From positions 17,472-81,471 of the forward strand of contig NZ_JBALWB010000006.1 of assembly GCF_036960155.1 (NCBI RefSeq): DNA of 64,000 nucleotides. Direction: 5' to 3'. This document shows positions 1 through 64,000 of this stretch, piece after piece. How positions within the stretch are numbered: the first letter of the stretch is position 1; each line of letters starts with the position of its first letter. Position numbers and translations under genes: made by a program. Origin of the DNA: Sulfitobacter sp. (lineage in GTDB: Bacteria; Pseudomonadota; Alphaproteobacteria; Rhodobacterales; Rhodobacteraceae). Below the pieces are notes generated by a model. That model was not told the origin of the DNA. It searched no databases and was given only the letters and a program-made list of their open reading frames with translations.

Positions 1-6
1 TGAACC

Positions 7-504
7 TCAGCCCATCTCCTCTTGGCACTCAAGCGCCGCTTCCAGAGCCTGGTAACTCCCTGTGAGGTCGATCGCCATAACTTCACCGTCTTCGGTGTAC
101 AGTGTCATTGTTTGTTTTACTGCGAGATCAAACAGAAAGTCGGGATTATCGAAGAGAATATCGGCCCCTGGCACGTCTTCGAGGTAAATTCCTACTGCTT
201 CAGCATCATAGTCTTCACCGTCGAGCGAGAAGAGAACCGAATAAAATTCACCCTCTTCGATATCCCCCCAGGCCATGTTGAATGCAGTGACATAAGCGCC
301 GCCCTGTGTGCGATCAAAACCGATGCGTACAATAGAACCGTCGTCAAATTCAGACTGGATTAGACAGCCGTCTCCCAATGAGGGGTCAACCATCACATCC
401 CAATAGTCTGACGCCCCCCACTGCTCAAGTGTTTGGGCTTGCAAAGGGCTGCTGGCAGCAGCGCAAATCATCATTATTGTGGTTGCGATAGCAGTAGTCT
501 TCAT
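7..504 (-). CDS. Secreted hypothetical protein
   Basis: ORF 7..516; ATG at 504 gives MKTTAIATTIMMICAAASSPLQA, a signal-peptide-like N-terminus, followed by an acidic mature domain. Confidence 0.75.
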   Translation of the reverse strand: MKTTAIATTIMMICAAASSPLQAQTLEQWGASDYWDVMVDPSLGDGCLIQSEFDDGSIVRIGFDRTQGGAYVTAFNMAWGDIEEGEFYSVLFSLDGEDYDAEAVGIYLEDVPGADILFDNPDFLFDLAVKQTMTLYTEDGEVMAIDLTGSYQALEAALECQEEMG

Positions 505-758
505 CTTGTGTCCCACTTTATTCCAGTTGCGTTAGTTAGACTCTCTCTTTTTACTGATAGCAACTCGTTACTCAATAAATTCCCCTTGGCAGCGACTGCT
601 ATCAGCTGTCCGGCGAACTGATCGAATATTGACGTTGGCTGAAATTCCGGAAAAATCACATGCCAGAAAACGATAGCACAAACGGCTTATTTTTTGTCAG
701 ATTTTTGTATTTTGCAAAAGAAACTGACATTCAGGCACACTGCAGCAACGACTAATAA

Positions 759-782
759 GGGCTCAGACCCGCCGTTCGCCGC
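759..782 (+). repeat. Dispersed 24-bp motif GGGYKS-N6-GMCNTTYGCYGC, copy A
   Basis: gggctc-agaccc-gccgttcgccgc; same spacing at 1246, 8877 and 10802. Confidence 0.5.
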
Positions 783-855
783 GATTGCACACAAAAACGG
801 CGTCGAGGCGTGAAGCTAACGTCGACACAGCGGACTTAGTGACACTTCAATCAGC

Positions 856-1185
856 TCAGACCAAAACCGTTACACTTAGATCACGGTAGTTATCTGGGAC
901 AATTTCGCCATAGGAAAAGCACTCTAAGGTAAGCTCATTGTTTTCGACGAAGACAACGAAGCCAGTCAACAGCTCACCAACCTCTCCATTGACGATCGGT
1001 TTATCCAGCACCAATCTTTCAACGGGTAAATCATTCGAACTCAACGTTAAAAAGTACCCCTTCCCAGTGAAGTCAAGACCAACCAGTTTGCCGTGCGAAC
1101 ACACTTCATCCACAAGCCGCGCAGTAAGGACGTCAGTTGCAAGCAATTCAATAACATTCTTTTCAAAGCTCTTTAGGACACTCAA
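856..1185 (-). CDS. Small hypothetical protein (cassette-like)
   Basis: 109-aa ORF with TTG start and protein-like composition, flanked by the dispersed motif. Confidence 0.6.
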   Translation of the reverse strand: MSVLKSFEKNVIELLATDVLTARLVDEVCSHGKLVGLDFTGKGYFLTLSSNDLPVERLVLDKPIVNGEVGELLTGFVVFVENNELTLECFSYGEIVPDNYRDLSVTVLV

Positions 1186-1245
1186 GAATTCAACTCCATT
1201 CCCTTTATTTTAGGTTTGCTCACAAGACAAAGGCCATGTCAAAAT

Positions 1246-1269
1246 GGGCTCTTTGCTGCCGTTCGCTGC
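1246..1269 (+). repeat. Dispersed 24-bp motif, copy B
   Basis: gggctc-tttgct-gccgttcgctgc. Confidence 0.5.
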
Positions 1270-1565
1270 TAAAAGATCAATTGTTGCTTTCATCCGAATG
1301 CAATGCAGCGAAAAAAATCAGGGGTGGATTACATCCACCTGCTGCGAACGAGACCTGAACCTTAATGCGCGGTGACGCCAAATCTTCGACGCACTTTGCC
1401 TTCGGCAATATTGATTGAACTTATTTTGTGAAATTGCAGCAACGGCTTTTCAGCCGGAACCTAATCCCATATGGATTTGATTGGGCTTTTCGACCGGTAA
1501 AGATGCTGTACGTTATTCGTCTTCGGGCAATGGGCACGTTAGACGCCCGATAATTAGGAGCCATC

Positions 1566-2465
1566 CTACTCAAAACTCTTTGACGTGTGATTACTTAGAT
1601 ATTCAACAAAGACTCGGACTTTATTCGCCAGATTGCGACCACTTGGATAAACAGCGCTTATTGGCGTGACCGATGGCTCCAGCGGGAAATCGGGTAAAAT
1701 GGGCACTAATGCACCGGAATCAAGTTCACCCCGCACGACCCATGTCGGTAGCATGGCGACGCCCAGGCCTGATTTGACTGCTTCTTTCAGAAGCGTAAGG
1801 TTCCCAGCTTGAATGCGGCCGGACACTGGCACCTCCAACGTGCCCTCTGGTGACCTGAATTGCCATGTTCGTTGGCCCGACCCAACGTGAAAAGACATGC
1901 ATGACACCTTACTTAATTCATCTGGATGCATTGGCGTGCCATTCTGTTCAAGGTATCCTGGGCTTGCGACGACGAGCGATCGGCTTGTTGTTAGGCGGCG
2001 TGCCATCAGGTTTGAATCCTCAAGGTGCCCAACACGGATAGCGACATCAATGCCGCGACCAACCAAGTCTTCCAAGGTAGCGGATGTCACAAACTGGATC
2101 CGTATAGCTGGATACAAGCTTAGAAAATCAGGCAGCATCGGTGACAAGAAGGTGACGGCCAAATCTGCCTCTGCGGTGACCCGCAGTATGCCGGAGGGCG
2201 CATTGCTGGCTTGCGATACTGCGCGGCGCGCCTCGTCTACATCTTCAATGATTTGCCGAGCATGGCGCAGATAGATTTCGCCGGCCTCAGTCAGAACCTG
2301 CTGGCGTGTTGTGCGTTGTAGCAGGCGGGTGCCCAGATCCTCTTCAAGCCGTGCGATTTGTCGTGATACCGCGGAAGGCGTCGCTTGCGTACTGCGCGCC
2401 ACAGCGGAGAAGCTCCCCTCATCGGCGACCTGCACAAACAAACGTAATAGCGTGATGTTTTCCAT
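1566..2465 (-). CDS. LysR-family regulator (CrgA/DmlR-like)
   Basis: HTH FSAVARSTQATPSAVSRQIARLEEDLGTRLLQRTTR; substrate-binding domain; likely start MENITLL at 2465. Confidence 0.95.
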   Translation of the reverse strand: MENITLLRLFVQVADEGSFSAVARSTQATPSAVSRQIARLEEDLGTRLLQRTTRQQVLTEAGEIYLRHARQIIEDVDEARRAVSQASNAPSGILRVTAEADLAVTFLSPMLPDFLSLYPAIRIQFVTSATLEDLVGRGIDVAIRVGHLEDSNLMARRLTTSRSLVVASPGYLEQNGTPMHPDELSKVSCMSFHVGSGQRTWQFRSPEGTLEVPVSGRIQAGNLTLLKEAVKSGLGVAMLPTWVVRGELDSGALVPILPDFPLEPSVTPISAVYPSGRNLANKVRVFVEYLSNHTSKSFE

Positions 2466-2582
2466 TTGTGCCCTTTTCGCACAGATCATGTTCTCAATGG
2501 ATGACTTACTGCCAAGTGAACATAAATCATACAAGAAACAGAGAAGGCGCAAAACTTAATACCGCTTTGGGCCAAATGCATA

Positions 2583-3035
2583 ATGGAGAGAAACATGAAA
2601 CGTATTGAAAATAAAACATCCCGATTGGCTATGGCGATCGCTGCGGCCAGTTTCAGTGCCTTGTTTGCCGGAAGCGCAATCGCCGAAGATAACGTTGGCC
2701 GCGCTTATGATGAAGTCGAATTCACCGAAGGCGCGCCGGGTGTTCATTTTGGCCTGCTTTGGGGCGATTGGGCCACGGGACCGTTTTCGATGATCGTCAA
2801 AATCGAAGCTGGTGCAAAAGCCCCTGATCACCATCACCCAGCAAACTACGACGGTGTCTCAATTCAAGGCAATTGGGTGCATACCTACGCCGATGGCGTC
2901 GAGCAGATCGTCACGCCGGGGTCATATGCATATCAGCCTGCACATGAAGTCCACGGCGACAGGTGTCGTGGACCAGAGGACTGCATCATCCTCATACAGA
3001 TGGATGGCCCGAACGGGTTCATCGTTGCTGAGTAG
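2583..3035 (+). CDS. Exported cupin (DUF4437-like)
   Basis: Signal-peptide-like N-terminus; cupin motifs PDHHHPANY and PAHEVHGDRC. Confidence 0.85.
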   Translation: MERNMKRIENKTSRLAMAIAAASFSALFAGSAIAEDNVGRAYDEVEFTEGAPGVHFGLLWGDWATGPFSMIVKIEAGAKAPDHHHPANYDGVSIQGNWVHTYADGVEQIVTPGSYAYQPAHEVHGDRCRGPEDCIILIQMDGPNGFIVAE

Positions 3036-3157
3036 CTCTTGAGTAAACAGATACTCTAACGGCTCCCGCTTTGGGATTATGACCGGCAGGTCAGACATAT
3101 CAATAAGGTGGGGGTCGCAGCCCTGAGAAATCACATGAACTAATTGGAGAGATTTAA

Positions 3158-3634
3158 GTGACGTTTCTAGATTGCCGAACTCAAGCTGTTAAGGTGGCTT
3201 CGGGATTACTTCGTAGTATCGCGCTTTTGGCGATGATTGGGCAAGCCCAAACTGCCGTTGCGGGCCCTGACGATACCGAAAGGACAGCTCGCACGATATT
3301 TGGGGAAATCGTGTGGAATGAATTCCCCGGCGGGCGTGCGATAGCGGATGTCGTTGGAGACTTTAAAACAGGTCCACACCTGAAGTTCGTTCGATTTGAC
3401 GCAGGTGTAAAAACCCTACCTCACATCCACTCTCATAGTTATGTTGGCATTGTTGTTAAAGGTAGAGCGCGCCATTTTGAGCCCGGCAATCCGTCGACCG
3501 AGACAATTCTAGAGCCTGGATCAACTTGGTCGATCAACGCTGGCGTTCCCCATATTAGTGAGTGCCTTGCAGGATCTGAGTGCTTGTTTGCAACACAATC
3601 CGACGGACCGTTTGACTCCGCACCCGCAGATTAA
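3158..3634 (+). CDS. Exported cupin (DUF4437-like), paralog
   Basis: Hydrophobic leader ending AVA; motifs LPHIHSHSY and AGVPHISEC. Confidence 0.8.
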   Translation: MTFLDCRTQAVKVASGLLRSIALLAMIGQAQTAVAGPDDTERTARTIFGEIVWNEFPGGRAIADVVGDFKTGPHLKFVRFDAGVKTLPHIHSHSYVGIVVKGRARHFEPGNPSTETILEPGSTWSINAGVPHISECLAGSECLFATQSDGPFDSAPAD

Positions 3635-3699
3635 CTCTACATTGGTCTCTTTTAGAGATACAAATTACTGTAACTCTAGATACGGAAAAGGGAGTGTAA

Positions 3700-4301
3700 A
3701 TGTCCTATATTGCAAGCGACGTCGTCATCTCAGAGGAAGAGATCCGTGCGATATTGCCAGACCAATATGATACCCAGGTTGGGAAGATCATCAATTCCAT
3801 CGATGACCTTTGCCGGACGTGGATAGAGCGCTCTCCGTTTATCGTTATGTCGACTGTGGACAAGGGTGGAAAAATTGATACGTCGCCAAAAGGCGACCCA
3901 GCAGGCTTTGTCGAAGTCATCGACTCCCAAACCCTTGCAATCCCTGATCGCCCCGGAAATAATCGGTTCGACAGCTTCCTCAATATCATCGCGACGGGGC
4001 GGATTGGTCTTGTGTTTTTTGTGCCAAATCGCAGCGAGGTTGTCCGCATCAGCGGGACTGAGCAGGTTGTGCGGGATTTTGATTGCGTAACTCGATGGCA
4101 ATTAACTCTCGGGTGCCTGATTTTGCAATTCTGGTGAAAGTTAAAGAAGCGTTCTTTCATTGTGGAAAATCCATAACGCGCTCAAAGCTCTGGTCGCCAG
4201 AGCTTGCCGAAACAATTGAGGGTCTGGCGACCTATAGTCAGGCGCTTGAATTACATGTGACGTTGGACAGCCCTTCGTCAGAAATGAAACACACAGATTG
4301 A
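3700..4301 (+). pseudogene. Pyridoxamine 5'-phosphate oxidase-like FMN-binding protein (MSMEG_1061-like), frameshifted
   Basis: DTSPKGDPAGFV and IPDRPGNNRFDS motifs; frame changes near 4080 and continues as RVPDFAILVKVKEAFFHCGKSITRSKLW. Confidence 0.8.
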
Positions 4302-4366
4302 GTTTACCACTGCTCTGGACCGCGCACTTTGTGTCGACAGTTGAAAATTTTGGAGGATTACATACT

Positions 4367-5266
4367 ATGAGCCGCAAAATCTCTGCCTTGATGGGCGCAC
4401 TTACCGCTGATGCTGCGGGCCTAGGTCTGCATTGGTTGTACGATGTTGAGCGCATTGCGCAGGTTGTCGGTGACCGGCCTGCCGCGTTCACACCTATCAA
4501 TGGCGCGAATTTTGAAGGAGTGTCCGGATACTTCGCCCACGGCATGCGGCGTGATGGGCAGTTAAGCCAATACGGCGAAACACTTGCCTTGGTAATGCGT
4601 TCAATCATTGCCGAAGGCCGCTTTGAAGCTTCAGCATATCAAGCTGCGTATGCTGCGCACTTTGGTGCCGGTGGCGCCTATGTAGGCTACATCGACCGCC
4701 CAACAAGAGGCACTTTGGCCAACATCGCAGCAGGTGTGTTAAGCCCGTCAGGTGTAGATGATGACCAGCATCCAGCCGTTGCGACCCTACCTGCAATTCT
4801 CGCCAAATATGGTAACGATACAGCCAGGGTCAAGGCCGCGATGGAAGTTACGAACGTCAATAAAATGGCAGCAGATTACAGCGGCATTATCGCAACCGCC
4901 CTCGCAGCTATCATCGATGGTACGGACCTCAAGGACGCTTTGGATGCCGCCGCAAAGTCAGACCCGCTTTTGCAAGATGCGTTGAATTCAAACGTAGGAT
5001 CAGTCGCCTATGGAGAAGTCACCAAGCGTGCATGCCATCTTGATCAAGGCGTGCCTCTAAGTTGGCATATCCTCGCAAATACGACATCCTATCAAGAAGC
5101 CGTTGAGGCAAATATACGGACTGGTGGTGATAGTGCTGGGCGCGCGATGATCGTAGGCGCACTTGCTGGTGCCGCATATGGAATGGCCGAAATTCCGGAC
5201 GCTTGGTTGGAAGCAATGGACAATAGTGACGCGTTGTTGGCGCAGGCAAAACAACTTGCTGCGTAG
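4367..5266 (+). CDS. ADP-ribosylglycohydrolase-family protein
   Basis: [17 protein letters not shown]-terminus and [27 protein letters not shown]-terminus; ATG at 4367. Confidence 0.85.
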
Positions 5267-5310
5267 TTGATCATCGTCTCTTATACCTCTTAGCCAAAAG
5301 GACCCTCTTC

Positions 5311-5778
5311 ATGGAAAACCGCCCCCCATTGCCACCCTTCACCTATGATACCGCTGTCCAAAAAGTGCGCATGGCCGAAGACGGTTGGAACACCCGAGAT
5401 GCTGCGAAAGTCGCCACTGCCTACACACTTGCTACCAATTGGCGCAACCGAACGACCTTCGTGACGAACCGTGAGGCGGCAGAGGCATTCCTGAAGGAAA
5501 AATGGGTTCGCGAACGCGATTACCGCCTGATAAAAGAACTTTGGGCTTTCACGGGTTCACGCATCGCCGTCCGTTACGCCTACGAATGGTGCGACGACAA
5601 GGGCAACTGGTTTCGCTCATACGGGAATGAAAACTGGGAGTTCGCCGAGAACGGGCTAATGCAAAATCGTTTTGCCAGCATCAACGACCTGCCTATATCG
5701 GAAGCTGAACGGAAGTTTCACTGGCCTCAAGGTCGCAGGCCCGACGACCACCCGGGGCTTTCCGAGCTGGGGTTGTGA
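5311..5778 (+). CDS. DUF1348 / NTF2-like protein
   Basis: [36 protein letters not shown] family motifs. Confidence 0.9.
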
Positions 5779-6009
5779 ACGCATATTCGCGGGCTGGAAG
5801 CTGTGCTCCTGATCGACGCGGGACATTTTGTGACATGGGAACGACCTGAGGATGTCACGAATGGCATGATGTGGTTTCGTCACTCAATGCTGGGGCCAGA
5901 CCTTCCGATTTTTGAGCGTTCGCGGTATTATGATTTGCCAACAAAACCCATACATAAGGCAGAAGGTTGGGGTGTTAACCTAGGCATTGCACCTAAAAAG
6001 GTCAGCTAA
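5779..6009 (+). pseudogene. Probable C-terminal remnant of an alpha/beta hydrolase
   Basis: LIDAGHFVTWERPEDV resembles the catalytic-His motif (AGHF...E.PE); no N-terminal part present. Confidence 0.4.
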
Positions 6010-6083
6010 GACTCTTTTTCCAGAGCCCTGCGATTTGCTTAAGAAACAGATGGTGGAGCTCGTCTTTTTTTGAAAATTTAAGC

Positions 6084-6596
6084 TTACGTGACAGCTTGTT
6101 CGACAGGGCATCCACGGGGGCGGCATATACCTTCGTTACATAGACGACAATTGCGCCGGGCAGAGCTCTGGTCGCCTGTGAGCGTTTGTAGCATAGTTGC
6201 GAGCACTGGCAGCAATGCTTCTCTTTGTTCGGCACTCAGGTTTTCGACGATCCGCGTCGTCACATTTTCCCGCGCAGCCAAGACTGCCTTCGCGCGAGTG
6301 TCACCATCTTTGGTCAAACGCAGCACAACGGCACGTCGATCTTGTGCGCTTGGTTTACGTTCAACCAATCCCTCAGTTTCGAGACCATTTATCAATCGAA
6401 CTGCACCAGAATGCGTCACATTCAAGATGCGGCGCAGAACGTCGATGCTCTCATTGGGGTGGTTGAAAACCGTAACAAGAGCGGACGCCGCGCTTCCGCT
6501 GCGGAGGCCTACTCCACCAACGTTCTCATCAATGGCGCTCGAGAGCGTTGTCGCAAAAGCCCCTAAGAGGTTGTTTATATATAGTTCTGTGTTCAT
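6084..6596 (-). CDS. MarR-family regulator with Cys-rich C-terminal tail
   Basis: THSGAVRLINGLETEGLVER..DRRAVVLRLT; tail CRLCNEGICRPRGCP. Confidence 0.9.
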   Translation of the reverse strand: MNTELYINNLLGAFATTLSSAIDENVGGVGLRSGSAASALVTVFNHPNESIDVLRRILNVTHSGAVRLINGLETEGLVERKPSAQDRRAVVLRLTKDGDTRAKAVLAARENVTTRIVENLSAEQREALLPVLATMLQTLTGDQSSARRNCRLCNEGICRPRGCPVEQAVT

Positions 6597-6610
6597 GCAG
6601 CGATATTTAT

Positions 6611-6671
6611 ATGATTAAGTCACATAAAACAATAGGCAAGGAGTTGATTTCCATTTACGTGACTGACTCAC
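6611..6671. promoter_or_regulatory. Two candidate MarR operators (RTGA-N5-TCAC)
   Basis: atgattaagtcac at 6611-6623 and gtgactgactcac at 6659-6671, in the divergent marR/dehalogenase gap. Confidence 0.45.
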
Positions 6672-6694
6672 ATACTTTCACAACGGAGAAACCA

Positions 6695-7663
6695 ATGCCT
6701 AATATGTCCCGCCGTCTCGCAATGGTCACATCCGCGCCCATGATAGCGCTTGCCGCTTTTGGTAGCGGCGTAATGCCCGCCAGTGCTGATGAGGCTTGGG
6801 CCTCTGAGAAGAAGTTTGTCGAAGTCTTCGGACAAAAGATGGCCTACATTGAGCGCGGCGAAGGTAAACCTATCGTGTTCGTGCATGGTAACCCGACGTC
6901 TTCTTACCTGTGGCGCAATGTCATCCCTCATGTTGAAGGTCACGGTCGGATCATCGTTATGGACCACATGGGCATGGGCGATAGCGATAAACTGCCAGCA
7001 TCCGTTGAAGGCAGGTATCGGCTCGTCACCCAAGCAAAATATTTTGCTGAATTCATGCGTCAGATCGATGCACAGCAGGACGTGACGTTGGTACTGCATG
7101 ACTGGGGCGGGGCAGTTGGCTTTGATTGGGCACTTCACAATCATGGCAGTCTGCGCGGTATCGCCTATATGGAGACCTTCGTAAAACCGCTAGAATGGGA
7201 AGACCTCCCCGAGGATTTTCACCCAACCTTGAAAGCTGTGCGCTCAGACGAAGGTGAACAACTAGTTCTCGAAGAGAACATGTTTATTGAAGGCATGTTA
7301 CCAGGTGTCACTGGCCGTCCTTTGACTGAAGAAGAAATGACTGAGTATCGCCGCCCATATCTGAACGCTGGTGATGACCGTCTGGCGACTTTGCAATGGG
7401 CGCGTGAGGTCCCGATCGGTGGTTCACCTGCTGATGTTGCTGAACGGATCGGTAATTACTCAGCATGGTTAGAAACCAGCGAAGTGCCAATGCTGTTTGT
7501 TGATGCAGAACCCGGCGTTTTCATCACTGGAAATACACGTGCCTTTGCACGCAGCTTGCCAAATCAGACAATTGCCGAAGCCAAAGGCCTGCATTTCATG
7601 CAGGAAGATGATCCTGACACCATCGGTGCCGCTGTATCGTCCTTCGTCTCGGGTCTCGAGTAA
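6695..7663 (+). CDS. Haloalkane dehalogenase (HLD-II, LinB/DhaA-like) with N-terminal signal peptide
   Basis: HGNPTSSYLWRN, LHDWGG nucleophile, YMETFV acid, GLHFMQED base; leader MPNMSRRLAM...ASA. Confidence 0.9.
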   Translation: MPNMSRRLAMVTSAPMIALAAFGSGVMPASADEAWASEKKFVEVFGQKMAYIERGEGKPIVFVHGNPTSSYLWRNVIPHVEGHGRIIVMDHMGMGDSDKLPASVEGRYRLVTQAKYFAEFMRQIDAQQDVTLVLHDWGGAVGFDWALHNHGSLRGIAYMETFVKPLEWEDLPEDFHPTLKAVRSDEGEQLVLEENMFIEGMLPGVTGRPLTEEEMTEYRRPYLNAGDDRLATLQWAREVPIGGSPADVAERIGNYSAWLETSEVPMLFVDAEPGVFITGNTRAFARSLPNQTIAEAKGLHFMQEDDPDTIGAAVSSFVSGLE

Positions 7664-7712
7664 CATCTCTAGCAAAAGGGAGGGGCTCTGATCCTTCCCG
7701 AAAATGCACTGC

Positions 7713-8300
7713 CAGAAAAAACTACAGACCATCAACGGCAAGAAGATGGCCTTTGTCTAAGTCGGCGATCCGATTGTGTTCTTGCACGGTGTTTCAACAT
7801 CTTCCTATCTATGGCGCAACATTATGCCAAATCTCGAAGACAAAGGCCGGCTGATCGCGCCTGACCTCATCGGCATGGGAGATCCCGAGAAATTGGACGA
7901 CACAGGCCACGACAGCTATTCCGTGCCAAATCACGTATCCTATCTTTTCCCACACCTCGAAGAACTTGGCTGTACGGAAAACATCACGCTGATCTTGCAT
8001 GATTGGGGTTCTGGCCTTGGTTTCCACTATGCAAACACACATCCTGACACCATCAAAGCCATCGCATTTATGGAAGGTATTCTTACGATCTTTCCAGAAA
8101 TGGCCGACTTCCCCGAAGGCCTCCAAGAAGTGATTGGCATGTTCAGCTTACCTGAAAGTGACAAGGTTGTTCTGGAAGAGAATTTTTTAACGAAACCTTG
8201 CTCCCAGTGGCCATTTCGCGTGATTTGACTGAAGAAGAACATGCTGAGTATCGCCCCACAATGCAGGTGAAGGTCGCCGTCCATGCGTTGTCATCATAAG
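7713..8300 (+). pseudogene. Degenerate second haloalkane dehalogenase
   Basis: KKLQTINGKKMAFV*VGDPIVFLHG with stop at 7758-7760; HDWGSG kept; GNPT changed to GVST; frameshifts after about 8190; truncated. Confidence 0.85.
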
Positions 8301-8322
8301 GGCTGTTAACGGGGCGCTCGCC

Positions 8323-8695
8323 CTGGCAGAAAATCTCTTTGATCCGGCTGCTGAAATAGAAATAGCACTGTATGAACTGGTCTATGAAAACCAGTTCGGA
8401 GAAGTAGATCTCGCCGTCGCCTATGATCATCGTGCAAACAGTATGCACGGCACCTTCGGTAAATTTCCTGCTAACTTTGAAACACCACTCCACACACACC
8501 GGAGCCTATCATGCCATCGTTCTGAAGGGTGTAATGACCAACCCCTATCCTGGAATGGACGCCAAAGAACCTGAGCCAGGCTCCTATTGGTATATTTCCA
8601 CTGGTGCAGAACACACTACTGCTTGTATCTCCGCCAAGCCATGCGAATGGATTTTTTGTGCGGACGGAAAGTTTGACTTCGCCGTTGTCGAATAG
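8323..8695 (+). pseudogene. Third DUF4437-like cupin, frameshifted in a (CA)n tract
   Basis: HGTFGKFPANFETPLHTH in frame 1 continues as TGAYHAIVLKG...GAEHTTAC in frame 2 at cacacacacc (8491-8500). Confidence 0.75.
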
Positions 8696-8876
8696 ACCGT
8701 CTTACTAATTTCGTTTTTTACCCGACAATCCCCAAGCGCAGTCTGTCCGGTAGTTTCCTTCTACGGTAGGAAAGCGCATTGAGCACAACTGTTTCACTTG
8801 GCTCAATTAAAACCAGAAATGATCAGCCTAACATGTTACGGTTGGCACTGGTTCACTGTGCAGAATACGAAATTTT

Positions 8877-8900
8877 GGGCTCAATGTAGACCTTTGCTGC
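8877..8900 (+). repeat. Dispersed 24-bp motif, copy C
   Basis: gggctc-aatgta-gacctttgctgc followed by ..cgaacggcc. Confidence 0.45.
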
Positions 8901-8946
8901 ACAGTGCTCGAACGGCCAGTTTTCATCTTTGGGGCGTAAGTTATGC

Positions 8947-10612
8947 AGACCGTGTGAAAACTCAGACCAGTGGCCGAAGCTCTGCCTGTAGCCTCGGATT
9001 TCCCATTCTTGCTACACTCGCACCGGACGGAGGCCCAAAGGCCACCTTTGAACGGTTTCAGGCAATCTAAAAGCAGTTTTTGCGGGGGGATTGGCCCTAT
9101 TCCGCCAAAATTTGCTGGGTGCGGCGATCAAACCCTTCACACCCACCTGATTCAACGCACGTCGGATGTTGTAAGCGAGCGCGGTCAGACCGAACTCGCC
9201 GCGAACGTTTTCTAAACGACGCATCAGGCACGCACTCTGGTTCATGGATTGCTTGATCGTACCAAAGGGATGTTCAACGGTGTTGCGCCGTTGGGTCAGT
9301 ATTTCTGGATTTTCTCGGAGCCGCTTTGCTATCGGTTCAAGAACCGCGTCCCCTTCATTTCGCGTCACTGTTCGGTAAGTACCCTTGGTGCATTTTGATA
9401 GCCTCGGGCATCCTGCGCAGGCTTTAACATCGCAATAGTCCAGTTTGACGTTCGTGCGCACAAGTGAGCGTCGTCCAAGCATCAGTTCTTTCCCTCAGGG
9501 CAGACCTAAACGTCTTTTCGGGATCGTAGGTAAATTCTTCTCTTCAGATAAGACCCGCTGCCACGGCTGAGCCGCGCAGAGGTTTGGGGACATACGCCTC
9601 AATTCCTCGAGCGTCGCATTCTGTGATGTCCTCAATCTGGAAGTAGCCCTTGTCGGCAACGGCCTTGATCTCTGTGACACCCAAGTTCTGCATTGTCGCT
9701 GCCGTTGTCTCGGCGAGAAAGCCATAGTCAAGAACCCGGTTGTGAACCTGTTGTTCAGCGATCAATTTGTGTTTGGTATCGACGGCAATCTGAATGTTGT
9801 AGCCCACACCAACCTTCGTCATGCGTGCCATGGCTCTGCTATCGGGATCTGTCTGTGATATTTGAGTTTCGCCGCTGTGCTCCAGGGTTTGAAGATGTGC
9901 GATCAAACGGTCTCGCTTGCCTTTGATCGCGTCGATCTTACCCCGTAGATCGCCCAACTTAGGGCTGCCAGTTGTGATGCTGTCTGCGCAATCTGTCTGA
10001 TCCAGTTCGTTCAGGTATCGTTCAAGACGTTCGTCACTTTGCAGGATGTGCTTTGCCAAAGATCTTTGGCAAAGTTGCGGTTCTTGTTGTTCACAGCCTT
10101 GATCCGGGTTCCATCAACTGCAAGAAGTTTGCGACCGTACAGGTTAAGCTCCCGACACAAAACAACAAACTGGCGGAAGACTTTTCGAAAGGCGGCGCGG
10201 TTTATCCGTCGAAAGTCAGCGATTGTTTTGAAGTCTGGCTTGAGCTGGCGCATCACCAAATGACTTCGATGTTGCGATAGGTTTCCACTTCAAGGTGTCA
10301 ACTTGGGCGAACCCGGTTCAAATAACCATAGATGTAGAGCTTCAGCAGATCCTTTGATCATATCCAGGCCGACCTGTCGATTTTGGGTGCGCGCGTTGGA
10401 AACCAAAATGAGAAATATCTGGGCCATCTGCAAAGGCTTCTATGAACCGGGCTGGGTTTTCCGGACCGACATAGTCATCCACAGTCTCGGGCAAAAGCAG
10501 AAGCTGGGATCGCGATATTTCTGAAATATGTGACATAGGAAAGTGTACCACCAAGGCGGAATTCTGTGAATCCCCGATGCACCCTAAAACTCAAGAAGTT
10601 TTCTGACAGTCT
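8947..10612 (-). mobile_element. IS1182-family element with fragmented transposase
   Basis: Fragments MSHISEISRSQLLLLPETVDDYVGPENPARFI (ATG 10536), MRQLKPDFKTIADFRR, LAVDGTRIKA, VADKGY, RRNTVEHPFGTIK across several frames; imperfect ends agaccgtgtgaaaact / agactgtcagaaaact. Confidence 0.85.
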
Positions 10613-10801
10613 CCATGATGTTTGCAACACCATGGAGATGTCATGAAGACAAGGTCACTGGGGCGGTGCACAAATCAGATGCAGAACTAACCGTGCTATG
10701 ACTACCAAATTCTCTTGTTCAGCGAACTAATTTGAGGCTCGACTTACTGACTTTTGGGTCAGGGGCTCACTGTTCCGTTGCAGTGCGGCGTACGACACCA
10801 A

Positions 10802-10825
10802 GGGTGGAAAGCCGACATTCGCTGC
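10802..10825 (+). repeat. Dispersed 24-bp motif, copy D
   Basis: gggtgg-aaagcc-gacattcgctgc followed by ..ggtctgctatgcgg. Confidence 0.4.
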
Positions 10826-11073
10826 GCTCCGCGCCGGGGTCTGCTATGCGGGCTGTACTGCCGTCGCGGGTAAAACCAAGATGGTGACTTTTGATGTAAA
10901 GAGGCTCTTGGCAGCAGCTGGCAGTGCTGCATTGGGCTCTGCCAAAGCAAGCGCGGGCAAAGGCAGGCAGTATCTTGCACTACCGGAATTCAAGATGCAG
11001 ATCAGGGCCCGCCCTCAAATTCAAGTCTGCATGAATTTCATTTGTTGCAGGGAGTGTACTCCATTTAGGACGC

Positions 11074-12072
11074 CTAGCGTAAAGCATTCAGGCGGCCAAG
11101 AACATCCAGTCCCTGACCCTTCAGCCAGTGAAGTAAGTCGATAAATACCCAATTTTCTGAGAGTTTGTCACCACCACGGCGATAGATGTCGACCACACGG
11201 AATTCACCGGCTTTGCCGGTTGCAGGCAAACCCATAAAGCCGCCTGTTGCCGTGGCTGTGAAATTGGGCCACCCAAAGAAACCACCGAATTCACCTTCGG
11301 CGAGGCGGCACAAATGCCCTGTGCCTGTGCGATTTGTGAAACTGGCGCGGAAGGGGCCTGCGTGTTGTTCGGCGTAGCGCTCGATTGTATAGGTGGCGCC
11401 GACACCAGCGGGACCCCACCAGATCATATCATCGTTCCAAGTGCGGGCCAGTTCCTCCACCAGCGGCAGGCCCGATTGCCAAGTGCCTAGATCGTTGATC
11501 ATCGCATTGATCACAGCGAGGGTTTTCTCGCCCTCTGCCGCGTCTTGTGCAACGTCCATGCGGCCTGTGTGGGTTACAGGGCCAGGTTGGATCAAATGTG
11601 CGGCTGTCTGAGGCGGGAAGGGGTTTACGCCTGCTTGGACCATGAGGTGTGGGATGTCGCAAAACAGGGCCGTCTCGATAATCTTGCCGTTATCGACCTT
11701 TGAAAATTCGGCGTAACGTAGGAAAGTCATTTTGCGTGTCGCTGGGATGCCAAGCCAAGGCGCATCATGCAGTCCCATAAGATGGCCCATTGAAACGACC
11801 CAAATGGATTGGAAGTCATCCATCTGGTTGCGCCCAGCCATAAAGATATCCTCGCGCCGCGTGAGGGACGTAAGCGCGGTTTTAAGCGGAGACCAGAAGG
11901 CGTCGGCCACCTCTTGCGCGCCATTGCGAATGTCGAATGGATGCATGCCTCGCCAGAGGTAGTCGGCGGCCGAATGAACCGCCAACACGGCTGCCACAGC
12001 ATTGGGGGAAGCGGCGTCCACGGCTGCTTGATAAGCGCGGACAACGGCTTTTGCGTCTTGGAACTCTGACAT
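11074..12072 (-). CDS. Tandem SnoaL/NTF2-fold (ester-cyclase-like) protein 1
   Basis: Two repeats of the fold; WWGPAGVG and DIYRR..KLSENWVFIDLL motifs shared with 17943..18968. Confidence 0.85.
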   Translation of the reverse strand: MSEFQDAKAVVRAYQAAVDAASPNAVAAVLAVHSAADYLWRGMHPFDIRNGAQEVADAFWSPLKTALTSLTRREDIFMAGRNQMDDFQSIWVVSMGHLMGLHDAPWLGIPATRKMTFLRYAEFSKVDNGKIIETALFCDIPHLMVQAGVNPFPPQTAAHLIQPGPVTHTGRMDVAQDAAEGEKTLAVINAMINDLGTWQSGLPLVEELARTWNDDMIWWGPAGVGATYTIERYAEQHAGPFRASFTNRTGTGHLCRLAEGEFGGFFGWPNFTATATGGFMGLPATGKAGEFRVVDIYRRGGDKLSENWVFIDLLHWLKGQGLDVLGRLNALR

Positions 12073-12075
12073 GAA

Positions 12076-12957
12076 TTACCCTTTTACAGCGCCTGCGGTG
12101 AGGCCACTGACGATTTGGCGTTGGAAAAACAGGATGAGGACAAAGAGCGGTGCGGTGGCCGAGACAACTGCTGCGACAGCGAACATCACGTTCCCTTCAA
12201 CTTGGGTAGAGCCGAGGAAGCTGGCGATTTTTGGTATCATCGTCTGGTTCTCTTGATTGAGCAACAGGGCCGTCACGGTGAAGTCATTGTATGCCAGCAG
12301 GAAGGAGAACAACCCTGTGGTGATCACACCGGGCCACATGACGGGTACGATGACATGGCGGAACGCTTGGAACCGCGTGCAGCCATCAACCATTGCGCTT
12401 TCGTCCAGATCCTTTGGGATGTTGAGAAAGAAGGAATGCAGCATCCAGAGTGTGAAGGGCTGGTTGATCGCAACAAGGACCACGATGGTGGTGGGGATAT
12501 GCCCCCAAAGGTTCCACTCGAAGAAAGGTAAGAGGTAGCCGGAGACCAGAGTAATATGTGGCATTGCGCGGAACACCAGTGCCAGCATCAGCAGCCAGAA
12601 GGCATAGCGGTAGCCAGAGCGTGCAAGGGCATAGCCACCAAGCGTCCCGAGTGTCAGCGAGATGATAACAGTGAAGAAGACGATGATGCCCGTGTTGAGG
12701 GCCGCGCGCCAGAATTCCTTTTCGATCCATGCACCTTCATAGCCTGCGCCTGTGAAGGGACCGCCTGTTTCTATCACCGTGCGGGTGCCCCACAGCGCAT
12801 TCATCCAATCCGCTTTGGAAAAGAAATCGCCTTGAACTTTGAATGAGCCCCAAAGGGTCCAGAGAAATGGGAAGGCCGCGATCACGATCCATGCCAACAC
12901 AAGGACGGAGGAGATGAGGGCCAGTGGGGTCGAGCGGCGTTTGGATGCGATTGCCAT
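12076..12957 (-). CDS. Carbohydrate (CUT1) ABC permease
   Basis: EAA loop IPKDLDESAMVDGCTRFQAF; multiple TM helices. Confidence 0.95.
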   Translation of the reverse strand: MAIASKRRSTPLALISSVLVLAWIVIAAFPFLWTLWGSFKVQGDFFSKADWMNALWGTRTVIETGGPFTGAGYEGAWIEKEFWRAALNTGIIVFFTVIISLTLGTLGGYALARSGYRYAFWLLMLALVFRAMPHITLVSGYLLPFFEWNLWGHIPTTIVVLVAINQPFTLWMLHSFFLNIPKDLDESAMVDGCTRFQAFRHVIVPVMWPGVITTGLFSFLLAYNDFTVTALLLNQENQTMIPKIASFLGSTQVEGNVMFAVAAVVSATAPLFVLILFFQRQIVSGLTAGAVKG

Positions 12958-12960
12958 AGG

Positions 12961-13989
12961 TTACACCGCCTTGCGGTTAAAGTCGCGCCATGTGCGGATC
13001 AGCACGGGCGTCAGGAGGATCGCTACACCGAACACGGTGAGCATGGAGGTCGCGGCGGCGGAGGCATATTGCGCGTTATCGCCTAATAGATCGCCATAAA
13101 TTTCGGTGGAAAGGGACGAGGCATTGGCCTGTGCGGAGAAGCCGATGATCGGCTCGAACACACGAAAATTATCCATCAGCTGGATCAGCGCGACAAAAAC
13201 AAATAGCGGACCCATGTAGGGGATCACAACATAGCGAATACGCTCCCATCGGCTGGCCCCGTCGATCATGGCCGCCTCAAGCGTCTCTTCGGGCACAGTT
13301 TGAAGGCCTGCGTAGAAGACAACAAAGGCGAAGGGGATGCCGTGCCAGACACCATAGGTGAATAGGGTGAGCCAAGTAAGTAACGGCGATGCTTTAAGCG
13401 ACAGGGCAGGGTCGTTGAATATATATTGCAGAGCTTTGCCAAGAATGCCGTCCGCGTCGATCATCCAGTAAAGGATCAGCGAACCGATCAACGGTGTCAC
13501 GATCATCGGCAGGAGCGAGATAAAGATCGTAGGCCCTTTGAGCAATTTAGGCAGACCGTTCACACCCAGGGCAACAGCCAGCCCGAAGAGGATAACAAGC
13601 GGCGTGACGACTGCGGTATAGGCAAGGGTAAAGGCGAGCGCTTTGTAGAAAGGCAGGTTCATGACACGGGAAAAGAACGCCCCCCAGCTGTCGGCACCTG
13701 ACCATGCAGCAGATATCTCGGCGGTGGCGAGGTGGCCGCGGTCCACATAGGTGCCAAAGCCGTTGAACCTACCCAAAGGAGCGGCCTCTTTGAGCTTGGC
13801 GGAAGCCTCGACATCTACGGAGGTGCTCTGCTTGCAGCCGAAGGGGCCGCAGTTCTCGGACGTGACGAGGATTTGTTCATGTTCGACGTGAAGGGACTGC
13901 ACAATCACGGAGACAAGCGGGAAGGCGATGAACAGGAGCATCGCAAGGGCGGAAGGCAGGATGAACCAGAAAAAGGTGCGATGGGGCAT
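12961..13989 (-). CDS. Carbohydrate (CUT1) ABC permease
   Basis: EAA loop LQTVPEETLEAAMIDGASRWERIRYV. Confidence 0.95.
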   Translation of the reverse strand: MPHRTFFWFILPSALAMLLFIAFPLVSVIVQSLHVEHEQILVTSENCGPFGCKQSTSVDVEASAKLKEAAPLGRFNGFGTYVDRGHLATAEISAAWSGADSWGAFFSRVMNLPFYKALAFTLAYTAVVTPLVILFGLAVALGVNGLPKLLKGPTIFISLLPMIVTPLIGSLILYWMIDADGILGKALQYIFNDPALSLKASPLLTWLTLFTYGVWHGIPFAFVVFYAGLQTVPEETLEAAMIDGASRWERIRYVVIPYMGPLFVFVALIQLMDNFRVFEPIIGFSAQANASSLSTEIYGDLLGDNAQYASAAATSMLTVFGVAILLTPVLIRTWRDFNRKAV

Positions 13990-14041
13990 CAGCTTCGACC
14001 TAACAATTTATGAAAACGGCAATTTGTGAGAACGCTTAGTT

Positions 14042-14073
14042 GTTCGGGGGTGACTTGAGGCTCACCCCCGAAC
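14042..14073. terminator. Perfect 12-bp hairpin after the solute-binding-protein gene (terminator or mRNA stabiliser)
   Basis: gttcgggggtga-N8-tcacccccgaac. Confidence 0.7.
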
Positions 14074-14081
14074 TATTTGAT

Positions 14082-15320
14082 TTACTGCAAGAAGCCTTGC
14101 TCTTTTGCGGAGGTTGTATAGGCGGCAACCACATCAGCCAACGCCTGTTCTGCACTCTCGGAGCCTTGCAAGAACTCGGCGAGGTTGTCACCCAATGCGG
14201 AGTGCATCAGGCCAACGTAGGGCAGCATCGGGTAAGGGTTTGCACCGCCTTCGGCCGACGCGATCACACCGGCCGATGCAGGCGTGGCTACATATGCGGG
14301 GTTGAGCCATACAGCTGCGTCTTGGTTTGCTTTGACTACATCCTCGCCCAGGCCAATCATCATCGCCTGAAAGCTTGCGGCTGCATCTTCATCAGATACG
14401 TTGGACGCAATGGTGAAGCCATCCCACCAAAGAGTTGTCGCTGGTGTCGCACCGCCGCCAAGTGTGGGGGCTGCTGCCAGAACGGTTGTGCTTACAACGT
14501 CCTCCGAGGAACCTTCATTGTCCAGAACTGCTGCGCCGCGAGAGCCCCACATGACGGAAAGGGCAGTATCGCCCGCTTCCCAAAGTGCTTGTGTCGCGTT
14601 GGAATCGAACGTGAGGTAGTCTGGATTAGAATATTCTGTTAGGCTTTTGAGCATGTTAAGCGCTGCAACGCCGCTTTCGTTCTCGATTGCCGGCACGGCA
14701 CTGCCTGCCTCAAACAACTCACCGCCAGTACCCATGTACATGTTGATGAATTCCTCTGCGAGGTTCCAGCCTGCACCAGTATTCAGAGCAACAGGATGCT
14801 CCATGATGCCTGCTGCGCGAATTGCCTCGGCTGCGGCGACAACTTCTTCATAGGAAGTGGGCACTGCAACACCGGCTTTTTCCAGTACATCGGAGCGGTA
14901 GAAGAGGTGCTGTGCGTTGGCCATAAAGGCAACAGCCATGACTTTGCCGTCAACAGTCACTTTGTTCACGCTGGGCAGATCAGGCGCGTATTGGGCGATC
15001 AGGTCATCAAGCGGGCGCACAAGCCCGTCATTGAGAAGGGCCACGATGGAAGAGTTCGCAACCACTGCGACGCTATATTCCGCTGGTGTGCCGCTCATGC
15101 CGGGTGCGTTAAGGGTTTGGTGCTCTTTTGTCATGTTTGCAGTGACGGTGAGGCCGTCGCCTGCGCATGCTTTTGCGACATCCGTGATGGCGTGGATTGC
15201 AGGGAAATCATTGGCGATGATCGATACGTTGCCTGCGCCGATACCGCAGCCTGCTATTGCTGTGGTGCCTGAAAGAACGGCGAATACCGTACCCAGAGCT
15301 GCTGTTTTAAACATGTTCAT
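14082..15320 (-). CDS. ABC extracellular solute-binding protein (family 1)
   Basis: Signal peptide MNMFKTAALGTVFAVLSGTTAIA; LFYRSDVLEKAGVAVPTSYEE motif. Confidence 0.95.
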   Translation of the reverse strand: MNMFKTAALGTVFAVLSGTTAIAGCGIGAGNVSIIANDFPAIHAITDVAKACAGDGLTVTANMTKEHQTLNAPGMSGTPAEYSVAVVANSSIVALLNDGLVRPLDDLIAQYAPDLPSVNKVTVDGKVMAVAFMANAQHLFYRSDVLEKAGVAVPTSYEEVVAAAEAIRAAGIMEHPVALNTGAGWNLAEEFINMYMGTGGELFEAGSAVPAIENESGVAALNMLKSLTEYSNPDYLTFDSNATQALWEAGDTALSVMWGSRGAAVLDNEGSSEDVVSTTVLAAAPTLGGGATPATTLWWDGFTIASNVSDEDAAASFQAMMIGLGEDVVKANQDAAVWLNPAYVATPASAGVIASAEGGANPYPMLPYVGLMHSALGDNLAEFLQGSESAEQALADVVAAYTTSAKEQGFLQ

Positions 15321-15426
15321 GAAGTTCTATCCCTATCGTATCGGCGCTCAATCCTCGAAAGGCGGGGCCGTTGATTATAGTTGCCGACAATCGTTGGCGT
15401 TGTGGTCTGACGAATCGAGTGCCGTC

Positions 15427-15564
15427 TGCATACGTGTGCAATTTAATCCGCAAACGGGATCGTTAAGCAAGTCTTTTCTCACCAATTCGAATATATGCAA
15501 TAGCTTATAAAAAAGAGTTGCATCGTAAAAGGAATGCTGCATTTATTGAATGCAAACGTATGCA
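15427..15564. promoter_or_regulatory. Two LacI-type operators TGCA-n-ACGT-n-TGCA
   Basis: tgcatacgtgtgca at 15427-15440 and tgcaaacgtatgca at 15551-15564, between divergent operons. Confidence 0.7.
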
Positions 15565-15576
15565 AGGAGATGTGCA

Positions 15577-16617
15577 ATGGCGGAAGTCCAACTCCGTAAT
15601 ATTTCGAAAAAGTGGGGTGATTTTGTCGGCGTTGCTGACTTTGACCTGACCATTGCAGACCGTGAATTTCTGGTTTTGCTTGGGCCGTCTGGCTGCGGCA
15701 AGACGACGACCATGCGCATGATTGCAGGGCTTGAAGAGGCCTCAGGTGGGGACATTCTGATTGATGGCAAGCGCGTCAATGATCTTGATCCCAAAGACCG
15801 CGATGTTGCGATGGTTTTTCAGAGCTATGCGCTCTATCCGAACATGGATGTGTACGAAAATATCCGCTTCCCACTCAAGGTGCGTGGCATTCCGAAAGAA
15901 GAGCATGACGACCGTGTGCGCCGCGCCAGTGCGATGGTAGAGCTTGATGAATTCCTGCACCGTCGCCCTGCCGAGTTGTCGGGTGGCCAGCGCCAGCGCG
16001 TGGCCTTAGCCCGTGCAATTGTGCGTGAGCCGAACGTGTTTTTGATGGATGAGCCGCTGTCTAATTTGGATGCAAAGCTGCGCGTGTCCACCCGTGCCCA
16101 GATCAAAAACCTGAGCCATGAACTCAAGGTCACTACTATCTATGTGACCCATGACCAAATTGAGGCGATGACCCTTGCTGACCGCGTGGTGGTTATGAAC
16201 AAAGGTGTTGTGCAGCAGGTCGGCTCACCTACGGAAATCTATGATCGTCCGGCAAATGCATTCGTGGCCAGTTTTATCGGTAGCCCTGCGATGAACCTCG
16301 TCGAGGGGGCTTTGAAAAGCGGTACATTCACCGCGCCGAATGTAGAGATTAAAGGGCTGACGGGGCCTGATGGTCCCGCAACGCTAGGTTTTCGGGCGGA
16401 GGATGCCACGGCGTCAGAGGCGGGGCAGATCACTGCGCCGATCTATGCGCTTGAGCTGTTGGGTGATGCCACGATGATCACGGTGAAATCGGGCGGTGCG
16501 TTGGTGTCGGTAAAGGCGCATAAAGATTTTCGAGCCAAGATTGGTGCCACTTTTGTTGCCACTGTTCCCGCCGATATGTGCCACTTGTTTCACAGCGAAA
16601 CTGGCGAACGTCTTTAA
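15577..16617 (+). CDS. ABC ATP-binding protein (UgpC/MalK-like)
   Basis: GPSGCGKTT, LSGGQRQR, FLMDEPLSNLD; start MAEVQ at 15577. Confidence 0.97.
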   Translation: MAEVQLRNISKKWGDFVGVADFDLTIADREFLVLLGPSGCGKTTTMRMIAGLEEASGGDILIDGKRVNDLDPKDRDVAMVFQSYALYPNMDVYENIRFPLKVRGIPKEEHDDRVRRASAMVELDEFLHRRPAELSGGQRQRVALARAIVREPNVFLMDEPLSNLDAKLRVSTRAQIKNLSHELKVTTIYVTHDQIEAMTLADRVVVMNKGVVQQVGSPTEIYDRPANAFVASFIGSPAMNLVEGALKSGTFTAPNVEIKGLTGPDGPATLGFRAEDATASEAGQITAPIYALELLGDATMITVKSGGALVSVKAHKDFRAKIGATFVATVPADMCHLFHSETGERL

Positions 16618-16635
16618 TTTCCAAGGTAGACTGAA

Positions 16636-17946
16636 ATGACAATTACCCATCTGAAATCTGGCAAGCCTGAATCCGAGCGTGCCGAAGATGATGCAGCCGT
16701 ACGTAAAACGGTTGAAAGCACCCTGAGCGATATCGAAACACGCGGTGATGCTGCAATCCGTGAGCTGTCGGCCAAGTTTGACAAATACGAGCCTGCAAAC
16801 TTTCGCCTGACACCCTCTGAAATTGAGGCGGCAATGCAAAAGGTGAGCGCGCGGGACATGGAGGACATCAAGTTCGCCCAAACCCAAATCCGCACCTTCG
16901 CCGAAGCGCAACGTGCCAGCATGACTGACATCGAAATTGAAACCATGCCTGGTGTGATCTTGGGGCATAAGAATATACCTGTGCAATCTGTTGGTTGTTA
17001 CGTGCCGGGGGGTAAGTTTCCCATGGTGGCCTCTGCCCATATGTCGGTGCTGACGGCGACAGTTGCTGGCGTGCCGCGGATTGTGGCCTCTGCGCCGCCG
17101 ATGAATGGTGCGCCGCATCCTGCAATTGTCGCTGCAATGCAGTTGGGCGGCGCGCATGAAATTTACGTGCTGGGTGGGATGCAAGCGGTTGGTGCGATGG
17201 CAATTGGGACCGAGACGATTGAGCCGGTTCATATGCTTGTTGGTCCCGGCAACGCCTTTGTCGCTGAGGCAAAGCGCCAGCTGTTTGGCCGTGTGGGGAT
17301 CGACCTGTTTGCAGGCCCAACCGAGACGATGGTGATTGCGGACGATACTGTTGATGCAGAGCTGTGTGCGACGGATCTTTTGGGGCAGGCGGAGCATGGC
17401 TATAACTCACCTGCGTGTCTGATCACCACCAGCCGCAAGTTGGCCGAAGATACACTGGCCGAGATTGATCGTTTGTTGGAGATTTTGCCGACGCGGGAGA
17501 CGGCATCGGTGAGTTGGCGTGACTATGGCGATGTCATCGTGTGCGACACACACGCCGAAATGTTGCAGGTCGCCAATGATATGGCCTACGAGCACGTGCA
17601 GGTGATGACGGACCGTGATGACTGGTTCTTGGAAAATATGCACAGCTATGGTGCGCTGTTCTTGGGGCCACGTACCAATGTGGCAAATGGGGATAAGGTG
17701 ATTGGCACAAATCACACCCTGCCTACGAAGAAGGCGGGGCGCTATACAGGTGGTCTTTGGGTCGGAAAATTCCTGAAGACACACAGCTATCAGCGTATCA
17801 CCAGTGACGAGGCCGCAACCACCATCGGTGAATATGGCTCACGCCTGTGTATGCTCGAAGGGTTTGTCGGTCACGCCGAGCAATGTAATGTGCGCGTGCG
17901 CCGTTATGGCGGTAAGAATGTAGCTTACGGGGCAGCAGCAAAATGA
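16636..17946 (+). CDS. Histidinol-dehydrogenase paralog (HpsN-like clade), substrate unknown
   Basis: [51 protein letters not shown] (HisD has GDY); not in a his operon. Confidence 0.9.
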
Positions 17947-18968
17947 CACTCCATACGGCATTGGTGCCGCTTCAAAAGGCGCTGGCGACCGCGACGGCTG
18001 ATGGTGTGCGCGACGCACTCAAGGTGATGACGCCTGATGCGGTGATCCACATGTGTCACCCGATTGGTGATGTTCTGGGTGCTGATGCCTATGAGCGGAT
18101 GTATGCACCGCTCCTCAATGCTATGCCCGACCTAGAGCGCCGGGATATGATCACGTTGACCAACACGACGCCCGAGGGTGAAGTGTGGGTTGGTTGTATG
18201 GGTAACTATATGGGCACGATGTTGCGCCCGTGGCTAGGCATTCCGCCGACGGGCCATCTGGTGCATATGCGCTATCACGAGTTTTTCCGCATCGAGGATA
18301 ACCACGTGACCCAAGCGCAGATTATCTGGGACATTCCCGAAGTGATGATGCAGGCAAACGCATGGCCGCTTGCCCCGCAGTTGGGTAAATACTTGGCGAC
18401 ACCTGCGCCCATGACGCAGGATGGTCTGACGGCTGATGGGGACGGCAGTGCCACTATGGCACATGTCATTGCGATGCTGACGGACCTGTGCAAATACCCT
18501 GCCGATCCTGACCCTGCTGTGATGAATTTGGACAAATACTGGCACCCGCGCAACAACTGGTACGGGCCTGCGGGCATCGGTACAGGGCGCGGGATCGCAG
18601 GATTTCGCAACTGGCACCAAATCCCGTTCCTAAAAGCCATGCCCGATCGCAAGCTTGATGCGATGGGGGACCTGATGTCGCAATGGTTTGCCCAAGGGGA
18701 TTACGTCTGTGAGACAGGTTGGCCCAACATGCGCCTAACCGTCAGTGAGGGTGAATGGATGGGATTGGCACCAGCGGGGCGCGAAATTCTGATGCGTTCA
18801 CTTGATTTCTGGCGCATGGAAGGTGATTTGATCCGCGAAAACTGGGTGCTGATTGACCTGCTGGATATCTACCGCCAGTTAGGGGTGGATGTGCTTGCCC
18901 GCATGGGCGAGTTTAACAAGGCCCGTAATCTGGGACCGATCACTCTTCCCGAAGGACAGTTTCAATGA
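17943..18968 (+). CDS. Tandem SnoaL/NTF2-fold protein 2
   Basis: WYGPAGIG; [20 protein letters not shown]; paralog of 11074..12072. Confidence 0.85.
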
Positions 18969-19729
18969 CACTGCCACAAACACCCACGTTTCGCCTTGAG
19001 GGTAAGCGCGCGATGGTCACGGGGGCAAGTTCCGGCATTGGGCTGGCGGCTGCTGTGGCATTGGGGCAGGCGGGGGCGCATGTTGTTCTGGTCGCGCGCG
19101 GCGTTGAGGCGTTGGAGGCTGTGACCAAGCAGATGACAGCGGCGGGATATTCCGCACAAAGCTTGCCGCTGGATATAACTGACATTGCAGCAACGGAGGC
19201 GGCGGTAGCAGCGCATGGGCCGTTTGATGTGCTGGTGAACTCTGCCGGATTGGCGCGTCATTCACCCGCGCTTGAGACCACGCTTGAAGTCTATGACGCT
19301 GTTATGGAGGTGAATGTGCGTGCCGCATATTTCCTCACGCGCAATGTGGCTAAGGGGCTGATCGCTGCGGGCAAGGGCGGCAGCCTGATCAATCTGTCGT
19401 CCCAAATGGGACATGTGGGTGGCGTGGATCGCTCTGTCTATTGCGCGACGAAACATGCGCTGGAAGGCATGACCAAGGCAATGGCGATTGAGTGGGGGCC
19501 AAACGGCATCCGCGTGAATACGTTATGCCCGACATTCATTCGCACCCCGTTGGCCGAGCAGACCCTCGCCATCCCAGAGCGGCGCGCGTGGATTGAAAGC
19601 ATGATCAAACTAGGCCGCGTGGGCGAGATCGAAGATTTAATGGGACCGGTGGTATTTCTGGCCTCTGATGCATCGGCGCTGATGACAGGCACCAGCCTAT
19701 TGATTGATGGAGGTTGGACAGCTGATTGA
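18965..19729 (+). CDS. Short-chain dehydrogenase/reductase
   Basis: TGASSGIG, VNSAG, YCATK. Confidence 0.97.
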   Translation: MTLPQTPTFRLEGKRAMVTGASSGIGLAAAVALGQAGAHVVLVARGVEALEAVTKQMTAAGYSAQSLPLDITDIAATEAAVAAHGPFDVLVNSAGLARHSPALETTLEVYDAVMEVNVRAAYFLTRNVAKGLIAAGKGGSLINLSSQMGHVGGVDRSVYCATKHALEGMTKAMAIEWGPNGIRVNTLCPTFIRTPLAEQTLAIPERRAWIESMIKLGRVGEIEDLMGPVVFLASDASALMTGTSLLIDGGWTAD

Positions 19730-20748
19730 TGCCAGAAGGTAAAGTCACATCATTACATGTTGCACGCCGCGCTGGCGTGAGCCAATCGGCGGTGAGCCGT
19801 GTGTTTTCTGGCGCGTCAGCATCTCCTCAGACGGTGATCAAAGTGCGCAAAGCAGCAGAGTATCTGGGCTACCGCCCCAATCCGCTGGCCCGCGCGATGA
19901 TCACCGGAAAAAGCAAGATCATTGGTCTGGTGGTCGCCTATCTCGACAACCAGTTTTACCCGCTGGCATTGGAGCGTTTGTCTAATGCGCTTCAGGATCA
20001 AGGGTATCATGTGCTGGTATTTATGGCACCAAATGACGAGAACGCGGTTGAGAAGGTTGTGCATGATCTGATGGATTATCAGGTTGCGGGGATCATCACG
20101 GCCAGCGTTGGCATGACCAACGATCTGACGCGGCGCTGTGCGGATGCGGGTATTCCTGTGGTGATGTTTAACCGTGGGCAGGATGGTGGTGGAATTTCCT
20201 CTGTCACTTCGGCCAATGTTGCAGGGGGCGCGCAGATTGCGGATTTCTTGGCGGCGGGAGGGCACAAACGCATTGCGCATATCGCGGGTTGGGAAGGGTC
20301 CTCGACGGGACGTGACCGTGCGCGCGGATTCATCCAAGGTCTTGATCTGCATGGACTGGCCCCTGTGGCTGTGATTGATGGGCATTATGACCGCGAGATC
20401 GCCGCACAAGCGACACGTGACATTATGTCCGGGCCGCAACCCGCTGATGCAATATTTGTGGGGAATGACCATATGGCATTTGCCGTGATGGACACCTTGC
20501 GGGGTGAGTTGGGTCTGTCGGTGCCTGATGATGTGTCGGTTGTGGGATATGACGACGTGCCTTTGGCGGCTTGGGCGGCTTACGATCTTACCACGCTGCG
20601 TCAGCCGCTGAACCGGATGGTTGAGGCAACAGTCGATACGCTGCTGGGGCAGATTGCGGATGCAGAGCGCCCCTCCCAGAAAATTGAAATTGAAGGGCCT
20701 CTGATCCTGCGTAGATCAGCCAGAACACCGGAAGGATGGTCGCTATGA
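19729..20748 (+). CDS. LacI-family regulator
   Basis: VTSLHVARRAGVSQSAVSRVF..YRPNPLARAM; VSVVGYDD. Confidence 0.97.
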   Translation: MPEGKVTSLHVARRAGVSQSAVSRVFSGASASPQTVIKVRKAAEYLGYRPNPLARAMITGKSKIIGLVVAYLDNQFYPLALERLSNALQDQGYHVLVFMAPNDENAVEKVVHDLMDYQVAGIITASVGMTNDLTRRCADAGIPVVMFNRGQDGGGISSVTSANVAGGAQIADFLAAGGHKRIAHIAGWEGSSTGRDRARGFIQGLDLHGLAPVAVIDGHYDREIAAQATRDIMSGPQPADAIFVGNDHMAFAVMDTLRGELGLSVPDDVSVVGYDDVPLAAWAAYDLTTLRQPLNRMVEATVDTLLGQIADAERPSQKIEIEGPLILRRSARTPEGWSL

Positions 20749-21734
20749 AGGGTTTCTCGAACAGGTTTGAGGATTTTCCCGATTATATCTTGGGGATCAC
20801 GAAGGAAATATGGGAGGAGCGCGGGATTGCCACGCTGCACCACTATTATACGCCTGATCTCGTGGTCCGCTCACCTTCATCCGTCGTGATTGGCAACGAG
20901 AATGTCATTGGTGCCACAATGGCAACTTTGGCGGAGTTTCCCGATCGCACCTTGCTGGGAGAAGACGTGATCTGGTCCGGCACACCCGAAGAGGGGATGT
21001 TATCCTCCCACCGCATCTACTCCACCGCAACCCACATGGGGGACGGGGTATACGGTAAGGCCACGGGCAAAAAACTAGGCTACCGCATCATCGCCGATTG
21101 CCATGCGATTAATGACCAGATCAACGACGAGTGGTTGATCCGCGACCAAGGCGCAATTGTGCGTCAGATGGGCTGGGACCCAACCGATTATGCCCGCGAT
21201 CAGATCGCAAGTGAGGGTGGGCCGGAGCATGCGGTTAAACCCTTTACCCCTGCGATTGATGTGGCGGGTCCCTATACTGGACGCGGTAATGAGAATGAGT
21301 GGGGCGCGTGCTATGGCGATCTGCTCACGCGGATCATGGGGGCGGACATGGCCGCAATACCTGAAGGTTATGATCGCGCTTGCCAGCTTGAACTGCCTGG
21401 CGGTGTTACGGGCCATGGCTGGGGTGATGCGGATACGTTCTGGATGGGGCTGCGTGCGGCCTTTCCGGATGCTGAGTTTAAGATCCATCACGTGATTGGT
21501 CGTAATGATCCGACCCTGCCGCCACGTGCGGCTGTCCGGTGGAGCTTGCACGGCAAACATTCAGGCTGGGGTGGTTTTGGCAGACCCTCTGGGGCAGAAG
21601 TGCATGTGATGGGCATTTCCCACGCTGAATTCGGCGCGATTACAGGCACGGAGCCAAAGTTGCGCCGCGAATTTGTAATATTTGACGAAACCGCGATCTG
21701 GAAGCAGATCCTCTTGCACACAGGTGCGCTATGA
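20745..21734 (+). CDS. Tandem SnoaL/NTF2-fold protein 3
   Basis: ITKEIWEERG..YYTPDLVVR, ADCHA..INDEWLIRD, second repeat AVRWSLHGKH; ATGA overlap with lacI. Confidence 0.8.
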   Translation: MKGFSNRFEDFPDYILGITKEIWEERGIATLHHYYTPDLVVRSPSSVVIGNENVIGATMATLAEFPDRTLLGEDVIWSGTPEEGMLSSHRIYSTATHMGDGVYGKATGKKLGYRIIADCHAINDQINDEWLIRDQGAIVRQMGWDPTDYARDQIASEGGPEHAVKPFTPAIDVAGPYTGRGNENEWGACYGDLLTRIMGADMAAIPEGYDRACQLELPGGVTGHGWGDADTFWMGLRAAFPDAEFKIHHVIGRNDPTLPPRAAVRWSLHGKHSGWGGFGRPSGAEVHVMGISHAEFGAITGTEPKLRREFVIFDETAIWKQILLHTGAL

Positions 21735-22708
21735 CCCCCGATGAGATGAACGCCCGTATTGTCCGTTATGGCGAGTTGATGCCGTGTAAGACAGCATTTA
21801 TTGACGCGCACACACCTGGTTCGAACCAGAAAGAGAACTTTACCATCATTGGGGGCGGCGTCTCAGAGAGCCCTGACCAGCATGTACATATCGGTATACC
21901 GCACGGGTTCAATATTGGCGCAGCAGGCCAGCCGCCTAAATGCCGCAACTCGTTGCATAGCCACCGCACGGCAGAGGTGTTTTTTGTACTGTCAGGGCGC
22001 TGGCGGTTTTTCTGGGGCCGTTATGGCGACGCGGGCGAAGTGGTACTGGAAGAAGGTGATGTCATCAACATCCCCACAGGTATCTTTCGCGGGTTCGAGA
22101 ACATCGGCACGGATTATGGAATGATCATGGCCGTCCTCGGCGGTGATGATGCGGGTGGTGGTGTGATCTGGGCACCCCAAGTGATTGAAGATGCTGCGGA
22201 TCATGGGCTCGTGCTGGGCGATAATGGCAAGCTCTATGATACCAAAAAAGGGGAAGCTTTGCCGGGTGGCGTTGCCCCCTTGCCGGTGCTGACGGAAGCG
22301 GAAATGAAAGCCTATCCCGAACCCACCACTGCTGATGTCGTGCCACGTCATGTGGCGCGGTATTGGGATATGGTGGCGCTCGGCGACCGCAAACCTGCCC
22401 TGGTGATAGGCGAGAACGGCACGTTGCCCGACAAGCCCGGATTTGAAGTACATCTTGTCACGCGCGGCTCGGCAACCGCCGAGATGCACAAGCATGATCT
22501 TCCCAGCGTGCTGATGCCCATGCGCGGTCACTGGACTGTCAAATGGGACGCCTCGGGGGAGACACATAGTGTCGTCCTTAACCCCGGTGACACGATGTCA
22601 CTGCCCGAGGGCGTGATGCACAGCGCGCAGCCCTCGATGACAGGAGAGGCGTCAATGTTCCATGTTGTCGCCACTGTTGAGGGCGCTGGCCCTACCTGGA
22701 AAGGATAA
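21731..22708 (+). CDS. Bicupin protein
   Basis: SLHSHRTAEVFFVLSGRW cupin motif 1 and a second C-terminal cupin (MHKHDLPSVL..GVMHSA). Confidence 0.85.
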   Translation: MTPDEMNARIVRYGELMPCKTAFIDAHTPGSNQKENFTIIGGGVSESPDQHVHIGIPHGFNIGAAGQPPKCRNSLHSHRTAEVFFVLSGRWRFFWGRYGDAGEVVLEEGDVINIPTGIFRGFENIGTDYGMIMAVLGGDDAGGGVIWAPQVIEDAADHGLVLGDNGKLYDTKKGEALPGGVAPLPVLTEAEMKAYPEPTTADVVPRHVARYWDMVALGDRKPALVIGENGTLPDKPGFEVHLVTRGSATAEMHKHDLPSVLMPMRGHWTVKWDASGETHSVVLNPGDTMSLPEGVMHSAQPSMTGEASMFHVVATVEGAGPTWKG

Positions 22709-22711
22709 GCC

Positions 22712-23833
22712 ATGACCGTTTTGACAACTCACGTTGGATCGCTGCCGCGCAGCCAAGACGTAGTGGATTTCATTTTTGCCCGCGAAAATGAAACGCCCTA
22801 TGATCAGGACGCATTTGATGCGGCGATGGCCAAGGCGGTGTCTGAGACCGTGGCCAAGCAGGTCGCTGCAGGTGTGGGTATTGTATCGGACGGGGAGACG
22901 TCCAAGATTAGTTATGCCACCTACGTCAAAGATCGCTACACCGGATTTGGCGGTGACAGTCCACGCAACGCCCCGGCGGATCTCAAGCAGTTTCCGGGAT
23001 ACCTCAAGCGGCTTGCTGAGGAGGGTGGCACCCCGAAATACGCCCGCCCCATGTGTGTGGGCGCAGTGACGTCCAAGGGGCAGGGTGAGTTAGAAAAAGA
23101 CATCGCCAATCTAAAAGCGGGGATGGCCGAGCATGGAGCTCAGCGCGGCTTTATGAACGCGGCGTCTCCCGGTGTGATCAGTTTGTTTTTACAAAACGAC
23201 TTCTACAAAAACCGCGAGGCTTATCTGGCCGCGTTAGCGGATGCGATGAAGGCGGAGTACGAGACAATTGTGGCTTCCGGTCTGGACCTGCAGCTGGATT
23301 GCCCTGATCTGGCTCTGTCGCGGCACATGTTGTTCAATGATCTGAGTGATGCGGAATTTGTGAAAATCGCCAATATGCATGTTGATGCGCTTAATCACGC
23401 GCTCAGCGATATTCCGCAGGAGAAGGTGCGCATCCATATTTGTTGGGGCAACTATGAGGGGCCGCATGTTTGTGATGTGCCCATGGCCACGATGTTCGAT
23501 ACGCTGATGTCAGCCAAGGCGCGCTATGTCCTATTCGAGACATCGAACCCGCGCCACGGCCATGAGTGGACCGTTTTTCGCGATCGCAAAGGCGATATTC
23601 CTGATGACAAGGTACTGGTGCCGGGGGTGGTTGATACCACTACTAACTTTGTCGAGCATCCCGAACTTGTCGCCCAGCGTATCGACCGCTTTACCCCGTT
23701 GGTGGGGCATGACCGTGTGATCGCAGGTAGCGATTGTGGGTTTGGTACGTTCGCAGGCTTTGGCGCTGTTGATCCTGACATCGCCTTCGCAAAGCTCAAG
23801 GCTCTCTCGGACGGGGCCGCCCTCGCGTCATGA
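22712..23833 (+). CDS. Cobalamin-independent methionine synthase II-family (MetE catalytic-domain-only) Zn enzyme
   Basis: TTHVGSLPR, VSDGE, HICWGN, FE, GSDCGFG Zn ligands. Confidence 0.9.
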   Translation: MTVLTTHVGSLPRSQDVVDFIFARENETPYDQDAFDAAMAKAVSETVAKQVAAGVGIVSDGETSKISYATYVKDRYTGFGGDSPRNAPADLKQFPGYLKRLAEEGGTPKYARPMCVGAVTSKGQGELEKDIANLKAGMAEHGAQRGFMNAASPGVISLFLQNDFYKNREAYLAALADAMKAEYETIVASGLDLQLDCPDLALSRHMLFNDLSDAEFVKIANMHVDALNHALSDIPQEKVRIHICWGNYEGPHVCDVPMATMFDTLMSAKARYVLFETSNPRHGHEWTVFRDRKGDIPDDKVLVPGVVDTTTNFVEHPELVAQRIDRFTPLVGHDRVIAGSDCGFGTFAGFGAVDPDIAFAKLKALSDGAALAS

Positions 23834-24528
23834 CGCTTCCGCTGATTTTGCTGCCCGGCATGATGTGTGATGCAAGGCTGTTTGCGCCGCAGGTTGAGGT
23901 GCTGTCAAAGCGCGGTCCGGTGACGGTAGCTGATGTAAGCGGGCATGACAGCATGACTGCACTGGCGGCTGCAGTGTTGGCGGATGCGCCGCCTGTGTTT
24001 GCCCTTGGTGGGCTGTCCATGGGCGGCATCGTCGCAATGGAGATGGTCAGGCAGGCCCCTCAACGCATTGCCAAATTGTGTTTGATGGACACCAATCCGA
24101 TGGCTGAAACAGATGCTGTCAAATCCCGCCGCGGACCGCAGATTGACAAGGCACAGGCAGGGCAGTTGGACCATGTCATGCGCAATGAGATGAAGCCGAA
24201 TTACCTGACGGAGGGGCCGCGGCGCGCCACGATCCTAGACTTGTGCATGGAGATGGCGCTGGAGCTTGGGTCGGATGCGTTTGTGCGCCAATCCGTTGCT
24301 TTGCTGGATCGCCCCGATCAGTGCGACACCCTGCGCGGCGTGACGGTGCCTACGCTGGTGCTGTGCGGACGTGAAGATAGCCTTTGCCCTGTTGCGCGCC
24401 ATACACTGATGCATGAGCTGGTGGGCGGCTCCGTGCTGGAGATCATCGCGGGGGCTGGGCATCTACCGACCTTAGAGCAGCCACAACATACCACAGCGGC
24501 GCTGATCCGCTGGATGGAGGACGAATGA
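23830..24528 (+). CDS. Alpha/beta hydrolase
   Basis: GLSMGG, GREDSLCP, AGHLPTLE. Confidence 0.95.
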   Translation: MTLPLILLPGMMCDARLFAPQVEVLSKRGPVTVADVSGHDSMTALAAAVLADAPPVFALGGLSMGGIVAMEMVRQAPQRIAKLCLMDTNPMAETDAVKSRRGPQIDKAQAGQLDHVMRNEMKPNYLTEGPRRATILDLCMEMALELGSDAFVRQSVALLDRPDQCDTLRGVTVPTLVLCGREDSLCPVARHTLMHELVGGSVLEIIAGAGHLPTLEQPQHTTAALIRWMEDE

Positions 24529-25235
24529 CGGATACGGCTTTGGACGACACACTCCTGACGCTACTGCGGTCAGTGGATACCCCAACAGTTTGCAATGCAA
24601 TCGAGGTGGCTCAGGGCAAACGCGGGTTTGATGCTTTTACCCGTGGCACAATGCTGTGTTCTGACCCTGATGGTGGTGCGATTGTCGGCTATGCCGTGAC
24701 TGCCAAGATAGCCGCCGTCGAGCCGCCCACCGAAGCGCCAGACGTGATCCGCGCGCGACGTATGACCTATTACAAAGCGATGTCGGAGGGGCCAAACCCG
24801 TCAGTCGCGGTTGTAGAGGACCTCGATTACCCCCACGCCATTGGAGCCTATTGGGGCGAGGTCAATACCACTATCCACAAAGGGTTCGGTATGTCCGGGG
24901 CGCTGACCAACGGTGTTATGCGCGATCTGGGCGATATGGCGTCAGGCTTTCCGGTCCTTGCAGGGTCGGTCGGCCCCAGTCATGGCTTTGTCCATGTCAA
25001 AGAAATTGGAACACTAGTCAGTATTTTTGGCCTGAATGTGGCCCAAGGCGATCTGATCCACGCCGACCGCCACGGCGCCGTTGTGATCCCTATGGATGTG
25101 TTGGGTGGGTTGGCGGATGCGATTCAGAAGATGCAAGAAACTGAGACACTGGTTCTCGGTCCCGCGCGTGCGCCAGGGTTTGACTTTGAGACGTTTGAGC
25201 GTGCATGGATTGCATTTGAAAAATCACGAACCTGA
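24525..25235 (+). CDS. RraA/HMG-aldolase-family protein
   Basis: DTPTVCNA, AYWGEVN, ALTNGVMRD, GDLIHADRHG. Confidence 0.9.
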   Translation: MTDTALDDTLLTLLRSVDTPTVCNAIEVAQGKRGFDAFTRGTMLCSDPDGGAIVGYAVTAKIAAVEPPTEAPDVIRARRMTYYKAMSEGPNPSVAVVEDLDYPHAIGAYWGEVNTTIHKGFGMSGALTNGVMRDLGDMASGFPVLAGSVGPSHGFVHVKEIGTLVSIFGLNVAQGDLIHADRHGAVVIPMDVLGGLADAIQKMQETETLVLGPARAPGFDFETFERAWIAFEKSRT

Positions 25236-25310
25236 TCAACAGTGGTCGAGATTTTATCTCCAACGCCTCGCCTGATTTGTACGGGAAAGTTGAATTCTAC
25301 CCAATGAGGT

Positions 25311-26214
25311 TGCTCTGTCGCAAACTTTTCAATCTATTGACGAACGGTCTTCTGCGGACGCAATTATGCTTCGAGCGCGGCAAACTACCTGAACGCTGGG
25401 ATACCTGTATTGGCTAATTGACCCTTGCGGTTCTTATGCGCGGCTTTGATCCCAGCCAATGTTGCAGCCGTAAAATGGAAAGCTTTGAAGCCGAGCATTG
25501 GCCGTGTAATCCGTTTGATAAACCTGTGATCCTGTTCGACGATGTTCATTCTCCGGCAAACAAGTTTACCCTGCCATGCAGTTGTTGAGATATTTGGATT
25601 GAACGATTTCGATGATCCGCCCTCCTCCCGTGAATTTGAGGATGACATTTAAGTTTTGCAGGCCAGCCAAATTGGCTCGACTTTTGTCGATGGCAATACG
25701 ATCTGGGATACCGTTTGTGCCAACTGCCCGTTTGAAAATCGCCGCGCAGCAGCGGTATCGCGGCGCTCTGACATCATGAAATCAAGGGTTTGTCCGCCGC
25801 GATCGACTGCGCGATACAGGTAGACCTATTTTCCGCGAACTTTGACATAGGTTTCATCTGTCACCTGACAGGGTATTGCGCAGTAATATCCCGAGAGGGC
25901 TTTCGCCATGAAGAGGCGGTTTGCTTCTTTCTTGCCTTGGCATTTTCAGCGATCAGCGGTGAGAACTTCACCACCCAACGGTTCAGCGTGACATGATCGA
26001 TTTCAACACCACGTTCAGCCATAATTTCTTCCAAGTCTCTATACGAGACGCCGTAACGCACGTAGAAAAATATGGCAAAAAGGATCACGCTTTTGGGGAA
26101 GTGATCCCCTTGGAAATCAATCATCACGGTTGGGCGCTCACCTTCAAGAACAAAGCTCCGCATCTAACATGGTCTAGCCGTCTTACCCAATCGACACAGT
26201 TTTGCGACAGAGCC
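25311..26214 (-). mobile_element. IS6-family element, defective (copy 1, 904 bp)
   Basis: Ends tgctctgtcgcaaact / agttttgcgacagagcc; transposase remnant at about 25364-26124 with a stop, a frameshift and two insertions. Confidence 0.92.
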
Positions 26215-26369
26215 TTGATGCGCGATGTACAGATGACGGCTACTTGAACAATGCAGCCCTTAAGTGTTGCGCCCAGTCCTTCAAAATCATTTTCAAATGT
26301 CTACACAAGACAATGGCAGCGTTTCCTTAGGTGAAGGACGTTCTGTCAATTCATCGCTTGAACGGAAGT

Positions 26370-27544
26370 TTAGGATGCGACCTTGGCCGCGGCCAATCCG
26401 ATCTCAAACTCGGACTTTATCAAATCAAAACTTTCAATGCCTACAGAAACCCGGATCAGGTTGTCCTCAATACCAAGCGCGTAACGTTCGTCTTTCGTCA
26501 ATTTTCGATGGGACGTCACGGCAGTCATAATAACGAGCGTCGCGACGTCACCAAGAGCAGGCCCTTTCACATCCGCGCAAGAAGGCATTCGCATTGGCGC
26601 GATTGCCTTTCAGGACAAAGCTGACCATCGCTCCATGCCCGCCTGAGATCATTGACGTCGCCAGTTCATGATCGGGATGTGAAGTAAGGCCGGGGAAGTG
26701 GGTCTTTTCAACCATGCTGTGCCCGTTAAGAAACGTGGCTAATTCTTGGGCGTTCTCTTGCGCCTGCTTGAACCGTAGGTCAAATGTATTTAGCCCGCGC
26801 TCTGCCATCCAGCAGTTATAGGGGCTGGCGTTCAAACCCATTGTTGCGATGACATCGCTGATCTTGTCTAGCAGATCAACATCAATGCCACCAAGGTAGC
26901 CAAGGTTCAGATCACTGTGTCCTGACAGCATTTTGGTGACCGAATGCATGGCCAAATCGGCTCCTTGTTCGAGCGGGCGAAACCCCGTCGGGGTTGTGAA
27001 GGCATTGTCGATCAACAGCAAAGCTCCGACAGCTTTGCAGGCTTTCACCAACGCCTCAAAATGGGTCACGCGAAGCATTGGGTTCGAAACGATTTCAGCC
27101 AGCACAATTTGGGTTCCAGGGGTGATCGCATGGGCAAATGTACTTGGATCAGAGGAGTCAAATGTGCGGCAGGGAAAACCCATACGCGGCAGTTCATCCG
27201 TCACCATTTTCAAAGACCGACCGTACAGCTGCGACGCGGCTGCGATTGAATCGCCAGCCCTCAACACTGCATGAACGTCGCCGAAATTGCCGACATGCCA
27301 GAGGCTGTCATGACACCTGCATTGGCGCTTTCCATCCACGACAGCTTGTCAGACAGACTTTCCGCATTCGGGTGGCCTTCGCGCGCATAGGCGAAACCCT
27401 TTTCTTGCCCATCATAAACCGACTGAAGTTGATCCGCATCTTCGTAGTGATAAACCACGGATGGTGACAAAGCAGGGACAAGCGGCTTGCCAAGGCTTTG
27501 AGGAAAGTGCCGCGACGCACGACTGAGCTATGTGGTTTTTTCAT
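26370..27544 (-). pseudogene. Cys/Met metabolism PLP enzyme (cystathionine gamma-synthase/lyase family), frameshifted
   Basis: YAREGHPNA, ASGMSAIS, IDNAFTTP, HSVTKMLSGHSD, SHR..LIRVSVGIE split over four ORFs. Confidence 0.88.
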
Positions 27545-27848
27545 TAGTCATGATCCTTGTGAGTGTCCCTTAGGCGTCATTGCAACCAGACCCAATGCGT
27601 GACTTTTCCATGATGAATTTCTTAACCGCTGCGAGATCATTGTCCAACACGTTTAGAACCTCAGGGTGGGTGGGCCGTTGCGAGGGTCACCATCGGTACG
27701 GATCCGGTAGGCATAAGGTTCATTATGTATAAAAGGCGCAGCATTGTAATTTCTGACTATCGTCACCGCCGATTGTAGTAGTGTAGCTCTTGAGTAGGGT
27801 AGGGCCCTGACGTCGTGAAAATTGCGGCCTAGAATCGCATAATGGCGC

Positions 27849-30233
27849 TTATGTATTTTCGAAGGGAGGTTTCTTGTGTACGCGATTTTTCTGGATACGC
27901 CCGTGATTAGGCCTGGAAAGGGTTGTCAATTTGATTTTTGGGGAAAGATACGCCTGGTGTTTAGGAAACGGGCCAGTGAATTTTTCAAAATTGACCAAAC
28001 AGGTGTGGGCAGTGGGGCCTTGCGACAGGTCCGAAGTACCCTGATCGCGGGTGAGGGTATTGGGATTGCCGCCGGAGCAAAGTAATGTTCCATCAGGCCT
28101 AACAGTTGCATCCAACCAAGCGCCAGTGCTGATCGACACGACCCCTCTCATAAGATCACCGTCAAGGCAGGCACTGGCAAGGCAGGCACCGCGTTCATTG
28201 TAAATGCGCAGTATGTCGCCCGAGACAATCCCTTTGTGGCCTGCATCTATCGGGTTTATACCTATGCGGCTGCGCCCGTTGATTTTGGCGGCCTGACTGA
28301 CAGGGCCATGATCGAGTTGGGAATGTAGTTTGTCGGCGGGCTGGCCAGAAATAAGGTGAAACGGATACTCGCTAGAGGCATTCCCCAACCACTCGGTAGG
28401 CGGATACCATGCAGGATGTGGTAAAACCCCAACATCTTTGAAGTTCGCAATCGCTTGAGACAAAATCTCGACGCGTCCGCTAGGTGTTTTGAGCGGGTTG
28501 ATATTAGGGTCCTCACGAAAGGCCGACAAAGCACCATGGCTTGGTTTGCCGGGGTCCACGAAATGCCAGCCTTTGGCGGCGAACTCTGCGTGAGGCGGCA
28601 AGGTGAGGCCAGTGGCTTTGGCTAATTCGCGGCTTTCGTTATAAAGCCACTCCACCCAGTCTTCTGCCGAGCGCCCTTCGGTAAATGCACTCTCTACCCC
28701 TAAGTGGCGACTGATCCCTGTGAGAATATCATAATCATCGCGCGCATCTGCGTTTGGTGGAACCACTGCCTGCATCGCAACAATGTAGGGATCGCGGGGG
28801 TTGATCATTAGGTCAGAGCGTTCGAGTTGGGTGGTGCAGGGCAGCACGATGTCGGCGCGTTTGGCCAGCGCGTTCCAGCACCACTCATGAGCGATGATCG
28901 TGTCGGGTTTTTGCCACGCTTGCACAAGTCGGCCGAGGTCTTGGTGGTGATGAAACGGATTGCCGCCCGCCCAATAGATAAGTTTGATATCTGGATAGGT
29001 GTGGATTTTACCGTTGTATTGAAAGGATGTGCCGGGGTTGAGCAACATATCACTGATCCGCGCGACAGGGATGAAGCTTTTGACCGGGTTTCGCCCCTGT
29101 GGAAGCGAGGCATATTTGGTTGTTCGTTTCTCTGTGCCAACGGAATTGGCTGCGCAATACCCAAAAGCAATACCGCCGCCGGGCAGTCCAATTTGACCCA
29201 GCATAGCGGCAAGAGTGGTGGCCATCCAAAATGGCTGTTCACCGTGCGATTGACGGGTCATCGACCAAGAAACCGAAACTAGCGTGCGAGATGTCGCCAT
29301 GCGCCGCGCCAGATCGATGATCGATTGGGCCGGAATTTGGGCGATCTCGGCGGCCCATTGTGCGCTCTTTGCAATGCCGTCATTTTGGCCAGTAAGATAG
29401 CTGGCAAATGTTTCAAATCCAACGGTATAGCGGTTCAGAAATTCTTGATCGTGCCAGCTGTTTCCCAGAATTTCATGGGCGAGGGCGAGCATCACAGCGA
29501 CGTCGGTGCCCGGGCGTGCAGCAACCCATTCAGGTTTGAGATCGTCGGCAATATCACTGCGGATGGGTGAGATGTTAACGAATTGAACCCCGTTATTTTT
29601 TGCCTCGGTCAAGGCTGAACGGGCGCGGTGGGCACCTGTGCCGCCGGAGCTGATCTGGCTGTTGCGCAGGGGCATGCCTCCGAAAGCTACCAACAACTCT
29701 GTGTTATCAACAACTGATTGCCAACTGGGCGGATTGTGGATCATCTCCGTGGCGTTACCGAGGATATGCGGCAATATCACCTCGCCCGCCGCGAGGCTGT
29801 AGGAGTTCACAGACTTTGTGTAGCCGCCAATGCAGTTAAGAAAACGGTGCAACTGACTTTGAGCATGGTGGAAGCGCCCCGCGCCAGACCAGCCATAAGA
29901 ACCACCATAGATCGCCTCGTTTCCGAAATTTGAGCGAACGCGGTCTAACTCACTTGCGACGCACCTTTCGGCCTCGTCCCAGTTGACCTGAACAAAGGAA
30001 TCATGCCCACGCATTTCTGTGGCAGAGCCGGGGCCATTGTCGAGCCAGCTTTTGCGTATCATTGGCGCTGTTATCCGCAAGGAATCGTCAAGCGTTCCCA
30101 GATAGCCTTGGGCGATGGGAGAAGGGTTTGGGTCATGTTCAAACGGATGTAGCGCGCGCAGCTCTCCGCCCTCAGCTTCAGCGCGGTACACCCCCCAATG
30201 GCTGGCGGTCAGCGGCAGGTCTGTTCTGGACAT
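27849..30233 (-). CDS. Cytoplasmic molybdopterin S-/N-oxide reductase (BisC/DMSO-reductase family)
   Basis: TASHWG, GGSYGW, NSYSLAAGEVILPH (Ser ligand region), HLISGQP..KLHSQ; no Tat leader. Confidence 0.92.
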   Translation of the reverse strand: MSRTDLPLTASHWGVYRAEAEGGELRALHPFEHDPNPSPIAQGYLGTLDDSLRITAPMIRKSWLDNGPGSATEMRGHDSFVQVNWDEAERCVASELDRVRSNFGNEAIYGGSYGWSGAGRFHHAQSQLHRFLNCIGGYTKSVNSYSLAAGEVILPHILGNATEMIHNPPSWQSVVDNTELLVAFGGMPLRNSQISSGGTGAHRARSALTEAKNNGVQFVNISPIRSDIADDLKPEWVAARPGTDVAVMLALAHEILGNSWHDQEFLNRYTVGFETFASYLTGQNDGIAKSAQWAAEIAQIPAQSIIDLARRMATSRTLVSVSWSMTRQSHGEQPFWMATTLAAMLGQIGLPGGGIAFGYCAANSVGTEKRTTKYASLPQGRNPVKSFIPVARISDMLLNPGTSFQYNGKIHTYPDIKLIYWAGGNPFHHHQDLGRLVQAWQKPDTIIAHEWCWNALAKRADIVLPCTTQLERSDLMINPRDPYIVAMQAVVPPNADARDDYDILTGISRHLGVESAFTEGRSAEDWVEWLYNESRELAKATGLTLPPHAEFAAKGWHFVDPGKPSHGALSAFREDPNINPLKTPSGRVEILSQAIANFKDVGVLPHPAWYPPTEWLGNASSEYPFHLISGQPADKLHSQLDHGPVSQAAKINGRSRIGINPIDAGHKGIVSGDILRIYNERGACLASACLDGDLMRGVVSISTGAWLDATVRPDGTLLCSGGNPNTLTRDQGTSDLSQGPTAHTCLVNFEKFTGPFPKHQAYLSPKIKLTTLSRPNHGRIQKNRVHKKPPFENT

Positions 30234-31706
30234 CTAAGCAGCGTTGAAACGGTCGATCATACCGTCCCAGATAGGGACCAGATCCAAAAGGCCGTCCCAG
30301 AAGGATTGCTCGCGGCGACGGTCAAAGTTCTCAAGCGAGGTGCCTTGTTGTTCGACCCAAGTGTAATAGGCGAGATTGAAGATACGTTCACGATCAAATC
30401 GGCCAAGCTCAATCATGTGATCGATGCCTGCGCCGAGGATATGTTGACCAAAGACCTCAGCGGCTTGAACCTCGCCAAAACCTTTGGAGAAGTGTTTGTT
30501 TTGGGCGATTGCCATTTCAGTATGGTACATGTCCGCGCCATCAGTTGCGACAGTTAGGACGACGTCGCCTTCGTCGAGGTCGTTGAATTTTGCGTATTTT
30601 ATTGCGCCGAGGATATTGGCGATTGAGGACAGCCCCAGATCGCTAAGTTGGGCGATTTGTTCTTGGGGTAGGCCTTGATGTTTCGAAAGGTAAGAGCGGC
30701 CAGCAACGGTGTTGAAAACGAGGTTAAGCCTATCGCATGATGCGTCTGAGACACCAATGACAAAATCAGACTCCATCACGTTATGGATCAAAGGCACGTG
30801 TTTGTCGCCGATGCCTTGGATGTTGTGTTCGCCGTAACCGTTATAGAGCAACGTGGGGCATTCGAGCGCCTCGATAACCCCTGTTTGGGTGCCGAGTGCC
30901 CGTTTAAGATGATCGCCAGCGGCCAAAGTTCCAGCCGATCCAGTTGCGGCGACAAAAGCACGCGCGCTCAGTGTTTTATCTACGTTCAGATGATCAAAGA
31001 TACGTTGCAGGGCAGGGCCAGTAACGGCCCGGTGGATGATGTAATTACCGTATTCGCCAAACTGGTTCAGGATCAGGTTTTCTGGGTTTTTCTCAAGGTC
31101 ATGGCAGGCGTCGTAAATTTCTTTGACGTTACTTTCCGTGCCGGGTGTGCGGTAGATGTCATTTGGGTCGGTCAGCCAACCGTTGAGCCAGTCGAAGCGT
31201 TCTTTGCTCATCCCCTCGGGCAGCACCGCGATCGAACGGCAGCCAAGCAGATTGGCGATTGCAACGCCGCCGCGACAGTAGTTGCCAGTAGAGGGCCAGA
31301 CAGCCCGATGCTTCGTGGCGTCAAAAGCGCCCGACATCAAACGCGGGATCAGGCAGCCGTAAGCCGCAAGAACTTTGTGCGTGTTGATCATAGGGAAGCG
31401 ATTACCAAGCGCTACAACGATCTTCGCCTTGACGCCGGTCAGCGCTTCAGGAAGCACGATGTGTTCGGGAACCTTCACCAAGCTGCGGCGGTCGGCCCCG
31501 TTGTGCCAATGAACGCGAAAAAGGTTACGTGGATCGGGCGCGTCGGGGTCGGCATCTGCGATTTCAGCCATTTTACCAGCGAGCTTTGCGTGCGGGTCCG
31601 CAAGGTCAGAAATGCGCGGTAAAACAAGGCCGGTGTCGGCCAAGCTTTTGATGTTGCGATCATAAGCGTCCTGATCAACGATTGCGGTTTCCAGCCCTGG
31701 GATCAT
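30234..31706 (-). CDS. Fold-type II PLP enzyme (long cysteine/threonine-synthase-like family)
   Basis: NTHKVLAAY, PSTGNYCRGG, ATGSAGT, HNIQGIG; start MIPGLET. Confidence 0.85.
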   Translation of the reverse strand: MIPGLETAIVDQDAYDRNIKSLADTGLVLPRISDLADPHAKLAGKMAEIADADPDAPDPRNLFRVHWHNGADRRSLVKVPEHIVLPEALTGVKAKIVVALGNRFPMINTHKVLAAYGCLIPRLMSGAFDATKHRAVWPSTGNYCRGGVAIANLLGCRSIAVLPEGMSKERFDWLNGWLTDPNDIYRTPGTESNVKEIYDACHDLEKNPENLILNQFGEYGNYIIHRAVTGPALQRIFDHLNVDKTLSARAFVAATGSAGTLAAGDHLKRALGTQTGVIEALECPTLLYNGYGEHNIQGIGDKHVPLIHNVMESDFVIGVSDASCDRLNLVFNTVAGRSYLSKHQGLPQEQIAQLSDLGLSSIANILGAIKYAKFNDLDEGDVVLTVATDGADMYHTEMAIAQNKHFSKGFGEVQAAEVFGQHILGAGIDHMIELGRFDRERIFNLAYYTWVEQQGTSLENFDRRREQSFWDGLLDLVPIWDGMIDRFNAA

Positions 31707-31836
31707 CTCAAATTCCTTCTGCTTGCCTTGTCTGGCACGCATAAGGTTACGTCCGGTTAGGGATTTATTTGCGCAAATCAGCAGGGGAACGCGACGAAAA
31801 TGATCGCCAAAGATGCGAACGCGTCAGCCAATCCGA

Positions 31837-34287
31837 CTATCCCAGCATACGTTCGCTCGTTGGATCATGAAATGGTGCGAGGCTTAGTTCGGCAACGATT
31901 TCTTTGCCTTCAACCATGACAGAGTATCGCCCCTGCGAAAGGCTGCCCCGGCCTGTGGCACCTTCTGAAAGCGAGACAAAGCACAATCCGACTGCGGCCC
32001 CGACTGTGTGCCCATAGGCTGCAGATGTGACATAGCCTGCGACTTTACCATCGCGCAGAACCGGTTCGTTGTGATGCAACATTGGCTCAGGGTCGCAGAG
32101 CTTGATTGAGCACAGAAATGGCCCCTCTGCTTGGGCTTTTCGCGCAAGATAGGCGTCGCGCCCGATGAAAGGGATGGCTTTGTTCGGCTTGCAGGCGAAA
32201 TCGAGGCCGATTTGGTGCGGGGCTTCAGTGTAGGCCATATCGTGGCCCCAATGAACAAAGCCTTTTTCGATGCGAAGCGCGTTTAGAGCTTCACCGCCAA
32301 TGAGGCGCAGACCGTGGTCTTTACCAGCATCCATGAGCGTGTCGAATACATGCTCCGCTAGGTCTGGTGTCACAAATATTTCCCAGCCGAGTTCGCCGGA
32401 GTAGGACAGTCTTTGAGCTGTTACCTTCGCATGTCCGATGTAAAAGGTTTGAAAGCTGTTGAACCGGAAGGCTTCATTCGACAGATCAATGTCGCAAACC
32501 GAGGCAAGCAGCGCGCGGGATTTTGGACCCATCAAGCCGAGGACACCGAATGAAGTGGTGACATCGCGCAAACGCACGTCTTCGCCTGCTTGAATCTGAT
32601 CGCGCAGGTGAATGTAGTCGCGCCGTGTGTGTGAAATCGAACTCATCACCATGAAACTGTCTTCGGCATGACGCGCGACTGTAACGTCGCTCTCGATCCC
32701 GCCGCGCTCATTGAGCATCAAGGTATAGGCAACGCGGCCCGTTTTCATCGACATATCATTGGTGCAGATGCGTTGCAGAAACGCTTCTGCATCCGTGCCC
32801 TCAACCATGAGTTTTCCGAGCATTGAATAATCGATCATCGCAGCGCTTTCGCGCGCGGCTTTTTGCTCGCCTTGGGCATAGTCGAACCAGTTCTGCCTGC
32901 CAAAGCTATAAGTGATCTCTGGCGTTACACCCTTGGGTGCAAACCAGCCCGGACGCTCCCAGCCTTGGGTTTCGGTGAAAAACGCGCCCTCGGCCTTCAA
33001 AGCGTGGTGAAACGGGGTGCGGCGCAGATTTCGTGCGGTTTCACGTTGGCGGTTCGGCCAGTGCATCGCGTAGGTGAGAACCAGCGTCTCGGGGCAGCGC
33101 TCCCGCAGGTAGATGTCGCGGGCCTGAAATTCTTCGCAGCGCTTTGGGTCCATCTCGGAGAGGTCGATTGGCGCGTGACCTTTCATGATCCACTCTGCCA
33201 AGGCTTTGCCAGCGCCAGGACCAGATTGAATACCAGTGGAATTGACCCCAGCGAGCACGAAGTAGCCCTTAATGTCTGGGGCTTCGCCCAAGGTAAAGCG
33301 GCCATCGTAGGAGTAGCTTTCAGGACCATTAAAGAAAGTGCGAATGCCTGTCTCTTGCAGCACAGGAACGCGCTCCATCGCAAGTTCCAGCACCTCCATA
33401 ACGTCCTCTTCAACAAAGGGCAGGCTGTCGAATTCAAAGCTCTGGGGAATGCCGTCTTTGGCCCATGCTTTGGCATGGAAATGGGCAAATCCGAACAGGA
33501 GCTTGCCTGCATCTTCCTTCCAATAGGTACCGTCGCAGTAGGAGCGCAGAACCGGTAGATCACTGGGTAAATCCTTGATCGCTTCGGTGACGAGGTAGTA
33601 ATGCTCGCAGGCATGAAGCGGGACGCCGACGCTATTTTGTTGGCCCAATTCGCGCGCCCACATGCCGCCACAGTTCACCACATAGTCGGCGGTAATTGTG
33701 CCTTGGTCTGTTCGCACGCCTTGCACTTTGCCATTTTCGACATGGACCTCTTCAACCTTGATGTTTTCAAGGATCGTCGCGCCGTGCATACGCGCCCCTT
33801 TGGCCAGCGCCATGGTCAGATCGATCGGATTGGCCGAGCCGTCACTGGGCATATGGATGCCGCCTAAAACGCCCTCGGGGTTCATCAAAGGCCAACGCTC
33901 GGAAATTTCCTCAGTGCTCATCAGGTGGGCTTCGACACCGAAAAGCGAGGCGAAATCAGCCTTGCGCTTAAGCTCTGCATGGCGCTCCGCGTTGAGGGCG
34001 ATGGAGATTGACCCGGATTGACGGAAACCGGGGTTCTGACCTGTTTCGGCTTCGATATCTTGCAAAAGTTCGACGCCGTATTTGGCAAAGGCAGTGGTGG
34101 AATGACTGCCCTGCAGTTGACCGACCAATCCTGCGGCGTGCCATGTGGTGCCAGAGGTGAGTTGCTTACGTTCTAGCAGGACCACGTCTTTCCACCCTTC
34201 GCGGGCCAGATGATAGGCGGTAGAGCAGCCGTGGATGCCGCCGCCGATAATGACAACTTGAGCGTGGGAGGGCAGTGTCTTAGCCAT
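31837..34287 (-). CDS. GcvT-family FAD/THF-dependent oxidoreductase (dimethylglycine/sarcosine dehydrogenase-like)
   Basis: IIGGGIHG, SGTTWHAAGL, C-terminal GcvT domain (YSGELGWEI, ALRIEKG). Confidence 0.95.
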   Translation of the reverse strand: MAKTLPSHAQVVIIGGGIHGCSTAYHLAREGWKDVVLLERKQLTSGTTWHAAGLVGQLQGSHSTTAFAKYGVELLQDIEAETGQNPGFRQSGSISIALNAERHAELKRKADFASLFGVEAHLMSTEEISERWPLMNPEGVLGGIHMPSDGSANPIDLTMALAKGARMHGATILENIKVEEVHVENGKVQGVRTDQGTITADYVVNCGGMWARELGQQNSVGVPLHACEHYYLVTEAIKDLPSDLPVLRSYCDGTYWKEDAGKLLFGFAHFHAKAWAKDGIPQSFEFDSLPFVEEDVMEVLELAMERVPVLQETGIRTFFNGPESYSYDGRFTLGEAPDIKGYFVLAGVNSTGIQSGPGAGKALAEWIMKGHAPIDLSEMDPKRCEEFQARDIYLRERCPETLVLTYAMHWPNRQRETARNLRRTPFHHALKAEGAFFTETQGWERPGWFAPKGVTPEITYSFGRQNWFDYAQGEQKAARESAAMIDYSMLGKLMVEGTDAEAFLQRICTNDMSMKTGRVAYTLMLNERGGIESDVTVARHAEDSFMVMSSISHTRRDYIHLRDQIQAGEDVRLRDVTTSFGVLGLMGPKSRALLASVCDIDLSNEAFRFNSFQTFYIGHAKVTAQRLSYSGELGWEIFVTPDLAEHVFDTLMDAGKDHGLRLIGGEALNALRIEKGFVHWGHDMAYTEAPHQIGLDFACKPNKAIPFIGRDAYLARKAQAEGPFLCSIKLCDPEPMLHHNEPVLRDGKVAGYVTSAAYGHTVGAAVGLCFVSLSEGATGRGSLSQGRYSVMVEGKEIVAELSLAPFHDPTSERMLG

Positions 34288-34298
34288 GATTTGGAGTC

Positions 34299-35060
34299 CT
34301 AGTGTTGGAACAGCTGGCCAGAATTGGCTGGCCTGTGATTAAGGTTTGCAAGCCGCATCAAATGCCAAGCGAGCGCTTGATTGCTGGAGATAACGGGCTT
34401 GGCGATATGGGCTTCGGCAAGGGCGATGACAGATAACGCACGCAGACTGGTGCATGAGACGAAGACAGCATCGCAATCGTCACGCGAACCGATGGTCTGG
34501 ATTGCGTTGAGAATACTGTCTGAGGTGATGCGGGCGACGATGAAGTCGTTGGACTGATTGAATGACGCGACAGCGTTGATGTCAAAACCAGCAGCTTTTA
34601 GGTTTGCTTGCATCTCGGTTGTCACATCGGGAGCATAGGGCGTGACCAGCGCGATACGTCTGATATCCAGAGCGGTGAGCGCGGCTTTGCAGGCGGTGAT
34701 CGGATTGCTGACTTGCGCGCCCGGATGAATTTCGCGGATGATCTGTGACACGCGTTCTTCGCCGATCATTGTAGCACCTGATGTGCAGCCGTAGCCGATC
34801 GCATCAAAGCCGAATTGGCTCGGCAGCAGGGCTGCGGTTTCAGGCAGATCATGCTGCATTTGGCGCAGCGTGTCGGGGGTGACATCCATAGAATTGGCGA
34901 TGCGCGCATGGTAACAGGCGATGCCTTCACCGTGCAGCAAGCTGGCCATTTCGTGCTCGATTGTTTGATCGGTTTGCAGGCAAATCAATCCGATCCGCGC
35001 AATATGACCTAGACCCGCATCGGTTTTGAATTCCAGCTTTTCGATGGATGCTTTATCCAT
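34299..35060 (-). CDS. Asp/Glu racemase / maleate-isomerase superfamily (EutA-like) 1
   Basis: GYGCTSG and FVSCTSL catalytic cysteines; PVISSNQA. Confidence 0.9.
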   Translation of the reverse strand: MDKASIEKLEFKTDAGLGHIARIGLICLQTDQTIEHEMASLLHGEGIACYHARIANSMDVTPDTLRQMQHDLPETAALLPSQFGFDAIGYGCTSGATMIGEERVSQIIREIHPGAQVSNPITACKAALTALDIRRIALVTPYAPDVTTEMQANLKAAGFDINAVASFNQSNDFIVARITSDSILNAIQTIGSRDDCDAVFVSCTSLRALSVIALAEAHIAKPVISSNQALAWHLMRLANLNHRPANSGQLFQH

Positions 35061-35257
35061 GGTCCGGCCTCTTTGAATAGCTCGTCGTTTCAGCCGCTTG
35101 TTGCGGTAATGGGGATAGATCGGACCTTTGTGCGTTCCGGGGACGACCTCGGGCGGGGTTCGCGGCATCTTCAAACATAAAGACACCCGTTTGCCAGAAT
35201 TCATCTTTCTGCGCCTGCGTGAGAATTGCCATGGTCGTTTCTCCATTAGAGTGCCAA

Positions 35258-35295
35258 CTGGTCTATACCAAATGATTCATCTTGGTATAGACCAG
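35258..35295. promoter_or_regulatory. Paired HutC/GntR-type operators forming a perfect 14-bp inverted repeat
   Basis: ctggtctataccaa-N10-ttggtatagaccag; each arm contains GTnTAnAC. Confidence 0.75.
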
Positions 35296-35337
35296 ATTTC
35301 GTGTTACTCAAAACAAAAAATTTGGGACTTACAAAAT

Positions 35338-36084
35338 ATGCCTGACGTTGCTGTAAAACTCTTTGACGATACGCCGAGATTTAGGCAGATTTTCGAAGCT
35401 TTGCGCGAAGAGATCACAAATGGAAATCTGGCGAAACACACAGCGCTGCCGTCCGAAAGAGTGGTTGCAGAAGCCTATAACGTCTCTCGTATGACGGCGC
35501 GCCGTGCCCTTGAGACGCTTGAGGCTGAGGGATTAAGCTATAGTCAGGGCCGCAAGGGACGTTTTGTTTCCCCGCCTCGATTGACATATGACATCAGCCA
35601 AATGGTCAGCTTTGCAGCCGATGCGCAGGCAAGCGGTGTGGATTTGCAGATTGAGGTGATCAAGGCAGAGCAACAAAATGCTGATGCGAAATTGGCCCGA
35701 GACTTGTTAGTGCAAATCGGGGAGCCGTTGCATGCTTACACACGATTGTTCAAGAACGATGGTCATGCGATTTTTATTGAAACCGAATTTGTAATTGCAG
35801 CACGATTTCCTGACCTGTTGAGTTATGACCTTCGACAATCGACCACCCAACTTTTAGGTGAGCACTTTGATACGCGTGCCCATACTGGCGATGTTGTCAT
35901 TCGGATGCGCGGGGTGCGTGTTGATGAGGCGAAACTACTGGGTTTGTCTGCAAATACCGCTGGCATCGAGTTGGAGCAGGTGATCCGCGACACCGCAGGC
36001 GTTCCGTTTTGCATTGGCCGTCAGATATGGCGTGGAGAATTGGCTGAATTTTCTGCACGAACAATGGTGAATCCCGAAGGCTAA
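35338..36084 (+). CDS. GntR (HutC/UTRA) regulator
   Basis: LPSERVVAEAYNVSRMTARRAL..QGRKGRFV; UTRA domain. Confidence 0.95.
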   Translation: MPDVAVKLFDDTPRFRQIFEALREEITNGNLAKHTALPSERVVAEAYNVSRMTARRALETLEAEGLSYSQGRKGRFVSPPRLTYDISQMVSFAADAQASGVDLQIEVIKAEQQNADAKLARDLLVQIGEPLHAYTRLFKNDGHAIFIETEFVIAARFPDLLSYDLRQSTTQLLGEHFDTRAHTGDVVIRMRGVRVDEAKLLGLSANTAGIELEQVIRDTAGVPFCIGRQIWRGELAEFSARTMVNPEG

Positions 36085-36238
36085 GATTCCTGTAAAAAGT
36101 TGCAATAGTGCGGACATTTTCCGAGAGCCGTCACAATGGCATCAAATTCTGCGTAATTTTATCGCGATCAGCCGCTTTTTTGACGCCTATTTTCGAGCTG
36201 TGCTCTTAAGTTAAGCGACAGATGAACAAGGATTTAAC

Positions 36239-37390
36239 ATGTGTGAGTTTCACAAAAATCTGACGGAGATGCGGCATGCATTTCACCGCGACCCCGAGCT
36301 TGGGTTTCAAGAAATTCGAACCAAGGCGGTGGTGGCTCGTCGTTTGCGTGATCTGGGCCTTGAAGTACATGAAGGCGTTGGCGTTGTTGGTGTTTTACGT
36401 GCGGGCGGTGGAAATAGGGCGATTGGGCTGCGCGCTGATATGGATGCACTGCCCATCACTGAAATCAGTGAACACGATTATGTGTCTGCCAATTCCGGCG
36501 TTATGCATGCTTGCGGTCATGACGGGCATATGACGATGTTGCTTGGCGCTGCAGAAACGCTGGCCAAAGATCCTGATTTTGACGGCACCGTAGTGTTCAT
36601 TTTTCAGCCGAACGAAGAACATGGGCTCGGCGCGCGCGCGATGATTGACGAGGGATTCTTGGAGAGGTTCGCGATTGATGAGGTCTATGCGATCCATAAT
36701 TTGCCCGGCGCGCCATTAGGGCAGCTGTCAACGCGTGTCGGTCAGATCTGCGCCAGCGAGAGCCTTTTTGAGATTGAGATCAAGGGGCAAGGTGGCCATG
36801 CATCTATGCCTCATGTCGGGGTGGACGCGATCACGGTCGGATCAGAGATGGTGCAGGCACTGCAAACGATAATTTCGCGCAAGCTTGCTCCGGGTGCAGG
36901 GGCGGTTGTATCTGTCACTGAATTTCTGACTGACGGGCAACGCAATGTACTGCCAGGACATGCAACGCTGAAAGGCGACGTGCGCGCACGCGTGCCCAAA
37001 GATCGCTTGGATATTGAGCGGTTCATGCGCCAGATTGTCGAGGGTGTTGCCGTCGCGCATGGGGTCAAGGCCAAGATGAGCTTTGTGACTGAATTCATCG
37101 AAACCATCAATGCACAAGGCCCTGTCGATGCAGTTGTTCGGTCCGCGCACGCCGCGGGGCTAGAGGCCATTGGTGATCGGCCTTCGATGAGCTTTTCCGA
37201 AGACTTTGCTCATTTCTGCGAAGCTGTTCCGGGCTGCTTTCTATTGCTCGGCAATGGGGAAACCGGCCCGCATGGCCAACCGTTGCATGCAGCGGATTAT
37301 GATTTTAACGATGCGCTTTTGCCTATCGGGGCTGCCTTTTGGGCCGAACTGGTTCGTGATCGTTTGCCAACTAGAGAGACCATGCCATGA
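36239..37390 (+). CDS. M20D amidohydrolase (hippurate hydrolase-like)
   Basis: LRADMDALP, MHACGHDGH, QPNEE, SEDF. Confidence 0.95.
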   Translation: MCEFHKNLTEMRHAFHRDPELGFQEIRTKAVVARRLRDLGLEVHEGVGVVGVLRAGGGNRAIGLRADMDALPITEISEHDYVSANSGVMHACGHDGHMTMLLGAAETLAKDPDFDGTVVFIFQPNEEHGLGARAMIDEGFLERFAIDEVYAIHNLPGAPLGQLSTRVGQICASESLFEIEIKGQGGHASMPHVGVDAITVGSEMVQALQTIISRKLAPGAGAVVSVTEFLTDGQRNVLPGHATLKGDVRARVPKDRLDIERFMRQIVEGVAVAHGVKAKMSFVTEFIETINAQGPVDAVVRSAHAAGLEAIGDRPSMSFSEDFAHFCEAVPGCFLLLGNGETGPHGQPLHAADYDFNDALLPIGAAFWAELVRDRLPTRETMP

Positions 37391-38580
37391 ATACTTTACT
37401 GCCATCCGTTATATTGGGCCATGTCGCGGCCAGCCGCAAAACTGGCGACGCAGCATTTCGGGTTTTGTCGACGAACGACTTTGCCACCGCGCGTGCTGAG
37501 ATCATGGCGTGGGACGGCTACGAGGCAACTCCGCTAGTGTCGCTGAGTGCTTTGGCTAAGGCGATCGGCGTCGGTGAAGTTCTGTACAAAGACGAAGGCC
37601 CCCGGTTTGGTTTGGGCAGTTTCAAAGCACTGGGCGGATCCTATGCTGCGTTGCGGGTGCTGCAACGCGTGATTTCTGAGCGGTTGGATCAGGACGTCTC
37701 GCTGGCTGATGTGCGCCAAGGCAAATACGCGGCGGAGTGCGCAGCGATCACCTTGGTTTCGGCGACCGACGGCAATCATGGCCGCTCACTGGCGTGGGGC
37801 TGCAAGCGGTTTGGTGTTCCCTGCCGAATCTACATCCATGCGGAAGTCAGTGAAGGGCGCGCAGTCGCCATGCAAGACCTCGGCGCTGAGGTCATTCGGA
37901 TCGAAGGGGACTACGACGCATCGGTCGCACTGGCAAAAAGTGAGGCCGAAGAAAACGGGTGGTTCGTGGTGTCGGACACTTCATGGCCGGGCTATTCGCT
38001 GCCGCCACGCGATGTGATGGCTGGTTATGGCGTGATGACACAGGAAATCTGTGAGGCACTGGAGCACGCGCCGACACATGTGTTCTTGCAGGGTGGCGTT
38101 GGTGGTTTGGCTGCGGGCGTTGCAGCGGGCTTGCGTCAATATTGGGGCGATGCGTCGCCGCGTGTGGTAATCGTTGAGCCGGACCTAGCGGCCTGTTTGT
38201 TTGAAAGCGGCAAGTCAGGAGACCCAACCAGTGTTGCAATAGCCAAAGAAACATTGATGGCGGGATTGTCTTGTGGTGAGCCGTCGCCATTAGCTTGGGA
38301 AATCTTGGAAGAAGAAGCCCGCGATTTTCTAACGATACCAGAAAATTTGGTTGCGCCTTGCGTGCGTCTTTTGGCTGCTCCTTTAGATGGCGATCCAGTG
38401 ATTGAAGCGGGCGAAAGCGCAATTGCGGGACTTGCGGCTTTGATCGCGGCCCGCACAGACAGCGCACTTTCCGAGAAGTTGGAACTTAACGCAAATTCGC
38501 GGGTATTATTGATTGGCTCCGAAGGCGTAACGGACAGAGCCATCTTCAACATGATCATGGAGGGTCGTGATGCAGCCTAA
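37387..38580 (+). CDS. dpaL: Diaminopropionate ammonia-lyase
   Basis: YKDEGPRFGLGSFKALGG, ATDGNHGR, VSDTSWPGY, QGGVGG, MAGLSCGEPS, GESAIAG. Confidence 0.92.
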   Translation: MNTLLPSVILGHVAASRKTGDAAFRVLSTNDFATARAEIMAWDGYEATPLVSLSALAKAIGVGEVLYKDEGPRFGLGSFKALGGSYAALRVLQRVISERLDQDVSLADVRQGKYAAECAAITLVSATDGNHGRSLAWGCKRFGVPCRIYIHAEVSEGRAVAMQDLGAEVIRIEGDYDASVALAKSEAEENGWFVVSDTSWPGYSLPPRDVMAGYGVMTQEICEALEHAPTHVFLQGGVGGLAAGVAAGLRQYWGDASPRVVIVEPDLAACLFESGKSGDPTSVAIAKETLMAGLSCGEPSPLAWEILEEEARDFLTIPENLVAPCVRLLAAPLDGDPVIEAGESAIAGLAALIAARTDSALSEKLELNANSRVLLIGSEGVTDRAIFNMIMEGRDAA

Positions 38581-39739
38581 AGAATTGATACGCGGATTTA
38601 GCACGGGCGAGTTTGAGACTCGAACAAAGAACGCTCAGGCGTTGATGGCGCAGCAAGGGCTGGCAGGCATGCTCTTGATGAGCGAGCCGGACGTTCGTTA
38701 TTTTAGCGGGTTCCAAACGCTGTTCTGGCAAAGCCCGACGCGACCATGGTTTTTGTTTGTGCCGGCTCAAGGCAAGCCCATTGCGGTTATCCCTGAGATC
38801 GGGGCTGCGTTGATGCGGCAATCTTGGTTGGAAGATATCCGCACGTGGAGCGCGCCTGCTCCAGAAGATGATGGTATCAGTTTGCTGACAGAACTGCTCT
38901 CTCCCTTGGCTGCTGGCAAAGCGCGGATTGGGGTAATGAAAGGGCACGAGACATTGCTGCGAATGCCCTTGGGAGACTGGGAACGTCTGATTGCCGGATT
39001 GCCGGGGCTGGAAATTGCAGATGTCACAGGACTGGTTCAAGGCCTGCGCATGGTAAAGTCCCCTGCAGAAATCGTGAAGCTTTCACATATTTGCGGCATT
39101 GGATCGGCAACATTCGCGCGTGTGCCTGAAATAATGTCGGAAGGTATGGCGCTGGAGGATGTGTTTCGCACGTTCCGACGTGAAGCATTGGGGCAGGGGG
39201 CAGATGATGCGCCCTATGTTGTGGGTGCTGCGGATCAGGGTGGCTATGTCGATGTGATCTCACCGCCGTCGCGCCGTCCTTTGCAATCTGGTGATGTGCT
39301 GATGCTGGATACGGGTCTGACTTGGGATGGGTATTTCTGTGACTTTGATCGCAACTGGGCGATTGGCCGCGCGGATGATGCAGCGCGTCGTGCCTATGAT
39401 GTACTGTGGCGCGCAACCGAAGCAGGAATTGCCGCTGCGCGGCCCGGAAATACTTGCCGTGATCTGTTCAATGTCATGTCAGCGGTGATTTCCGAATTGG
39501 ACGACAGTGGCGGAGACATTGGTCGTTTGGGTCATGGGCTGGGAATGCAACTGACCGAGCAACCGTCACATGCAGCGTTTGACACAACTGTGTTGACAGA
39601 GAATATGGTGCTTACGTTAGAGCCATCCCTGTCTTACGGCGATGGCTTGATGATGGTGCATGAGGAGAACATTGTCGTCGGCGCGGATTCTGCGCGGCTT
39701 TTGACAACGCGGGCCGCACCTGAATTGCCAGTGATCTAA
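38570..39739 (+). CDS. M24 (Xaa-Pro peptidase/creatinase-like, EutD/DoeA-like) hydrolase
   Basis: LRMVKSPAEI, DTGLTWDGYFCDFDR, GHGLG, LEP, HEE. Confidence 0.9.
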   Translation: MQPKELIRGFSTGEFETRTKNAQALMAQQGLAGMLLMSEPDVRYFSGFQTLFWQSPTRPWFLFVPAQGKPIAVIPEIGAALMRQSWLEDIRTWSAPAPEDDGISLLTELLSPLAAGKARIGVMKGHETLLRMPLGDWERLIAGLPGLEIADVTGLVQGLRMVKSPAEIVKLSHICGIGSATFARVPEIMSEGMALEDVFRTFRREALGQGADDAPYVVGAADQGGYVDVISPPSRRPLQSGDVLMLDTGLTWDGYFCDFDRNWAIGRADDAARRAYDVLWRATEAGIAAARPGNTCRDLFNVMSAVISELDDSGGDIGRLGHGLGMQLTEQPSHAAFDTTVLTENMVLTLEPSLSYGDGLMMVHEENIVVGADSARLLTTRAAPELPVI

Positions 39740-39753
39740 ACAGGAGCCGGCCG

Positions 39754-40125
39754 TTGGATAAATATAAACCCGGTGACGATGTAGGGCGGTTGGATTTCTG
39801 GTCCTTTGAGGCGCCAGCAAGCGAATATCGCGTCACCAAGGGTGATCCCAAGACCTACGGGCGCATTGATGCGGGCGGTCCGGGTCACACAACGCGCTAT
39901 GGAATTTGGCGCTGCACGGTTGGCGCGTTTGACTGTATCGAGCAGGGCGATGAGTTGATGACGGTGCTTTCTGGTCGATGCAAATTGATCCAGCACGACA
40001 CTGGTGAAACCCGCGATCTTGGACCCGGTGATAGCCTGTTTGTGCGTGATGGCAGTCGGGTCACATGGGATGTCAGCGCAGACATTACCAAGGTATTTTT
40101 TGGCCACAAAGCCACAGGATACTAG
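39754..40125 (+). CDS. Cupin_3 (DUF861/EutQ-like) protein
   Basis: GIWRCTVG..DELMTVLSG..PGDSLFV..WDV; TTG start after AGGAG. Confidence 0.85.
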   Translation: MDKYKPGDDVGRLDFWSFEAPASEYRVTKGDPKTYGRIDAGGPGHTTRYGIWRCTVGAFDCIEQGDELMTVLSGRCKLIQHDTGETRDLGPGDSLFVRDGSRVTWDVSADITKVFFGHKATGY

Positions 40126-40910
40126 GGCAGAAGCGATGTACCAGTGTGTTGGAATATCTGACCAAAGCCGGTCAATTGATCGGTGATTCCGGCTCGGCGC
40201 AGGCAACTCCAGAATAGCGCCTGATTGGACGTAACCACAGGTTTTCCAACAGCTTGCTCAATCTCTTCAACGACTTCAAGCGCGCGGATGCCGCTGCAGG
40301 ACAGGAAAATCACATCAGCGTCAGGGTGATCAATCTCGAGCGCAAACTTTTTCCAATAGGCGGGTGTGACCTGACCAAATTCCAAGCCCGTTTCGAGGTT
40401 GAGGCCCTGAATATCGAGGATGTCGAACCCTTTCTCGATCAAGAAATCAGCCTCGGCTGAATTGATCTCATCCAGATAGGGCGTGCCAACCACAAGTTTT
40501 TGCGCCCCCAATTCGCGCAACGCATCGACAACGCCAGTAACGAGGCACATCGGCTGGGTCCATGGCGCGCCCTTTGTAATTTCTGCGAATACACGGTCCT
40601 CACCATTCACAATCGACCCGCTGGTACACGTATAGCTGATCACCTTGGGTTTCATATCCGGTTGCAGGCGCCCAGCGGCCTCGGCCATGTGGTCGATGTG
40701 CCGCGCGAGAGTCTCTTTCGTTGTGTAATCTTCGGTCTTAAGGCGAGTGATATGAACACCAACACCCTCGGGTGCCATGTCAAAGAAGTCCTGCTCTGCT
40801 GCCAGATCAGTAGACATCAGTATAAAGCCAAGTTGCGCCCTGTCGTGGCGCCCACCGTCCATTTCAGGGACCCGGGCTTTGGACGCGATAACATCACCAG
40901 ATTTGTACAT
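40122..40910 (-). CDS. Asp/Glu racemase / maleate-isomerase superfamily (EutA-like) 2
   Basis: SYTCTSG and FLSCSGI; PVVTSNQA. Confidence 0.9.
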   Translation of the reverse strand: MYKSGDVIASKARVPEMDGGRHDRAQLGFILMSTDLAAEQDFFDMAPEGVGVHITRLKTEDYTTKETLARHIDHMAEAAGRLQPDMKPKVISYTCTSGSIVNGEDRVFAEITKGAPWTQPMCLVTGVVDALRELGAQKLVVGTPYLDEINSAEADFLIEKGFDILDIQGLNLETGLEFGQVTPAYWKKFALEIDHPDADVIFLSCSGIRALEVVEEIEQAVGKPVVTSNQALFWSCLRRAGITDQLTGFGQIFQHTGTSLLP

Positions 40911-40931
40911 ATTGGTGTCCTTTTTGGCGCT

Positions 40932-41747
40932 CTACACGGCCTCTTTCACGGCGCTCAAGAACTGTTGAGTGCGCTCTCGTTGCGGATTGCCAAACAATTC
41001 GGCAGGTGGACCTTGCTCTTCGATCTTACCGTCATAGAAGAAACAGACCCGGTCGGAGATATCACGGGCAAACCCCATTTGGTGCGTCACCATAAGCATC
41101 GTCAGATTATGTTCAGAGACCAGCTTGCGGATAACGTTTGTCACCTCCCCGATCACTTCGGGATCAAGCGCGGACGTGACTTCGTCAAATAACATCACCT
41201 TGGGGCGCATCGCCAATGCACGCGCAATCGCGACCCGCTGTTGTTGACCACCAGAGAGGCGAGACGGGTGCTGATCTTTCTTTTCCGCCATACCGACCAA
41301 CTCAAGAAGTTCTTCACCACGGTCTCGTGCTTCGGCCTTTGACATGCCGAGAACCTGAACAGGGCCCTCCATACAGTTCTGGATTGCCGTCATGTGTGGG
41401 AACAGATTGAAATGTTGGAAACACATGCCAATGTCAGTGCGGCGTTCACGCAGGTGACGTTCATTGGCTAGAACCAATTCCCCGCCTTTCTCCATATGGG
41501 TCAGTGGTTTGCCATCCACATAGATGACGCCGCCGTTGATCTTCTCAAGCGTCATGAGCATCCGCAAAACAGTCGTCTTGCCTGAACCCGATGGTCCAAT
41601 AACCGAAACCATTTCGCCTGCTGCAACGTCCAAATCAAGGTCGTCCAAAACCACCAGCGAATCGTAGGCTTTGCGCACTTTCTTAAAGCTGACCATCGGT
41701 TTGTTGTCGCCCGTAATCTCGGCCGGGAAACCTGACAAATCTTCCAT
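40932..41747 (-). CDS. ehuA: Ectoine/hydroxyectoine-type polar amino acid ABC ATPase
   Basis: GPSGSGKTTVLRMLMTLE, LSGGQQQR, FDEVTSALDPE. Confidence 0.85.
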   Translation of the reverse strand: MEDLSGFPAEITGDNKPMVSFKKVRKAYDSLVVLDDLDLDVAAGEMVSVIGPSGSGKTTVLRMLMTLEKINGGVIYVDGKPLTHMEKGGELVLANERHLRERRTDIGMCFQHFNLFPHMTAIQNCMEGPVQVLGMSKAEARDRGEELLELVGMAEKKDQHPSRLSGGQQQRVAIARALAMRPKVMLFDEVTSALDPEVIGEVTNVIRKLVSEHNLTMLMVTHQMGFARDISDRVCFFYDGKIEEQGPPAELFGNPQRERTQQFLSAVKEAV

Positions 41748-41750
41748 TTC

Positions 41751-42449
41751 TTACATTCCTAATTTGCGGCGCACGAAGTTTTCGAATGCGCGGATAAGGC
41801 CAGCGGCGGGTAGGGAAAGGGCCAAAAAGATAATACCAACAATTGTGTATGCTTCTAGGTAGCGCCAAGTCTCTGAACCAATCGAATTAGCGGTGTGGAT
41901 AAGTTCGGCAACGCCAATTACCGAAAGCATCGGGGTATCTTTGAAAATGCCTACAAGGTAGTTACCCATGCCCGGAATGGCTGGTGGGATCGCCTGTGGA
42001 ATGATCAACCGCCTGTATGTCTGCACGGTTGTCATGTTCAACGCGGTCGCCGCTTCCCACTGGCCTTTTGGCACAGAATCCAGACCACCCCGGTAGACTT
42101 CGGACAGGTAGCAGGAATAATGCAAACCAATGGCGATCATACCTGACACCCAAGGACTGAGCGTAATTCCAAACTGGGGCCCGACGTAGAATATGAAGAA
42201 TATCTGCAACAAGAGCGGCGTCGATCGAACAAACTCAACAAACTCGCGGACAACAAAGGTCAGAACCTTGCTGTCGCTGCGCTGCGCGAGGGCAAAAACC
42301 AACCCAAGCACGAGTGCGATAAGATATCCCGCTGCCGCAGCAATCAGCGTATTTACCGTGGCCTCAAGCAGGCGAGGAAGAATTCCCCAAGCGTAATCCC
42401 ATCGCCAATCAAACTTTGGGAACCAAGGTTCATTAAACCATTCAAACAT
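41751..42449 (-). CDS. ehuD: Ehu-type ABC permease
   Basis: FDWRWDYAW.., EFVRSTPLL, YRGGLDSVPKGQWEAA. Confidence 0.85.
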   Translation of the reverse strand: MFEWFNEPWFPKFDWRWDYAWGILPRLLEATVNTLIAAAAGYLIALVLGLVFALAQRSDSKVLTFVVREFVEFVRSTPLLLQIFFIFYVGPQFGITLSPWVSGMIAIGLHYSCYLSEVYRGGLDSVPKGQWEAATALNMTTVQTYRRLIIPQAIPPAIPGMGNYLVGIFKDTPMLSVIGVAELIHTANSIGSETWRYLEAYTIVGIIFLALSLPAAGLIRAFENFVRRKLGM

Positions 42450-42452
42450 GGA

Positions 42453-43118
42453 TCATGTCCTCCCCAGTTTTCGGGCCATAAAGCCCTCAAGCCAACGCAT
42501 GAATGGGGTCAGCATAAAGCGGGCCAATATGTAGTAGATGATCAATGCCGTGCCAAAGATTTGGGCCGACATATAGGTGCTTGCGTTGATCTGCTTGGCT
42601 TGGAACATCAAATCGGTGACAGAGATGAGCGATACAAGGGCAGTACCCTTCAAAATTTCGACCATCAGGTTGCCCCATGCGGGAAGCATATTCACCAGCG
42701 CTTGCGGAAGAATAATACGCCACATCCGCCGTGCAGAACTCATGTTGATCGCAGTTGCTGCTTCCCATTGACCTTTTGGGACAGACATAATGCCACCGCG
42801 CACCAGCTCGGCGCCATAAGCGCCCGCATTCAATCCAATAGCAACCCAACCGGCTGTGAACTTTTCTAAGGTTAATCCGAAGAGCGGGAGAACAAAGAAG
42901 ATCCAATAAAGCTGCACCAACAACGACGTGCCGCGAAAGAGCTCAATATACGTGACAGCAGAACCCATGATAAATTTGTTCGATGACATTTTCATCAATC
43001 CGAACACCAGCGCCAAGAAGACTGTCAGTGCCGCCCCCAACAGGAACTGAGCGACAGTGATCCCGGTTCCTGATAATAGAAGCGGCCAGTATTGGCTTAA
43101 GAAATCAAAAAGACTCAT
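42453..43118 (-). CDS. ehuC: Ehu-type ABC permease
   Basis: YIELFRGTSLLVQLYW, NAGAYGAELVRG; start MSLFDF. Confidence 0.85.
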   Translation of the reverse strand: MSLFDFLSQYWPLLLSGTGITVAQFLLGAALTVFLALVFGLMKMSSNKFIMGSAVTYIELFRGTSLLVQLYWIFFVLPLFGLTLEKFTAGWVAIGLNAGAYGAELVRGGIMSVPKGQWEAATAINMSSARRMWRIILPQALVNMLPAWGNLMVEILKGTALVSLISVTDLMFQAKQINASTYMSAQIFGTALIIYYILARFMLTPFMRWLEGFMARKLGRT

Positions 43119-43198
43119 ATGTGCGTGCGAACCTTTGCTATTTAAGAAAAGTGGCAGGCCAATTTGGCCTACCACTTCGATTTAGTAGTGCTAATCGA

Positions 43199-44041
43199 TT
43201 AGCGGTTTTCGCATGCCCACTGAGCTGTCGTGTCTCCTGGGAGGTGATCAACGCCATACTCATGCTCAGCGACTTTCGCCATCATCTCGTCTGTGCCGAT
43301 GTAACCGGCAAGTGCTTCGTTAAAGCCAGCGAGGAAGTCTTGGTCTTCGTGACGGAAGCCAATGCCAGCAAAGTTCTTGCTCCAGATCGGCATCAATGAA
43401 TTGTCGCCGAGCTCGATTTCATCATGATCGTTAGCGAGATGGGATGCTTCGAAGTATGTCAAAATCGCTGCATCCGCGCGGCCAGCTTTCAAAGCCGCGA
43501 CCATTTCCGTTGGGCCAGGCACCTGCATCAAGTGAGCATCGTCGATACCGACTTTCTTTGCCGCTTCAACAGTGTTGTAACCAGCGCCCGTCACCATAAT
43601 ATGGCCACCGCTCAGAACGTCAGCATAATTGTTGATGTTCTTTGGATTTCCAGCGGGAACCAAAACAGCATCACCAGCTTTTGCAACCGGAGTTGAGAAC
43701 GAGACGTTTTCACAACGGGAACCGAGAATATACATGCCACCAGTGATCAGGTCAAAACGCTCGGCCTTCAGTCCTGGGATCAATCCACCCCAATCACCAA
43801 CAACGGCTTCGATGTTTGTCAGGCCCATCTTAGCGAGAGTTTCGACTGCGATGTCGTTCGTGAAGCCGTCGGCATTACCATTCTCATCTGGATAACCCCA
43901 GAGTGGGATGTTGGCAAAACCGATACGAATGGTTTCACCGGCGTCAATCCGGTCTTGCAGTGGGCCCGCGAGGACAGATGATGCGGTTGTCGCGAGGGCG
44001 AAACCGGCTGCGATTAGGGTTTTTGTGACGTTCATTGACAT
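43199..44041 (-). CDS. ehuB: Ehu-type solute-binding protein (family 3)
   Basis: Signal peptide; IRIGFAN, WGGLIPGLKAERFDLITGGMYI..RC; ligand not established. Confidence 0.8.
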   Translation of the reverse strand: MSMNVTKTLIAAGFALATTASSVLAGPLQDRIDAGETIRIGFANIPLWGYPDENGNADGFTNDIAVETLAKMGLTNIEAVVGDWGGLIPGLKAERFDLITGGMYILGSRCENVSFSTPVAKAGDAVLVPAGNPKNINNYADVLSGGHIMVTGAGYNTVEAAKKVGIDDAHLMQVPGPTEMVAALKAGRADAAILTYFEASHLANDHDEIELGDNSLMPIWSKNFAGIGFRHEDQDFLAGFNEALAGYIGTDEMMAKVAEHEYGVDHLPGDTTAQWACENR

Positions 44042-44293
44042 TATTTCCTCCTTGATATTGTTGCGATGGGCAGGCGCCTTTTTTGCGCCTTTTCCCGGAT
44101 GTTTGATGGGGGGTTCCTCGCACCAAAGCTGCTGCTCAGGCACCAAAGATCTCTGGATTTTGACGTTCTTAGACTTCAACTCCCCAATTTCTGACTTCGA
44201 CTCTAATGCCGATAGAGGACGTTTTTCGTCAATATTTGGTCATACTCGACTAATTTGATTGCCATTACCAAAATAGTCGATCAAAATCAGATC

Positions 44294-44743
44294 ATGGATG
44301 AAAAAGACATAGAGATTCTTAGACTGGTTCAGACCGATGCCCGACTGACTGCTGAGGCTATTGGTTTTGAAATTGGATTGTCGCCACCGGCAGTCCAAAA
44401 ACGACTTAAAAAACTACGCGAGACAGGTGTAATTGAGAAAGAGATCGCAGTGCTTTCCTCTGCCAAATTGGGCCGAGGGATGACTGTGATTGTCCAAGTC
44501 ATGCTGGAACGCGAAAGCCGCAGGCATCTTGATGCGTTCAAACGCAGAATGCGTGCGGCGCCTGCTGTGCAGCAATGCTACTACGCCACAGGCGAGGCAG
44601 ATCTTATCCTTGTCGTTATCGTAAAAGACATCGTCGAATACGAGGAATTTACCCAAGAGTACTTCTTCGATGAATCGAATGTGAGTAAATTCACATCATC
44701 AATCGTGATGGACCGGGTCAAGGTTTCGCTCGATATCATTTGA
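44294..44743 (+). CDS. Lrp/AsnC-family regulator
   Basis: MDEKDIEILRLVQTDAR..GLSPPAVQKRLKKLRETGVI. Confidence 0.95.
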   Translation: MDEKDIEILRLVQTDARLTAEAIGFEIGLSPPAVQKRLKKLRETGVIEKEIAVLSSAKLGRGMTVIVQVMLERESRRHLDAFKRRMRAAPAVQQCYYATGEADLILVVIVKDIVEYEEFTQEYFFDESNVSKFTSSIVMDRVKVSLDII

Positions 44744-44751
44744 ACAATGCG

Positions 44752-44791
44752 TTGAAGCCGTTTCACCCAACGTAAGGATAAACGGCTTCAA
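44752..44791. terminator. 12-bp inverted repeat between convergent genes
   Basis: ttgaagccgttt-N16-aaacggcttcaa. Confidence 0.65.
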
Positions 44792-44808
44792 ACTGAAGGC
44801 GCTGCCAT

Positions 44809-45150
44809 TCAGGAATAAGCAGCGTACACAATGAACTCGACTTTGTAATCAGGGCGCGCGAGCTTTGCTTCGCCGCAGGCGCGCGCGGGGGCGTGGCCAC
44901 TTGGAACCCATTCGTTCCAAGCTTCGTTAAGCCCGTCAAAATCTGCCATATCGGCTAACCAGATCGTAACCCGCAACAGGTTTTCACGTGAAGATCCGGC
45001 CTTGAGCAAGAGCGCATCAATATTGGTCAGGCAGGCTTTAACTTGGTCCTGAATAGTCTCGCCTTCGGCAACCTGGCCTGTGAGATAGGCCACGCCATTG
45101 TGCTTCACAATTTTGGAAGAGCGTTGCCCAGTTTCAATGCGTTCGATCAT
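44809..45150 (-). CDS. RidA/YjgF-family (YoaB-like) imine deaminase
   Basis: YLTGQVA, IWLADMADF..NEAW, PARAC (catalytic Arg), KVEF. Confidence 0.92.
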   Translation of the reverse strand: MIERIETGQRSSKIVKHNGVAYLTGQVAEGETIQDQVKACLTNIDALLLKAGSSRENLLRVTIWLADMADFDGLNEAWNEWVPSGHAPARACGEAKLARPDYKVEFIVYAAYS

Positions 45151-45263
45151 GTTCGTTCCTAGCTTGTATCTATCATCTGCTGAGTACGTCAGCGACGCCG
45201 GACTTATGGACATACAGCAATAATTAAGGCAAACGTAATATTATTGAATATAATTCAGGGAAA

Positions 45264-46166
45264 TTGAAGTTGGCTATCAAGATCGAAATGCTCAGATGTT
45301 TCACCATGGTTGCGCTGCACGGCAGCCTCTCTGATGCGGCGGACGCGCTTGGGCGCACGCCCTCCGCTGTGTCGATGATGCTGAAACAATTTGAAGATCA
45401 TGTCGGTTCTCCACTGTTTGAGACGGCGCGCAAGTCACGACTGACCCCAATCGGGGGTCTGATCTACGAGGAAGCTCGTCGTGAGGTGGCGCATTTTGAA
45501 AACACTGTTTCAGTTATCGAGGGCCTGTCAAAATCAGAACTTGGCTATTTGCGCCTTGCGGTTACGCCATCTGTTGCAACAACCATATTGCCGACGATAA
45601 TCCACCGGTTCTGTCAGATGTACCCAGAGGTTCGAATTGATATTCGAGATATGGACTCCGCTGCAATAGCGCGCGATCTAGAACGAGAGCAAGCTGACGT
45701 CGGCATCGGAACACTGCCAAAGATTGACGGGATGAACCGCGTTGAACTGTTCAGTGACCCCTTTGGTGTAGTGTGCCGCAAAGACCATTCACTCGCTCAA
45801 AATTGGGATCAGCTTTCGTGGCAGGACATGGATGAATATGTGCTTATCGCGAATGGCTTGTGCAAGTTGATTACTGATCCTGGCTTTGCGCCTATCCTTG
45901 ACAAGTCTCGGCTTATGGTTCGCAATACTACGTCCCTGATGGGTTTGGTGCGCGAGGGTGTCGGTATAACAATATTGCCGCGCTTAGCCGTCACGGGTCC
46001 GCAAGACAACATCGCGTTTTTGCCGCTGAAGGACGTAAATACAAAGCGGACTGTTCATCTGGTTTCGCAGCCTCAGAATTTCCTGATGCCAGCGGCCAGA
46101 GCGTTCCTAAAACTTATCACATCAATGATCCACGAAGGCGCGTTAGGGGTGGATAAGGAAATTTAG
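45264..46166 (+). CDS. LysR-family regulator
   Basis: GSLSDAADALGRTPSAVSMMLKQFE. Confidence 0.95.
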   Translation: MKLAIKIEMLRCFTMVALHGSLSDAADALGRTPSAVSMMLKQFEDHVGSPLFETARKSRLTPIGGLIYEEARREVAHFENTVSVIEGLSKSELGYLRLAVTPSVATTILPTIIHRFCQMYPEVRIDIRDMDSAAIARDLEREQADVGIGTLPKIDGMNRVELFSDPFGVVCRKDHSLAQNWDQLSWQDMDEYVLIANGLCKLITDPGFAPILDKSRLMVRNTTSLMGLVREGVGITILPRLAVTGPQDNIAFLPLKDVNTKRTVHLVSQPQNFLMPAARAFLKLITSMIHEGALGVDKEI

Positions 46167-46270
46167 CAAAGCTGAACTAGATTACAATAAATTCGAAATG
46201 CCTGAATCGCCACAGTGAGGTATCCTTGTTCAGCACGCGCACCCGCGTTGCTTAGCCAAAGGAATAGATC

Positions 46271-47722
46271 TTGCAAACTTCAAACCTTAACTTCATTGCG
46301 GGTGACTGGGTCGCCGGTAGCTCTGAGATCGAAAACAGAAACCCCTCAGACCTGAGCGATTTGATTGGCATGTTCGCGCAAGCGACGCCGGATCAATTGG
46401 ATGCCACGCTAGATCAAGCGCGCCGCGCACAAGTTGAATGGGAAGCTTACGGGATCGAGCGCAAGTACAACGTGCTGATGGCAATCGGTACCGAGATGAT
46501 GGCGCGCGCCGAAGAGCTTGGCACATTGCTGGCCCGTGAAGAAGGCAAGCCAATGGCCGAAGGCAAAGGCGAGGTCTATCGCGCTGGTCAGTTCTTTACT
46601 TACTACGCTGCAGAAACATTGCGCCAGATGGGTGACACTGCAGACTCGGTTCGTGACGGGATTGAAATTGATGTGCGCCGCGAAGCAGTTGGCGTTGTCG
46701 CAATCATCTCGCCATGGAACTTCCCGACGGCCACGGCCTCTTGGAAAATTGCGCCCGCGTTGTGCTATGGCAATGCAGTTGTGTGGAAGCCGGCGAATGT
46801 CACGCCTGCCTCGGCTGTTGCGCTGGTCGAAATTATTGCGCGTCAGGACATCCCGAAGGGGCTGGTATCGTTGGTGATGGGGGCGGGATCATCCATCGGT
46901 CAACGTCTGGTCGAAAGTCCGAAAGTGAACGCAATCAGCTTTACAGGGTCGGTGCCTGTGGGCAAAGGCATCGCGGCGGCAGCCATCCAAAACCTGACAC
47001 GTGTTCAGATGGAGATGGGATCAAAGAACGCTTTAGCCGTGATGGATGACGCGGATATTGACCTGGCTGTCTCGCTCGCCCTTGGTGGCGCGTTTGGTGG
47101 ATCGGGCCAGAAGTGCACGGCCTCTTCGCGTCTTGTTGTGCATCAATCGGTGCATGACCAGTTTGTTGAAAAGCTGGTTGAGGGTGTAAAGGCGATGAAA
47201 GTCGGCCATGCCTTGGAAGCTGGCACGCAGTTGGGTCCGGTTGTTTCCGAGCAGCAGTTGAAAGAAAACCTCGCCTACGTCGATCTCGCCGCTACCGAAG
47301 GCGCTGAATTGCTTTGCGGTGGTCAGCGTTTGGAAATGCCAACCGAAGGCTACTATATGTCGCCGGGTGTTTTTGTTGGCACGCATAATGACATGCGCAT
47401 CAACCGCGAAGAGATGTTTGCGCCGCTTGCCTGTGTGATCCCTGTCGCCAGCTATGATGAGGCCTTGCATGTGGTGAATGATACAAACTTTGGCCTGACG
47501 GCGGGCATTGTGACGACCAATCTGGCACGTGCAACGCATTTCCGGCGCAACGCCAAGTCGGGTTGCGTAATGGTGAACTTGCCGACTGCTGGTACGGATT
47601 ATCACGTCCCATTTGGGGGCCGCGGTGACAGTTCTTATGGACCGCGCGAGCAGGGCAAGACGGCAGCTGAATTTTACACAATTGTGAAGACCTCCTACAT
47701 CTCCTCAGGGACGCCATTGTAA
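46271..47722 (+). CDS. Aldehyde dehydrogenase (2-oxoglutarate semialdehyde dehydrogenase-like)
   Basis: PWNFP, FTGS, EMGSKN, GQKCTA, EEMFAP. Confidence 0.95.
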   Translation: MQTSNLNFIAGDWVAGSSEIENRNPSDLSDLIGMFAQATPDQLDATLDQARRAQVEWEAYGIERKYNVLMAIGTEMMARAEELGTLLAREEGKPMAEGKGEVYRAGQFFTYYAAETLRQMGDTADSVRDGIEIDVRREAVGVVAIISPWNFPTATASWKIAPALCYGNAVVWKPANVTPASAVALVEIIARQDIPKGLVSLVMGAGSSIGQRLVESPKVNAISFTGSVPVGKGIAAAAIQNLTRVQMEMGSKNALAVMDDADIDLAVSLALGGAFGGSGQKCTASSRLVVHQSVHDQFVEKLVEGVKAMKVGHALEAGTQLGPVVSEQQLKENLAYVDLAATEGAELLCGGQRLEMPTEGYYMSPGVFVGTHNDMRINREEMFAPLACVIPVASYDEALHVVNDTNFGLTAGIVTTNLARATHFRRNAKSGCVMVNLPTAGTDYHVPFGGRGDSSYGPREQGKTAAEFYTIVKTSYISSGTPL

Positions 47723-48696
47723 TGCGGATCGACAATCTTCAATACGCGAATTGGTCCGAAAAGATATTTCGTCAAATGCGGGCAGGAGGCGTGGACGCTG
47801 TTCACGTCACCATCGCCTATCACGAGAATTTTCGCGAAACCGTACTGAATTTTGAGCAATGGAACCGCTGGTTTGAGCAGTTCCCCGATCTTATTATGAA
47901 GGGCCAGTGGGCCAGTGATGTAGACATCGCCAAAGAGACGGGTCGCACCGCGATTTTCTTTGGCTTCCAAAACCCTAGCCCGATTGAAGACGACATCGGA
48001 TTGGTGGAAATCGTGCACACGCTTGGCGCACGATTTATGCAGTTGACCTATAACAACCAATCGCTGCTGGCGACGGGTTGCTATGAGGCCGAAGACACTG
48101 GCATCACCCGCATGGGCAAACAGGTCATCAAAGAGATGAACCGCGTTGGTTTGGTCGTGGACATGAGCCATTCTGCGGATCGCTCAACAATTGAAGCTGC
48201 CGATCTATCAGAGCGCCCGATCGCAATCACCCATGCCAATCCTTATGAGTGGTCGCCAGCGCTGCGTAACAAAAAGGATGAGGTCATTCGCGCGGTTACG
48301 GAAAATGGCGGGATGCTGGGCTTTTCTGTTTACCCGCATCACCTCAAGGGTAAATCCGATTGCACGCTGCAAAACTTTTGCGAGATGATCGCGCGCACAG
48401 CAGAAAAATTCGGTGTGCAAAACCTTGGGATTGGCACGGATCTTTGTCAGGATCATCCCGATAGTGTCGTCGAATGGATGCGTGTGGGTCGTTGGAGTAA
48501 AGAGATTGATTTCGGCGAGGGTTCTGCGGCGGCTCCAGGTTTTCCGCCTATGCCGATTTGGTTCAACGACAACCGCGACTTTGGCAACATCGAAAATGGG
48601 CTGCTCGAGACCGGCATGAACCAGCAAGAAGTCACAAGCATAATGGGTGACAATTGGCATCGGTTTTATGCCGACAATTTCACGCCAGCCGGATGA
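47722..48696 (+). CDS. Membrane (renal) dipeptidase M19-family amidohydrolase
   Basis: LTYNNQS, VVDMSHS, ITHAN, GIGTD. Confidence 0.9.
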   Translation: MRIDNLQYANWSEKIFRQMRAGGVDAVHVTIAYHENFRETVLNFEQWNRWFEQFPDLIMKGQWASDVDIAKETGRTAIFFGFQNPSPIEDDIGLVEIVHTLGARFMQLTYNNQSLLATGCYEAEDTGITRMGKQVIKEMNRVGLVVDMSHSADRSTIEAADLSERPIAITHANPYEWSPALRNKKDEVIRAVTENGGMLGFSVYPHHLKGKSDCTLQNFCEMIARTAEKFGVQNLGIGTDLCQDHPDSVVEWMRVGRWSKEIDFGEGSAAAPGFPPMPIWFNDNRDFGNIENGLLETGMNQQEVTSIMGDNWHRFYADNFTPAG

Positions 48697-48704
48697 AGAT
48701 AAAT

Positions 48705-50411
48705 ATGGAGATTGCTCAATTGAATACATCGTCTGGTATTCCGAAACGCGATCCGGCTGAGGTAATGCGGCTAGCGCGACTTGGCGCCTTTCATCAATCT
48801 CGGCTCTCGTTCATGCGGGTTTTGACGCGCCGTATGACGCGCGAAAAATGGACGTTTACACGGCCTGTCTTTGAGATCGACGCTGTTGGTGTCGGCCACG
48901 CAGTTTATTGCGCCCATACGCCAGATCGGACCTATTCGCTGATTGCATTTGCCCATGATCTGCCCGCAGAAAACCGGTCTGATCGCGTTATCGCAGAGGC
49001 TTGGGATAGCACTTTCACACTCTTTGACGGAGTCCCAACTGACGATGATATTGCGCGCCTTGGCCAAAACGTTCCCTTGCAAGAAGCCGGGCGGGTGACG
49101 CAATCAGAACTCTCTGTTTCGCGTGCTAATCGATCTGTGCGCCTTTGGGATCATGTTGTATCCAGCCTCGCATCGGGGCAACAGCCAGACGTGGATGAGG
49201 TCAAGAATGTCGGATATCTTATGCGCACAACTGCGGTTTACGGTTCAGGTAAATTGGGCGCAGCGGATCGCGAAATGATCGCAATGCGCCCCGAATGTAC
49301 AGCCCCATTTCAGATCGAAATGCTGTCGGTGTTTCTGACCCGTACCTATGTGCGTGATCTTGCTCAGCACATGGCTAATCTGCGTGGCGGCGAAAATGCG
49401 GTCACGCTTGATCCCGACATTGCACGCGACATGGGTATTGGCAATTCCACCGGGCTTGGCATGGCTCCATTCTTGGTGAACCACCCTGTTTTACTGAACA
49501 ATTGGATATCTGCCCGCGAAGAAGCGATTGCACGTGTGCGAGATTTACCTCTAGCCAGCGCAGCCGAAGTCGAAATTTTTCGCAACCTCTTTGCGCGTTC
49601 GGTCATCTCCGCAGAGGCTTGGCACTCGGTTCATCCAATCCAAGTTGAAAAACTCGTAGTGTTGCGCGCCGATTTGCAAAAACTGACCTCCCATATTGAG
49701 AGCGCTGATTTGAGCAAAGACAACCCTTGGGATCGCTTGTTCCTTTGGGCCGACGCGCATTTGGGCCTCGACGCCGTCGAATGTTTGGCCTCCCTTATGT
49801 TGGAGCCCTACGGTGATTTGGTGGATTCGTTAGCCGACCGGATGTCACACAACGATACGGCCTCCTTTCGGATTGATGGCACAATGAGCGTTGCCGCGTT
49901 ACAGGCGATTTTGACCCAAACATACGCTTGGGCACTGTCCATTGACTGGAGCGATAAAGACGCCTGTGCCCGCGCGTGGTACGTCTCTGAAGAGAAACTC
50001 GAACCCCGCTTGGGCGAGCGGTTTGAAGAACCCATTGCCGCGTATGAACAGCCCCTTGCACCGGGGCGGGACGCGGCCGCGCTCTATCATGCTTTGCGTG
50101 ATTGGGAGCCAGATACGTCGCTCGCGGCCTTCTTACTGGCCCACCCCGAACACCGCCACACCATTCGCCGCGCCCAGATTGTTGAACGCGCACCATTTGC
50201 GGAAATACGGGACAACACCATTGGCTCGGACTTGCTGCCAATTGATATGCTAAGATGTAAGCTCGCCTTCTTTGGCGCGACACATTTTGATCCAAGGTCG
50301 GATCGCTGGCTGCGGATTTGCCTATTTGGCAACGCGCCATATCCAGAGGAATTGCAAACTTCTGCCGATGATTTCTGGCCCTATCCGCGGCTTGAGCAGG
50401 GGGGAACATGA
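48705..50411 (+). CDS. Conserved hypothetical protein (about 570 aa)
   Basis: Long ORF translationally coupled in the operon; GIGNSTGLGMAPF motif; no family recognised. Confidence 0.8.
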   Translation: MEIAQLNTSSGIPKRDPAEVMRLARLGAFHQSRLSFMRVLTRRMTREKWTFTRPVFEIDAVGVGHAVYCAHTPDRTYSLIAFAHDLPAENRSDRVIAEAWDSTFTLFDGVPTDDDIARLGQNVPLQEAGRVTQSELSVSRANRSVRLWDHVVSSLASGQQPDVDEVKNVGYLMRTTAVYGSGKLGAADREMIAMRPECTAPFQIEMLSVFLTRTYVRDLAQHMANLRGGENAVTLDPDIARDMGIGNSTGLGMAPFLVNHPVLLNNWISAREEAIARVRDLPLASAAEVEIFRNLFARSVISAEAWHSVHPIQVEKLVVLRADLQKLTSHIESADLSKDNPWDRLFLWADAHLGLDAVECLASLMLEPYGDLVDSLADRMSHNDTASFRIDGTMSVAALQAILTQTYAWALSIDWSDKDACARAWYVSEEKLEPRLGERFEEPIAAYEQPLAPGRDAAALYHALRDWEPDTSLAAFLLAHPEHRHTIRRAQIVERAPFAEIRDNTIGSDLLPIDMLRCKLAFFGATHFDPRSDRWLRICLFGNAPYPEELQTSADDFWPYPRLEQGGT

Positions 50412-51061
50412 GCCACTCCCTTAACGAGATCGAGGCCTTGTCCAAACGCGCAGCGCGTGGGGCGGGCATGTCGTGGGGCTTATCCGAAGAAGCGGCAAAA
50501 GCCGTTCGCTGGTTGGCTTCACATGGGTTGCAAGGCGTGGCTTTGCTTGCAGATGTTCTGGCCCGCAATGACCACGCTTCGCGCGCCAGCGTTGCACCAA
50601 TGTCACTTGAGAACGATTCTTGGGCGGCTGCCTCTGGAACGCTTTGCCCGCTTGCAAGTGGTGCAGCACTCAATGATTGCGCGGATCGGCTGTCGCAAGG
50701 TCATTCAATTGAATTGATCAACGTATCACACCCGTTGCTGGTGGTTCCTTTTGCGGCATGGGCGTCAATTCATATCGCGGCACCTGTAACCGTGTCTTGG
50801 CTGGACACACGCATTGGAACAGACGGCTGCGGGATATGGATCGATGATCCAATGGGCGAGCTTGAAAAGACAAGTGCTGTATCACTGACTTGCGCGCGCG
50901 CGTCTCATATGGGCGACGACACAAAAATGCCAGCCCTGCGCGGCGAAGTTCCACCGGCCGCATGGACGCATTTGGGAACATTCGCCCATCGCACATATGC
51001 GCCCTCAAGCGAGCGATCACGTGCTTTGGGCGCTGGTGCCGGAGACACCGACAACGACTAA
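50408..51061 (+). CDS. DUF3726-like protein
   Basis: SLNEIEALSKRAARGAGMSWGLSEEAAKAVRWL N-terminus. Confidence 0.75.
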   Translation: MSHSLNEIEALSKRAARGAGMSWGLSEEAAKAVRWLASHGLQGVALLADVLARNDHASRASVAPMSLENDSWAAASGTLCPLASGAALNDCADRLSQGHSIELINVSHPLLVVPFAAWASIHIAAPVTVSWLDTRIGTDGCGIWIDDPMGELEKTSAVSLTCARASHMGDDTKMPALRGEVPPAAWTHLGTFAHRTYAPSSERSRALGAGAGDTDND

Positions 51062-51148
51062 CAACCAGTTTACCAAACCCGCTGTTTATGCGTCGAAACG
51101 CAGTGGGATCATAATAGTACGGCGTACAACCATCAACAGGGGACACTC

Positions 51149-52963
51149 ATGTCAATAAAACCACCCTTTACCGCGTTGGAGATCGAAAAGGCTCCATCCG
51201 GTTTCTACGAAGGCTACAGCCTTCCTATCGCGCTTATCAGCAAGGCCATCATGGCTGCACTGGTAATCTGGGCCTTGATCTGGCCAGGAAACGCAAGCAG
51301 CGTTCTTTCTGCTGTGAACGGAACTTTACTGAATGTTTTCAACAGCTTTTACATAATTTCCGTAGGGCTTTTTGCCTTTTTCCTTTTTGTTCTAGCCTTG
51401 TTGCCTGCAACAGGAAGCAAGAAATTAGGCACAGCAGACACGAAGCCTGAGTTTTCCAATTTCTCTTGGTTTTCCATGATGTTTGGTGCCGGTCTTGGCG
51501 TCGGATTGATGGTTTTTGCGACCGCAGAGCCCTTAGGCTTGTGGGGGTCAAATCCGTTGATCTTGTCAGGTGAAGTCGCGGCAAATTCCGAAGAAGCAGT
51601 CAAATCAGCATATCGCTATACCTTCCTTCACTACGGCTTTCATGCATGGGCAATCTATGTTCTGACTGGCCTGTCATTAGCATATTATGCCTACACACGC
51701 GAAATGCCGTTGACGATACGATCCGCGCTTACGCCGCTTTTGGGCAAAGCTGCGAACGGTCCCATCGGGCATTTGGTTGACGTACTTGGCGTTGTTGCAA
51801 CAATCCTTGGTGTTTCCGTTACGATTGGTTTCGGTGTGAGCCAGTTTGTGGATGGTGTTTACGCGGTCACAGGCATGGAATGGTTGATGAACGGCGATGC
51901 AGACGCACCAAAGCCAAGCACAGTTGGTTTGATTTCGGCACTGATTGTCATCATGGCTTTGTCCATCTTGTCAGCGGTTTCAGGTGTTGGACGTGGCATC
52001 AAATATCTGTCGAACCTTAACTTGGTTCTGTCAGTTATTCTGCTTTTGACTTTCGTCTTCTTTGGCTCGTTCTTCTTTGCGATGACCAAATTTGGTGCGG
52101 GTTTGGTAGATTACATTCTGCATTTTGTTCAAATGTCATTTGGTGCCTACGCGCCGCAATCCGCTGATGCATTTGCAGCGGCAATTCCAGAGGCCGCAAA
52201 TGCACTACCCGCAGAAGATATCAGCACGATCTATGGTGCTGCGACGTCACCTTGGGGATCACTTGCAGGGTTCACCGAAGGTTTGCCCTCATCTGCAGCT
52301 GAGCTAGACGCAGCAGCTCTTTATGCAGCGGGTGAGCAAGGTCGTCAGTTTGGATGGCAGTCGGGCTGGACCACGTTTTATTGGGCTTGGTGGATCGCGT
52401 TTTCACCTTTCGTCGGCTTGTTTTTGGCGCGCATCTCCAAAGGCCGAACTGTACGTGAATTCATCTTTGGTTGCGTTATCGCACCTGCGATTGTTTGCTT
52501 CTTGTGGATGACTATCCTTGGCGGCACAGCGATTGATTTGGAACTTAACGGTGGTGCTGCTGGTTCGTTGATTGGCGCTACAAACACAGCGAAATTATTT
52601 GCGACACTTGAGCAGATGATTTCTGGCGGCTTTCTATCAGCGATTACGATCATGTGTGTTGTTCTGATCATGACGTTCCTTGTCACATCTGCAGACTCTG
52701 GCATCTTGGTTATGAACACCATCATGTCTGGTGGTGAGCAAGAAACTGGTATCAAACACCGTATTATCTGGGGGTTGATCCTCACGGCGGTGATTGGCAC
52801 GTTGATCATTGCAGGCAATAGCGGTGCCGCGGCGAACCCGTTCGGCGCGTTGCAAAACGCGATGATCATCGGTGCACTGCCGTTCACAATTGTGATGGTG
52901 TTCATGATGATTTCGCTCACCAAAGCGCTTTACCGCGATAGCGTTCGGGCCAAGCAAGACTAG
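51149..52963 (+). CDS. BCCT (betaine/carnitine/choline) transporter
   Basis: SWFSMMFGAGLGVG, FLHYGFHAWAIY, FYWAWWIAFSPFVG, VTSADS. Confidence 0.95.
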   Translation: MSIKPPFTALEIEKAPSGFYEGYSLPIALISKAIMAALVIWALIWPGNASSVLSAVNGTLLNVFNSFYIISVGLFAFFLFVLALLPATGSKKLGTADTKPEFSNFSWFSMMFGAGLGVGLMVFATAEPLGLWGSNPLILSGEVAANSEEAVKSAYRYTFLHYGFHAWAIYVLTGLSLAYYAYTREMPLTIRSALTPLLGKAANGPIGHLVDVLGVVATILGVSVTIGFGVSQFVDGVYAVTGMEWLMNGDADAPKPSTVGLISALIVIMALSILSAVSGVGRGIKYLSNLNLVLSVILLLTFVFFGSFFFAMTKFGAGLVDYILHFVQMSFGAYAPQSADAFAAAIPEAANALPAEDISTIYGAATSPWGSLAGFTEGLPSSAAELDAAALYAAGEQGRQFGWQSGWTTFYWAWWIAFSPFVGLFLARISKGRTVREFIFGCVIAPAIVCFLWMTILGGTAIDLELNGGAAGSLIGATNTAKLFATLEQMISGGFLSAITIMCVVLIMTFLVTSADSGILVMNTIMSGGEQETGIKHRIIWGLILTAVIGTLIIAGNSGAAANPFGALQNAMIIGALPFTIVMVFMMISLTKALYRDSVRAKQD

Positions 52964-52972
52964 GTAAATTTT

Positions 52973-53009
52973 GTAAGTAGGCCGTTAACAACGACTGCGG
53001 CCTACTTAC
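52973..53009 (+). terminator. Hairpin terminator after BCCT
   Basis: gtaagtaggccg-N13-cggcctacttac. Confidence 0.7.
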
Positions 53010-53066
53010 CGTTTCACGAAAGACAAGCGACTGATTTCCACCAAACATGGTCGGATCGCCTCCAAC

Positions 53067-53970
53067 GGCTCTGTCGCAAAACTGTGTCGATTGGGTGAGA
53101 CGGCTAGACCATGTTAGATGCGGAGCTTTGTTCTTGAAGGTGAGCGCCCAACCGTGATGATTGATTTCCAAGGGGATCACTTCCCCAAAAGCGTGATCCT
53201 TTTTGCCATATTTTTCTACGTGCGTTACGGCGTCTCGTATAGAGACTTGGAAGAAATTATGGCTGAACGTGGTGTTGAAATCGATCATGTCACGCTGAAC
53301 CGTTGGGTGGTGAAGTTCTCACCGCTGATCGCTGAAAATGCCAAGGCAAGAAAGAAGCAAACCGCCTCTTCATGGCGAAAGCCCTCTCGGGATATTACTG
53401 CGCAATACCCTGTCAGGTGACAGATGAAACCTATGTCAAAGTTCGCGGAAAATAGGTCTACCTGTATCGCGCAGTCGATCGCGGCGGACAAACCCTTGAT
53501 TTCATGATGTCAGAGCGCCGCGATACCGCTGCTGCGCGGCGATTTTCAAACGGGCAGTTGGCACAAACGGTATCCCAGATCGTATTGCCATCGACAAAAG
53601 TCGAGCCAATTTGGCTGGCCTGCAAAACTTAAATGTCATCCTCAAATTCACGGGAGGAGGGCGGATCATCGAAATCGTTCAATCCAAATATCTCAACAAC
53701 TGCATGGCAGGGTAAACTTGTTTGCCGGAGAATGAACATCGTCGAACAGGATCACAGGTTTATCAAACGGATTACACGGCCAGTGCTCGGCTTCAAAGCG
53801 TTCCATTCTGCGGCTGCAACATTGGCTGGGATCAAAGCCGCGCATATGAACCGCAAGGGTCAATTAGCCGATACAGGTATCCCAGCGTTCAGGCAGTTTG
53901 CCACGCTCGAAGCATAATTGCGTCCGCAGAAGACCGTTCGTCAATAGAATGAAAAGTTTGCGACAGAGCC
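53067..53970 (+). mobile_element. IS6-family element, defective (copy 2, 904 bp, inverted relative to copy 1)
   Basis: Ends ggctctgtcgcaaaact / agtttgcgacagagcc; remnant YRDLEEIMAERG, DETYVKV, YLYRAVD, IVEQDHR. Confidence 0.92.
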
Positions 53971-54230
53971 TTCAGCAATCACATCAACACTCACTTTGGC
54001 TGCACGCCATCTCTCGATCTTGCGTCATTCTTCTAAGCTGAGTTGTTAATAAGTTCTCATTGTGTGGTTTCCTTTTGAGTGCCAACGGGCTGTTACCACT
54101 CAAAAGTCGCAAGTCAGGGTGCGCGCGCACCATCACCAGATAATTTTGATACAGTTGACATAGCGTTTGAAAATCAGCGGAATAAATCGGCTCAGTCGAA
54201 CTAAAAAGCCATATAAAACAACGCTAACCT

Positions 54231-54887
54231 CTATAATGCAGCCAACTGAAGATCGCACCCATCGGTAATATGGTCGTGCATGGCGCGTTGTGCGTGATCA
54301 AACCCACCGGACAGAATTTTGTCCAAAAGATCCATATGGCCGGTCAATGATTCTTGCAATCTCGGGGTGTCCAGTTTTTCGAAACTTTGGATCGCGATTG
54401 CCCTATTCCAGTTTGTGTCGAAGGCCTCCAACAGAAATGTGTTGCCAGATGTAGCGACAAAGGCATGGTGTATCGTTCGATTGGCCTCAAAGTATGCGGC
54501 ATTTGTCTGTGGTGTCTTGCTTTCCTCTAGAGCAATTGTCGCGCGTAGTGTTTTGATATCCTCAGCGGTTCCTAAATCCGCCAGAAGGCCAGCACAAAAC
54601 CCTTCTACGGCTTTGCGGGCCTGATAGATGTCGCGCACTTCAGATTTCGTGACACGACGAATTTCAAATCCACCGTTCACTGATGACCGCAGCACGCCTT
54701 CCTGTTCCAGCCGCAACAAGGCTTCGCGGACAGGTGTTCGGCTAACGTCCAGCATCTGGGCAAGTTTAACTTGATGGAGCCGCTCGTTCGGATTGATTGC
54801 ACCCGATTGAAGCCCACCGACGATTTGGTCGTAAACCAGATCAGCCAACCGTGGACGGATTGCGGTTACTTTTTGTAGGCCTTGCAT
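54231..54887 (-). CDS. GntR (FCD) regulator
   Basis: LAQMLDVSRTPVREALLRLEQEG; FCD domain. Confidence 0.95.
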   Translation of the reverse strand: MQGLQKVTAIRPRLADLVYDQIVGGLQSGAINPNERLHQVKLAQMLDVSRTPVREALLRLEQEGVLRSSVNGGFEIRRVTKSEVRDIYQARKAVEGFCAGLLADLGTAEDIKTLRATIALEESKTPQTNAAYFEANRTIHHAFVATSGNTFLLEAFDTNWNRAIAIQSFEKLDTPRLQESLTGHMDLLDKILSGGFDHAQRAMHDHITDGCDLQLAAL

Positions 54888-54910
54888 GTTTTACCTTTGG
54901 TCGAGGTTGT

Positions 54911-55615
54911 TCAGCCCTCTATATCAAGGGATTGATGTTTTAAGAAGGACTTGATTTGTTCAACCACCGCTGGCGACGGAGATCTATGCATTAAGCGTGT
55001 GTGTGCTTCGGAAACGCGTTCAGCAGGGACGCTGGCGCGGCGCAGTTCGATCAGATCCGAGATCAAGCTGTTGTCAAATTCTGGGTGAGCCTGAACGGAA
55101 TATCCGATCTTTCCATAAGAAATCGCGGCGTGTTCGCAAAACGACGACTGGCCAACAGTTTTTGCGCCTTCAGGCAGTTCTGTGACTTGATCCTGATGCC
55201 AAGCATTAATTGTTACAGGTGTCTCTATCCCGTCAAATTTATAGTCGTGGGGACCAAGACCCCAGCCTTTGTCAGATTTCTCTACTTTTCCGCCTAGGGC
55301 TTGCGCCATGATCTGGTGGCCGAAGCAGACACCTACCATTGGAATTTGCGCGTCTTTGGCCGCACAGATTAGGTCTTCGAGCTGGGCAATCCATGGTAAG
55401 TCTTCATAGGCTGAAAACGCGGAGCCGGTGATCAACCACGCGTCACATTCCGTCACGCTGGCGGGAAATACGTCTTCAAGAACCGCATAGCTTTGAAACG
55501 TAAACGCGTCATCGGCGAGCAATCTGACAAACAGATCATCCATTTCGCCGTGGTTTTCATTAATCTGGGGCAGGGTTTTCCCTGTGCGTAAGATACCAAT
55601 CTTCATCTTGTTCAC
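54911..55615 (-). CDS. Class I glutamine amidotransferase-like hydrolase
   Basis: GVCFGHQ nucleophile; QAHPEF. Confidence 0.92.
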   Translation of the reverse strand: MNKMKIGILRTGKTLPQINENHGEMDDLFVRLLADDAFTFQSYAVLEDVFPASVTECDAWLITGSAFSAYEDLPWIAQLEDLICAAKDAQIPMVGVCFGHQIMAQALGGKVEKSDKGWGLGPHDYKFDGIETPVTINAWHQDQVTELPEGAKTVGQSSFCEHAAISYGKIGYSVQAHPEFDNSLISDLIELRRASVPAERVSEAHTRLMHRSPSPAVVEQIKSFLKHQSLDIEG

Positions 55616-56706
55616 TCCATTCCAAAGTCAATAATTGTACGGATACCGATGCCGCGATCCATGTCCGCAAAGCCCTCGTTTATCCGAGCAAGCGGTAAGC
55701 GCGCTGTCAGCATGTCATCAAGGTTGAGCCGCCCATCCATATAGAGGCGTGCAAGCCGCGGCATGTCGGTGCGAAACTGGTTTGATCCCATGTCGCAGCC
55801 CATGACCTTTCGTTCGGCAATGAAGTGGCCAAAGGGCAGGGCGACATCTTCGTCGAGGCCCATCAGGCCGATCATCACCGTGGTTCCGCCTTTGCGCGTG
55901 CTTAAGAAACATTGCTTGACCAGCGCGGGATTGCCCACCGCGTCAAATGCGGCCTCAACGCCTTTGCCATCTGTGACGGCGCGAATTGCCTCCACTGGAT
56001 CGGTCTCCTTGGGATTGACCGTGTGGGTCGCACCAAGGGTTGTCGCCATCGCCAGCCGCTCAGGGTTCAGGTCGACTGCGACGATAATTGTTGCCCCTGC
56101 CAACCGGGCGGCCTGTACCGTTGATAGACCGACTGCGCCGCAGCCAAACACCGCGACGGTTTCACCCGCGCGAATTTGCGCCGTCCGCGTGACCGCACCC
56201 CATCCCGTCATCACGCCACATCCAATCAGCGCCGCACGGTCCAATGGCATCGCGCTGTCGATCTTTGTGAGGGCATGCTCATGGACAAGTATTTCTTCGG
56301 CAAAGCCGGAAAGGTTCATGAATTGCGACACAGGTTTCCCCGCAAGGCTGATGCGAGGTGGTTCATCCTCATGGCGGTGCAATGTATCGCCACCTTCGCA
56401 GATGGATGGGCGGCCAGACAGGCACATCTCGCAGCAGCCGCAAAATGCAGACAGGCAGCCGATCACGTGATCGCCGGGTTTGAGGTAACTCACACCAGCC
56501 CCAACCGCACGCACGATGCCAGCCGTCTCATGCCCGAGAACCGCAGGAGCCATTATTGGCAGGTGGCCGCGCATAAAATGCAGGTCGGTGTGGCATAAGC
56601 CAGTGGCATGAACTTCTACCCGTACCTCGTGATGGCCGGGATTGCCCAATTCGATATTTTCGATAACCAGATCGGAGCCGTATTCGTGTAAAATCGCAGC
56701 TTTCAT
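55612..56706 (-). CDS. Zn-dependent alcohol dehydrogenase (class III-like MDR)
   Basis: GLCHTD, GHE, CGCCEMC..C structural Zn, GCGVMTG, GCGAVG. Confidence 0.95.
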   Translation of the reverse strand: MKAAILHEYGSDLVIENIELGNPGHHEVRVEVHATGLCHTDLHFMRGHLPIMAPAVLGHETAGIVRAVGAGVSYLKPGDHVIGCLSAFCGCCEMCLSGRPSICEGGDTLHRHEDEPPRISLAGKPVSQFMNLSGFAEEILVHEHALTKIDSAMPLDRAALIGCGVMTGWGAVTRTAQIRAGETVAVFGCGAVGLSTVQAARLAGATIIVAVDLNPERLAMATTLGATHTVNPKETDPVEAIRAVTDGKGVEAAFDAVGNPALVKQCFLSTRKGGTTVMIGLMGLDEDVALPFGHFIAERKVMGCDMGSNQFRTDMPRLARLYMDGRLNLDDMLTARLPLARINEGFADMDRGIGIRTIIDFGME

Positions 56707-56722
56707 GTCTTTTTCCTAATCC

Positions 56723-57520
56723 TCATAAACCATGGTCGAGGAAGAACCGTAGGCGCGCGGTAACCGGCGCGTGGTTTTCCAAGTTCACGATATGGCCTGC
56801 GTTCGGGATGATTGTTGCGCTTGCCCCGGGGATCATTTGGGCGATGGCATAGGCGTAGGCCGGGGGGGTTTCCGCGTCTTGGGCACCCGCCATAGCAAGT
56901 GTGGGGCAGGTGATGTTTGCCAGCTTGTCCACGGCGTCGTGATCAGCAATCAACCGTGTTGTTAGGGCCAATCCGTTGGCGCGCGCGCGCGACATGGAAG
57001 TAATTGCCTCGACCTTTATTTCTTCAGGGCAGTCTGGACTGACAATCGCGCGGATCATACCGTCCGAAAACTTGGCAGGGCTGGTGCCACTGTTGAGATC
57101 CGCAAGGATTGAGTCTGCAAATGCAATTGGATCAACATCGCCGCCATATCCGAACTTAGGCGAGCTATCTAGAATCGCCGCACTGTCTACTAGATCTGGG
57201 TGGGTTGCCGCGAAGTGCTGCAAAATCATGCCACCTACTGAGAGTCCGATAAAGTGCGCCGACTGCAGCCCTAAAGTGTCCGTGATGAATTTTCTTAAGG
57301 TCTCGACGGTCCAATCCATGTCCGCACCTTCGGGCGCGTCGTCCGAGCCGCCAAAGCCGGGCATATCCCACGCAACGCAGCGGTAACTATCAGAAAAGAT
57401 ATCCATTTGTGGGGCCCACGCCGTCGCAGAGCCCGCCATCGCATGTAGGAAAACAAGCGCAGGGTTTGCGGCATTTCCCGCCTCTATCCATGCAATCTGG
57501 GCGTTCTTGTTTTTAGGCAT
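56723..57520 (-). CDS. Alpha/beta hydrolase
   Basis: GLSVGG, AGAQD, AGHIVNLE. Confidence 0.92.
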   Translation of the reverse strand: MPKNKNAQIAWIEAGNAANPALVFLHAMAGSATAWAPQMDIFSDSYRCVAWDMPGFGGSDDAPEGADMDWTVETLRKFITDTLGLQSAHFIGLSVGGMILQHFAATHPDLVDSAAILDSSPKFGYGGDVDPIAFADSILADLNSGTSPAKFSDGMIRAIVSPDCPEEIKVEAITSMSRARANGLALTTRLIADHDAVDKLANITCPTLAMAGAQDAETPPAYAYAIAQMIPGASATIIPNAGHIVNLENHAPVTARLRFFLDHGL

Positions 57521-57550
57521 ATTGGTCGATCCTCAAAAAATACTTGCTTG

Positions 57551-57566
57551 TGTATTCATGAATACA
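57551..57566. promoter_or_regulatory. Perfect 16-bp palindrome, candidate GntR-FCD operator of the divergent P450 locus
   Basis: tgtattcatgaataca. Confidence 0.7.
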
Positions 57567-57631
57567 GTATGCACGATCCAATCGCAACTGTCATGGAATG
57601 GCAGGCGCAAACCACGACAGGAGAGACCTTA

Positions 57632-58894
57632 ATGAAACCGCAACTCGCTGCAGACCTTTCTGAACAAGGCCTTTTCGATCACGGAATCCCACAGGATATT
57701 TTCAAGAAGCTGCGCGAGATGGATGGTTTGGCGTGGAACCCTCTTCCGAGCGAGGGACCGGATGCTGGTTTTTGGTCTGTAGGTCGGTTTGATGATGTTG
57801 TGGCCGTCAGTCGCGACACTGAGACATTCTCGTCTGCGACGGGCCATATCCAAATGTACAACATTGACGACGACGCACTCACTGCGCGGGCTTCGATGAT
57901 TGACATGGATCCGCCCGATCATAGCCGACTGCGGCGTCTAGTGAACCCCGGGTTCATTCCGAAAGTGATACGCACCTACGCTGATATTGTGCGTGATCGT
58001 GTCTCCGTTTTGCTGGATGAAATGTTGGGCGATGGCGGTGGTGACTGGGTTAGTAAAGTTTCCAAACCCATCCCGATTGGTATCATCTGCGATATGCTGG
58101 GCGTGCCAGAAGCAGACCGCGATTTGATGATCGAGATGACGGATTATCTGGTGGCGGGCACCTCTGCCGAACCGCTTGACCCTAATGCTTATGGAAACAC
58201 GACGCCTCTGCGTCTTTTACCGTTCAACAGCCCAGCAGCCTATGGATTGAGTGAATACGCACGCAAGCTTGGTGATGAGCGTCGCGCCAATCCGCGCGAT
58301 GATCTGATTAGCCAGTTGGTCACGCATGAGATCGATGGTGAGCAACTATCGGATGAGGAATACACCAACTTTTTCCGGCTGTTGATTTTTGCGGGCAATG
58401 AAACAACACGGACAGCAATGTCACATATGGCATTACAGCTTGCACAGTATCCTGAGCAATTTGCCCGCCTCAAGGCTGAGCCGGAGCTTATTGATACTGC
58501 TGTTGAGGAGATCGTCCGCTTCTCATCACCCATCATGTATTTCCGGCGTACAGCCACGAAAGATACCGAGCTTAGTGGCACCAAGGTAGCTGCAGGGGAC
58601 CGTGTCGTCATGTGGTACGCCAGTGCTAACTTTGACGAGAACCGTTTTGACGATGCGCAGTCTTTCGACATCGCCCGTTCCAAAATGCCAATCCATGCTG
58701 GTTATGGCGGAGGCGGTGTACATACCTGCCTTGGCGCAGGTCTTGCGCGGATCGAGTTGAAGGTGTTGCTTGAGGAAATTCTTGCGCGTGACATCAAGAT
58801 CGAAATCGACGGTGACCCTGAGTATGTGAATACGAATTTCGTCAATGGCATCGAGGTTCTGAACGTGAAGATGTCTCAGGGAACCGGCGCATGA
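57632..58894 (+). CDS. Cytochrome P450
   Basis: I-helix FAGNETT, EEIVR (ExxR), heme motif GYGGGGVHTCLG; start MKPQLAAD. Confidence 0.97.
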   Translation: MKPQLAADLSEQGLFDHGIPQDIFKKLREMDGLAWNPLPSEGPDAGFWSVGRFDDVVAVSRDTETFSSATGHIQMYNIDDDALTARASMIDMDPPDHSRLRRLVNPGFIPKVIRTYADIVRDRVSVLLDEMLGDGGGDWVSKVSKPIPIGIICDMLGVPEADRDLMIEMTDYLVAGTSAEPLDPNAYGNTTPLRLLPFNSPAAYGLSEYARKLGDERRANPRDDLISQLVTHEIDGEQLSDEEYTNFFRLLIFAGNETTRTAMSHMALQLAQYPEQFARLKAEPELIDTAVEEIVRFSSPIMYFRRTATKDTELSGTKVAAGDRVVMWYASANFDENRFDDAQSFDIARSKMPIHAGYGGGGVHTCLGAGLARIELKVLLEEILARDIKIEIDGDPEYVNTNFVNGIEVLNVKMSQGTGA

Positions 58895-59940
58895 GTGACC
58901 GTTTCACCACATTTGATGTACGCGAAGTCGTCAAAGAGTCTGAGATTATCACGTCGTTCTATCTTGAACCGCGCACTCCGCTTGCCCGCGAATTTGTGCC
59001 GGGTGAGTACCTGATCTTTGAACATCGCCCTGAAAACGGGGAACCCATACGCCGCGAGTATTCCATTTCTGGAACGCGCGATGATGAAATCCGCGTGACG
59101 ATCAAGCGCGAATTGGCACCTGAGCAAGGGTTGCAAGATGGCATTATGTCGACCCGTTTTCATGATGCAACGATGGCAGGTGATACCGTTAAGGCTGCGG
59201 GGCCAATGGGTGCCTTTACGCTTGATCGGGATGCGGATCGGCCAGTGGTGCTATTAAGTGGCGGCGTCGGGCTAACGCCAGTTGTGGCTATGGCACATGA
59301 ACTGGCAGGGACTGCACGCGAAACCGTATTTATACATGCTTGTGAAAACGGGCAGGTTCACGCGCTTGGCCAAGAGATGCGCGAGCTGGCAACTGCGCAT
59401 GAGAATTTCTCAACTCATGTGCTGTACCGCACGCCAATAGATAGGGATCAGCTGGGTCGCGATTATGACACCGCTGGCATGATCACCCAAGATCTGCTGG
59501 AAAAATTGACCCCCGGCAAAGACGTTGATTTCTATCTGTGTGGTCCTGGCCCGTTCATGGCGGCGATGTATGACACGCTTTTGGCAATGGATGTTGATCC
59601 TGACAGGATTTCATATGAATTTTTCGGGCCTGCGACTGTGTTGAGGCCTAAAAAGAAGACAGTCGCGAAACCCACCGCATCTGATGCTCCAGTGATTACC
59701 TTTGCCAAATCTGGCGTCGAAGCGGCGTGGAATCCGGCAGAAGAAAACCTACTGGAGTTTGCCGAGGAAAACGGCGTCATGGTCGACTACAGCTGTCGGG
59801 CAGGAACCTGTGTGACCTGCATGACGAAGGTCATAAAAGGATCCGTCAGCTACTCAGTTGATCCATTTGAACAACCCAAAGACGGGTACGCATTGCTGTG
59901 CTGTTGTGTGCCTGATGGTGATTTGGAGCTGGACGTATGA
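58891..59940 (+). CDS. FAD/NAD(P)H reductase with C-terminal 2Fe-2S domain (PDR-like), P450 partner
   Basis: RREYS, SGGVGLTP, YLCGP, YEFFGP, CRAGTCVTC..LLCC. Confidence 0.93.
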   Translation: MSDRFTTFDVREVVKESEIITSFYLEPRTPLAREFVPGEYLIFEHRPENGEPIRREYSISGTRDDEIRVTIKRELAPEQGLQDGIMSTRFHDATMAGDTVKAAGPMGAFTLDRDADRPVVLLSGGVGLTPVVAMAHELAGTARETVFIHACENGQVHALGQEMRELATAHENFSTHVLYRTPIDRDQLGRDYDTAGMITQDLLEKLTPGKDVDFYLCGPGPFMAAMYDTLLAMDVDPDRISYEFFGPATVLRPKKKTVAKPTASDAPVITFAKSGVEAAWNPAEENLLEFAEENGVMVDYSCRAGTCVTCMTKVIKGSVSYSVDPFEQPKDGYALLCCCVPDGDLELDV

Positions 59941-61118
59941 TGGGTGCATTGGACGGCTTGCGGATTTTGGATTTGAGCCGAATTTTGGCTGGACCAACCG
60001 CCACCCAATTATTGGGTGATTTTGGCGCAGACATCATCAAGGTCGAGCGGCCTGGATTGGGTGATGACACCCGCGCATGGGGTCCTCCCTTTGTTGAAGG
60101 CGGCGATGGCCCGACCCAAGAAAGTGCGTATTATCTGTGTGCTAACCGAAATAAGCGATCTATCGCGGTGGATATTGCGAAGCCTGAGGGCGCTCAAACG
60201 GTGCGTGAATTGCTGGCCACCTGTGATGTGTTGGTTGAGAATTTCAAACCTGGCGGGTTGGATAAATACGGGTTGTCCTACAGCGATTTGAAAGAACAGT
60301 TTCCACGACTGGTCTATTGCTCGATTTCGGGTTTTGGACAGACCGGACCAAACAGCGAAAAACCGGGCTATGATTTGCTTGCACAGGCTTATGGCGGCAT
60401 CATGAGCCTGACAGGAGAACCGGAAGGCGAACCGATGAAGGTTGCCGTTGGTATCGCCGATGTCATGACTGGGATGTATGCGTCCAACGCCATTCTGGCG
60501 GCCTTGCGCCACCGTGATAAAATGGATGAGGGTCAGCATATTGATATCGCATTGGTCGATTGTCAGATTGCGTGGCTTATCAACGAAGGTACCAATTATC
60601 TGACGTCTAAAATCCTACCCCAGCGGCGCGGAAATCAGCACCCCAATATCGTGCCATATCAAGTCTTTGAAATGGCTGATGGTCATGCCGTGGTTGCCGT
60701 CGGAAATGACGCACAGTTCGAACGGTTCTGTACTTTGATCCGTCGCGAAGAACTGGCGAGTGACCCGAAGTACGTTACAAATGCAGGCCGTCTCGTAAAC
60801 CGTGAGGCGTTGATCGCGACATTAACCGAAACATTGTCCAAATTGGAACGCGACTGGCTGATCTCGGGGATGGAAGCCAACAAGATCCCCGGCGGACCAA
60901 TCAATCAACTGGATGATGTGTTTGCCAGTGATCAAGTTGCTGCCCGCGAAATGAAAATCACCATGCCCCATAGCGGGGCAGCATCAGGTGAGGTCGATCT
61001 AATCGGCAATCCTGTGAAATTCTCAAAAACCCCGGTCACCTATCGGCGCGCGCCGCCGACCTGTGGTGCCGACACTGATGATATCTTGGCTGAACTTGCA
61101 GCCACGCAAAAGGAATAA
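59937..61118 (+). CDS. CaiB/BaiF family III CoA-transferase (possibly Act-like)
   Basis: DLSRILAGP, GDDTRAWGPP, ENFKPG, GYDLLAQA, IADVMTG. Confidence 0.93.
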   Translation: MMGALDGLRILDLSRILAGPTATQLLGDFGADIIKVERPGLGDDTRAWGPPFVEGGDGPTQESAYYLCANRNKRSIAVDIAKPEGAQTVRELLATCDVLVENFKPGGLDKYGLSYSDLKEQFPRLVYCSISGFGQTGPNSEKPGYDLLAQAYGGIMSLTGEPEGEPMKVAVGIADVMTGMYASNAILAALRHRDKMDEGQHIDIALVDCQIAWLINEGTNYLTSKILPQRRGNQHPNIVPYQVFEMADGHAVVAVGNDAQFERFCTLIRREELASDPKYVTNAGRLVNREALIATLTETLSKLERDWLISGMEANKIPGGPINQLDDVFASDQVAAREMKITMPHSGAASGEVDLIGNPVKFSKTPVTYRRAPPTCGADTDDILAELAATQKE

Positions 61119-61122
61119 CACC

Positions 61123-62316
61123 ATGCTTTTTCTGACAGACAGCCAACGCGACATCCAAGCCCGCGCAAAGGCGCTTTCTGACGGTTACGTCAAAGACATG
61201 GCCGCCGAAATTGACCGGACCGAACAGTACCCGTGGGAGACCACCAAGAAGTTGGCCGAAGCTGGCTTTATGGGGATGTCGATCCCTAAAGAATTCGGTG
61301 GGCAGGGCGCTAGTTATCTGGACGTGGTTCTGGTGATTGAACAAATGGCGCGCAACTGTGGCGTAACAGCCCGTATCGTTGTTGAGGCAAACATGGGCGG
61401 CATCGGCGCGATCATGGCCTATGGCAGCCAAGAACAAAAAGAGCTGTGTGCGCCCTATGTGCTGGCCGGGGACAAGCCAGCAATTTGTATCACTGAACCG
61501 AATGCGGGATCAGCAGCAACAGAAATGACAACCACGGCCGAAAAGGTCGATGGTGGCTACAAAATCAACGGTGTGAAGCATTGGATCACCGGCGGTGGTG
61601 TCTCCAAGGTCCATCTGATTTTTGCGCGCGTAGTTGAGAACGGTGAATTCCTCGGCATAGGCGGGTTCATTGCGATCCGCGATGAAGACGAAGGTTTGCG
61701 CGTAGGTAAGCGCGAACCGGCGATGGGTCTGCGCGCGATCCCCGAGACGCATCTGCACTTTGAGAATCTTTTTGTTGCCGACAACCGTGCGGTGCAATTT
61801 CCGCAAGGCTATCGCAAAGGATTTGCAGCACTCATGAACGCCTACAATGCGCAACGTGTAGGCGCGGCGACTGTCGCGCATGGTATCGCACAGGGTGCGT
61901 TTGAGCGTGCGGTGGAATTTGCCAAGGAACGCGAACAGTTCGGTCGCCCGATTGCGGAATTCCAAGGCTTGCAATGGATGATGTCGGACATGTCCACTGG
62001 CCTCGCTGCGGCGCAGGCGTTGATCTATAAGGCGGCGATGGCCGAGGAAGGCCAATTCCCGAACATGCAAGAAGCGGCGCAGGCAAAAATCTTTGCTGCT
62101 GAAAATGCCATCAAAGTGACGGACAGTGCGATGCAAATTCACGGTGCTATGGGGTATTCGCGTAATCTGCCAATGGAGCGGATGTACCGCGATGCGCGTA
62201 TGTTCACGATAGGTGGCGGCACGGCGCAAATGTTGCGCAATCAAGTCGCAAGCTCACTGCTTGAGATGAAATTGCCCCAAACCCGTGCGGGCCATCTAAA
62301 ACTCGCAGCGGAGTAA
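61123..62316 (+). CDS. acd: Acyl-CoA-dehydrogenase-fold protein resembling 3-sulfinopropionyl-CoA desulfinase
   Basis: TEQYPW, ARIVV, GDKPAICITEPNAGSAA, WITGGGVSK, IPETHL, YNAQRVG, TIGGGTAQ, MKLPQTR; both usual catalytic Glu positions are replaced (Q and G). Confidence 0.8.
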   Translation: MLFLTDSQRDIQARAKALSDGYVKDMAAEIDRTEQYPWETTKKLAEAGFMGMSIPKEFGGQGASYLDVVLVIEQMARNCGVTARIVVEANMGGIGAIMAYGSQEQKELCAPYVLAGDKPAICITEPNAGSAATEMTTTAEKVDGGYKINGVKHWITGGGVSKVHLIFARVVENGEFLGIGGFIAIRDEDEGLRVGKREPAMGLRAIPETHLHFENLFVADNRAVQFPQGYRKGFAALMNAYNAQRVGAATVAHGIAQGAFERAVEFAKEREQFGRPIAEFQGLQWMMSDMSTGLAAAQALIYKAAMAEEGQFPNMQEAAQAKIFAAENAIKVTDSAMQIHGAMGYSRNLPMERMYRDARMFTIGGGTAQMLRNQVASSLLEMKLPQTRAGHLKLAAE

Positions 62317-62319
62317 CCC

Positions 62320-63636
62320 ATGGATAAGCTCGACCGTTTCGGCGCTCAGGTGTCGCACAAGGATCAATTGGACATAGATGTCTTTGGGGAAGCGGCCGAG
62401 CTGATGCTAGGGTATGCGCCTGATCCCGTTGGTATGATAAATACGTTGCTGGAAAAGTCGCCTGATTTCATTATGGCGCGGTGTTTTCTGGCAGGTATTT
62501 TTCTGACCGCCAGCGACAAGCGTCGCCAGCCGTTAATGCACAAGCACTACGATATTCTGGCGACACAAGCGGAGCATGCAAATGAGCGTGAAAAAGGTCA
62601 TATTCACGCGCTTAAACTATGGTCTGGGGGCAATCTTTATGCTGCTAGCCAAGCGTATGCAGATATTCTGAACACGTGTCCGCGCGACATCGTGGCCTTG
62701 CAGCTAGGGCATCAGACGGACTTTTTGTTGGGCCACGCATCGTCGACCCGTGACAGGCCTACCCGCGTGTTGGGCCATTGGTCCAAAACTGACCCGCAGT
62801 ACTCCTACATTCTAGGAATGCAGGCTTTTGGGTTGGAAGAAGCAGGTCACTATTCGGCTGCACAATCCATGGCCGAACGCTGTGTAGGCATGAACGAGAA
62901 AGATACGTGGGGCGTTCACGCGCTGGCGCATTGTCTTGAAATGCAGGGCAAGGTCGATGAGGGCGTTGATTTCATGACCCGGTGCGAGGACCGCTGGGGG
63001 AATGATACCTATATGTCGATCCATAATCGCTGGCATCTGGGGCTGTATTATCTGGAACGCTGCGAGTTCGACACTGCGCTTGCAATGCATGACGCGCATA
63101 TGGCGGTCACGCCAAAGTCCGAGCTGATGGACATGCACGATTCCGCCGCCCTTTTGTGGCGATTGCAGATGGACGGCGTGGATGTGGGAGATCGTTGGAA
63201 CGTGGTCGCGGATAATTACGCGTGTGTCATTGATCAGGCCTACATGTCGTTCACAGATCTACACGCGATGATGTCTTTTGCTGCGACGGGTCGCGATAAA
63301 GAAGCCAAAGCGCAGATTGCGGTTTTGGAAAATGCAGCAACTGCCAATACCGACACGGGAACAATTATCCAGCAGGCAGGCTTGCCGCTGGTCCGCGGGT
63401 TTGAGGCCTTTGGTCGGGGGGATTATGCGGCCGCCAAACGTCACATTGGCAACGCGCGCCACAATAGTCACCTGATGGGCGGATCCATCGCACAGCGCGA
63501 CGTGATCAACTGGACCTTAATCGAAGCCGCAATTCGCGACGGTGACACGCCTATGGCAAATGCGCTGTTGGCGGAACGCACGTTGATGAAACCACATTCA
63601 CCTTTGACGGATATGTTTGCCCGCAAAGCAGCCTGA
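62320..63636 (+). CDS. TTC38-like tetratricopeptide repeat protein
   Basis: GMQAFGLEEAG, WGVHALAH, HNRWH, DSAALLWRL, GGSIAQRD. Confidence 0.85.
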   Translation: MDKLDRFGAQVSHKDQLDIDVFGEAAELMLGYAPDPVGMINTLLEKSPDFIMARCFLAGIFLTASDKRRQPLMHKHYDILATQAEHANEREKGHIHALKLWSGGNLYAASQAYADILNTCPRDIVALQLGHQTDFLLGHASSTRDRPTRVLGHWSKTDPQYSYILGMQAFGLEEAGHYSAAQSMAERCVGMNEKDTWGVHALAHCLEMQGKVDEGVDFMTRCEDRWGNDTYMSIHNRWHLGLYYLERCEFDTALAMHDAHMAVTPKSELMDMHDSAALLWRLQMDGVDVGDRWNVVADNYACVIDQAYMSFTDLHAMMSFAATGRDKEAKAQIAVLENAATANTDTGTIIQQAGLPLVRGFEAFGRGDYAAAKRHIGNARHNSHLMGGSIAQRDVINWTLIEAAIRDGDTPMANALLAERTLMKPHSPLTDMFARKAA

Positions 63637-63669
63637 TCCGCATCTTTTTTGCCTTGGGAGGGGCTTGGG

Positions 63670-64000
63670 ATGACACAAAATAAGAACACCGATTTGCTTG
63701 AGCGTCGTGGGGCTGCGATTTCAAATGGAGTCGGTCTGATGCATCCTGTTTTTGCACGACGTGCCGAGAATTCGGAAATTTGGGATGCTGACGGCAAACG
63801 GTTCATCGACTTTGCAGCAGGTATTGCGGTTACCAACTGTGGTCATAGGCATCCATCTATTGTGGCTGCTGTAACTGAACAATTGGGGGCATTTACGCAT
63901 ACCTGCCAGCACGTGACCCCGTACGAAAACATGATCCAGCTGGCGGAGCGGTTGAATGAAATTGTTCCCGGTGATGGCCCAATGAAATCGGCATTTTTCA
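63670..64000 (+). CDS. gabT: Class III aminotransferase, 4-aminobutyrate aminotransferase-like (runs off the window)
   Basis: ENSEIWDADGKRFIDFAAGIAVTNCGHRHP..FTHTC..PYEN..LAERL. Confidence 0.85.
   Translation, partial: MTQNKNTDLLERRGAAISNGVGLMHPVFARRAENSEIWDADGKRFIDFAAGIAVTNCGHRHPSIVAAVTEQLGAFTHTCQHVTPYENMIQLAERLNEIVPGDGPMKSAFF

Follow-up and report, generated by a model that had tools for sequence, protein, structure and literature searches.

What is imported and degraded by the products of the two divergent operons that occupy positions 11074 to 25235 of a 64,000-nucleotide stretch of Sulfitobacter DNA (hereafter, the window)? We consider it highly probable that this locus is a LacI-repressed divergon for the import and degradation of one small polar metabolite, which is neither DHPS nor the substrate of any described pathway that we found. 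A search of the literature returned no described pathway matching the gene set and no paper naming the degraded compound; similarly, the preliminary description of the locus had stated that no characterised pathway was known to have this gene set, and we found no published counterpart.

The two operons comprise 14 densely packed ORFs (Table 1; ORF list and Pfam). As calculated from the coordinates, the minus-strand genes are separated by gaps of 3, 3 and 92 nt, and the plus-strand genes overlap by 4, 4, 4, 13, 4, 4 and 4 nt or are otherwise separated by gaps of 3 to 18 nt. The ORF coordinates and a motif scan agree with the preliminary description in giving two divergent operons with overlapping junctions and twin operators. 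All the genes that it listed are present, but its title did not mention the alpha/beta hydrolase, the bicupin or the SDR; moreover, its three SnoaL proteins are indeed encoded by three genes, but each contains two SnoaL domains in tandem, giving six domains in total.

Table 1. Features of the divergent locus, in window coordinates.
Feature	Position	Strand	Basis and remarks
SnoA, tandem SnoaL/NTF2, 332 aa	11074..12072	-	Final gene of the transporter operon; Pfam SnoaL (two stretches) and SnoaL_2
ABC permease 2, MalG/UgpE-like	12076..12957	-	Pfam BPD_transp_1; closest NCBIfam model MalG, under its cut-off
ABC permease 1, UgpA-like	12961..13989	-	Pfam BPD_transp_1; closest NCBIfam model UgpA, under its cut-off
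GC-rich hairpin, 12-bp stem	14042..14073		Terminator-like scan: 12 pairs, 8 G-C
Periplasmic substrate-binding protein, CUT1 type	14082..15320	-	Pfam SBP_bac_1
Operator 1, TGCATACGTGTGCA	15427..15440		Motif match
Operator 2, TGCAAACGTATGCA	15551..15564		Motif match; adjoins RBS of ATPase gene
ABC ATPase, UgpC/MalK type	15577..16617 (ORF opens 15550)	+	Pfam ABC_tran and OB_MalK
HisD-family NAD/Zn four-electron alcohol dehydrogenase	16636..17946	+	Pfam Histidinol_dh, 448 bits
SnoB, tandem SnoaL/NTF2, 341 aa	17943..18968	+	Pfam
Classical SDR oxidoreductase	18965..19729	+	Pfam adh_short_C2; under every NCBIfam cut-off; 36-38% identity to the HpsO-like SDRs of the host genome
LacI-family repressor, TTG start	19726..20748	+	Pfam LacI HTH and Peripla_BP_3; closest NCBIfam model RbsR, under cut-off
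SnoC, tandem SnoaL/NTF2, 332 aa, divergent paralog	20736..21734	+	Pfam
Bicupin	21731..22708	+	Pfam Cupin_2 and Cupin_1
MetE-like (core-MetE-type) zinc enzyme	22712..23833	+	Pfam Meth_synt_2 only
Alpha/beta-fold hydrolase, PcaD/BioH-like esterase or lactonase	23830..24528	+	Pfam Abhydrolase_6
RraA-like protein	24525..25235	+	Pfam RraA-like

With one mismatch allowed, the operator motif TGCANACGTNTGCA matches the 64 kb only at the two operators (shuffle expectation 0.27; two matches reached in 2 of 100 shuffles). Both are 14-bp CG-centred palindromes in the shared intergenic region and occur nowhere else in the window. Of 46 related loci, 30 have one or more operator-type sites in the 300 bp preceding the ATPase start. 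The spacings are conserved across genera, at 12-15 (as for operator 2) and ~137-172 nt (as for operator 1), or at 24-41 and 78-101 nt. The ATPase most likely starts at the ATG at 15577 (MAEVQL..., RBS AAGGAG at 15564-15569) and not at 15550, which would place operator 2 directly ahead of the RBS and outside the gene. The LacI protein would occupy both palindromes and would be released by an inducer, which may be the substrate or an early intermediate. The 92-nt gap that separates the permease genes from the binding-protein gene contains the hairpin, which may act as an attenuator within the operon or stabilise the mRNA.

The lipoprotein binding protein (probable signal ..TAIAG/C), the two permeases and the ATPase, which scores 445.8 bits against the NCBIfam UgpC subfamily (cut-off 432), would by family membership form a CUT1 importer. 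Gene content, operon packing and operators support the preliminary description of a LacI-regulated, CUT1-fed catabolic gene set. CUT1 importers usually carry sugars, polyols or glyceryl compounds. Together with the LacI repressor, the importer fits the possible, though doubtful, alternative that a sugar, a polyol or a glyceryl-X compound (e.g. a glyceryl glycoside, or an algal sugar of branched or unusual type) is degraded by a non-phosphorylative oxidative route, in which dehydrogenase, lactonase, dehydration/isomerisation and aldolase steps would follow one another and the HisD-like enzyme would convert a terminal CH2OH to the acid. The sugar-acid models nearest to the SDR (gluconate 5-DH, KduD, GolD/DthD and L-rhamnose 1-DH) point in the same direction, as do the Amidohydro_2 and HpcH/HpaI proteins of Erythrobacter-type loci, which belong to the families of L-rhamnono-/L-fucono-lactonases and KDR aldolase, and a sulfatase gene near some loci. 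However, the cluster contains no enolase-, IlvD- or DapA-type dehydratase, kinase or glycoside hydrolase, and the binding protein bears only a remote resemblance to sugar binders (E ~1e-10); its relatives in the PDB are distant (E 2e-10 or weaker) and comprise proteins that bind sugars, sorbitol, chitin oligosaccharides and SQGro (SmoF). SnoaL or MetE-like enzymes also have no known precedent in sugar catabolism, which we count against this alternative. Finally, Pfam detects no aldehyde dehydrogenase among the cluster genes to process the aldehyde that an aldol cleavage would release, a lack that instead fits an aldolase with two central-metabolite products.

The HisD paralog has its best PDB matches in HpsN (8v35 and 8wwe, E 2e-112; 45-47% identity to the solved HpsN enzymes), and the SDR gene, two genes downstream, takes a position like that of hpsO after hpsN. 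These similarities could suggest a second pathway for DHPS, cysteinolate or another C3-sulfonate, with the HisD paralog merely a divergent HpsN. We assign this alternative very little probability. In HpsN, the histidine of the specificity loop is a sulfonate ligand (PMC11382572). The paralog has the loop G-K-F-P-M, unlike both HisD and HpsN (motif G-R-Y-A/S-H), with Met at the position equivalent to the sulfonate-binding His126; this loop is present in 55 of 71 retrieved homologs and conserved across orders. Across 59 orthologs of the paralog, neither the catalytic nor the zinc residues vary. In the tree, the paralog falls in a clade sister to HpsN and outside HpsN itself. The cluster has, by Pfam, no sulfo-lyase, Xsc, CuyA or sulfite exporter, and elsewhere the host genome already carries a true hisD and two canonical hpsN-hpsO-hpsP-TRAP modules (hpsN-SDR-Zn-ADH-TRAP), whose GRYSH paralogs both have 82% identity to RpHpsN. 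Because of the sister clade, the missing sulfonate-binding His and the two hps modules and true hisD elsewhere, DHPS is an unlikely substrate of the cluster as judged from sequence, and the clustering with bona fide HpsN that the preliminary description had named as refuting its reading was not seen.

SnoA and SnoB share 31% identity, and SnoC and SnoB 19%; SnoA-assigned homologs are present in 48 related loci and SnoC homologs in 65. In the AF2 model of SnoB (pLDDT 89), a linker lacking regular secondary structure (residues ~138-168) connects two alpha+beta barrels. For this model, Foldseek ranks the tandem NTF2 enzyme Lsd19 first, ahead of IdmH, AclR, SnoaL2 and ChaU, and the NTF2 matches are generic only. 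Because SnoaL relatives of known function are mostly polyketide tailoring enzymes, and a SAM-methyltransferase is encoded in eight loci, the cluster could be a biosynthetic or salvage system, e.g. with SnoaL-type cyclases for a secondary metabolite. We give this next to no probability, as PKS, NRPS or scaffold-forming enzymes are lacking, the genes accompany a high-affinity importer, in whose place other lineages have a TonB receptor or SSF symporter, the LacI-type architecture is substrate-inducible, an aldolase ends the operon, and the cluster is found in genome-streamlined oligotrophs.

The enzymes of the cluster all lie far under curated equivalog cut-offs, and their roles are therefore assigned at the superfamily level. 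In the bicupin, H76, H78, E82 and R120 are invariant. Its N-terminal barrel has one conserved metal site and its C-terminal barrel is degenerate; its AF2 model (pLDDT 90) gives generic bicupin matches only in Foldseek (quercetinase YxaG, MncA and oxalate decarboxylase, TM ~0.55). The MetE-like enzyme, with H242, C244, E276 and C342 invariant in 53 orthologs, scores far under every methionine-synthase cut-off (nearest model 80.8 bits versus 406) and is probably an alkyl/methyl transferase. Marine bacteria contain core-MetE homologs with intact zinc ligands whose role is not known (PMC12478193). The hydrolase has invariant S63, D183 and H211 and scores 86 bits against PcaD (cut-off 256) and 63 against BioH (cut-off 207). 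The RraA-like protein, with invariant R133-D134, E112 and D99/D101, is probably a metal-dependent aldolase or decarboxylase. These families could also serve a methoxylated aromatic or lignin-derived acid in a gallate/protocatechuate-4,5-type lower pathway, with O-demethylation, a ring-cleaving cupin dioxygenase, lactone/ester hydrolysis and a CHA aldolase: the bicupin fold resembles ring-/enol-cleaving dioxygenases, the hydrolase is PcaD-like, and RraA-like and, in some loci, Amidohydro_2 proteins belong to the families of LigK and LigI/LigJ. We nevertheless regard this alternative as improbable, since aromatic acids are not usually served by a CUT1 importer and a LacI regulator, the carriers of the cluster include streamlined open-ocean genomes with 31-34% GC, LigM/DesA- or VanAB-type demethylases and LigAB/GalA-type dioxygenases are absent, and the RraA-like protein reaches 24.8 bits against the LigK/HMG-aldolase equivalog (cut-off 304.5).

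The 14-gene set is common to hundreds of bacterial species, most of them marine. Relatives of SnoB occur in 582 stretches among GTDB contigs (one genome per species), and more than 5,400 proteins, named only "ester cyclase", match at E <= 1e-20. In the host family, the cluster is present in 110 of 301 genomes and about one third of the genera. In ~70 of 80 loci, drawn from several orders and two classes, synteny is kept. The syntenic loci include those of Roseobacters, Halomonas, Erythrobacter, Luminiphilus, Hellea/Algimonas and low-GC ocean single-cell genomes. The RraA-like gene is found in 34 of the 80 loci, with an HpcH/HpaI aldolase instead in 4 (Erythrobacter-type); the low-GC single-cell loci and several Octadecabacter loci lack it, and two cluster-bearing Octadecabacter genomes have no such gene anywhere. 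Thus, the proposed end of the pathway in aldol cleavage is not universal. Erythrobacter- and Halomonas-type loci lack the MetE-like gene; in some loci, an Amidohydro_2 protein (LigI/lactonase family) takes the place of the alpha/beta hydrolase or stands beside it, and in some lineages the ABC importer is swapped as described above. Such replacements of the RraA-like protein, the hydrolase and the importer by non-orthologous proteins indicate step types. Accessory genes in some loci encode HAD, sulfatase, SAM-methyltransferase and aminotransferase proteins.

Judging from conserved residues, we suggest the following steps for the catabolic divergon. With Zn2+ and two NAD+, the HisD-family enzyme would oxidise a primary alcohol, whose neighbouring carbon bears a hydroxyl or amino group, to the carboxylate, and the SDR would act on a secondary alcohol or a ketone by oxidation or reduction. 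The tandem SnoaL proteins, three in all, would catalyse cofactor-free steps on enolisable carbonyl intermediates, candidates being hydration/dehydration, isomerisation, C-N or C-O elimination and retro-aldol cleavage. The single His-His-Glu metal site of the bicupin may support oxygenolytic cleavage or isomerisation, the His-Cys-Glu-Cys zinc site of the MetE-like enzyme would transfer an alkyl group, probably methyl, to a thiol, and the Ser-Asp-His hydrolase would open an ester or lactone. Where present, the RraA-like protein would convert a 4-hydroxy-2-oxo acid to central metabolites.

The concrete route that we prefer, tentatively and wholly by inference, starts from gadusol or the 4-deoxygadusol core of mycosporine-like amino acids. 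In this route, the SnoaL proteins would take off the amino-acid substituents, the HisD-like enzyme would convert C5(OH)-CH2OH to C5(OH)-COOH, and the enol methyl ether would be lost via the MetE-like enzyme or, after ring cleavage, as a methyl ester via the hydrolase. The cupin would split the cyclic aci-reductone in the manner of acireductone dioxygenase, and the RraA-like aldolase would cleave the resulting 4-carboxy-4-hydroxy-2-oxoadipate to pyruvate and oxaloacetate. The substrate class proposed in the preliminary description (cyclitol-, gadusol- or mycosporine-like) is a guess that is chemically coherent; for gadusol/mycosporine, the steps would lead from 4-deoxygadusol to central metabolites. 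However, LacI and CUT1 are typical of carbohydrates, the MetE-like and RraA-like genes are missing from the loci named above, the SDR has no necessary role, and the accessory genes are unaccounted for.

Parts of the system resemble known ones. The HisD paralog shares with HpsN (R-DHPS 3-dehydrogenase, EC 1.1.1.308; Cupriavidus pinatubonensis 8v35, Ruegeria pomeroyi 8wwe) the HisD fold, zinc ligands (Gln, His, Asp, His'), catalytic Glu-His pair and Asp-Lys loop, and the cluster, like the hpsKLM-hpsNOP DHPS module, has an SDR gene in the same operon; it differs in its CUT1 ABC importer in place of TRAP, its LacI control and its lack of desulfonation genes. Like Lsd19, a tandem NTF2 epoxide-opening cyclase, and the SnoaL-family cyclases, the Sno proteins have two fused NTF2/SnoaL barrels per chain with a conserved Asp near the end of each, but identity is 16-20%, the context is catabolic rather than polyketide, and each cluster has three paralogs.

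The bicupin has the His-x-His-x3-Glu barrel site of acireductone dioxygenase (ARD) and quercetinase-type cupins, its fold being nearest to YxaG; unlike in these enzymes, to which it has only the above TM score and 12-16% identity, an invariant Arg stands in for the fourth metal ligand and the second barrel is degenerate. A HAD-family gene lies in or next to the cluster in 13 loci, in one of them directly after the bicupin gene, recalling the MtnC-MtnD pair. With core-MetE, the MetE C-terminal domain and epoxyalkane:CoM transferase, the MetE-like enzyme shares the Meth_synt_2 barrel, the His-x-Cys, Glu and Cys zinc ligands and the GS, DGE and LDxP family motifs; unlike MetE, it lacks the N-terminal folate-binding domain and is encoded inside a catabolic operon. 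Finally, the sugar-type transporter and regulator and the lack of equivalog-level matches to LigK, LigI or LigJ set the cluster apart from the protocatechuate 4,5-cleavage/gallate lower pathway (LigI or esterase, LigJ, LigK/GalC), with which it shares the operon-terminal RraA-like protein and an alpha/beta or Amidohydro_2 hydrolase; as in that pathway, the last intermediate here could plausibly be a tertiary 4-hydroxy-4-carboxy-2-oxo acid.

Based on its architecture, the cluster is most likely a catabolic regulon because it combines a substrate-inducible repressor and an exchangeable high-affinity importer with a run of oxidoreductases, hydrolases and lyases that ends in an aldolase. An ORF listing together with Pfam scans bears out the gene map of the preliminary description (see the table); the SDR, the bicupin and the hydrolase are not mentioned in the title of that description. 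On the plus strand, seven of the nine gene junctions are overlaps of 4 or 13 nt. The CUT1 importer is complete and consists of an SBP_bac_1 protein, two BPD_transp_1 permeases and a MalK/UgpC ATPase with a C-terminal OB domain, which scores 445.8 bits against the UgpC subfamily model (cut-off 432). The 92 nt that separate the binding-protein gene from the first permease gene contain a perfect 12-bp GC-rich hairpin (14042-14073); intra-operon stem-loops of this kind often lift binding-protein mRNA over permease mRNA.

Genes of the cluster and further HisD-family genes of the same genome
Feature	Location	Strand	Basis or match
SBP_bac_1 binding protein	14082-15320	minus	Pfam
BPD_transp_1 permease	12961-13989	minus	Pfam
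BPD_transp_1 permease	12076-12957	minus	Pfam
SnoaL protein (SnoA)	11074-12072	minus	Pfam
UgpC/MalK-type ATPase	probable start 15577	plus	Pfam
Histidinol_dh protein (HisD paralog)	16636-17946	plus	Pfam
SnoaL protein (SnoB)	17943-18968	plus	Pfam
SDR	18965-19729	plus	Pfam
LacI repressor	19726-20748	plus	Pfam
Third SnoaL protein (SnoC)	20736-21734	plus	Pfam
Bicupin	21731-22708	plus	Pfam
Meth_synt_2-only protein (MetE-like)	22712-23833	plus	Pfam
Alpha/beta hydrolase	23830-24528	plus	Pfam
RraA-like protein	24525-25235	plus	Pfam
True HisD	contig C29		552 bits; 36% identical to window HisD paralog
GRYSH paralog	contig C25, in a module at about 226.7-233 kb (L086)		82% identical to R. pomeroyi HpsN
GRYSH paralog	contig C18, in a module at about 258-265 kb (L087)		82% identical to R. 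pomeroyi HpsN
HisD-family copy, 294 aa	contig C1		about 32% identical to window protein

The LacI protein has an N-terminal LacI HTH and a Peripla_BP_3/1/4 effector domain (Pfam). Within the 64-kb window, just two matches to the sequence TGCANACGTNTGCA are present (15427-15440 and 15551-15564; chance expectation 0.27), and both sites are CG-centred palindromes inside the divergent intergenic region. Allowing three mismatches in the search of the window gained nothing credible. The second site overlaps the ATPase ATG chosen by the ORF finder (ORF from 15550), while ATG 15577 gives the usual MAEVQL N-terminus and is preceded by an AAGGAG box. Judged from these features, ATG 15577 is the more likely start, and the second site would thus be located just upstream of the ribosome binding site. 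Automatic annotation would lengthen the ATPase by 9 residues (15550-15576). Of 46 related loci, 30 have a site of the same form in the 300 nt that precede the ATPase start, at 12-15 and about 137-172 nt in the Sulfitobacter/Octadecabacter types and at 24-41 and 78-101 nt in the Ruegeria/Shimia types. This good phylogenetic footprint makes the palindromes the predicted operator to which the cluster-encoded LacI would bind. In a promoter scan, sites were no more numerous than in shuffled sequences.

Among solved structures, the best relatives of the HisD paralog are the DHPS-3-dehydrogenases 8v35 and 8wwe (E 2e-112), by a wide margin over histidinol dehydrogenases (E 7e-76), and its identity to HpsN is 45-47%. 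Alignment to 8v35 and 8wwe identifies the HisD fold with the Gln/His/Asp/His' zinc site and the catalytic Glu-His. Q251, H254, E319, H320, D353, K354 and H413 do not vary among 59 orthologs, and the paralog should be active because its zinc ligands and its Glu-His and Asp-Lys pairs are invariant. In HpsN, a signature loop reads G-R-Y-A/S-H, and its last residue (His126 in CpHpsN) is a zinc ligand in the unliganded enzyme and, in the complex, forms a hydrogen bond to the sulfonate; the corresponding loop of HisD reads G-S-A-P-L (PMC11382572). The loop of the window protein is G-K-F-P-M, which is shared by 55 of 71 HisD-family ORFs taken from the loci, with the variants GKYPL or GGYPM in the Erythrobacter, Hellea and Halomonas types. 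The signature His of HpsN is missing from all cluster-linked HisD copies examined. In an ML tree, 8v35, 8wwe and the two paralogs from the host genome form the HpsN clade (support 100/99). The preliminary description had held that a paralog which groups with bona fide HpsN and oxidises DHPS would speak against its proposal; instead, the cluster-linked proteins are united in a single clade (support 87/94), the sister group of the HpsN clade. Another HisD-family paralog, whose loop reads G-R-Y-P-L, is encoded at about 19974-20941 of a locus in Octadecabacter sp. R77987 (L038); it is on a long branch outside both clades and may represent a further specificity in the HisD family.

Five HisD-family genes are encoded in the host genome. 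Genes for an SDR and a zinc ADH come after each of the two GRYSH paralogs, and TRAP transporter genes are in the vicinity. By gene order, these neighbourhoods correspond to the canonical hpsNOP/hpsKLM arrangement, and DHPS oxidation is thus already covered twice in this genome. The two modules are near-identical, and one adjoins a D-amino-acid-dehydrogenase-like gene. Among the Pfam-scanned genes of the cluster, there are no hpsO/hpsP partners, no TRAP uptake genes and no desulfonation route. We reject DHPS or another sulfonate as the substrate in view of the loop motif, the position in the tree, the missing desulfonation genes and the presence of two canonical hps modules. A function as histidinol dehydrogenase is similarly disfavoured by a loop that is not of the G-S-A-P-L type and by the separate HisD on C29. 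The cluster SDR is 36-38% identical to HpsO-like SDRs, a level that is ordinary for SDRs, and we do not take this kinship as a sign of shared origin.

The distinction between HpsN and the paralog is also relevant for ocean surveys. In a Tara Oceans survey, the hpsN cut-off is given as 167 bits (PMC11131964). Against RpHpsN, HisD paralogs of the cluster type score 332-365 bits and the true HisD of this genome 238 bits, and both would consequently pass as hpsN. Surveys with such a cut-off may therefore score the HisD paralog as DHPS-degradation potential, and published hpsN abundances may be inflated. The loop motifs GRY[AS]H and GKFPM offer a simple means of separating HpsN from the cluster paralog.

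No cluster enzyme reached a curated NCBIfam equivalog cut-off, and we infer the enzymatic roles of all cluster proteins at the superfamily level. Each SnoaL protein consists of two SnoaL barrels in tandem, and all three score 56-80 bits (Pfam cut-off 28.4). An AF2 model of SnoB (pLDDT 89) has two alpha+beta barrels connected by a linker that lacks regular secondary structure; in Foldseek, the tandem NTF2 enzyme Lsd19 is the best PDB match of this model. The MetE-like protein has the Meth_synt_2 C-terminal domain only, without the Meth_synt_1/folate-binding N-domain, and its zinc ligands H242, C244, E276 and C342 are invariant in 53 orthologs. In the bicupin, H76, H78, E82 and R120 are invariant in the first barrel and the second barrel is degenerate; the fold of its AF2 model is nearest to quercetinase YxaG, MncA and oxalate decarboxylase (Foldseek, TM about 0.55). 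Overall, Foldseek with the bicupin and SnoB models returned generic bicupin and NTF2 folds only, and PDB sequence searches with SnoB, the bicupin and the MetE-like and RraA-like proteins were uninformative. The hydrolase has an invariant Ser-Asp-His triad and scores 86.2 bits against the PcaD model TIGR02427 (cut-off 255.85), and it is also below the cut-off of the BioH model. The RraA-like protein has the RraA-like fold (Pfam) and an invariant Arg-Asp metal/enolate motif (R133-D134), and scores 24.8 bits against the LigK/PcmE model TIGR02798 (cut-off 304.5).

Which metabolite could such a set of enzymes break down? An ordinary sugar route is argued against because Pfam scans of the cluster genes detected no aldehyde dehydrogenase, kinase, glycosidase or classical sugar-acid dehydratase. 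A tentative candidate, first put forward in the preliminary description, is the 4-deoxygadusol core of mycosporine-like amino acids and gadusol, and it is conceivable, if rather unlikely, that the cluster serves the bacterial consumption of these UV sunscreens of algae, cyanobacteria and animals. In such a route, the tandem SnoaL proteins would hydrolyse off the imine- and enamine-linked amino acids, and the HpsN-like enzyme would oxidise the C5 hydroxymethyl group to a carboxylate by HisD-type chemistry on a 1,2-diol. The enol methyl ether could be removed by the MetE-like zinc enzyme with transfer of the methyl group to homocysteine giving methionine or, alternatively, the hydrolase could remove the methyl group as a methyl ester after ring cleavage. 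Demethylation of the enol would yield a cyclic aci-reductone. Iron acireductone dioxygenase is a cupin that cleaves an enediol bond, and the bicupin together with O2 would likewise cleave the enediol bond of the cyclic aci-reductone to give 4-carboxy-4-hydroxy-2-oxoadipate. This compound is the substrate of RraA-fold CHA aldolases, which form pyruvate and oxaloacetate, and the RraA-like aldolase would perform the same cleavage. The sunscreen route would account for four enzymes that are otherwise odd in this setting and for the lack of genes for downstream steps. It does not account for the SDR, the accessory genes, an importer and a regulator of the sugar type, or loci that lack the MetE-like or RraA-like gene.

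SnoB relatives are encoded in 582 stretches in a scan with one genome per species, and in the 80 best loci, in which synteny was compared, it extends to almost all genes of the set. The 80 loci originate from Sulfitobacter, Octadecabacter, Yoonia, Ruegeria, Shimia, Leisingera, Halomonas, Erythrobacter/Porphyrobacter, Luminiphilus, Hellea/Algimonas and Pseudahrensia as well as from uncultured alphaproteobacterial single-cell genomes with 31-34% GC. In most loci, a hydrolase and a MetE-like gene join the constant core of the HisD paralog, SnoC with two or three SnoA/B-type proteins, the bicupin, the SDR and LacI. The Erythrobacter/Porphyrobacter loci have a TonB-dependent receptor in place of the ABC importer and an HpcH/HpaI aldolase in place of the RraA-like gene, and lack the alpha/beta hydrolase and the MetE-like gene while containing an Amidohydro_2 (LigI/lactonase-family) gene. 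The Hellea/Algimonas loci have an SSF symporter and an Amidohydro_2 protein, and five Ruegeria-type loci have both hydrolases. Accessory genes code for a HAD hydrolase (13 loci), a single-domain SnoaL protein (16), a SAM methyltransferase (8), a class III aminotransferase (10) and a nearby sulfatase (7). In the streamlined variant from one low-GC single-cell genome (L057, 12526-19465), the genes after the cluster encode an EamA exporter, a PTA_PTB protein, a class III aminotransferase, alanine dehydrogenase, a second, better-scoring Meth_synt_2 protein (134 bits) and a sulfatase.

The preliminary description had the pathway ending in aldol cleavage. The swap between two unrelated aldolase families, which is found in four loci, supports such a predicted step, but the step is not universal, with the RraA-like gene present in 34 of the 80 loci. 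Among seven genomes with an RraA-free cluster (L019 was set aside because the gene is in its cluster), two encode an RraA-like protein elsewhere and five, including two Octadecabacter genomes of 3.3-3.8 Mb, encode none.

In the host family, the cluster is present in 110 of 301 sampled genomes, corresponding to 109 of 300 genera, and the gene set is also found in macroalga-associated Hellea/Algimonas and in streamlined low-GC open-ocean cells. Because the gene set occurs so widely within the host family, in other genera and in low-GC cells, the cluster probably handles a widespread dissolved metabolite. Naming the substrate would add a link to the marine carbon cycle. On its left side, the cluster is bordered by DDE transposase fragments split over two ORFs (9012-10059) and, on its right side (25385-27339), by small ORFs and a truncated gene for a Cys/Met-metabolism PLP enzyme (26548-27339; 263 aa covering profile positions 84-317 of 381). 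The transposase fragments and the truncated PLP gene suggest island-like insertion or local decay. These borders, together with a gammaproteobacterial copy nested among Roseobacter copies in the HisD tree, fit lateral spread of the cluster.

In the literature searched, which covered few subscription-journal papers, we found no published account of this gene set and no description of bacterial genes for the breakdown of mycosporines or gadusol. The homarine hom operon was considered as a counterpart; it has a different gene set, and the paper describing it does not mention SnoaL, HisD or cupin proteins. The cluster provides a physiological context for three enzyme groups without a known role, i.e. 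the tandem "ester cyclases", the core-MetE homologs of aerobic marine bacteria and the RraA-like subfamily represented here. More than 5,400 relatives of SnoB in the protein database (E <= 1e-20) are named only "ester cyclase" or "polyketide cyclase". SnoaL-like polyketide cyclases catalyse aldol ring closure of aromatic polyketides in a PKS-cluster setting; the SnoaL proteins described here are encoded in an importer-linked operon without a PKS. Core-MetE homologs with intact ligands are present in cosmopolitan marine bacteria without a known role, and the copy in Phaeobacter inhibens does not rescue methionine auxotrophy (PMC12478193, 2025). The MetE-like protein of the cluster shares with MetE and core-MetE the His-x-Cys, Glu, Cys zinc site in a Meth_synt_2 barrel, but falls below the methionine-synthase models, the best of which gives 80.8 bits against a cut-off of 406.

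Follow-up and report, generated by a model that had tools for sequence, protein, structure and literature searches.

A putative IS6-bracketed, horizontally acquired marine catabolic island directed at a solute other than ectoine

Known clusters for ectoine catabolism combine an Ehu-type ABC importer, followed by a eutA-like gene, with an M24-family hydrolase, a deacylase, a PLP enzyme of fold type II and regulators of the Lrp/AsnC family and the GntR superfamily. M20 deacetylases occur in variant ectoine clusters: NCBIfam has a model for one (DoeB2), and in Bacillaceae abgB stands in for eutE. The YgeY–YgeX pair, an M20 hydrolase and a 2,3-diaminopropionate (DAP) ammonia-lyase (DAPAL), belongs to the lower reductive urate/2,8-dioxopurine pathway of E. 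coli and Clostridia, in which ureido-DAP is converted to DAP and then to pyruvate; it provides a precedent for an M20–DAPAL step, and pathways of this type are the sole established physiological role of DAPAL (PMC12507026; bioRxiv 10.1101/2025.04.24.650524). DmpXWV, encoded in the SPO2436–2443 locus of Ruegeria pomeroyi DSS-3, imports DMSP, for which its Kd is 1.1 μM (PMC10030565). SPO2441 of the same organism is induced 16-fold by a diatom, and SPO2436–2440 go unmentioned in the main text of the literature searched.

The locus described here lies in a 64,000-nucleotide stretch of Sulfitobacter DNA (the window). Family assignments, made by Pfam and NCBIfam profile scans, gave the following features.

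25312–26214, no strand: IS6-family element, left copy (903-nt arm)
27849–30233, minus: BisC-family cytoplasmic molybdopterin S-/N-oxide reductase (TIGR00509, 894 bits)
30234–31742, minus: 502-aa fold-type-II PLP protein, distantly CysK-like (Pfam PALP, 35.9 bits)
31837–34287, minus: DMGDH/sarcosine-dehydrogenase-type FAD and folate (GcvT) N-demethylase (DAO, FAO_M, GCV_T, GCV_T_C)
34299–35060, minus: EutA-like two-cysteine racemase/isomerase 1, Amdase family (TIGR02990, 182 bits; cut-off 318)
35259–35294, no strand: HutC/DasR-type operator half-palindrome pair in the divergent promoter
35338–36084, plus: GntR/UTRA regulator, HutC subfamily (GntR and UTRA domains)
36239–37390, plus: M20 amidohydrolase, N-acyl-amino-acid hydrolase type (TIGR01891, 305 bits; cut-off 154)
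37387–38580, plus: DAPAL (NF006058, 473 bits; cut-off 276)
38567–39739, plus: M24 binuclear metallohydrolase, prolidase-like (Pfam Creatinase_N and M24)
39754–40125, plus: small Cupin_3 (DUF861/EutQ-like) protein (Pfam, 58 bits)
40122–40910, minus: EutA-like two-cysteine racemase/isomerase 2 (TIGR02990, 178 bits; cut-off 318)
40932–41747, minus: EhuA ATPase (399 bits; equivalog cut-off 345)
41751–42449, minus: EhuD permease (284 bits; equivalog cut-off 205)
42453–43175, minus: EhuC permease (238 bits; equivalog cut-off 197)
43199–44041, minus: Ehu-derived periplasmic binding protein (TIGR02995, 161 bits; cut-off 191)
44294–44743, plus: Lrp/AsnC regulator (Pfam domains)
44809–45213, minus: Rid protein (Pfam/NCBIfam scans)
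53067–53969, no strand: IS6-family element, right copy (inverted), counterpart of the left arm

The scans recovered every gene named in the preliminary description and bore out the absences it had reported, the region from 27.8 to 45.3 kb containing no EutB, EutC (OCD), EutE/DoeB (AstE_AspA) or class-III (DABA) transaminase. The Rid protein, which had been counted as part of the cluster, is syntenic with it in none of 80 relatives and was removed. The cupin, the 502-aa CysK-like PLP enzyme and the BisC-type molybdenum reductase, three genes that the description had overlooked, are further members of the island.

The components listed above for ectoine clusters all have counterparts here, but the binding protein does not reach the EhuB cut-off and its pocket is altered, the deacylase is an M20 enzyme rather than one of the AstE/AspA type, EutC is absent, and the M24 protein is prolidase-like and bears a metal site. 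The set ends in a DAP ammonia-lyase rather than a DABA transaminase and semialdehyde dehydrogenase, the regulator is of the HutC type rather than a MocR-type EnuR, and a DMGDH-type demethylase is additional. As with YgeY–YgeX, an M20 hydrolase adjoins DAPAL and, in the reading proposed below, the pair would likewise release DAP from an N-substituted form and yield pyruvate and ammonia; in contrast, the island M20 is of another subfamily (TIGR01891), XdhD, YgfK, SsnA, HyuA, YgeW and YqeA are missing, the hosts are aerobic marine bacteria, and the pair is linked to compatible-solute-type importers, the M24 gene, racemases and an N-demethylase. The SPO2436–2443 locus contains orthologues of the M24 (SPO2440, 82% identity), DMGDH-like (SPO2436, 76%), EutA-like 1 (SPO2437, 69%) and GntR (59%) proteins, and it shares the island's operator and divergent arrangement. 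It differs in having the OpuAC-type DmpXWV as importer and a PhyH-type Fe/2OG oxygenase, and in lacking M20, DAPAL, cupin, EutA-like 2 and Lrp genes.

The island is flanked by two inverted IS6 copies, whose arms are 99% complementary, have GGCTCTGTCGCAAA as terminal repeats and match annotated IS6 transposase genes of roseobacter plasmids; it was not found in 24 other sampled species of the genus. The gene set also occurs on a Roseovarius pelagicus plasmid and, with the genes reordered, the full set was present in at least 10 of the 80 loci fetched from relatives (compare L041 with the window), its hosts being Rhodobacterales, Geminicoccales, Hyphomicrobiales and gammaproteobacterial Granulosicoccaceae, together with roseobacter plasmids. 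The reading that we favour, at a probability of about 0.5, is that the window contains a widespread marine catabolic island, in a copy that was acquired horizontally and is bracketed by IS6 elements, and that its solute is small and cationic, bears a carboxylate and is not ectoine.

Gene coupling was counted in 81 loci with an M24 orthologue. The commonest core is M20–DAPAL–M24, syntenic in 45 of 81; M20 and DAPAL genes were present in 45–46, Lrp in 29 (minimal M20–DAPAL–M24–Lrp units included), DMGDH in 23 and Ehu in 12. Of the 45 loci with M20, 43 have DAPAL in synteny with it, and the two genes also stay together where they lie away from M24; M20–DAPAL was found elsewhere in genomes whose M24 gene has no adjoining DAPAL, in one case fused to a second DMGDH copy. 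Across 201 genomes the lyase occurred in 14, every one of which also had the M24 gene (Fisher p = 9e-17), the two being unlinked in four. The grouping goes far beyond chance and is a real, conserved unit, with M24 as its hub gene. DAPAL was missing from seven of 21 M24-positive genomes, which means that what M24 produces does not always pass through DAP. In many genomes the M24 orthologue is solitary, among unrelated neighbours, or accompanied by the demethylase but not by DAPAL, arrangements accounted for by neither of the two substrates put forward in the preliminary description, a five-membered ectoine homologue and BMAA. In other genomes the Ehu-type importer is exchanged for orthologues of DmpXWV; in the eight loci with OpuAC, the genes for the demethylase and the racemase are always there too, provided that the locus reaches far enough.

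EhuA, EhuC and EhuD each exceed their equivalog cut-offs, whereas the binding protein does not, and it matches S. meliloti EhuB (2Q88) with only 74 bits. In the alignment it reads I, W, W, Y and R at EhuB positions E21, F24, Y60, F80 and R85, which we take to be the ectoine-contacting residues (reportedly described by Hanekop et al. in 2007), and this set is invariant in 13 binding proteins, namely that of the window and all 12 cluster-linked orthologues. To judge from sequence, the importer is Ehu-derived with an altered ligand pocket, in which the retained arginine and aromatic cage, with isoleucine in place of glutamate, would fit a cation that has no N–H donor, such as an N-methylated one.

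The M20 and DAPAL genes share 4 nt, the DAPAL and M24 genes likewise overlap, and M20–DAPAL–M24 are translationally coupled. The lyase matches E. coli YgeX (4D9G) with 249 bits and keeps the counterparts of Lys77 (FKALGG), Asp120 (TDGNHG) and Asp189 (VVSDTSW); with its score above the DAPAL equivalog cut-off and its coupling to M24, these residues uphold the earlier view that the pathway ends at DAP. Against the DoeA model (cut-off 613) the M24 enzyme scores 44 bits, and its identity to the DoeA of the same genome is 27%; it retains all five metal ligands (D, D, H, E, E), which that DoeA has lost. Xaa-Pro dipeptidases are the structures closest to it, and from its sequence it looks like a peptide-bond metallohydrolase rather than a cyclic-amidine hydrolase. 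It thus lies outside the DoeA lineage, which reduces the proposed ectoine-like ring opening to a family-level analogy. M20 deacetylases are known from variant ectoine clusters, and the replacement of EutE by M20 (DoeB2 model, 314 bits, cut-off 550; CpsA, 293, cut-off 500) is therefore not by itself a mark of new chemistry.

The DMGDH-like enzyme gives full-length matches of ~450 bits to rat and human DMGDH and to Arthrobacter DMGO, and it has the same four-domain architecture as DMGDH, SARDH and DMGO. Unlike theirs, its context is without betaine or choline genes, and its presumed substrate is an N-methyl amine that is neither dimethylglycine nor sarcosine. Its operon is extended by the gene for the 502-aa PLP protein and, with a 0-nt gap, by the BisC-type gene, the last of the operon; the latter is syntenic in only two of 80 relatives (L020 and L029) and is an accessory gene. 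The PLP protein scores 66 bits against the cysK model (cut-off 351) and its best PDB matches are cysteine synthases (≤57 bits); orthologues at 75–88% carry only the name 'pyridoxal-phosphate dependent enzyme', and the gene adjoins the DMGDH-like gene in 10 loci. EutA-like 1, with maleate isomerases as nearest structures, has both catalytic cysteine motifs (GYGCTSG and VSCTSL); those of EutA-like 2, encoded by the last gene of the importer operon and syntenic with ehu genes in 17 loci, read SYTCTSG and LSCSGI. The cupin, whose sequence has no histidine metal motifs, is encoded 3' of M24 in 17 loci (61–89% identity).

The operator half-palindromes TGGTCTATACCA lie inverted between the demethylase operon and the GntR–M20–DAPAL–M24 operon and are the only intergenic sites in the window with one mismatch or fewer. 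Of 25 loci, 22 carry TGGTATATACCA upstream of the orthologous GntR gene and have no other copy of it, and the predicted GntR operator is accordingly a conserved one. The Lrp gene is divergent from the importer operon.

A reshaped importer, two metal-dependent hydrolases, a DAP lyase and an N-demethylase are joined in a widespread marine island, which therefore probably consumes a small nitrogen-rich compound of the ocean. In the pathway that we propose, the Ehu-derived importer would bring in the solute, isoleucine replacing the EhuB glutamate that binds the ectoine ring N–H while the arginine for the carboxylate and the aromatic cage are kept. The two EutA-like enzymes may adjust stereochemistry, the M24 and M20 enzymes would cleave two C–N bonds to give DAP, and DAPAL would convert this to pyruvate and two NH4+. 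The DMGDH-like enzyme would move the N-methyl group or groups to the folate pool, acting ahead of hydrolysis or on an N-methyl-DAP intermediate, and the units would be controlled by the HutC-type GntR protein, through TGGTMTATACCA operators, and by Lrp. The PLP, cupin and BisC-type proteins have no role in this model. The class of substrate that fits best is a small carboxylate zwitterion of compatible-solute size, a cyclic or N-acylated DAP derivative, N-methylated or plain, and the solute is probably N-methylated; the five-ring ectoine homologue and BMAA may belong here. We know of no natural DAP-based compatible solute.

A special case of this explanation, merging the two earlier proposals, would make the substrate 2-methyl-2-imidazoline-4-carboxylate or its N-methylated form, with M24 opening the ring, M20 deacetylating and the demethylase converting N-methyl-DAP (BMAA) to DAP for the lyase. 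It parallels the DoeA/DoeB logic step by step, some ectoine clusters do have M20 deacetylases instead of EutE, the ehuBCDA–eutA-like unit is derived from ectoine modules, loss of the pocket glutamate suits an N-methylated ring nitrogen, and genome G042 holds an M20–DAPAL–DMGDH operon. We nevertheless consider it doubtful, since the only occurrence of the compound known to us is as a synthetic analogue of ectoine, M24 is unlike DoeA in keeping a peptidase-type metal site, trios without M20 exist, and M24 frequently occurs without DAPAL.

Somewhat less probable still is that the hydrolases work side by side on substituted DAPs with an open chain (albizziine-like compounds such as ureido-, guanidino- or N-acyl-DAP) or on small peptides containing DAP or N-methyl-amino acids, with M24 as a prolidase-type amidase, M20 as a carbamoylase or carboxypeptidase, and both supplying DAP to the lyase. 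The conversion of albizziin to pyruvate by E. coli YgeY and YgeX, the complete binuclear site of M24 and its nearest structural matches, Xaa-Pro dipeptidases, the minimal M20–DAPAL–M24–Lrp units without a dedicated importer, and the solitary M24 genes, suggestive of a general amidase, all agree with it; but the island M20 is not of the YgeY type and has none of SsnA, HyuA, YgeW or XdhD nearby, the dedicated importers are of compatible-solute (Ehu, OpuAC) rather than peptide types, and the racemases and demethylase are left unexplained.

The island might instead be a mosaic of independent modules with different substrates (importer and racemase; demethylase operon; M20–DAPAL–M24 unit) joined on mobile DNA. 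Each module is also seen without the others, the island is IS6-bounded here and plasmid-borne elsewhere, there are two different regulators and the Rid gene is unlinked. However, the modules have stayed together through several rearrangements and across at least four bacterial orders, M24 belongs to the GntR operon whether or not M20–DAPAL is there, the conserved operator stands between the demethylase operon and the GntR operon, and DAPAL is confined to the M24-positive set, which makes a mosaic improbable. That the island is just a variant of ectoine/hydroxyectoine uptake and catabolism is, in line with the preliminary description, very improbable: the Ehu scores (PGAP names ehuACD on the R. 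pelagicus plasmid), the EutA-like genes and Lrp/AsnC regulators typical of eut clusters and a genome without a higher-scoring EhuB-like protein favour it, but the EhuB, EutA, DoeA, DoeA2 and DoeB2 models all score below cut-off, there is no route from DABA to aspartate, the pocket glutamate is replaced, M24 keeps a metal site unlike that of DoeA, and the true, canonical DoeA and DoeB and a transaminase are encoded elsewhere in the same genome.

As to gene starts, ATG 44041 of the binding protein is preceded by AAGGAGG, ATG 35060 is the likely start of EutA-like 1, and ATG 35338 gives a GntR protein of 248 aa, as in its orthologues.

The genes of the cluster were called from an open reading frame listing together with Pfam and NCBIfam scans, the start codons being refined afterwards, and form three tightly packed transcription units with two regulators.

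Genes of the cluster and its immediate flank
27849-30233, minus strand: BisC-family reductase, demethylase operon
30234-31742, minus strand: PLP-502, a 502-aa CysK-like PLP protein, demethylase operon
31837-34287, minus strand: DMGDH-type FAD/GcvT enzyme, demethylase operon
34299-35060, minus strand: EutA-like protein 1, demethylase operon
35338-36084, plus strand: GntR/UTRA regulator, M24 operon
36239-37390, plus strand: M20 enzyme, M24 operon
37387-38580, plus strand: 2,3-diaminopropionate (DAP) ammonia-lyase (DAPAL), M24 operon
38567-39739, plus strand: M24 enzyme, M24 operon
39754-40125, plus strand: Cupin_3 protein, M24 operon
44041-40122, minus strand: importer operon (EhuB-like protein, EhuC, EhuD, EhuA, EutA-like protein 2)
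44294-44743, divergent from the importer operon: Lrp regulator
44809-45213, after the Lrp gene: Rid protein

Every gene named in the preliminary description was found in the window by the same listing and scans, and the cluster also contains genes absent from it, encoding the cupin, PLP-502 and the BisC-family reductase. In the plus-strand operon the M20 gene overlaps that of DAPAL, which in turn overlaps the M24 gene. The DMGDH-like enzyme has the architecture of the DMGDH/SARDH family, with FAD (DAO) and FAO_M domains, a GcvT folate domain and a C-terminal barrel, and a homologue search with PLP-502 returned generic names only.

The cluster had been proposed to serve a purpose other than ectoine catabolism, and comparison with the ectoine-pathway families agreed: the EhuB-like protein, both EutA-like proteins, M24 and M20 miss the cut-offs, and the true DoeA and DoeB are encoded on another contig. 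M24 scored 43.7 bits against DoeA/EutD (TIGR02993, cut-off 613) and 40.4 bits against DoeA2 (NF038259, cut-off 575), M20 scored 314 bits against DoeB2 (NF038260, cut-off 550), no better than against its generic subfamily, and the two EutA-like proteins scored about 180 bits each (cut-off 318). No AstE/AspA-type protein (DoeB/EutE, TIGR02994) was found in the cluster, and Pfam and NCBIfam scans of 27.8-45.3 kb detected neither the DABA transaminase nor the aspartate-semialdehyde dehydrogenase family (Atf/Ssd, DoeD/DoeC). The canonical set, comprising DoeA (620 bits, cut-off 613), DoeB (531 bits, cut-off 403) and a class-III aminotransferase alongside, lies elsewhere in the host genome, at G000:C23:926370-930080 (8373-12078 of the fetched locus L109). 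The ORFs scanned near this set included no eutABC, the 20 kb fetched showed no ORF of transporter size, and no EhuB above the cut-off was found anywhere in the host genome. Plain ectoine use by the cluster, whose importer parts EhuA (399 bits, cut-off 345), EhuC (238, cut-off 197) and EhuD (284, cut-off 205) do pass their equivalog cut-offs, is the least likely of the explanations considered.

The lyase passed two DAPAL equivalog models (NF006058, 473 bits against a cut-off of 276; TIGR01747, 275 against 274), scored 316 bits against TIGR03528, below the cut-off of 532, and matched E. coli YgeX (4D9G) with 249 bits. In the alignment, the catalytic Lys77, Asp120 and Asp189 of YgeX are conserved in the window's lyase and its orthologues, and the equivalog scores predict a DAPAL that has kept its catalytic residues. 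DAPAL has only one established role in physiology, as the final enzyme of the reductive urate pathway, in which the M20 enzyme YgeY releases DAP from ureido-DAP (PMC12507026; bioRxiv 10.1101/2025.04.24.650524). In contrast to the lower module of that pathway, the window's M20 is of the TIGR01891 type, a different subfamily from YgeY, and Pfam and NCBIfam scans for further reductive-urate genes (YgeW/UacY, HyuA, SsnA) found no Amidohydro_1 or OTCace protein in the cluster.

M24 consists of a Creatinase_N domain and a pita-bread domain with five metal ligands (D, D, H, E and E, in the motifs LMLDTG, CDFDR, GHGLG, TLEPS and VHEEN). It is 27% identical to the DoeA of the host genome, in which the columns at the metal ligands read E, S, Y, M and E. 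The nearest solved structures are PepE and the prolidases (Xaa-Pro dipeptidases), none of which scores above 98 bits; creatinase and DoeA are much more distant, and M24 falls far under every NCBIfam Xaa-Pro peptidase equivalog cut-off (PepQ, for example, 78 bits against 630). Assignment as a creatinase was rejected on a score of only 47 bits and on the presence of metal ligands that creatinase does not have; a DddP-like DMSP lyase was rejected when no DddP structure matched at E<1e-5. The His motifs of a Ddd-type cupin lyase are missing from the cupin.

Close relatives of M24 number in the thousands in a homologue search, all of them generically named. We mapped the window proteins onto 80 genome loci with an M24 orthologue at 74-90% identity and, with the Ruegeria pomeroyi locus added, counted the genes next to M24.

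Genes next to M24, at an identity of at least 50%, in 81 loci
DAPAL: 46/81
M20: 45/81
Lrp: 29/81
GntR: 25/81
EutA-like 1: 24/81
DMGDH-like: 23/81
PhyH-type oxygenase (gene absent from the window's genome): 20/81
Cupin: 17/81
EutA-like 2: 17/81
Ehu importer: 12/81
PLP-502: 10/81
OpuAC-type importer: 8/81
BisC: 2/81
Rid: 0/81

The Rid protein, previously suggested to quench the aminoacrylate of the pathway, showed no synteny with the cluster in the 80 related loci (a counterpart alongside in 0/80), and so probably plays no part in the DAP pathway. In the window this RidA-family gene sits between the Lrp gene and LysR of the neighbouring operon.

Three layouts recur around M24. The minimal layout is an importer-free M20-DAPAL-M24-Lrp arrangement, as in Roseobacter sp. 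MED193 and Phaeobacter; the R. pomeroyi layout has PhyH, EutA-like 1 and DMGDH on one side and GntR, M24 and an OpuAC importer on the other; and the full Ehu layout of the window occurs, with varied gene order, in Rhodobacterales, Geminicoccales, a Hyphomicrobiales MAG and an unclassified alphaproteobacterial MAG. Gammaproteobacterial MAGs of the Granulosicoccaceae carry M24 orthologues (74-80% identity) that are mostly solitary or arranged as in R. pomeroyi. Where M24 has no adjacent DAPAL, an M20-DAPAL pair was found at a separate site in the genome, and one such pair precedes a second DMGDH copy. Among 201 genomes of Ruegeria's family, an M24 orthologue was present in 21 and DAPAL in 14, the two being adjacent in 10 of these 14 (Fisher p = 9e-17 for co-occurrence, uncorrected for phylogeny). 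All 14 DAPAL carriers have M24, but 7 of the 21 M24 carriers are without DAPAL, and M24 is therefore the hub, with DAPAL depending on it rather than the reverse. Some M24 genes are solitary among unrelated genes, and neighbour analysis of the 'M24-only' loci gave no consistent partner genes.

The EhuB-like binding protein scored 160.9 bits against EhuB (TIGR02995, cut-off 190.9). Aligned to S. meliloti EhuB (2Q88), it reads I21, W24, W60, Y80 and R85 in place of E, F, Y, F and R, residues that we take to be the ectoine contacts of EhuB and whose roles were reportedly described by Hanekop et al. in 2007. The five residues are identical in 12 cluster-linked orthologues, except for V in place of I in one. 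The pocket is predicted to keep the carboxylate-binding Arg and an aromatic cage and to have lost the acidic acceptor for the ring N-H, a loss that fits a cation without an N-H donor.

The divergent promoter contains, at 35259-35294, two inverted copies of TGGTCTATACCA, a predicted GntR operator pair (TGGTMTATACCA) that has the form of a DasR/HutC-type operator. In 22 of 25 loci TGGTATATACCA lies upstream of the orthologous GntR gene, and these 25 loci contain it at no other position. As the operator lies between both units, one repressor would join the demethylase operon and the GntR-(M20-DAPAL)-M24 operon.

In R. pomeroyi DSS-3 the orthologues are AAV95690-95694 (SPO2436-2440 if counted back from SPO2441, AAV95695), directly beside SPO2441-2443. 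These last are DmpXWV, an importer whose binding protein has a Kd for DMSP of 1.1 uM and very little affinity for betaine, choline, carnitine or TMAO (PMC10030565). That an Ehu-type importer gives way to a DMSP-binding OpuAC-type one beside the same enzymes suggests a small onium carboxylate as substrate. SPO2441 is up 16-fold in diatom co-culture. We found no main-text mention of SPO2437-2440 in the literature searched, SPO2436 and SPO2440 are not named in two papers that name SPO2441, and the supplementary tables of the R. pomeroyi papers examined hold no data on SPO2436-2440. Searches for literature on DAP ammonia-lyase with ectoine, on DoeB2 and on SPO2437-2442 returned nothing relevant.

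Two inverted 903-nt IS6-family copies (25312-26214 and 53067-53969, 99% complementary), with IS26-like terminal repeats GGCTCTGTCGCAAA, bracket 26.9 kb containing the cluster and a LysR-ALDH-M19-BCCT operon, the arrangement of an IS6-family compound element in which two copies flank passenger DNA. No matching 8-bp target-site duplication was seen in the flanks of this segment, and neither IS6 copy contains an ORF of at least 150 aa. Between the left copy and the BisC gene lies a truncated Cys/Met-metabolism PLP enzyme (26548-27339; profile positions 84-317 of 381), probably a remnant cut during assembly of the segment. An M24 orthologue was found in 0 of 24 other species of the genus, which have only a paralogue of 50-56% identity. 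In Roseovarius pelagicus, Phaeobacter sp. G2 and Aliiroseovarius crassostreae the cluster is carried on plasmids, under generic PGAP names only. On the Roseovarius plasmid (NZ_CP106737.1, 208-233 kb; locus L113), a second Xaa-Pro peptidase family gene and a LysR gene lie past ehuA, and a Rieske oxygenase alpha subunit gene with a RidA gene and GcvA lies ~7 kb downstream.

The families, synteny, phyletic coupling, pocket change, operator and mobility are direct observations. The boldest reading, to which we give a probability of about one in four, is that the island and its relatives catabolise an undescribed, widespread marine zwitterion built on DAP, for which Ehu and OpuAC uptake arose independently; candidates are an N-methylated 2-imidazoline-4-carboxylate (five-ring, ectoine-like) or a precursor or conjugate of N-methyl-DAP, the algal toxin BMAA. 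In our preferred, more general scheme, a small, probably N-methylated, carboxylate zwitterion would be imported and then stereochemically adjusted, M24 and M20 would trim it to DAP, the DMGDH-like enzyme would carry out demethylation, and DAPAL would convert DAP to pyruvate and ammonia. The preliminary description had offered a five-ring ectoine homologue and BMAA as alternatives, and the two can be merged, an N-methyl imidazoline carboxylate giving N-acyl-BMAA, then BMAA, then DAP. Reasons for caution with this merged scheme are the peptidase-like site of M24, the genomes with M24 only, and the genes for PLP-502, cupin and BisC, which it leaves unexplained. Rival readings are that the hydrolases work in parallel on small peptides or on substituted DAPs with an open chain, and that the region is a mosaic of separate modules, the latter to be set against the operator shared by two of the units. 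Norzooanemonin and other imidazolium betaines, N-beta-methylated DAP betaines, cyclic guanidine or urea derivatives of DAP, and pterin- or purine-derived DAP were weighed as substrates and not adopted.

Roseobacters and their relatives handle much of the dissolved organic nitrogen released by phytoplankton, and many of the molecules they exchange lack known genes, just as many conserved gene clusters lack a known molecule. The present cluster is conserved in several orders and mobile (plasmids, IS6 flanks). In R. pomeroyi it is linked to the diatom-induced transporter, yet every gene is generically named. If the DAP-zwitterion reading is true, it reveals a new natural compatible solute or an algal-toxin sink, and the first physiological role for DAP ammonia-lyase under aerobic conditions. 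Knowing the substrate would bring a further compound and pathway into the accounts of marine carbon and nitrogen, place DAP ammonia-lyase outside anaerobic purine breakdown, show the retuning of an ectoine importer for a new ligand and, should BMAA-type compounds be involved, indicate that an algal neurotoxin has a biological sink. With cultured hosts and an arrayed mutant library of R. pomeroyi available, the substrate question is directly testable.

A paralogous operon, conserved in the genus, lies at G000:C31:31500-37900 of the host genome (5079-11322 of locus L017) and is found in related species. It encodes TetR, then a 2Fe-2S protein, a Mo-hydroxylase large subunit, a 212-aa protein of no assigned family, a DAPAL-like PLP enzyme with Asp120 changed to Ala, an M24 protein 52% identical to the window's and an EutA-like protein. 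The association of a lyase with M24 and a racemase may be old and reused.

The neighbouring operon (45264-52963) encodes LysR, an aldehyde dehydrogenase, an M19 peptidase, a 585-aa protein without a Pfam hit, DUF3726 and a BCCT transporter. In outline, by gene types only, it resembles the homarine operon, which comprises HomR, HomD (ALDH), HomC (peptidase), HomA/B and a betaine-type transporter (PMC13236597). Homarine catabolism was rejected for the cluster itself, because the published hom operon is SPO3188-3192, not SPO2436-2440. Parts of the 45264-52963 operon adjoin M24 clusters in two of the related loci (L030 and L093).

Follow-up and report, generated by a model that had tools for sequence, protein, structure and literature searches.

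A conserved P450-desulfinase gene cluster in Sulfitobacter: a candidate two-module pathway for a small organosulfur amine

Gene content and organization of the locus

We examined the end of a 64,000-nucleotide stretch of DNA (the window) from the marine bacterium Sulfitobacter sp. using open reading frame calls and Pfam and NCBIfam profile searches. Every gene named in an initial annotation of this region was found. The features are as follows.

54231-54887, minus strand: GntR-family regulator with an FCD effector domain (Pfam GntR and FCD)
54911-55615, minus strand: class-I GATase-like protein (Pfam GATase, 63 bits; weak Peptidase_C26)
55612-56706, minus strand: Zn-ADH of the liver-ADH type (Pfam ADH_N and ADH_zinc_N)
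56723-57520, minus strand: alpha/beta-fold hydrolase, PcaD/esterase-like (Pfam Abhydrolase_1)
57551-57566, no strand: perfect 16-bp palindrome TGTATTCATGAATACA, candidate GntR operator (sequence)
57632-58894, plus strand: cytochrome P450, 420 aa (Pfam p450)
58891-59940, plus strand: single-polypeptide P450 reductase of PDR-like layout (Pfam FAD_binding_6, NAD_binding_1 and Fer2)
59937-61118, plus strand: family III CoA-transferase, Act-like (Pfam CoA_transf_3, 427 bits)
61123-62316, plus strand: Acd, desulfinase-type (NF042439, 655.6 bits; 59% identity to PDB 5AF7)
62320-63636, plus strand: TPR-like all-alpha protein (faint TPR Pfam matches only)
63649-64000, plus strand: GabT-type class III aminotransferase, 5' part (the full gene ends at window-equivalent 64965)

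Adjacent genes overlap or are separated by 3-23 bp, and a 111-bp spacer parts the minus-strand set from the plus-strand set, which indicates two divergent operons. The cluster continues past the window end with a GS-like ligase, GabD, an amine-type ABC importer and a PF03601 transporter; because this part lies beyond the window, the initial annotation missed the organizing logic of the cluster. An IS-type transposase fragment (53633-53917) is found just upstream of the island, and a close orthologue of the P450 (78% identical) is present in only 1 of 36 congeners, which suggests that the region is mobile. Both observations would suit a chance juxtaposition or an annotation artefact in which the genes form no functional unit. 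However, the genes are translationally coupled, and Alpha- and Gammaproteobacteria as well as Actinomycetota share the set of 12-14 genes, complete with this regulator and operator half-site; the synteny statistics given below bring the chance explanation, which we consider extremely improbable, already close to refutation.

A desulfinase-type Acd and its CoA-transferase

With 655.6 bits, Acd exceeds the cut-off of 600 for NCBIfam NF042439, a family whose equivalog status rests on few characterized enzymes, all betaproteobacterial. Alignment to the solved Advenella enzyme (AcdDPN7, PDB 5AF7), as the initial annotation had suggested, gives 59% identity and shows that R84, C122 and Q246 are kept, the last being Q244 here. 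Both catalytic glutamates are absent and the sequence contains YNAQRV and IGGGTAQ, as had been noticed earlier. The same three residues are kept and the catalytic glutamates are missing in 19 of 19 P450-linked Acds examined. Every sequence test that we ran agrees, and Acd does look like a 3-sulfinopropionyl-CoA desulfinase, with propionyl-CoA and sulfite as the expected products. Act and Acd together are the known 3-sulfinopropionate module, as previously stated; their roles are known from work on Variovorax and Advenella (PMC6370202, PMC5373536).

We propose that the family III CoA-transferase forms 3-sulfinopropionyl-CoA. Its best NCBIfam match, succinate-glutarate CoA-transferase, reaches 477 bits where the cut-off is 750. 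This match would suit a route that the initial annotation had itself named as refuting its proposal, in which pyrrolidine, piperidine or pentylamine is converted via GABA or 5-aminovalerate to succinate or glutarate, with a succinyl-CoA:glutarate CoA-transferase and a glutaryl-CoA-type Acd. GabT and GabD belong to bona fide GABA-pathway families, and gamma-glutamylation combined with a P450 is known in secondary-amine degradation. We nevertheless regard this route as quite unlikely: the CoA-transferase stays below its cut-off, Acd passes the desulfinase equivalog and has the three diagnostic residues in every linked locus, and the operon repeatedly contains a gene of the PF03601 putative sulfate-exporter family. 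Furthermore, glutaryl-CoA dehydrogenation is impossible for an Acd that has no catalytic glutamate.

No CDO/Mdo-family thiol dioxygenase was found in the Sulfitobacter genome, and such an enzyme is present in just 1 of 201 sampled genomes of the order. The sulfinate must therefore have an origin different from the Mdo route described elsewhere.

Conservation of the P450-desulfinase neighborhood

A desulfinase-type Acd is encoded within 10 kb of the P450 in 15 of 20 loci of other genomes in which the P450 is at least 54% identical to that of Sulfitobacter, as opposed to 2 of 76 loci where the P450 is more distant. The P450-Acd loci span Alpha- and Gammaproteobacteria, Mycolicibacterium and Acidimicrobiia. 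In the sample of the order, a P450 orthologue occurs in 2 of 201 genomes, both times less than 8 kb from an Acd. The linkage that the initial annotation had put forward as undescribed, recommending a synteny survey, is thus real and conserved across phyla, and we found no paper describing the linkage or such a pathway in the literature searched.

Act and Acd are far commoner than the P450 (Acd is present in 23 of the same 201 genomes) and elsewhere accompany TAXI-TRAP transporters and TPP enzymes; conversely, clusters with a GS-like gene and a P450 that have no Acd are common in Streptomyces and others. These distributions would fit two modules that are co-regulated but chemically independent. 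The lower one (GabT, GabD, Act, Acd, the TPR-like protein and PF03601) would then process imported homohypotaurine or 3-sulfinopropionate, and the upper one (GS-like ligase, P450, GATase, ADH and hydrolase) another, possibly sulfur-free amine, with a product such as GABA or beta-alanine sharing GabT and GabD. We consider this unlikely, since the P450 lineage at 54% identity or more is almost never found without Acd, and since P450, TPR-like and Acd genes are translationally coupled in Acidimicrobiia clusters of the L021 type. An acidobacterial locus that encodes the P450, the hydrolase and the GS-like protein as a unit and has no Act or Acd also argues against independence: its neighbors are two MetY-type sulfhydrylases, one cystathionine gamma-lyase/synthase-type enzyme and one CBS-type enzyme, an independent hint that the substrate contains sulfur.

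The TPR-like protein, taken at first for a bystander, is instead among the most tightly linked genes; it adjoins Acd in 8 of 27 Acd loci of the order. Its AF2 model (pLDDT 94) has 23 helices and matches only generic TPR folds in the PDB, and 55 alignment columns, including 7 His, are invariant.

Regulation of the divergent operons

The GntR/FCD gene (54231-54887) was not mentioned in the initial annotation. Its orthologues, at 42-82% identity, are found inside the same cluster in other taxa. The palindrome at 57551 had been noticed and is present; by itself, however, TGTATTCATGAATACA is not significant, since the window contains three perfect 16-bp palindromes against about one expected by chance. 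The half-site TGTAT[A/T]C also precedes the P450 orthologues of Octadecabacter, Maritalea, Cohaesibacteraceae, a Pseudomonadales MAG and Mycolicibacterium; the site is identical to TGTATTCATGAATACA in loci L003 and L014, and the half-site lies 5' of the P450 in L015, L017, L020 and L023. The palindrome in the divergent promoter region is a candidate operator for the GntR protein, which is likely the repressor of both operons.

P450, reductase and associated enzymes

The P450 is intact, with a heme-Cys motif (GGGGxHxCLG) and an I-helix motif (AGNETT) that are invariant across its orthologues. In the PDB it is matched best by a CYP125 ancestral reconstruction, CYP268A2 and CYP124, which places it in the neighborhood of the CYP124/CYP125 terminal-methyl hydroxylases. 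The reductase gene shares 4 bp with the end of the P450 gene, and its product has FNR-type domains for FAD and NAD(P)H together with a plant-type 2Fe-2S ferredoxin at the C terminus. In proteins of 620-702 aa, e.g. P0098 (Sulfotelmatobacter), the alpha/beta hydrolase is fused N-terminally to an orthologous P450, and the two are probably tied functionally.

Alpha-hydroxylation of a sulfone, releasing a sulfinate and an aldehyde, is established chemistry for SfnG, and alpha-hydroxylation of a methyl sulfone by the P450 is a reasonable candidate for the source of the sulfinate. The ADH had been assigned to the aldehyde; a class III formaldehyde-type enzyme is ruled out by its score against TIGR02818 (class III; 287, cut-off 544), the replacement of the class III DPEG motif and the absence of the Asp55/Glu57 motif. 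It thus lends no specific support to oxidation of a hemithioacetal or alpha-hydroxysulfone followed by formyl hydrolysis.

Glutamylation genes and the P450 substrate

The GS-like gene (L001:11930-13267) lies about 12 kb downstream of Acd in the Sulfitobacter genome, with transporter, two-component and molybdoenzyme genes between. Its product reaches no NCBIfam cut-off (gamma-glutamylputrescine synthetase, 205 against 650). A GS-like gene is also present in the clusters of Octadecabacter, Maritalea, Mycolicibacterium, a Pseudomonadales MAG, Aminobacter, G106, Acidimicrobiia and an acidobacterium, in most of these taxa alongside a class-I GATase, which adjoins the P450 and reductase in Maritalea, the Pseudomonadales MAG, G106 and Octadecabacter. 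The GATase likewise reached no NCBIfam cut-off; we propose that it is a gamma-glutamyl-amide hydrolase responsible for deglutamylation. Importers of amine type are found with the cluster, as is an amine chemoreceptor-type MCP. The GS-like ligase, GabD, ABC importer and PF03601 transporter, taken with the class-I amidotransferase, point to an Ipu/Puu-type pathway of amine gamma-glutamylation; the ligase and the amidotransferase together indicate that the P450 substrate is a gamma-glutamyl amide rather than a free sulfone, sultam or carboxylate.

This differs from the pathway originally proposed, in which a free methyl sulfone (e.g. 3-methylsulfonylpropionate), cyclic sulfone or sultam would itself be the P450 substrate, with no glutamylation; the GATase, given no role there, and the GS-like protein would be unrelated. 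Such a pathway has the SfnG-type chemistry in its favor and explains Acd with no extra oxygenase, yet we consider it very unlikely, as it leaves no role for GS-like and GATase genes conserved with the P450 lineage across phyla, nor for the importers and chemoreceptor.

The full GabT gene (L001:121-1437) scores 566 against TIGR00700 (cut-off 507) and is followed by GabD, which passes the TIGR01780 cut-off. Act, Acd, TPR-like, PF03601, GabT and GabD genes are together on one strand in G106 and Maritalea. For the suggested GabT step there is a direct precedent from biochemistry: in vitro, commercial GABase turns homohypotaurine into 3-sulfinopropionate (PMC11396700).

Proposed pathway

We propose, with a probability of about 0.6, that the locus is a GntR-controlled two-module catabolic island for a small organosulfur amine, which would be tagged with glutamate, oxidized by the P450 and relieved of its sulfur as sulfite. 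In the upper module, an amine-type transporter would import the amine, the GS-like ligase would couple it to the gamma-carboxyl of glutamate, and the P450 with its fused-type reductase would hydroxylate a C-H bond of the glutamylated amine, most likely at a terminal methyl. The most economical substrate would carry the S-methyl of a 3-(methylthio/methylsulfinyl/methylsulfonyl)propylamine-type compound. The hydrolase and ADH would handle the oxidized group, and the class-I amidotransferase-like hydrolase would take off glutamate to leave a homohypotaurine-type C3 amino-sulfinate. In the lower module, GabT and GabD would convert the amino-sulfinate via 3-sulfinopropanal to 3-sulfinopropionate, the CoA-transferase would form 3-sulfinopropionyl-CoA, and Acd would split it into propionyl-CoA and sulfite; export of the sulfur oxyanion may fall to the PF03601 transporter. 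The TPR-like protein beside Acd is counted as part of the system, though we assign it to none of these steps.

Each step of the lower module has an experimental precedent in other systems. What the data establish are the identities of the genes, the desulfinase-type features of the Acd sequence and the synteny kept across phyla. We infer that the amine is glutamylated, where the P450 attacks, which amine is used and in what order the upper steps run; the sulfur-amine substrate itself is a guess, and the roles of the ADH, hydrolase and TPR-like protein are putative. A thioether substrate would need an additional thiol-to-sulfinate oxygenase. Rhodobacterales clusters encode a BisC-like S/N-oxide reductase, which fits a sulfoxide feed but is awkward for a route oxidizing sulfur up to the sulfone. 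To our knowledge, 3-(methylsulfonyl)propylamine is not among the abundant natural products.

Relation to known systems

As in the 3-sulfinopropionate modules (Act or SucCD, Acd/AcdA, Mdo) of Advenella mimigardefordensis DPN7 and Variovorax paradoxus TBEA6, a family III CoA-transferase gene lies directly upstream of that for a desulfinase-type Acd. However, those organisms obtain the sulfinate from 3-mercaptopropionate by the cupin dioxygenase Mdo, absent from the Sulfitobacter genome, and use LysR rather than GntR/FCD regulation; their genes serve thio- and dithio-dipropionate catabolism, whereas here amine-type feeder genes are present and a TPR-like gene follows Acd.

At the level of gene types, the cluster resembles the Ipu (isopropylamine, Pseudomonas sp. 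KIE171), Puu (putrescine, E. coli) and Streptomyces GlnA2/3/4 systems: a GS-like ligase, a class-I amidotransferase-type hydrolase, an oxygenase between them, ADH and/or ALDH and an amine importer, with GabT and GabD as the exit, as in Puu. Those systems are not known to involve sulfur, a CoA-transferase or a desulfinase. The aminotransferase and aldehyde dehydrogenase score above the cut-offs for GabT and SSADH, the families of the GABA shunt (GABase), but share strand and cluster with desulfinase genes instead of genes for GABA uptake or succinate. Mycobacterial CYP124/CYP125, the closest solved relatives of the P450, act on sterol and methyl-branched lipid chains in lipid-catabolic contexts, whereas the P450 lineage described here, conserved at 54% identity or more across phyla, lies in an amine and sulfur cluster that also encodes a fused-type reductase of its own. 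The island is common, nearly unchanged, to distant bacteria of soil and sea.

Gene content and candidate operator of the divergent locus

The window, positions 17472-81471 of contig C25, belongs to a 5.1-Mb genome, and the nearest named relatives of its proteins come from Octadecabacter temperatus, Sulfitobacter and other Rhodobacteraceae. Positions 54231-64000 hold two divergent compact operons, in both of which adjacent genes overlap by 4 bp or are separated by gaps of 3-23 bp. Gene calling together with domain and family searches recovered all of the genes that the initial annotation had listed for this region.

Features of the divergent locus (window positions)
54231-54887, leftward: GntR/FCD regulator, with GntR HTH and FCD domains
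54911-55615, leftward: class-I GATase
55612-56706, leftward: Zn-dependent alcohol dehydrogenase (Zn-ADH)
56723-57520, leftward: alpha/beta hydrolase
57551-57566: palindrome TGTATTCATGAATACA, within the 111-bp divergent spacer
57632-58894, rightward: P450
58891-59940, rightward: FNR-type reductase with a C-terminal 2Fe-2S domain
59937-61118, rightward: family III CoA-transferase, Act-like (CoA_transf_3, 427 bits)
61123-62316, rightward: Acd, acyl-CoA dehydrogenase-like putative desulfinase (NF042439)
62320-63636, rightward: TPR-like protein
63649 onward, rightward: GabT, 5' part

The same annotation described a divergent regulon with a palindrome at 57551. The palindrome is present and its half-sites are conserved, but a perfect palindrome of 16 bp is nothing unusual: the window has three, against about one expected by chance, and we dropped the idea that the repeat at 57551-57566 is significant on its own. 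Its weight comes entirely from its position in the divergent promoter and from conservation, the half-site TGTAT[A/T]C being found also 5' of the orthologous P450 gene in Octadecabacter, Maritalea, Cohaesibacteraceae, a Pseudomonadales MAG and Mycolicibacterium. The locus shows the elements of a GntR/FadR-type (FCD) regulon, namely a regulator with GntR HTH and FCD domains and a GT...AC-type inverted repeat in the controlled promoter. The palindrome and the recurring half-sites fit a conserved candidate operator of the co-inherited GntR regulator. The two further perfect palindromes in the window are AGCAAAATATTTTGCT (7033-7048) and GCCAAAGATCTTTGGC (10055-10070).

Acd is of the desulfinase type by sequence

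Acd scores 655.6 bits against NF042439, the NCBIfam equivalog for 3-sulfinopropanoyl-CoA desulfinase (cut-off 600), and the profile search of the genome makes the same call. All four ACAD Pfam domains are found in the protein, and by far the closest solved structure is that of the A. mimigardefordensis enzyme (5AF7/5AHS; E 1e-146, 59% identity). Both possible base positions are without Glu and carry Q and G instead (motifs YNAQRV and IGGGTAQ), which bears out the earlier description of Acd as a desulfinase-type protein without catalytic glutamates; absence of this residue is a recognized hallmark of the family (PMC9293079). The alignment to AcdDPN7 (PDB 5AF7) that had been proposed as a check is likewise positive, with R84, C122 and Q246 retained as R84, C122 and Q244. 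We take Arg84, Cys122 and Gln246 of AcdDPN7 to be diagnostic residues of the desulfinase type. They are kept, and the catalytic Glu is absent, in 19 of 19 P450-linked homologs. On the strength of its sequence, Acd is a protein of the 3-sulfinopropionyl-CoA desulfinase type, with predicted release of sulfite and propionyl-CoA.

We also considered Acd as a glutaryl-CoA dehydrogenase, and rejected this assignment because neither base position carries Glu and the NF045552 score is 202 against a cut-off of 470. The best NCBIfam match of the neighboring CoA-transferase is succinate-glutarate CoA-transferase, below its cut-off. A route that takes piperidine or pyrrolidine to glutarate fails on the desulfinase equivalog score of Acd and on its lack of a catalytic base. 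The Act-like gene ends 4 bp before the start of Acd, as expected from the adjacency of the V. paradoxus Act, a succinyl-CoA:3-sulfinopropionate CoA-transferase; Act or SucCD followed by Acd is known to yield propionyl-CoA and sulfite (PMC6370202, PMC5373536).

A putative gamma-glutamylation signature extending beyond the window

The cluster continues past the end of the window into locus L001 (contig positions 81000-96000), where the following genes are found in this order.

Features of L001 (coordinates within L001 where given)
Full-length GabT, passing the TIGR00700 cut-off
GabD, a succinate-semialdehyde-type dehydrogenase passing TIGR01780
Tat-signal solute-binding protein and PotABC-like ABC components
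Two-component system
9631-11952: BisC/TorA-like soluble S/N-oxide molybdoreductase (TIGR00509, 957 bits, cut-off 1018)
11930-13267: glutamine-synthetase-like (GS-like) protein (Gln-synt_C; sub-cut-off matches to GS type III and GlnA, no family cut-off reached)
Carbon-nitrogen hydrolase
PF03601 (YeiH-type) membrane protein, of a family annotated as putative sulfate exporters

Orthologs of the GS-like protein with 61-96% identity are encoded in related clusters. The amidotransferase-like protein of the window carries a GATase domain (63 bits) and a weak partial Peptidase_C26 match, and reaches no NCBIfam cut-off. In the Ipu and Puu pathways, a GS-like ligase, a class-I amidotransferase-type hydrolase and an oxygenase together form the signature of amine catabolism by gamma-glutamylation. 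Here too a GS-like ligase is encoded in the cluster, beyond the window, along with the GATase-like protein and the P450 inside it, and we read the upper part of the cluster as a probable gamma-glutamylation amine pathway.

The BisC/TorA-like reductase gene is directly upstream of the GS-like gene here and between GabT and the GS-like gene in Octadecabacter (L014:17380-19728), and was not found in any other cluster that we examined. With it, the pathway may accept sulfoxides as additional substrates, and its presence in the Rhodobacterales clusters hints at sulfoxides as a feed.

Conservation of the cluster and linkage of P450 to Acd

Orthologs of the P450 with 60-97% identity are encoded in very different bacteria. 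The P450, reductase, GS-like, ADH, hydrolase, GntR, Act, Acd and TPR-like genes are found together in Octadecabacter temperatus, Maritalea porphyrae, Mycolicibacterium frederiksbergense, a Pseudomonadales MAG and Aminobacter sp., while GATase, GabT, an aldehyde dehydrogenase, an amine/amino-acid importer and sometimes PF03601 are variable companions. In another genus of Rhodobacterales (G106), one strand carries Act-Acd-TPR-PF03601-GabT-GabD, with GATase-reductase-P450, hydrolase-ADH, GntR and GS-like genes adjoining, and the Maritalea genes are arranged likewise. A reduced form of the cluster, with translational coupling of P450, TPR and Acd, is carried by many Acidimicrobiia MAGs.

The survey of P450-acd synteny suggested along with the initial annotation gave a clear result. 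A desulfinase-type Acd (counted at 55% identity or more) lies within 10 kb of the P450 gene in 15 of 20 distinct loci whose P450 is at least 54% identical, two of the five exceptions being truncated contigs. For more distantly related P450s, the count is 2 of 76 loci. Across 201 evenly sampled genomes of the host's order, Acd is present in 23 and the P450 ortholog in two, in both cases less than 8 kb from Acd. The P450-Acd association is real and specific.

Directly upstream of the cluster there is a fragment of a DDE (IS240-type) transposase (53633-53917), preceded by a BCCT-family transporter of the betaine/choline/DMSP type (51149-52963). Among 36 congeners, a close P450 ortholog (78% identity) is encoded in just one. 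The whole unit, regulator and operator included, behaves as a mobile island, and the transposase fragment and BCCT transporter upstream, together with the patchy distribution within the genus, suggest that it was gained horizontally.

A second P450, 36-38% identical, is encoded in this genome (G000:C28:111150-112358) and in several congeners. In the congeners (L004-L009) its neighbor is a GS-like gene distinct from the one described above, joined in four of these genomes by a GATase gene; these loci probably encode another gamma-glutamylation amine pathway, one without a desulfinase.

An acidobacterial variant with sulfur enzymes

On a metagenome contig of a Sulfotelmatobacter-type acidobacterium (L019:10001-12109), a single protein of 702 aa combines the hydrolase with the P450, and from this fusion we conclude that the two act in concert. 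The fusion gene adjoins a GS-like gene (67% identical). In place of Act and Acd, this locus encodes two O-acetylhomoserine sulfhydrylases (MetY-type) and enzymes of the cystathionine gamma-lyase/synthase and CBS types; an omega-aminotransferase, a cupin with a DMSP-lyase-like Pfam match, an AhpD-like protein and a 2OG oxygenase are also present. The locus has the appearance of the same upper pathway in a version that scavenges sulfur, and its sulfur-enzyme context is a hint, independent of the annotation of Acd, that the substrate of the P450/GS-like unit contains sulfur. The less likely reading that the amine and desulfinase modules are merely neighbors is hard to square with this sulfur-rich context and with the lineage-specific linkage of P450 to Acd.

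Proposed pathway

We infer the upper half of the pathway, and the lower half is the best supported. In the upper half, an amine would be glutamylated by the GS-like ligase and then hydroxylated by the P450, after which the GATase-like protein would take the glutamate off, leaving a C3 amino-sulfinate. The catalytic motifs of the P450 are intact, and its nearest solved relatives are terminal-methyl hydroxylases. In the lower half, GabT and GabD would convert a homohypotaurine-type sulfinate to 3-sulfinopropionate, from which Act and Acd would produce propionyl-CoA and sulfite. Homohypotaurine is the sulfinate analog of GABA. That GabT and GabD are encoded in a single run of genes together with Act, Acd and the PF03601 transporter fits a chain from homohypotaurine to sulfite, and a commercial mixture of GabT and SSADH converts homohypotaurine to 3-sulfinopropionate quantitatively (PMC11396700).

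The sulfinate does not come from a thiol dioxygenase of the Mdo (cupin) type, a route ruled out because this genome has no Mdo-type or CDO_I gene; the family is found in one of the 201 genomes of the order. Since the product would be a C3 amino-sulfinate and there is no such dioxygenase, S-methyl compounds of the methionine-decarboxylation series are the simplest candidate substrates. From a methyl sulfone, the sulfinate would arise directly, with the P450 acting on the glutamyl amide, and a thioether or sulfoxide would require further oxygenation. The initial proposal that the P450 makes a C3 sulfinate for Acd, for example from a methyl sulfone, stands in part: Acd is of the desulfinase type and is linked to the P450, but direct action of the P450 on free sulfones would give the conserved GS-like and GATase genes no role.

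We also considered the ADH and hydrolase as an FrmA/FrmB-like pair, as in formaldehyde detoxification, that would oxidize and then hydrolyze the hydroxymethyl group of an S-hydroxymethyl intermediate. Asp55 and Glu57 (DPEG) form the substrate-binding motif of class III ADH, or S-(hydroxymethyl)glutathione dehydrogenase. The ADH encoded here scores 287 against TIGR02818 (cut-off 544) and, when aligned to 7AAS and 4L0Q, reads HLPI where class III enzymes have LDPEG, and with these failed class III tests specific support for the pair was lost, which leaves it a speculative option.

The TPR-like protein and a second Acd module

The gene order in Advenella is Act-Acd-Mdo, whereas here it is Act-Acd-TPR, so that the TPR-like protein holds the position of Mdo. 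Its AF2 model is a solenoid of 23 helices (pLDDT 94), for which a fold search of the PDB returned generic TPR superhelices (TM at most 0.5) and no enzyme fold. An alignment of 28 sequences, down to 39% identity, has 55 invariant columns; seven of these are His, mostly about one repeat (35-40 residues) apart. The family is present in 98 of the 201 genomes of the order, with five paralogs in this genome, and a TPR-like gene is located within 4 kb of Acd in 8 of the order's 27 Acd loci. We hypothesize that the protein might supply or handle the sulfinate. The neighborhoods of the distant homologs P0217 and P0227 gave no sulfur-related context. Some distant members (P0227, P0235; L103), about 649 aa long, carry a fused GNAT N-acetyltransferase domain, and in the Pseudomonadales cluster (L020) a GNAT gene is beside the TPR gene.

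One of these eight loci is a second, P450-free module on the same contig, outside the window (G000:C25:132247-138915; L108:7248-13916). It encodes TPR2 (26% identical to the first), Act2 (a family III CoA-transferase), a PF04199 cyclase-family protein and Acd2, which is 53% identical to Acd, lacks the catalytic Glu and scores 571.6 bits against NF042439, just below the cut-off. A gene for a TPP-dependent enzyme is about 0.6 kb downstream of Acd2, and a TPP enzyme likewise follows Act-Acd in Marimonas arenosa (L106). Several Acd carriers of the order pair Acd with LysR and a TAXI-TRAP transporter (L105, L106). Acd carriers far outnumber the single genome with CDO/Mdo, so that this dioxygenase family would not account for the 3-sulfinopropionate of most marine Acd carriers.

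Implications

Two pathway types, each known by itself, are newly combined in this cluster, and the literature searched returned no account of a desulfinase connected to a P450 or GS-like pathway. A bolder reading, to which we give odds of roughly one in five, is that a methionine-derived biogenic amine, of the 3-methylthiopropylamine family or an S-oxide of it, is degraded to sulfite in oceans and soils through oxidative S-demethylation of the glutamate-tagged substrate by the P450, and that the His-rich TPR-like protein takes the place of Mdo as a novel enzyme, outside the cupins, in forming or handling the sulfinate.

Until now, the desulfination of sulfinates by Acd has been associated with synthetic thio-dipropionates and with a thiol dioxygenase. 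In several phyla, in the sea and in soil, we find this end-module connected instead to a P450 system that tags amines, and this linkage points to a natural organosulfur amine whose turnover is uncharted. Octadecabacter temperatus, Maritalea porphyrae, Aminobacter sp. and Mycolicibacterium frederiksbergense are cultured carriers, and the proposal is therefore directly testable. If true, it would add a sink in which reduced organic sulfur is converted to sulfite and propionyl-CoA, would assign a physiological role to a lineage of P450s that at present is wrongly annotated as cholesterol oxidase, and would provide the first functional handle on a large uncharacterized TPR-like family found in roughly half of the genomes sampled from the order.
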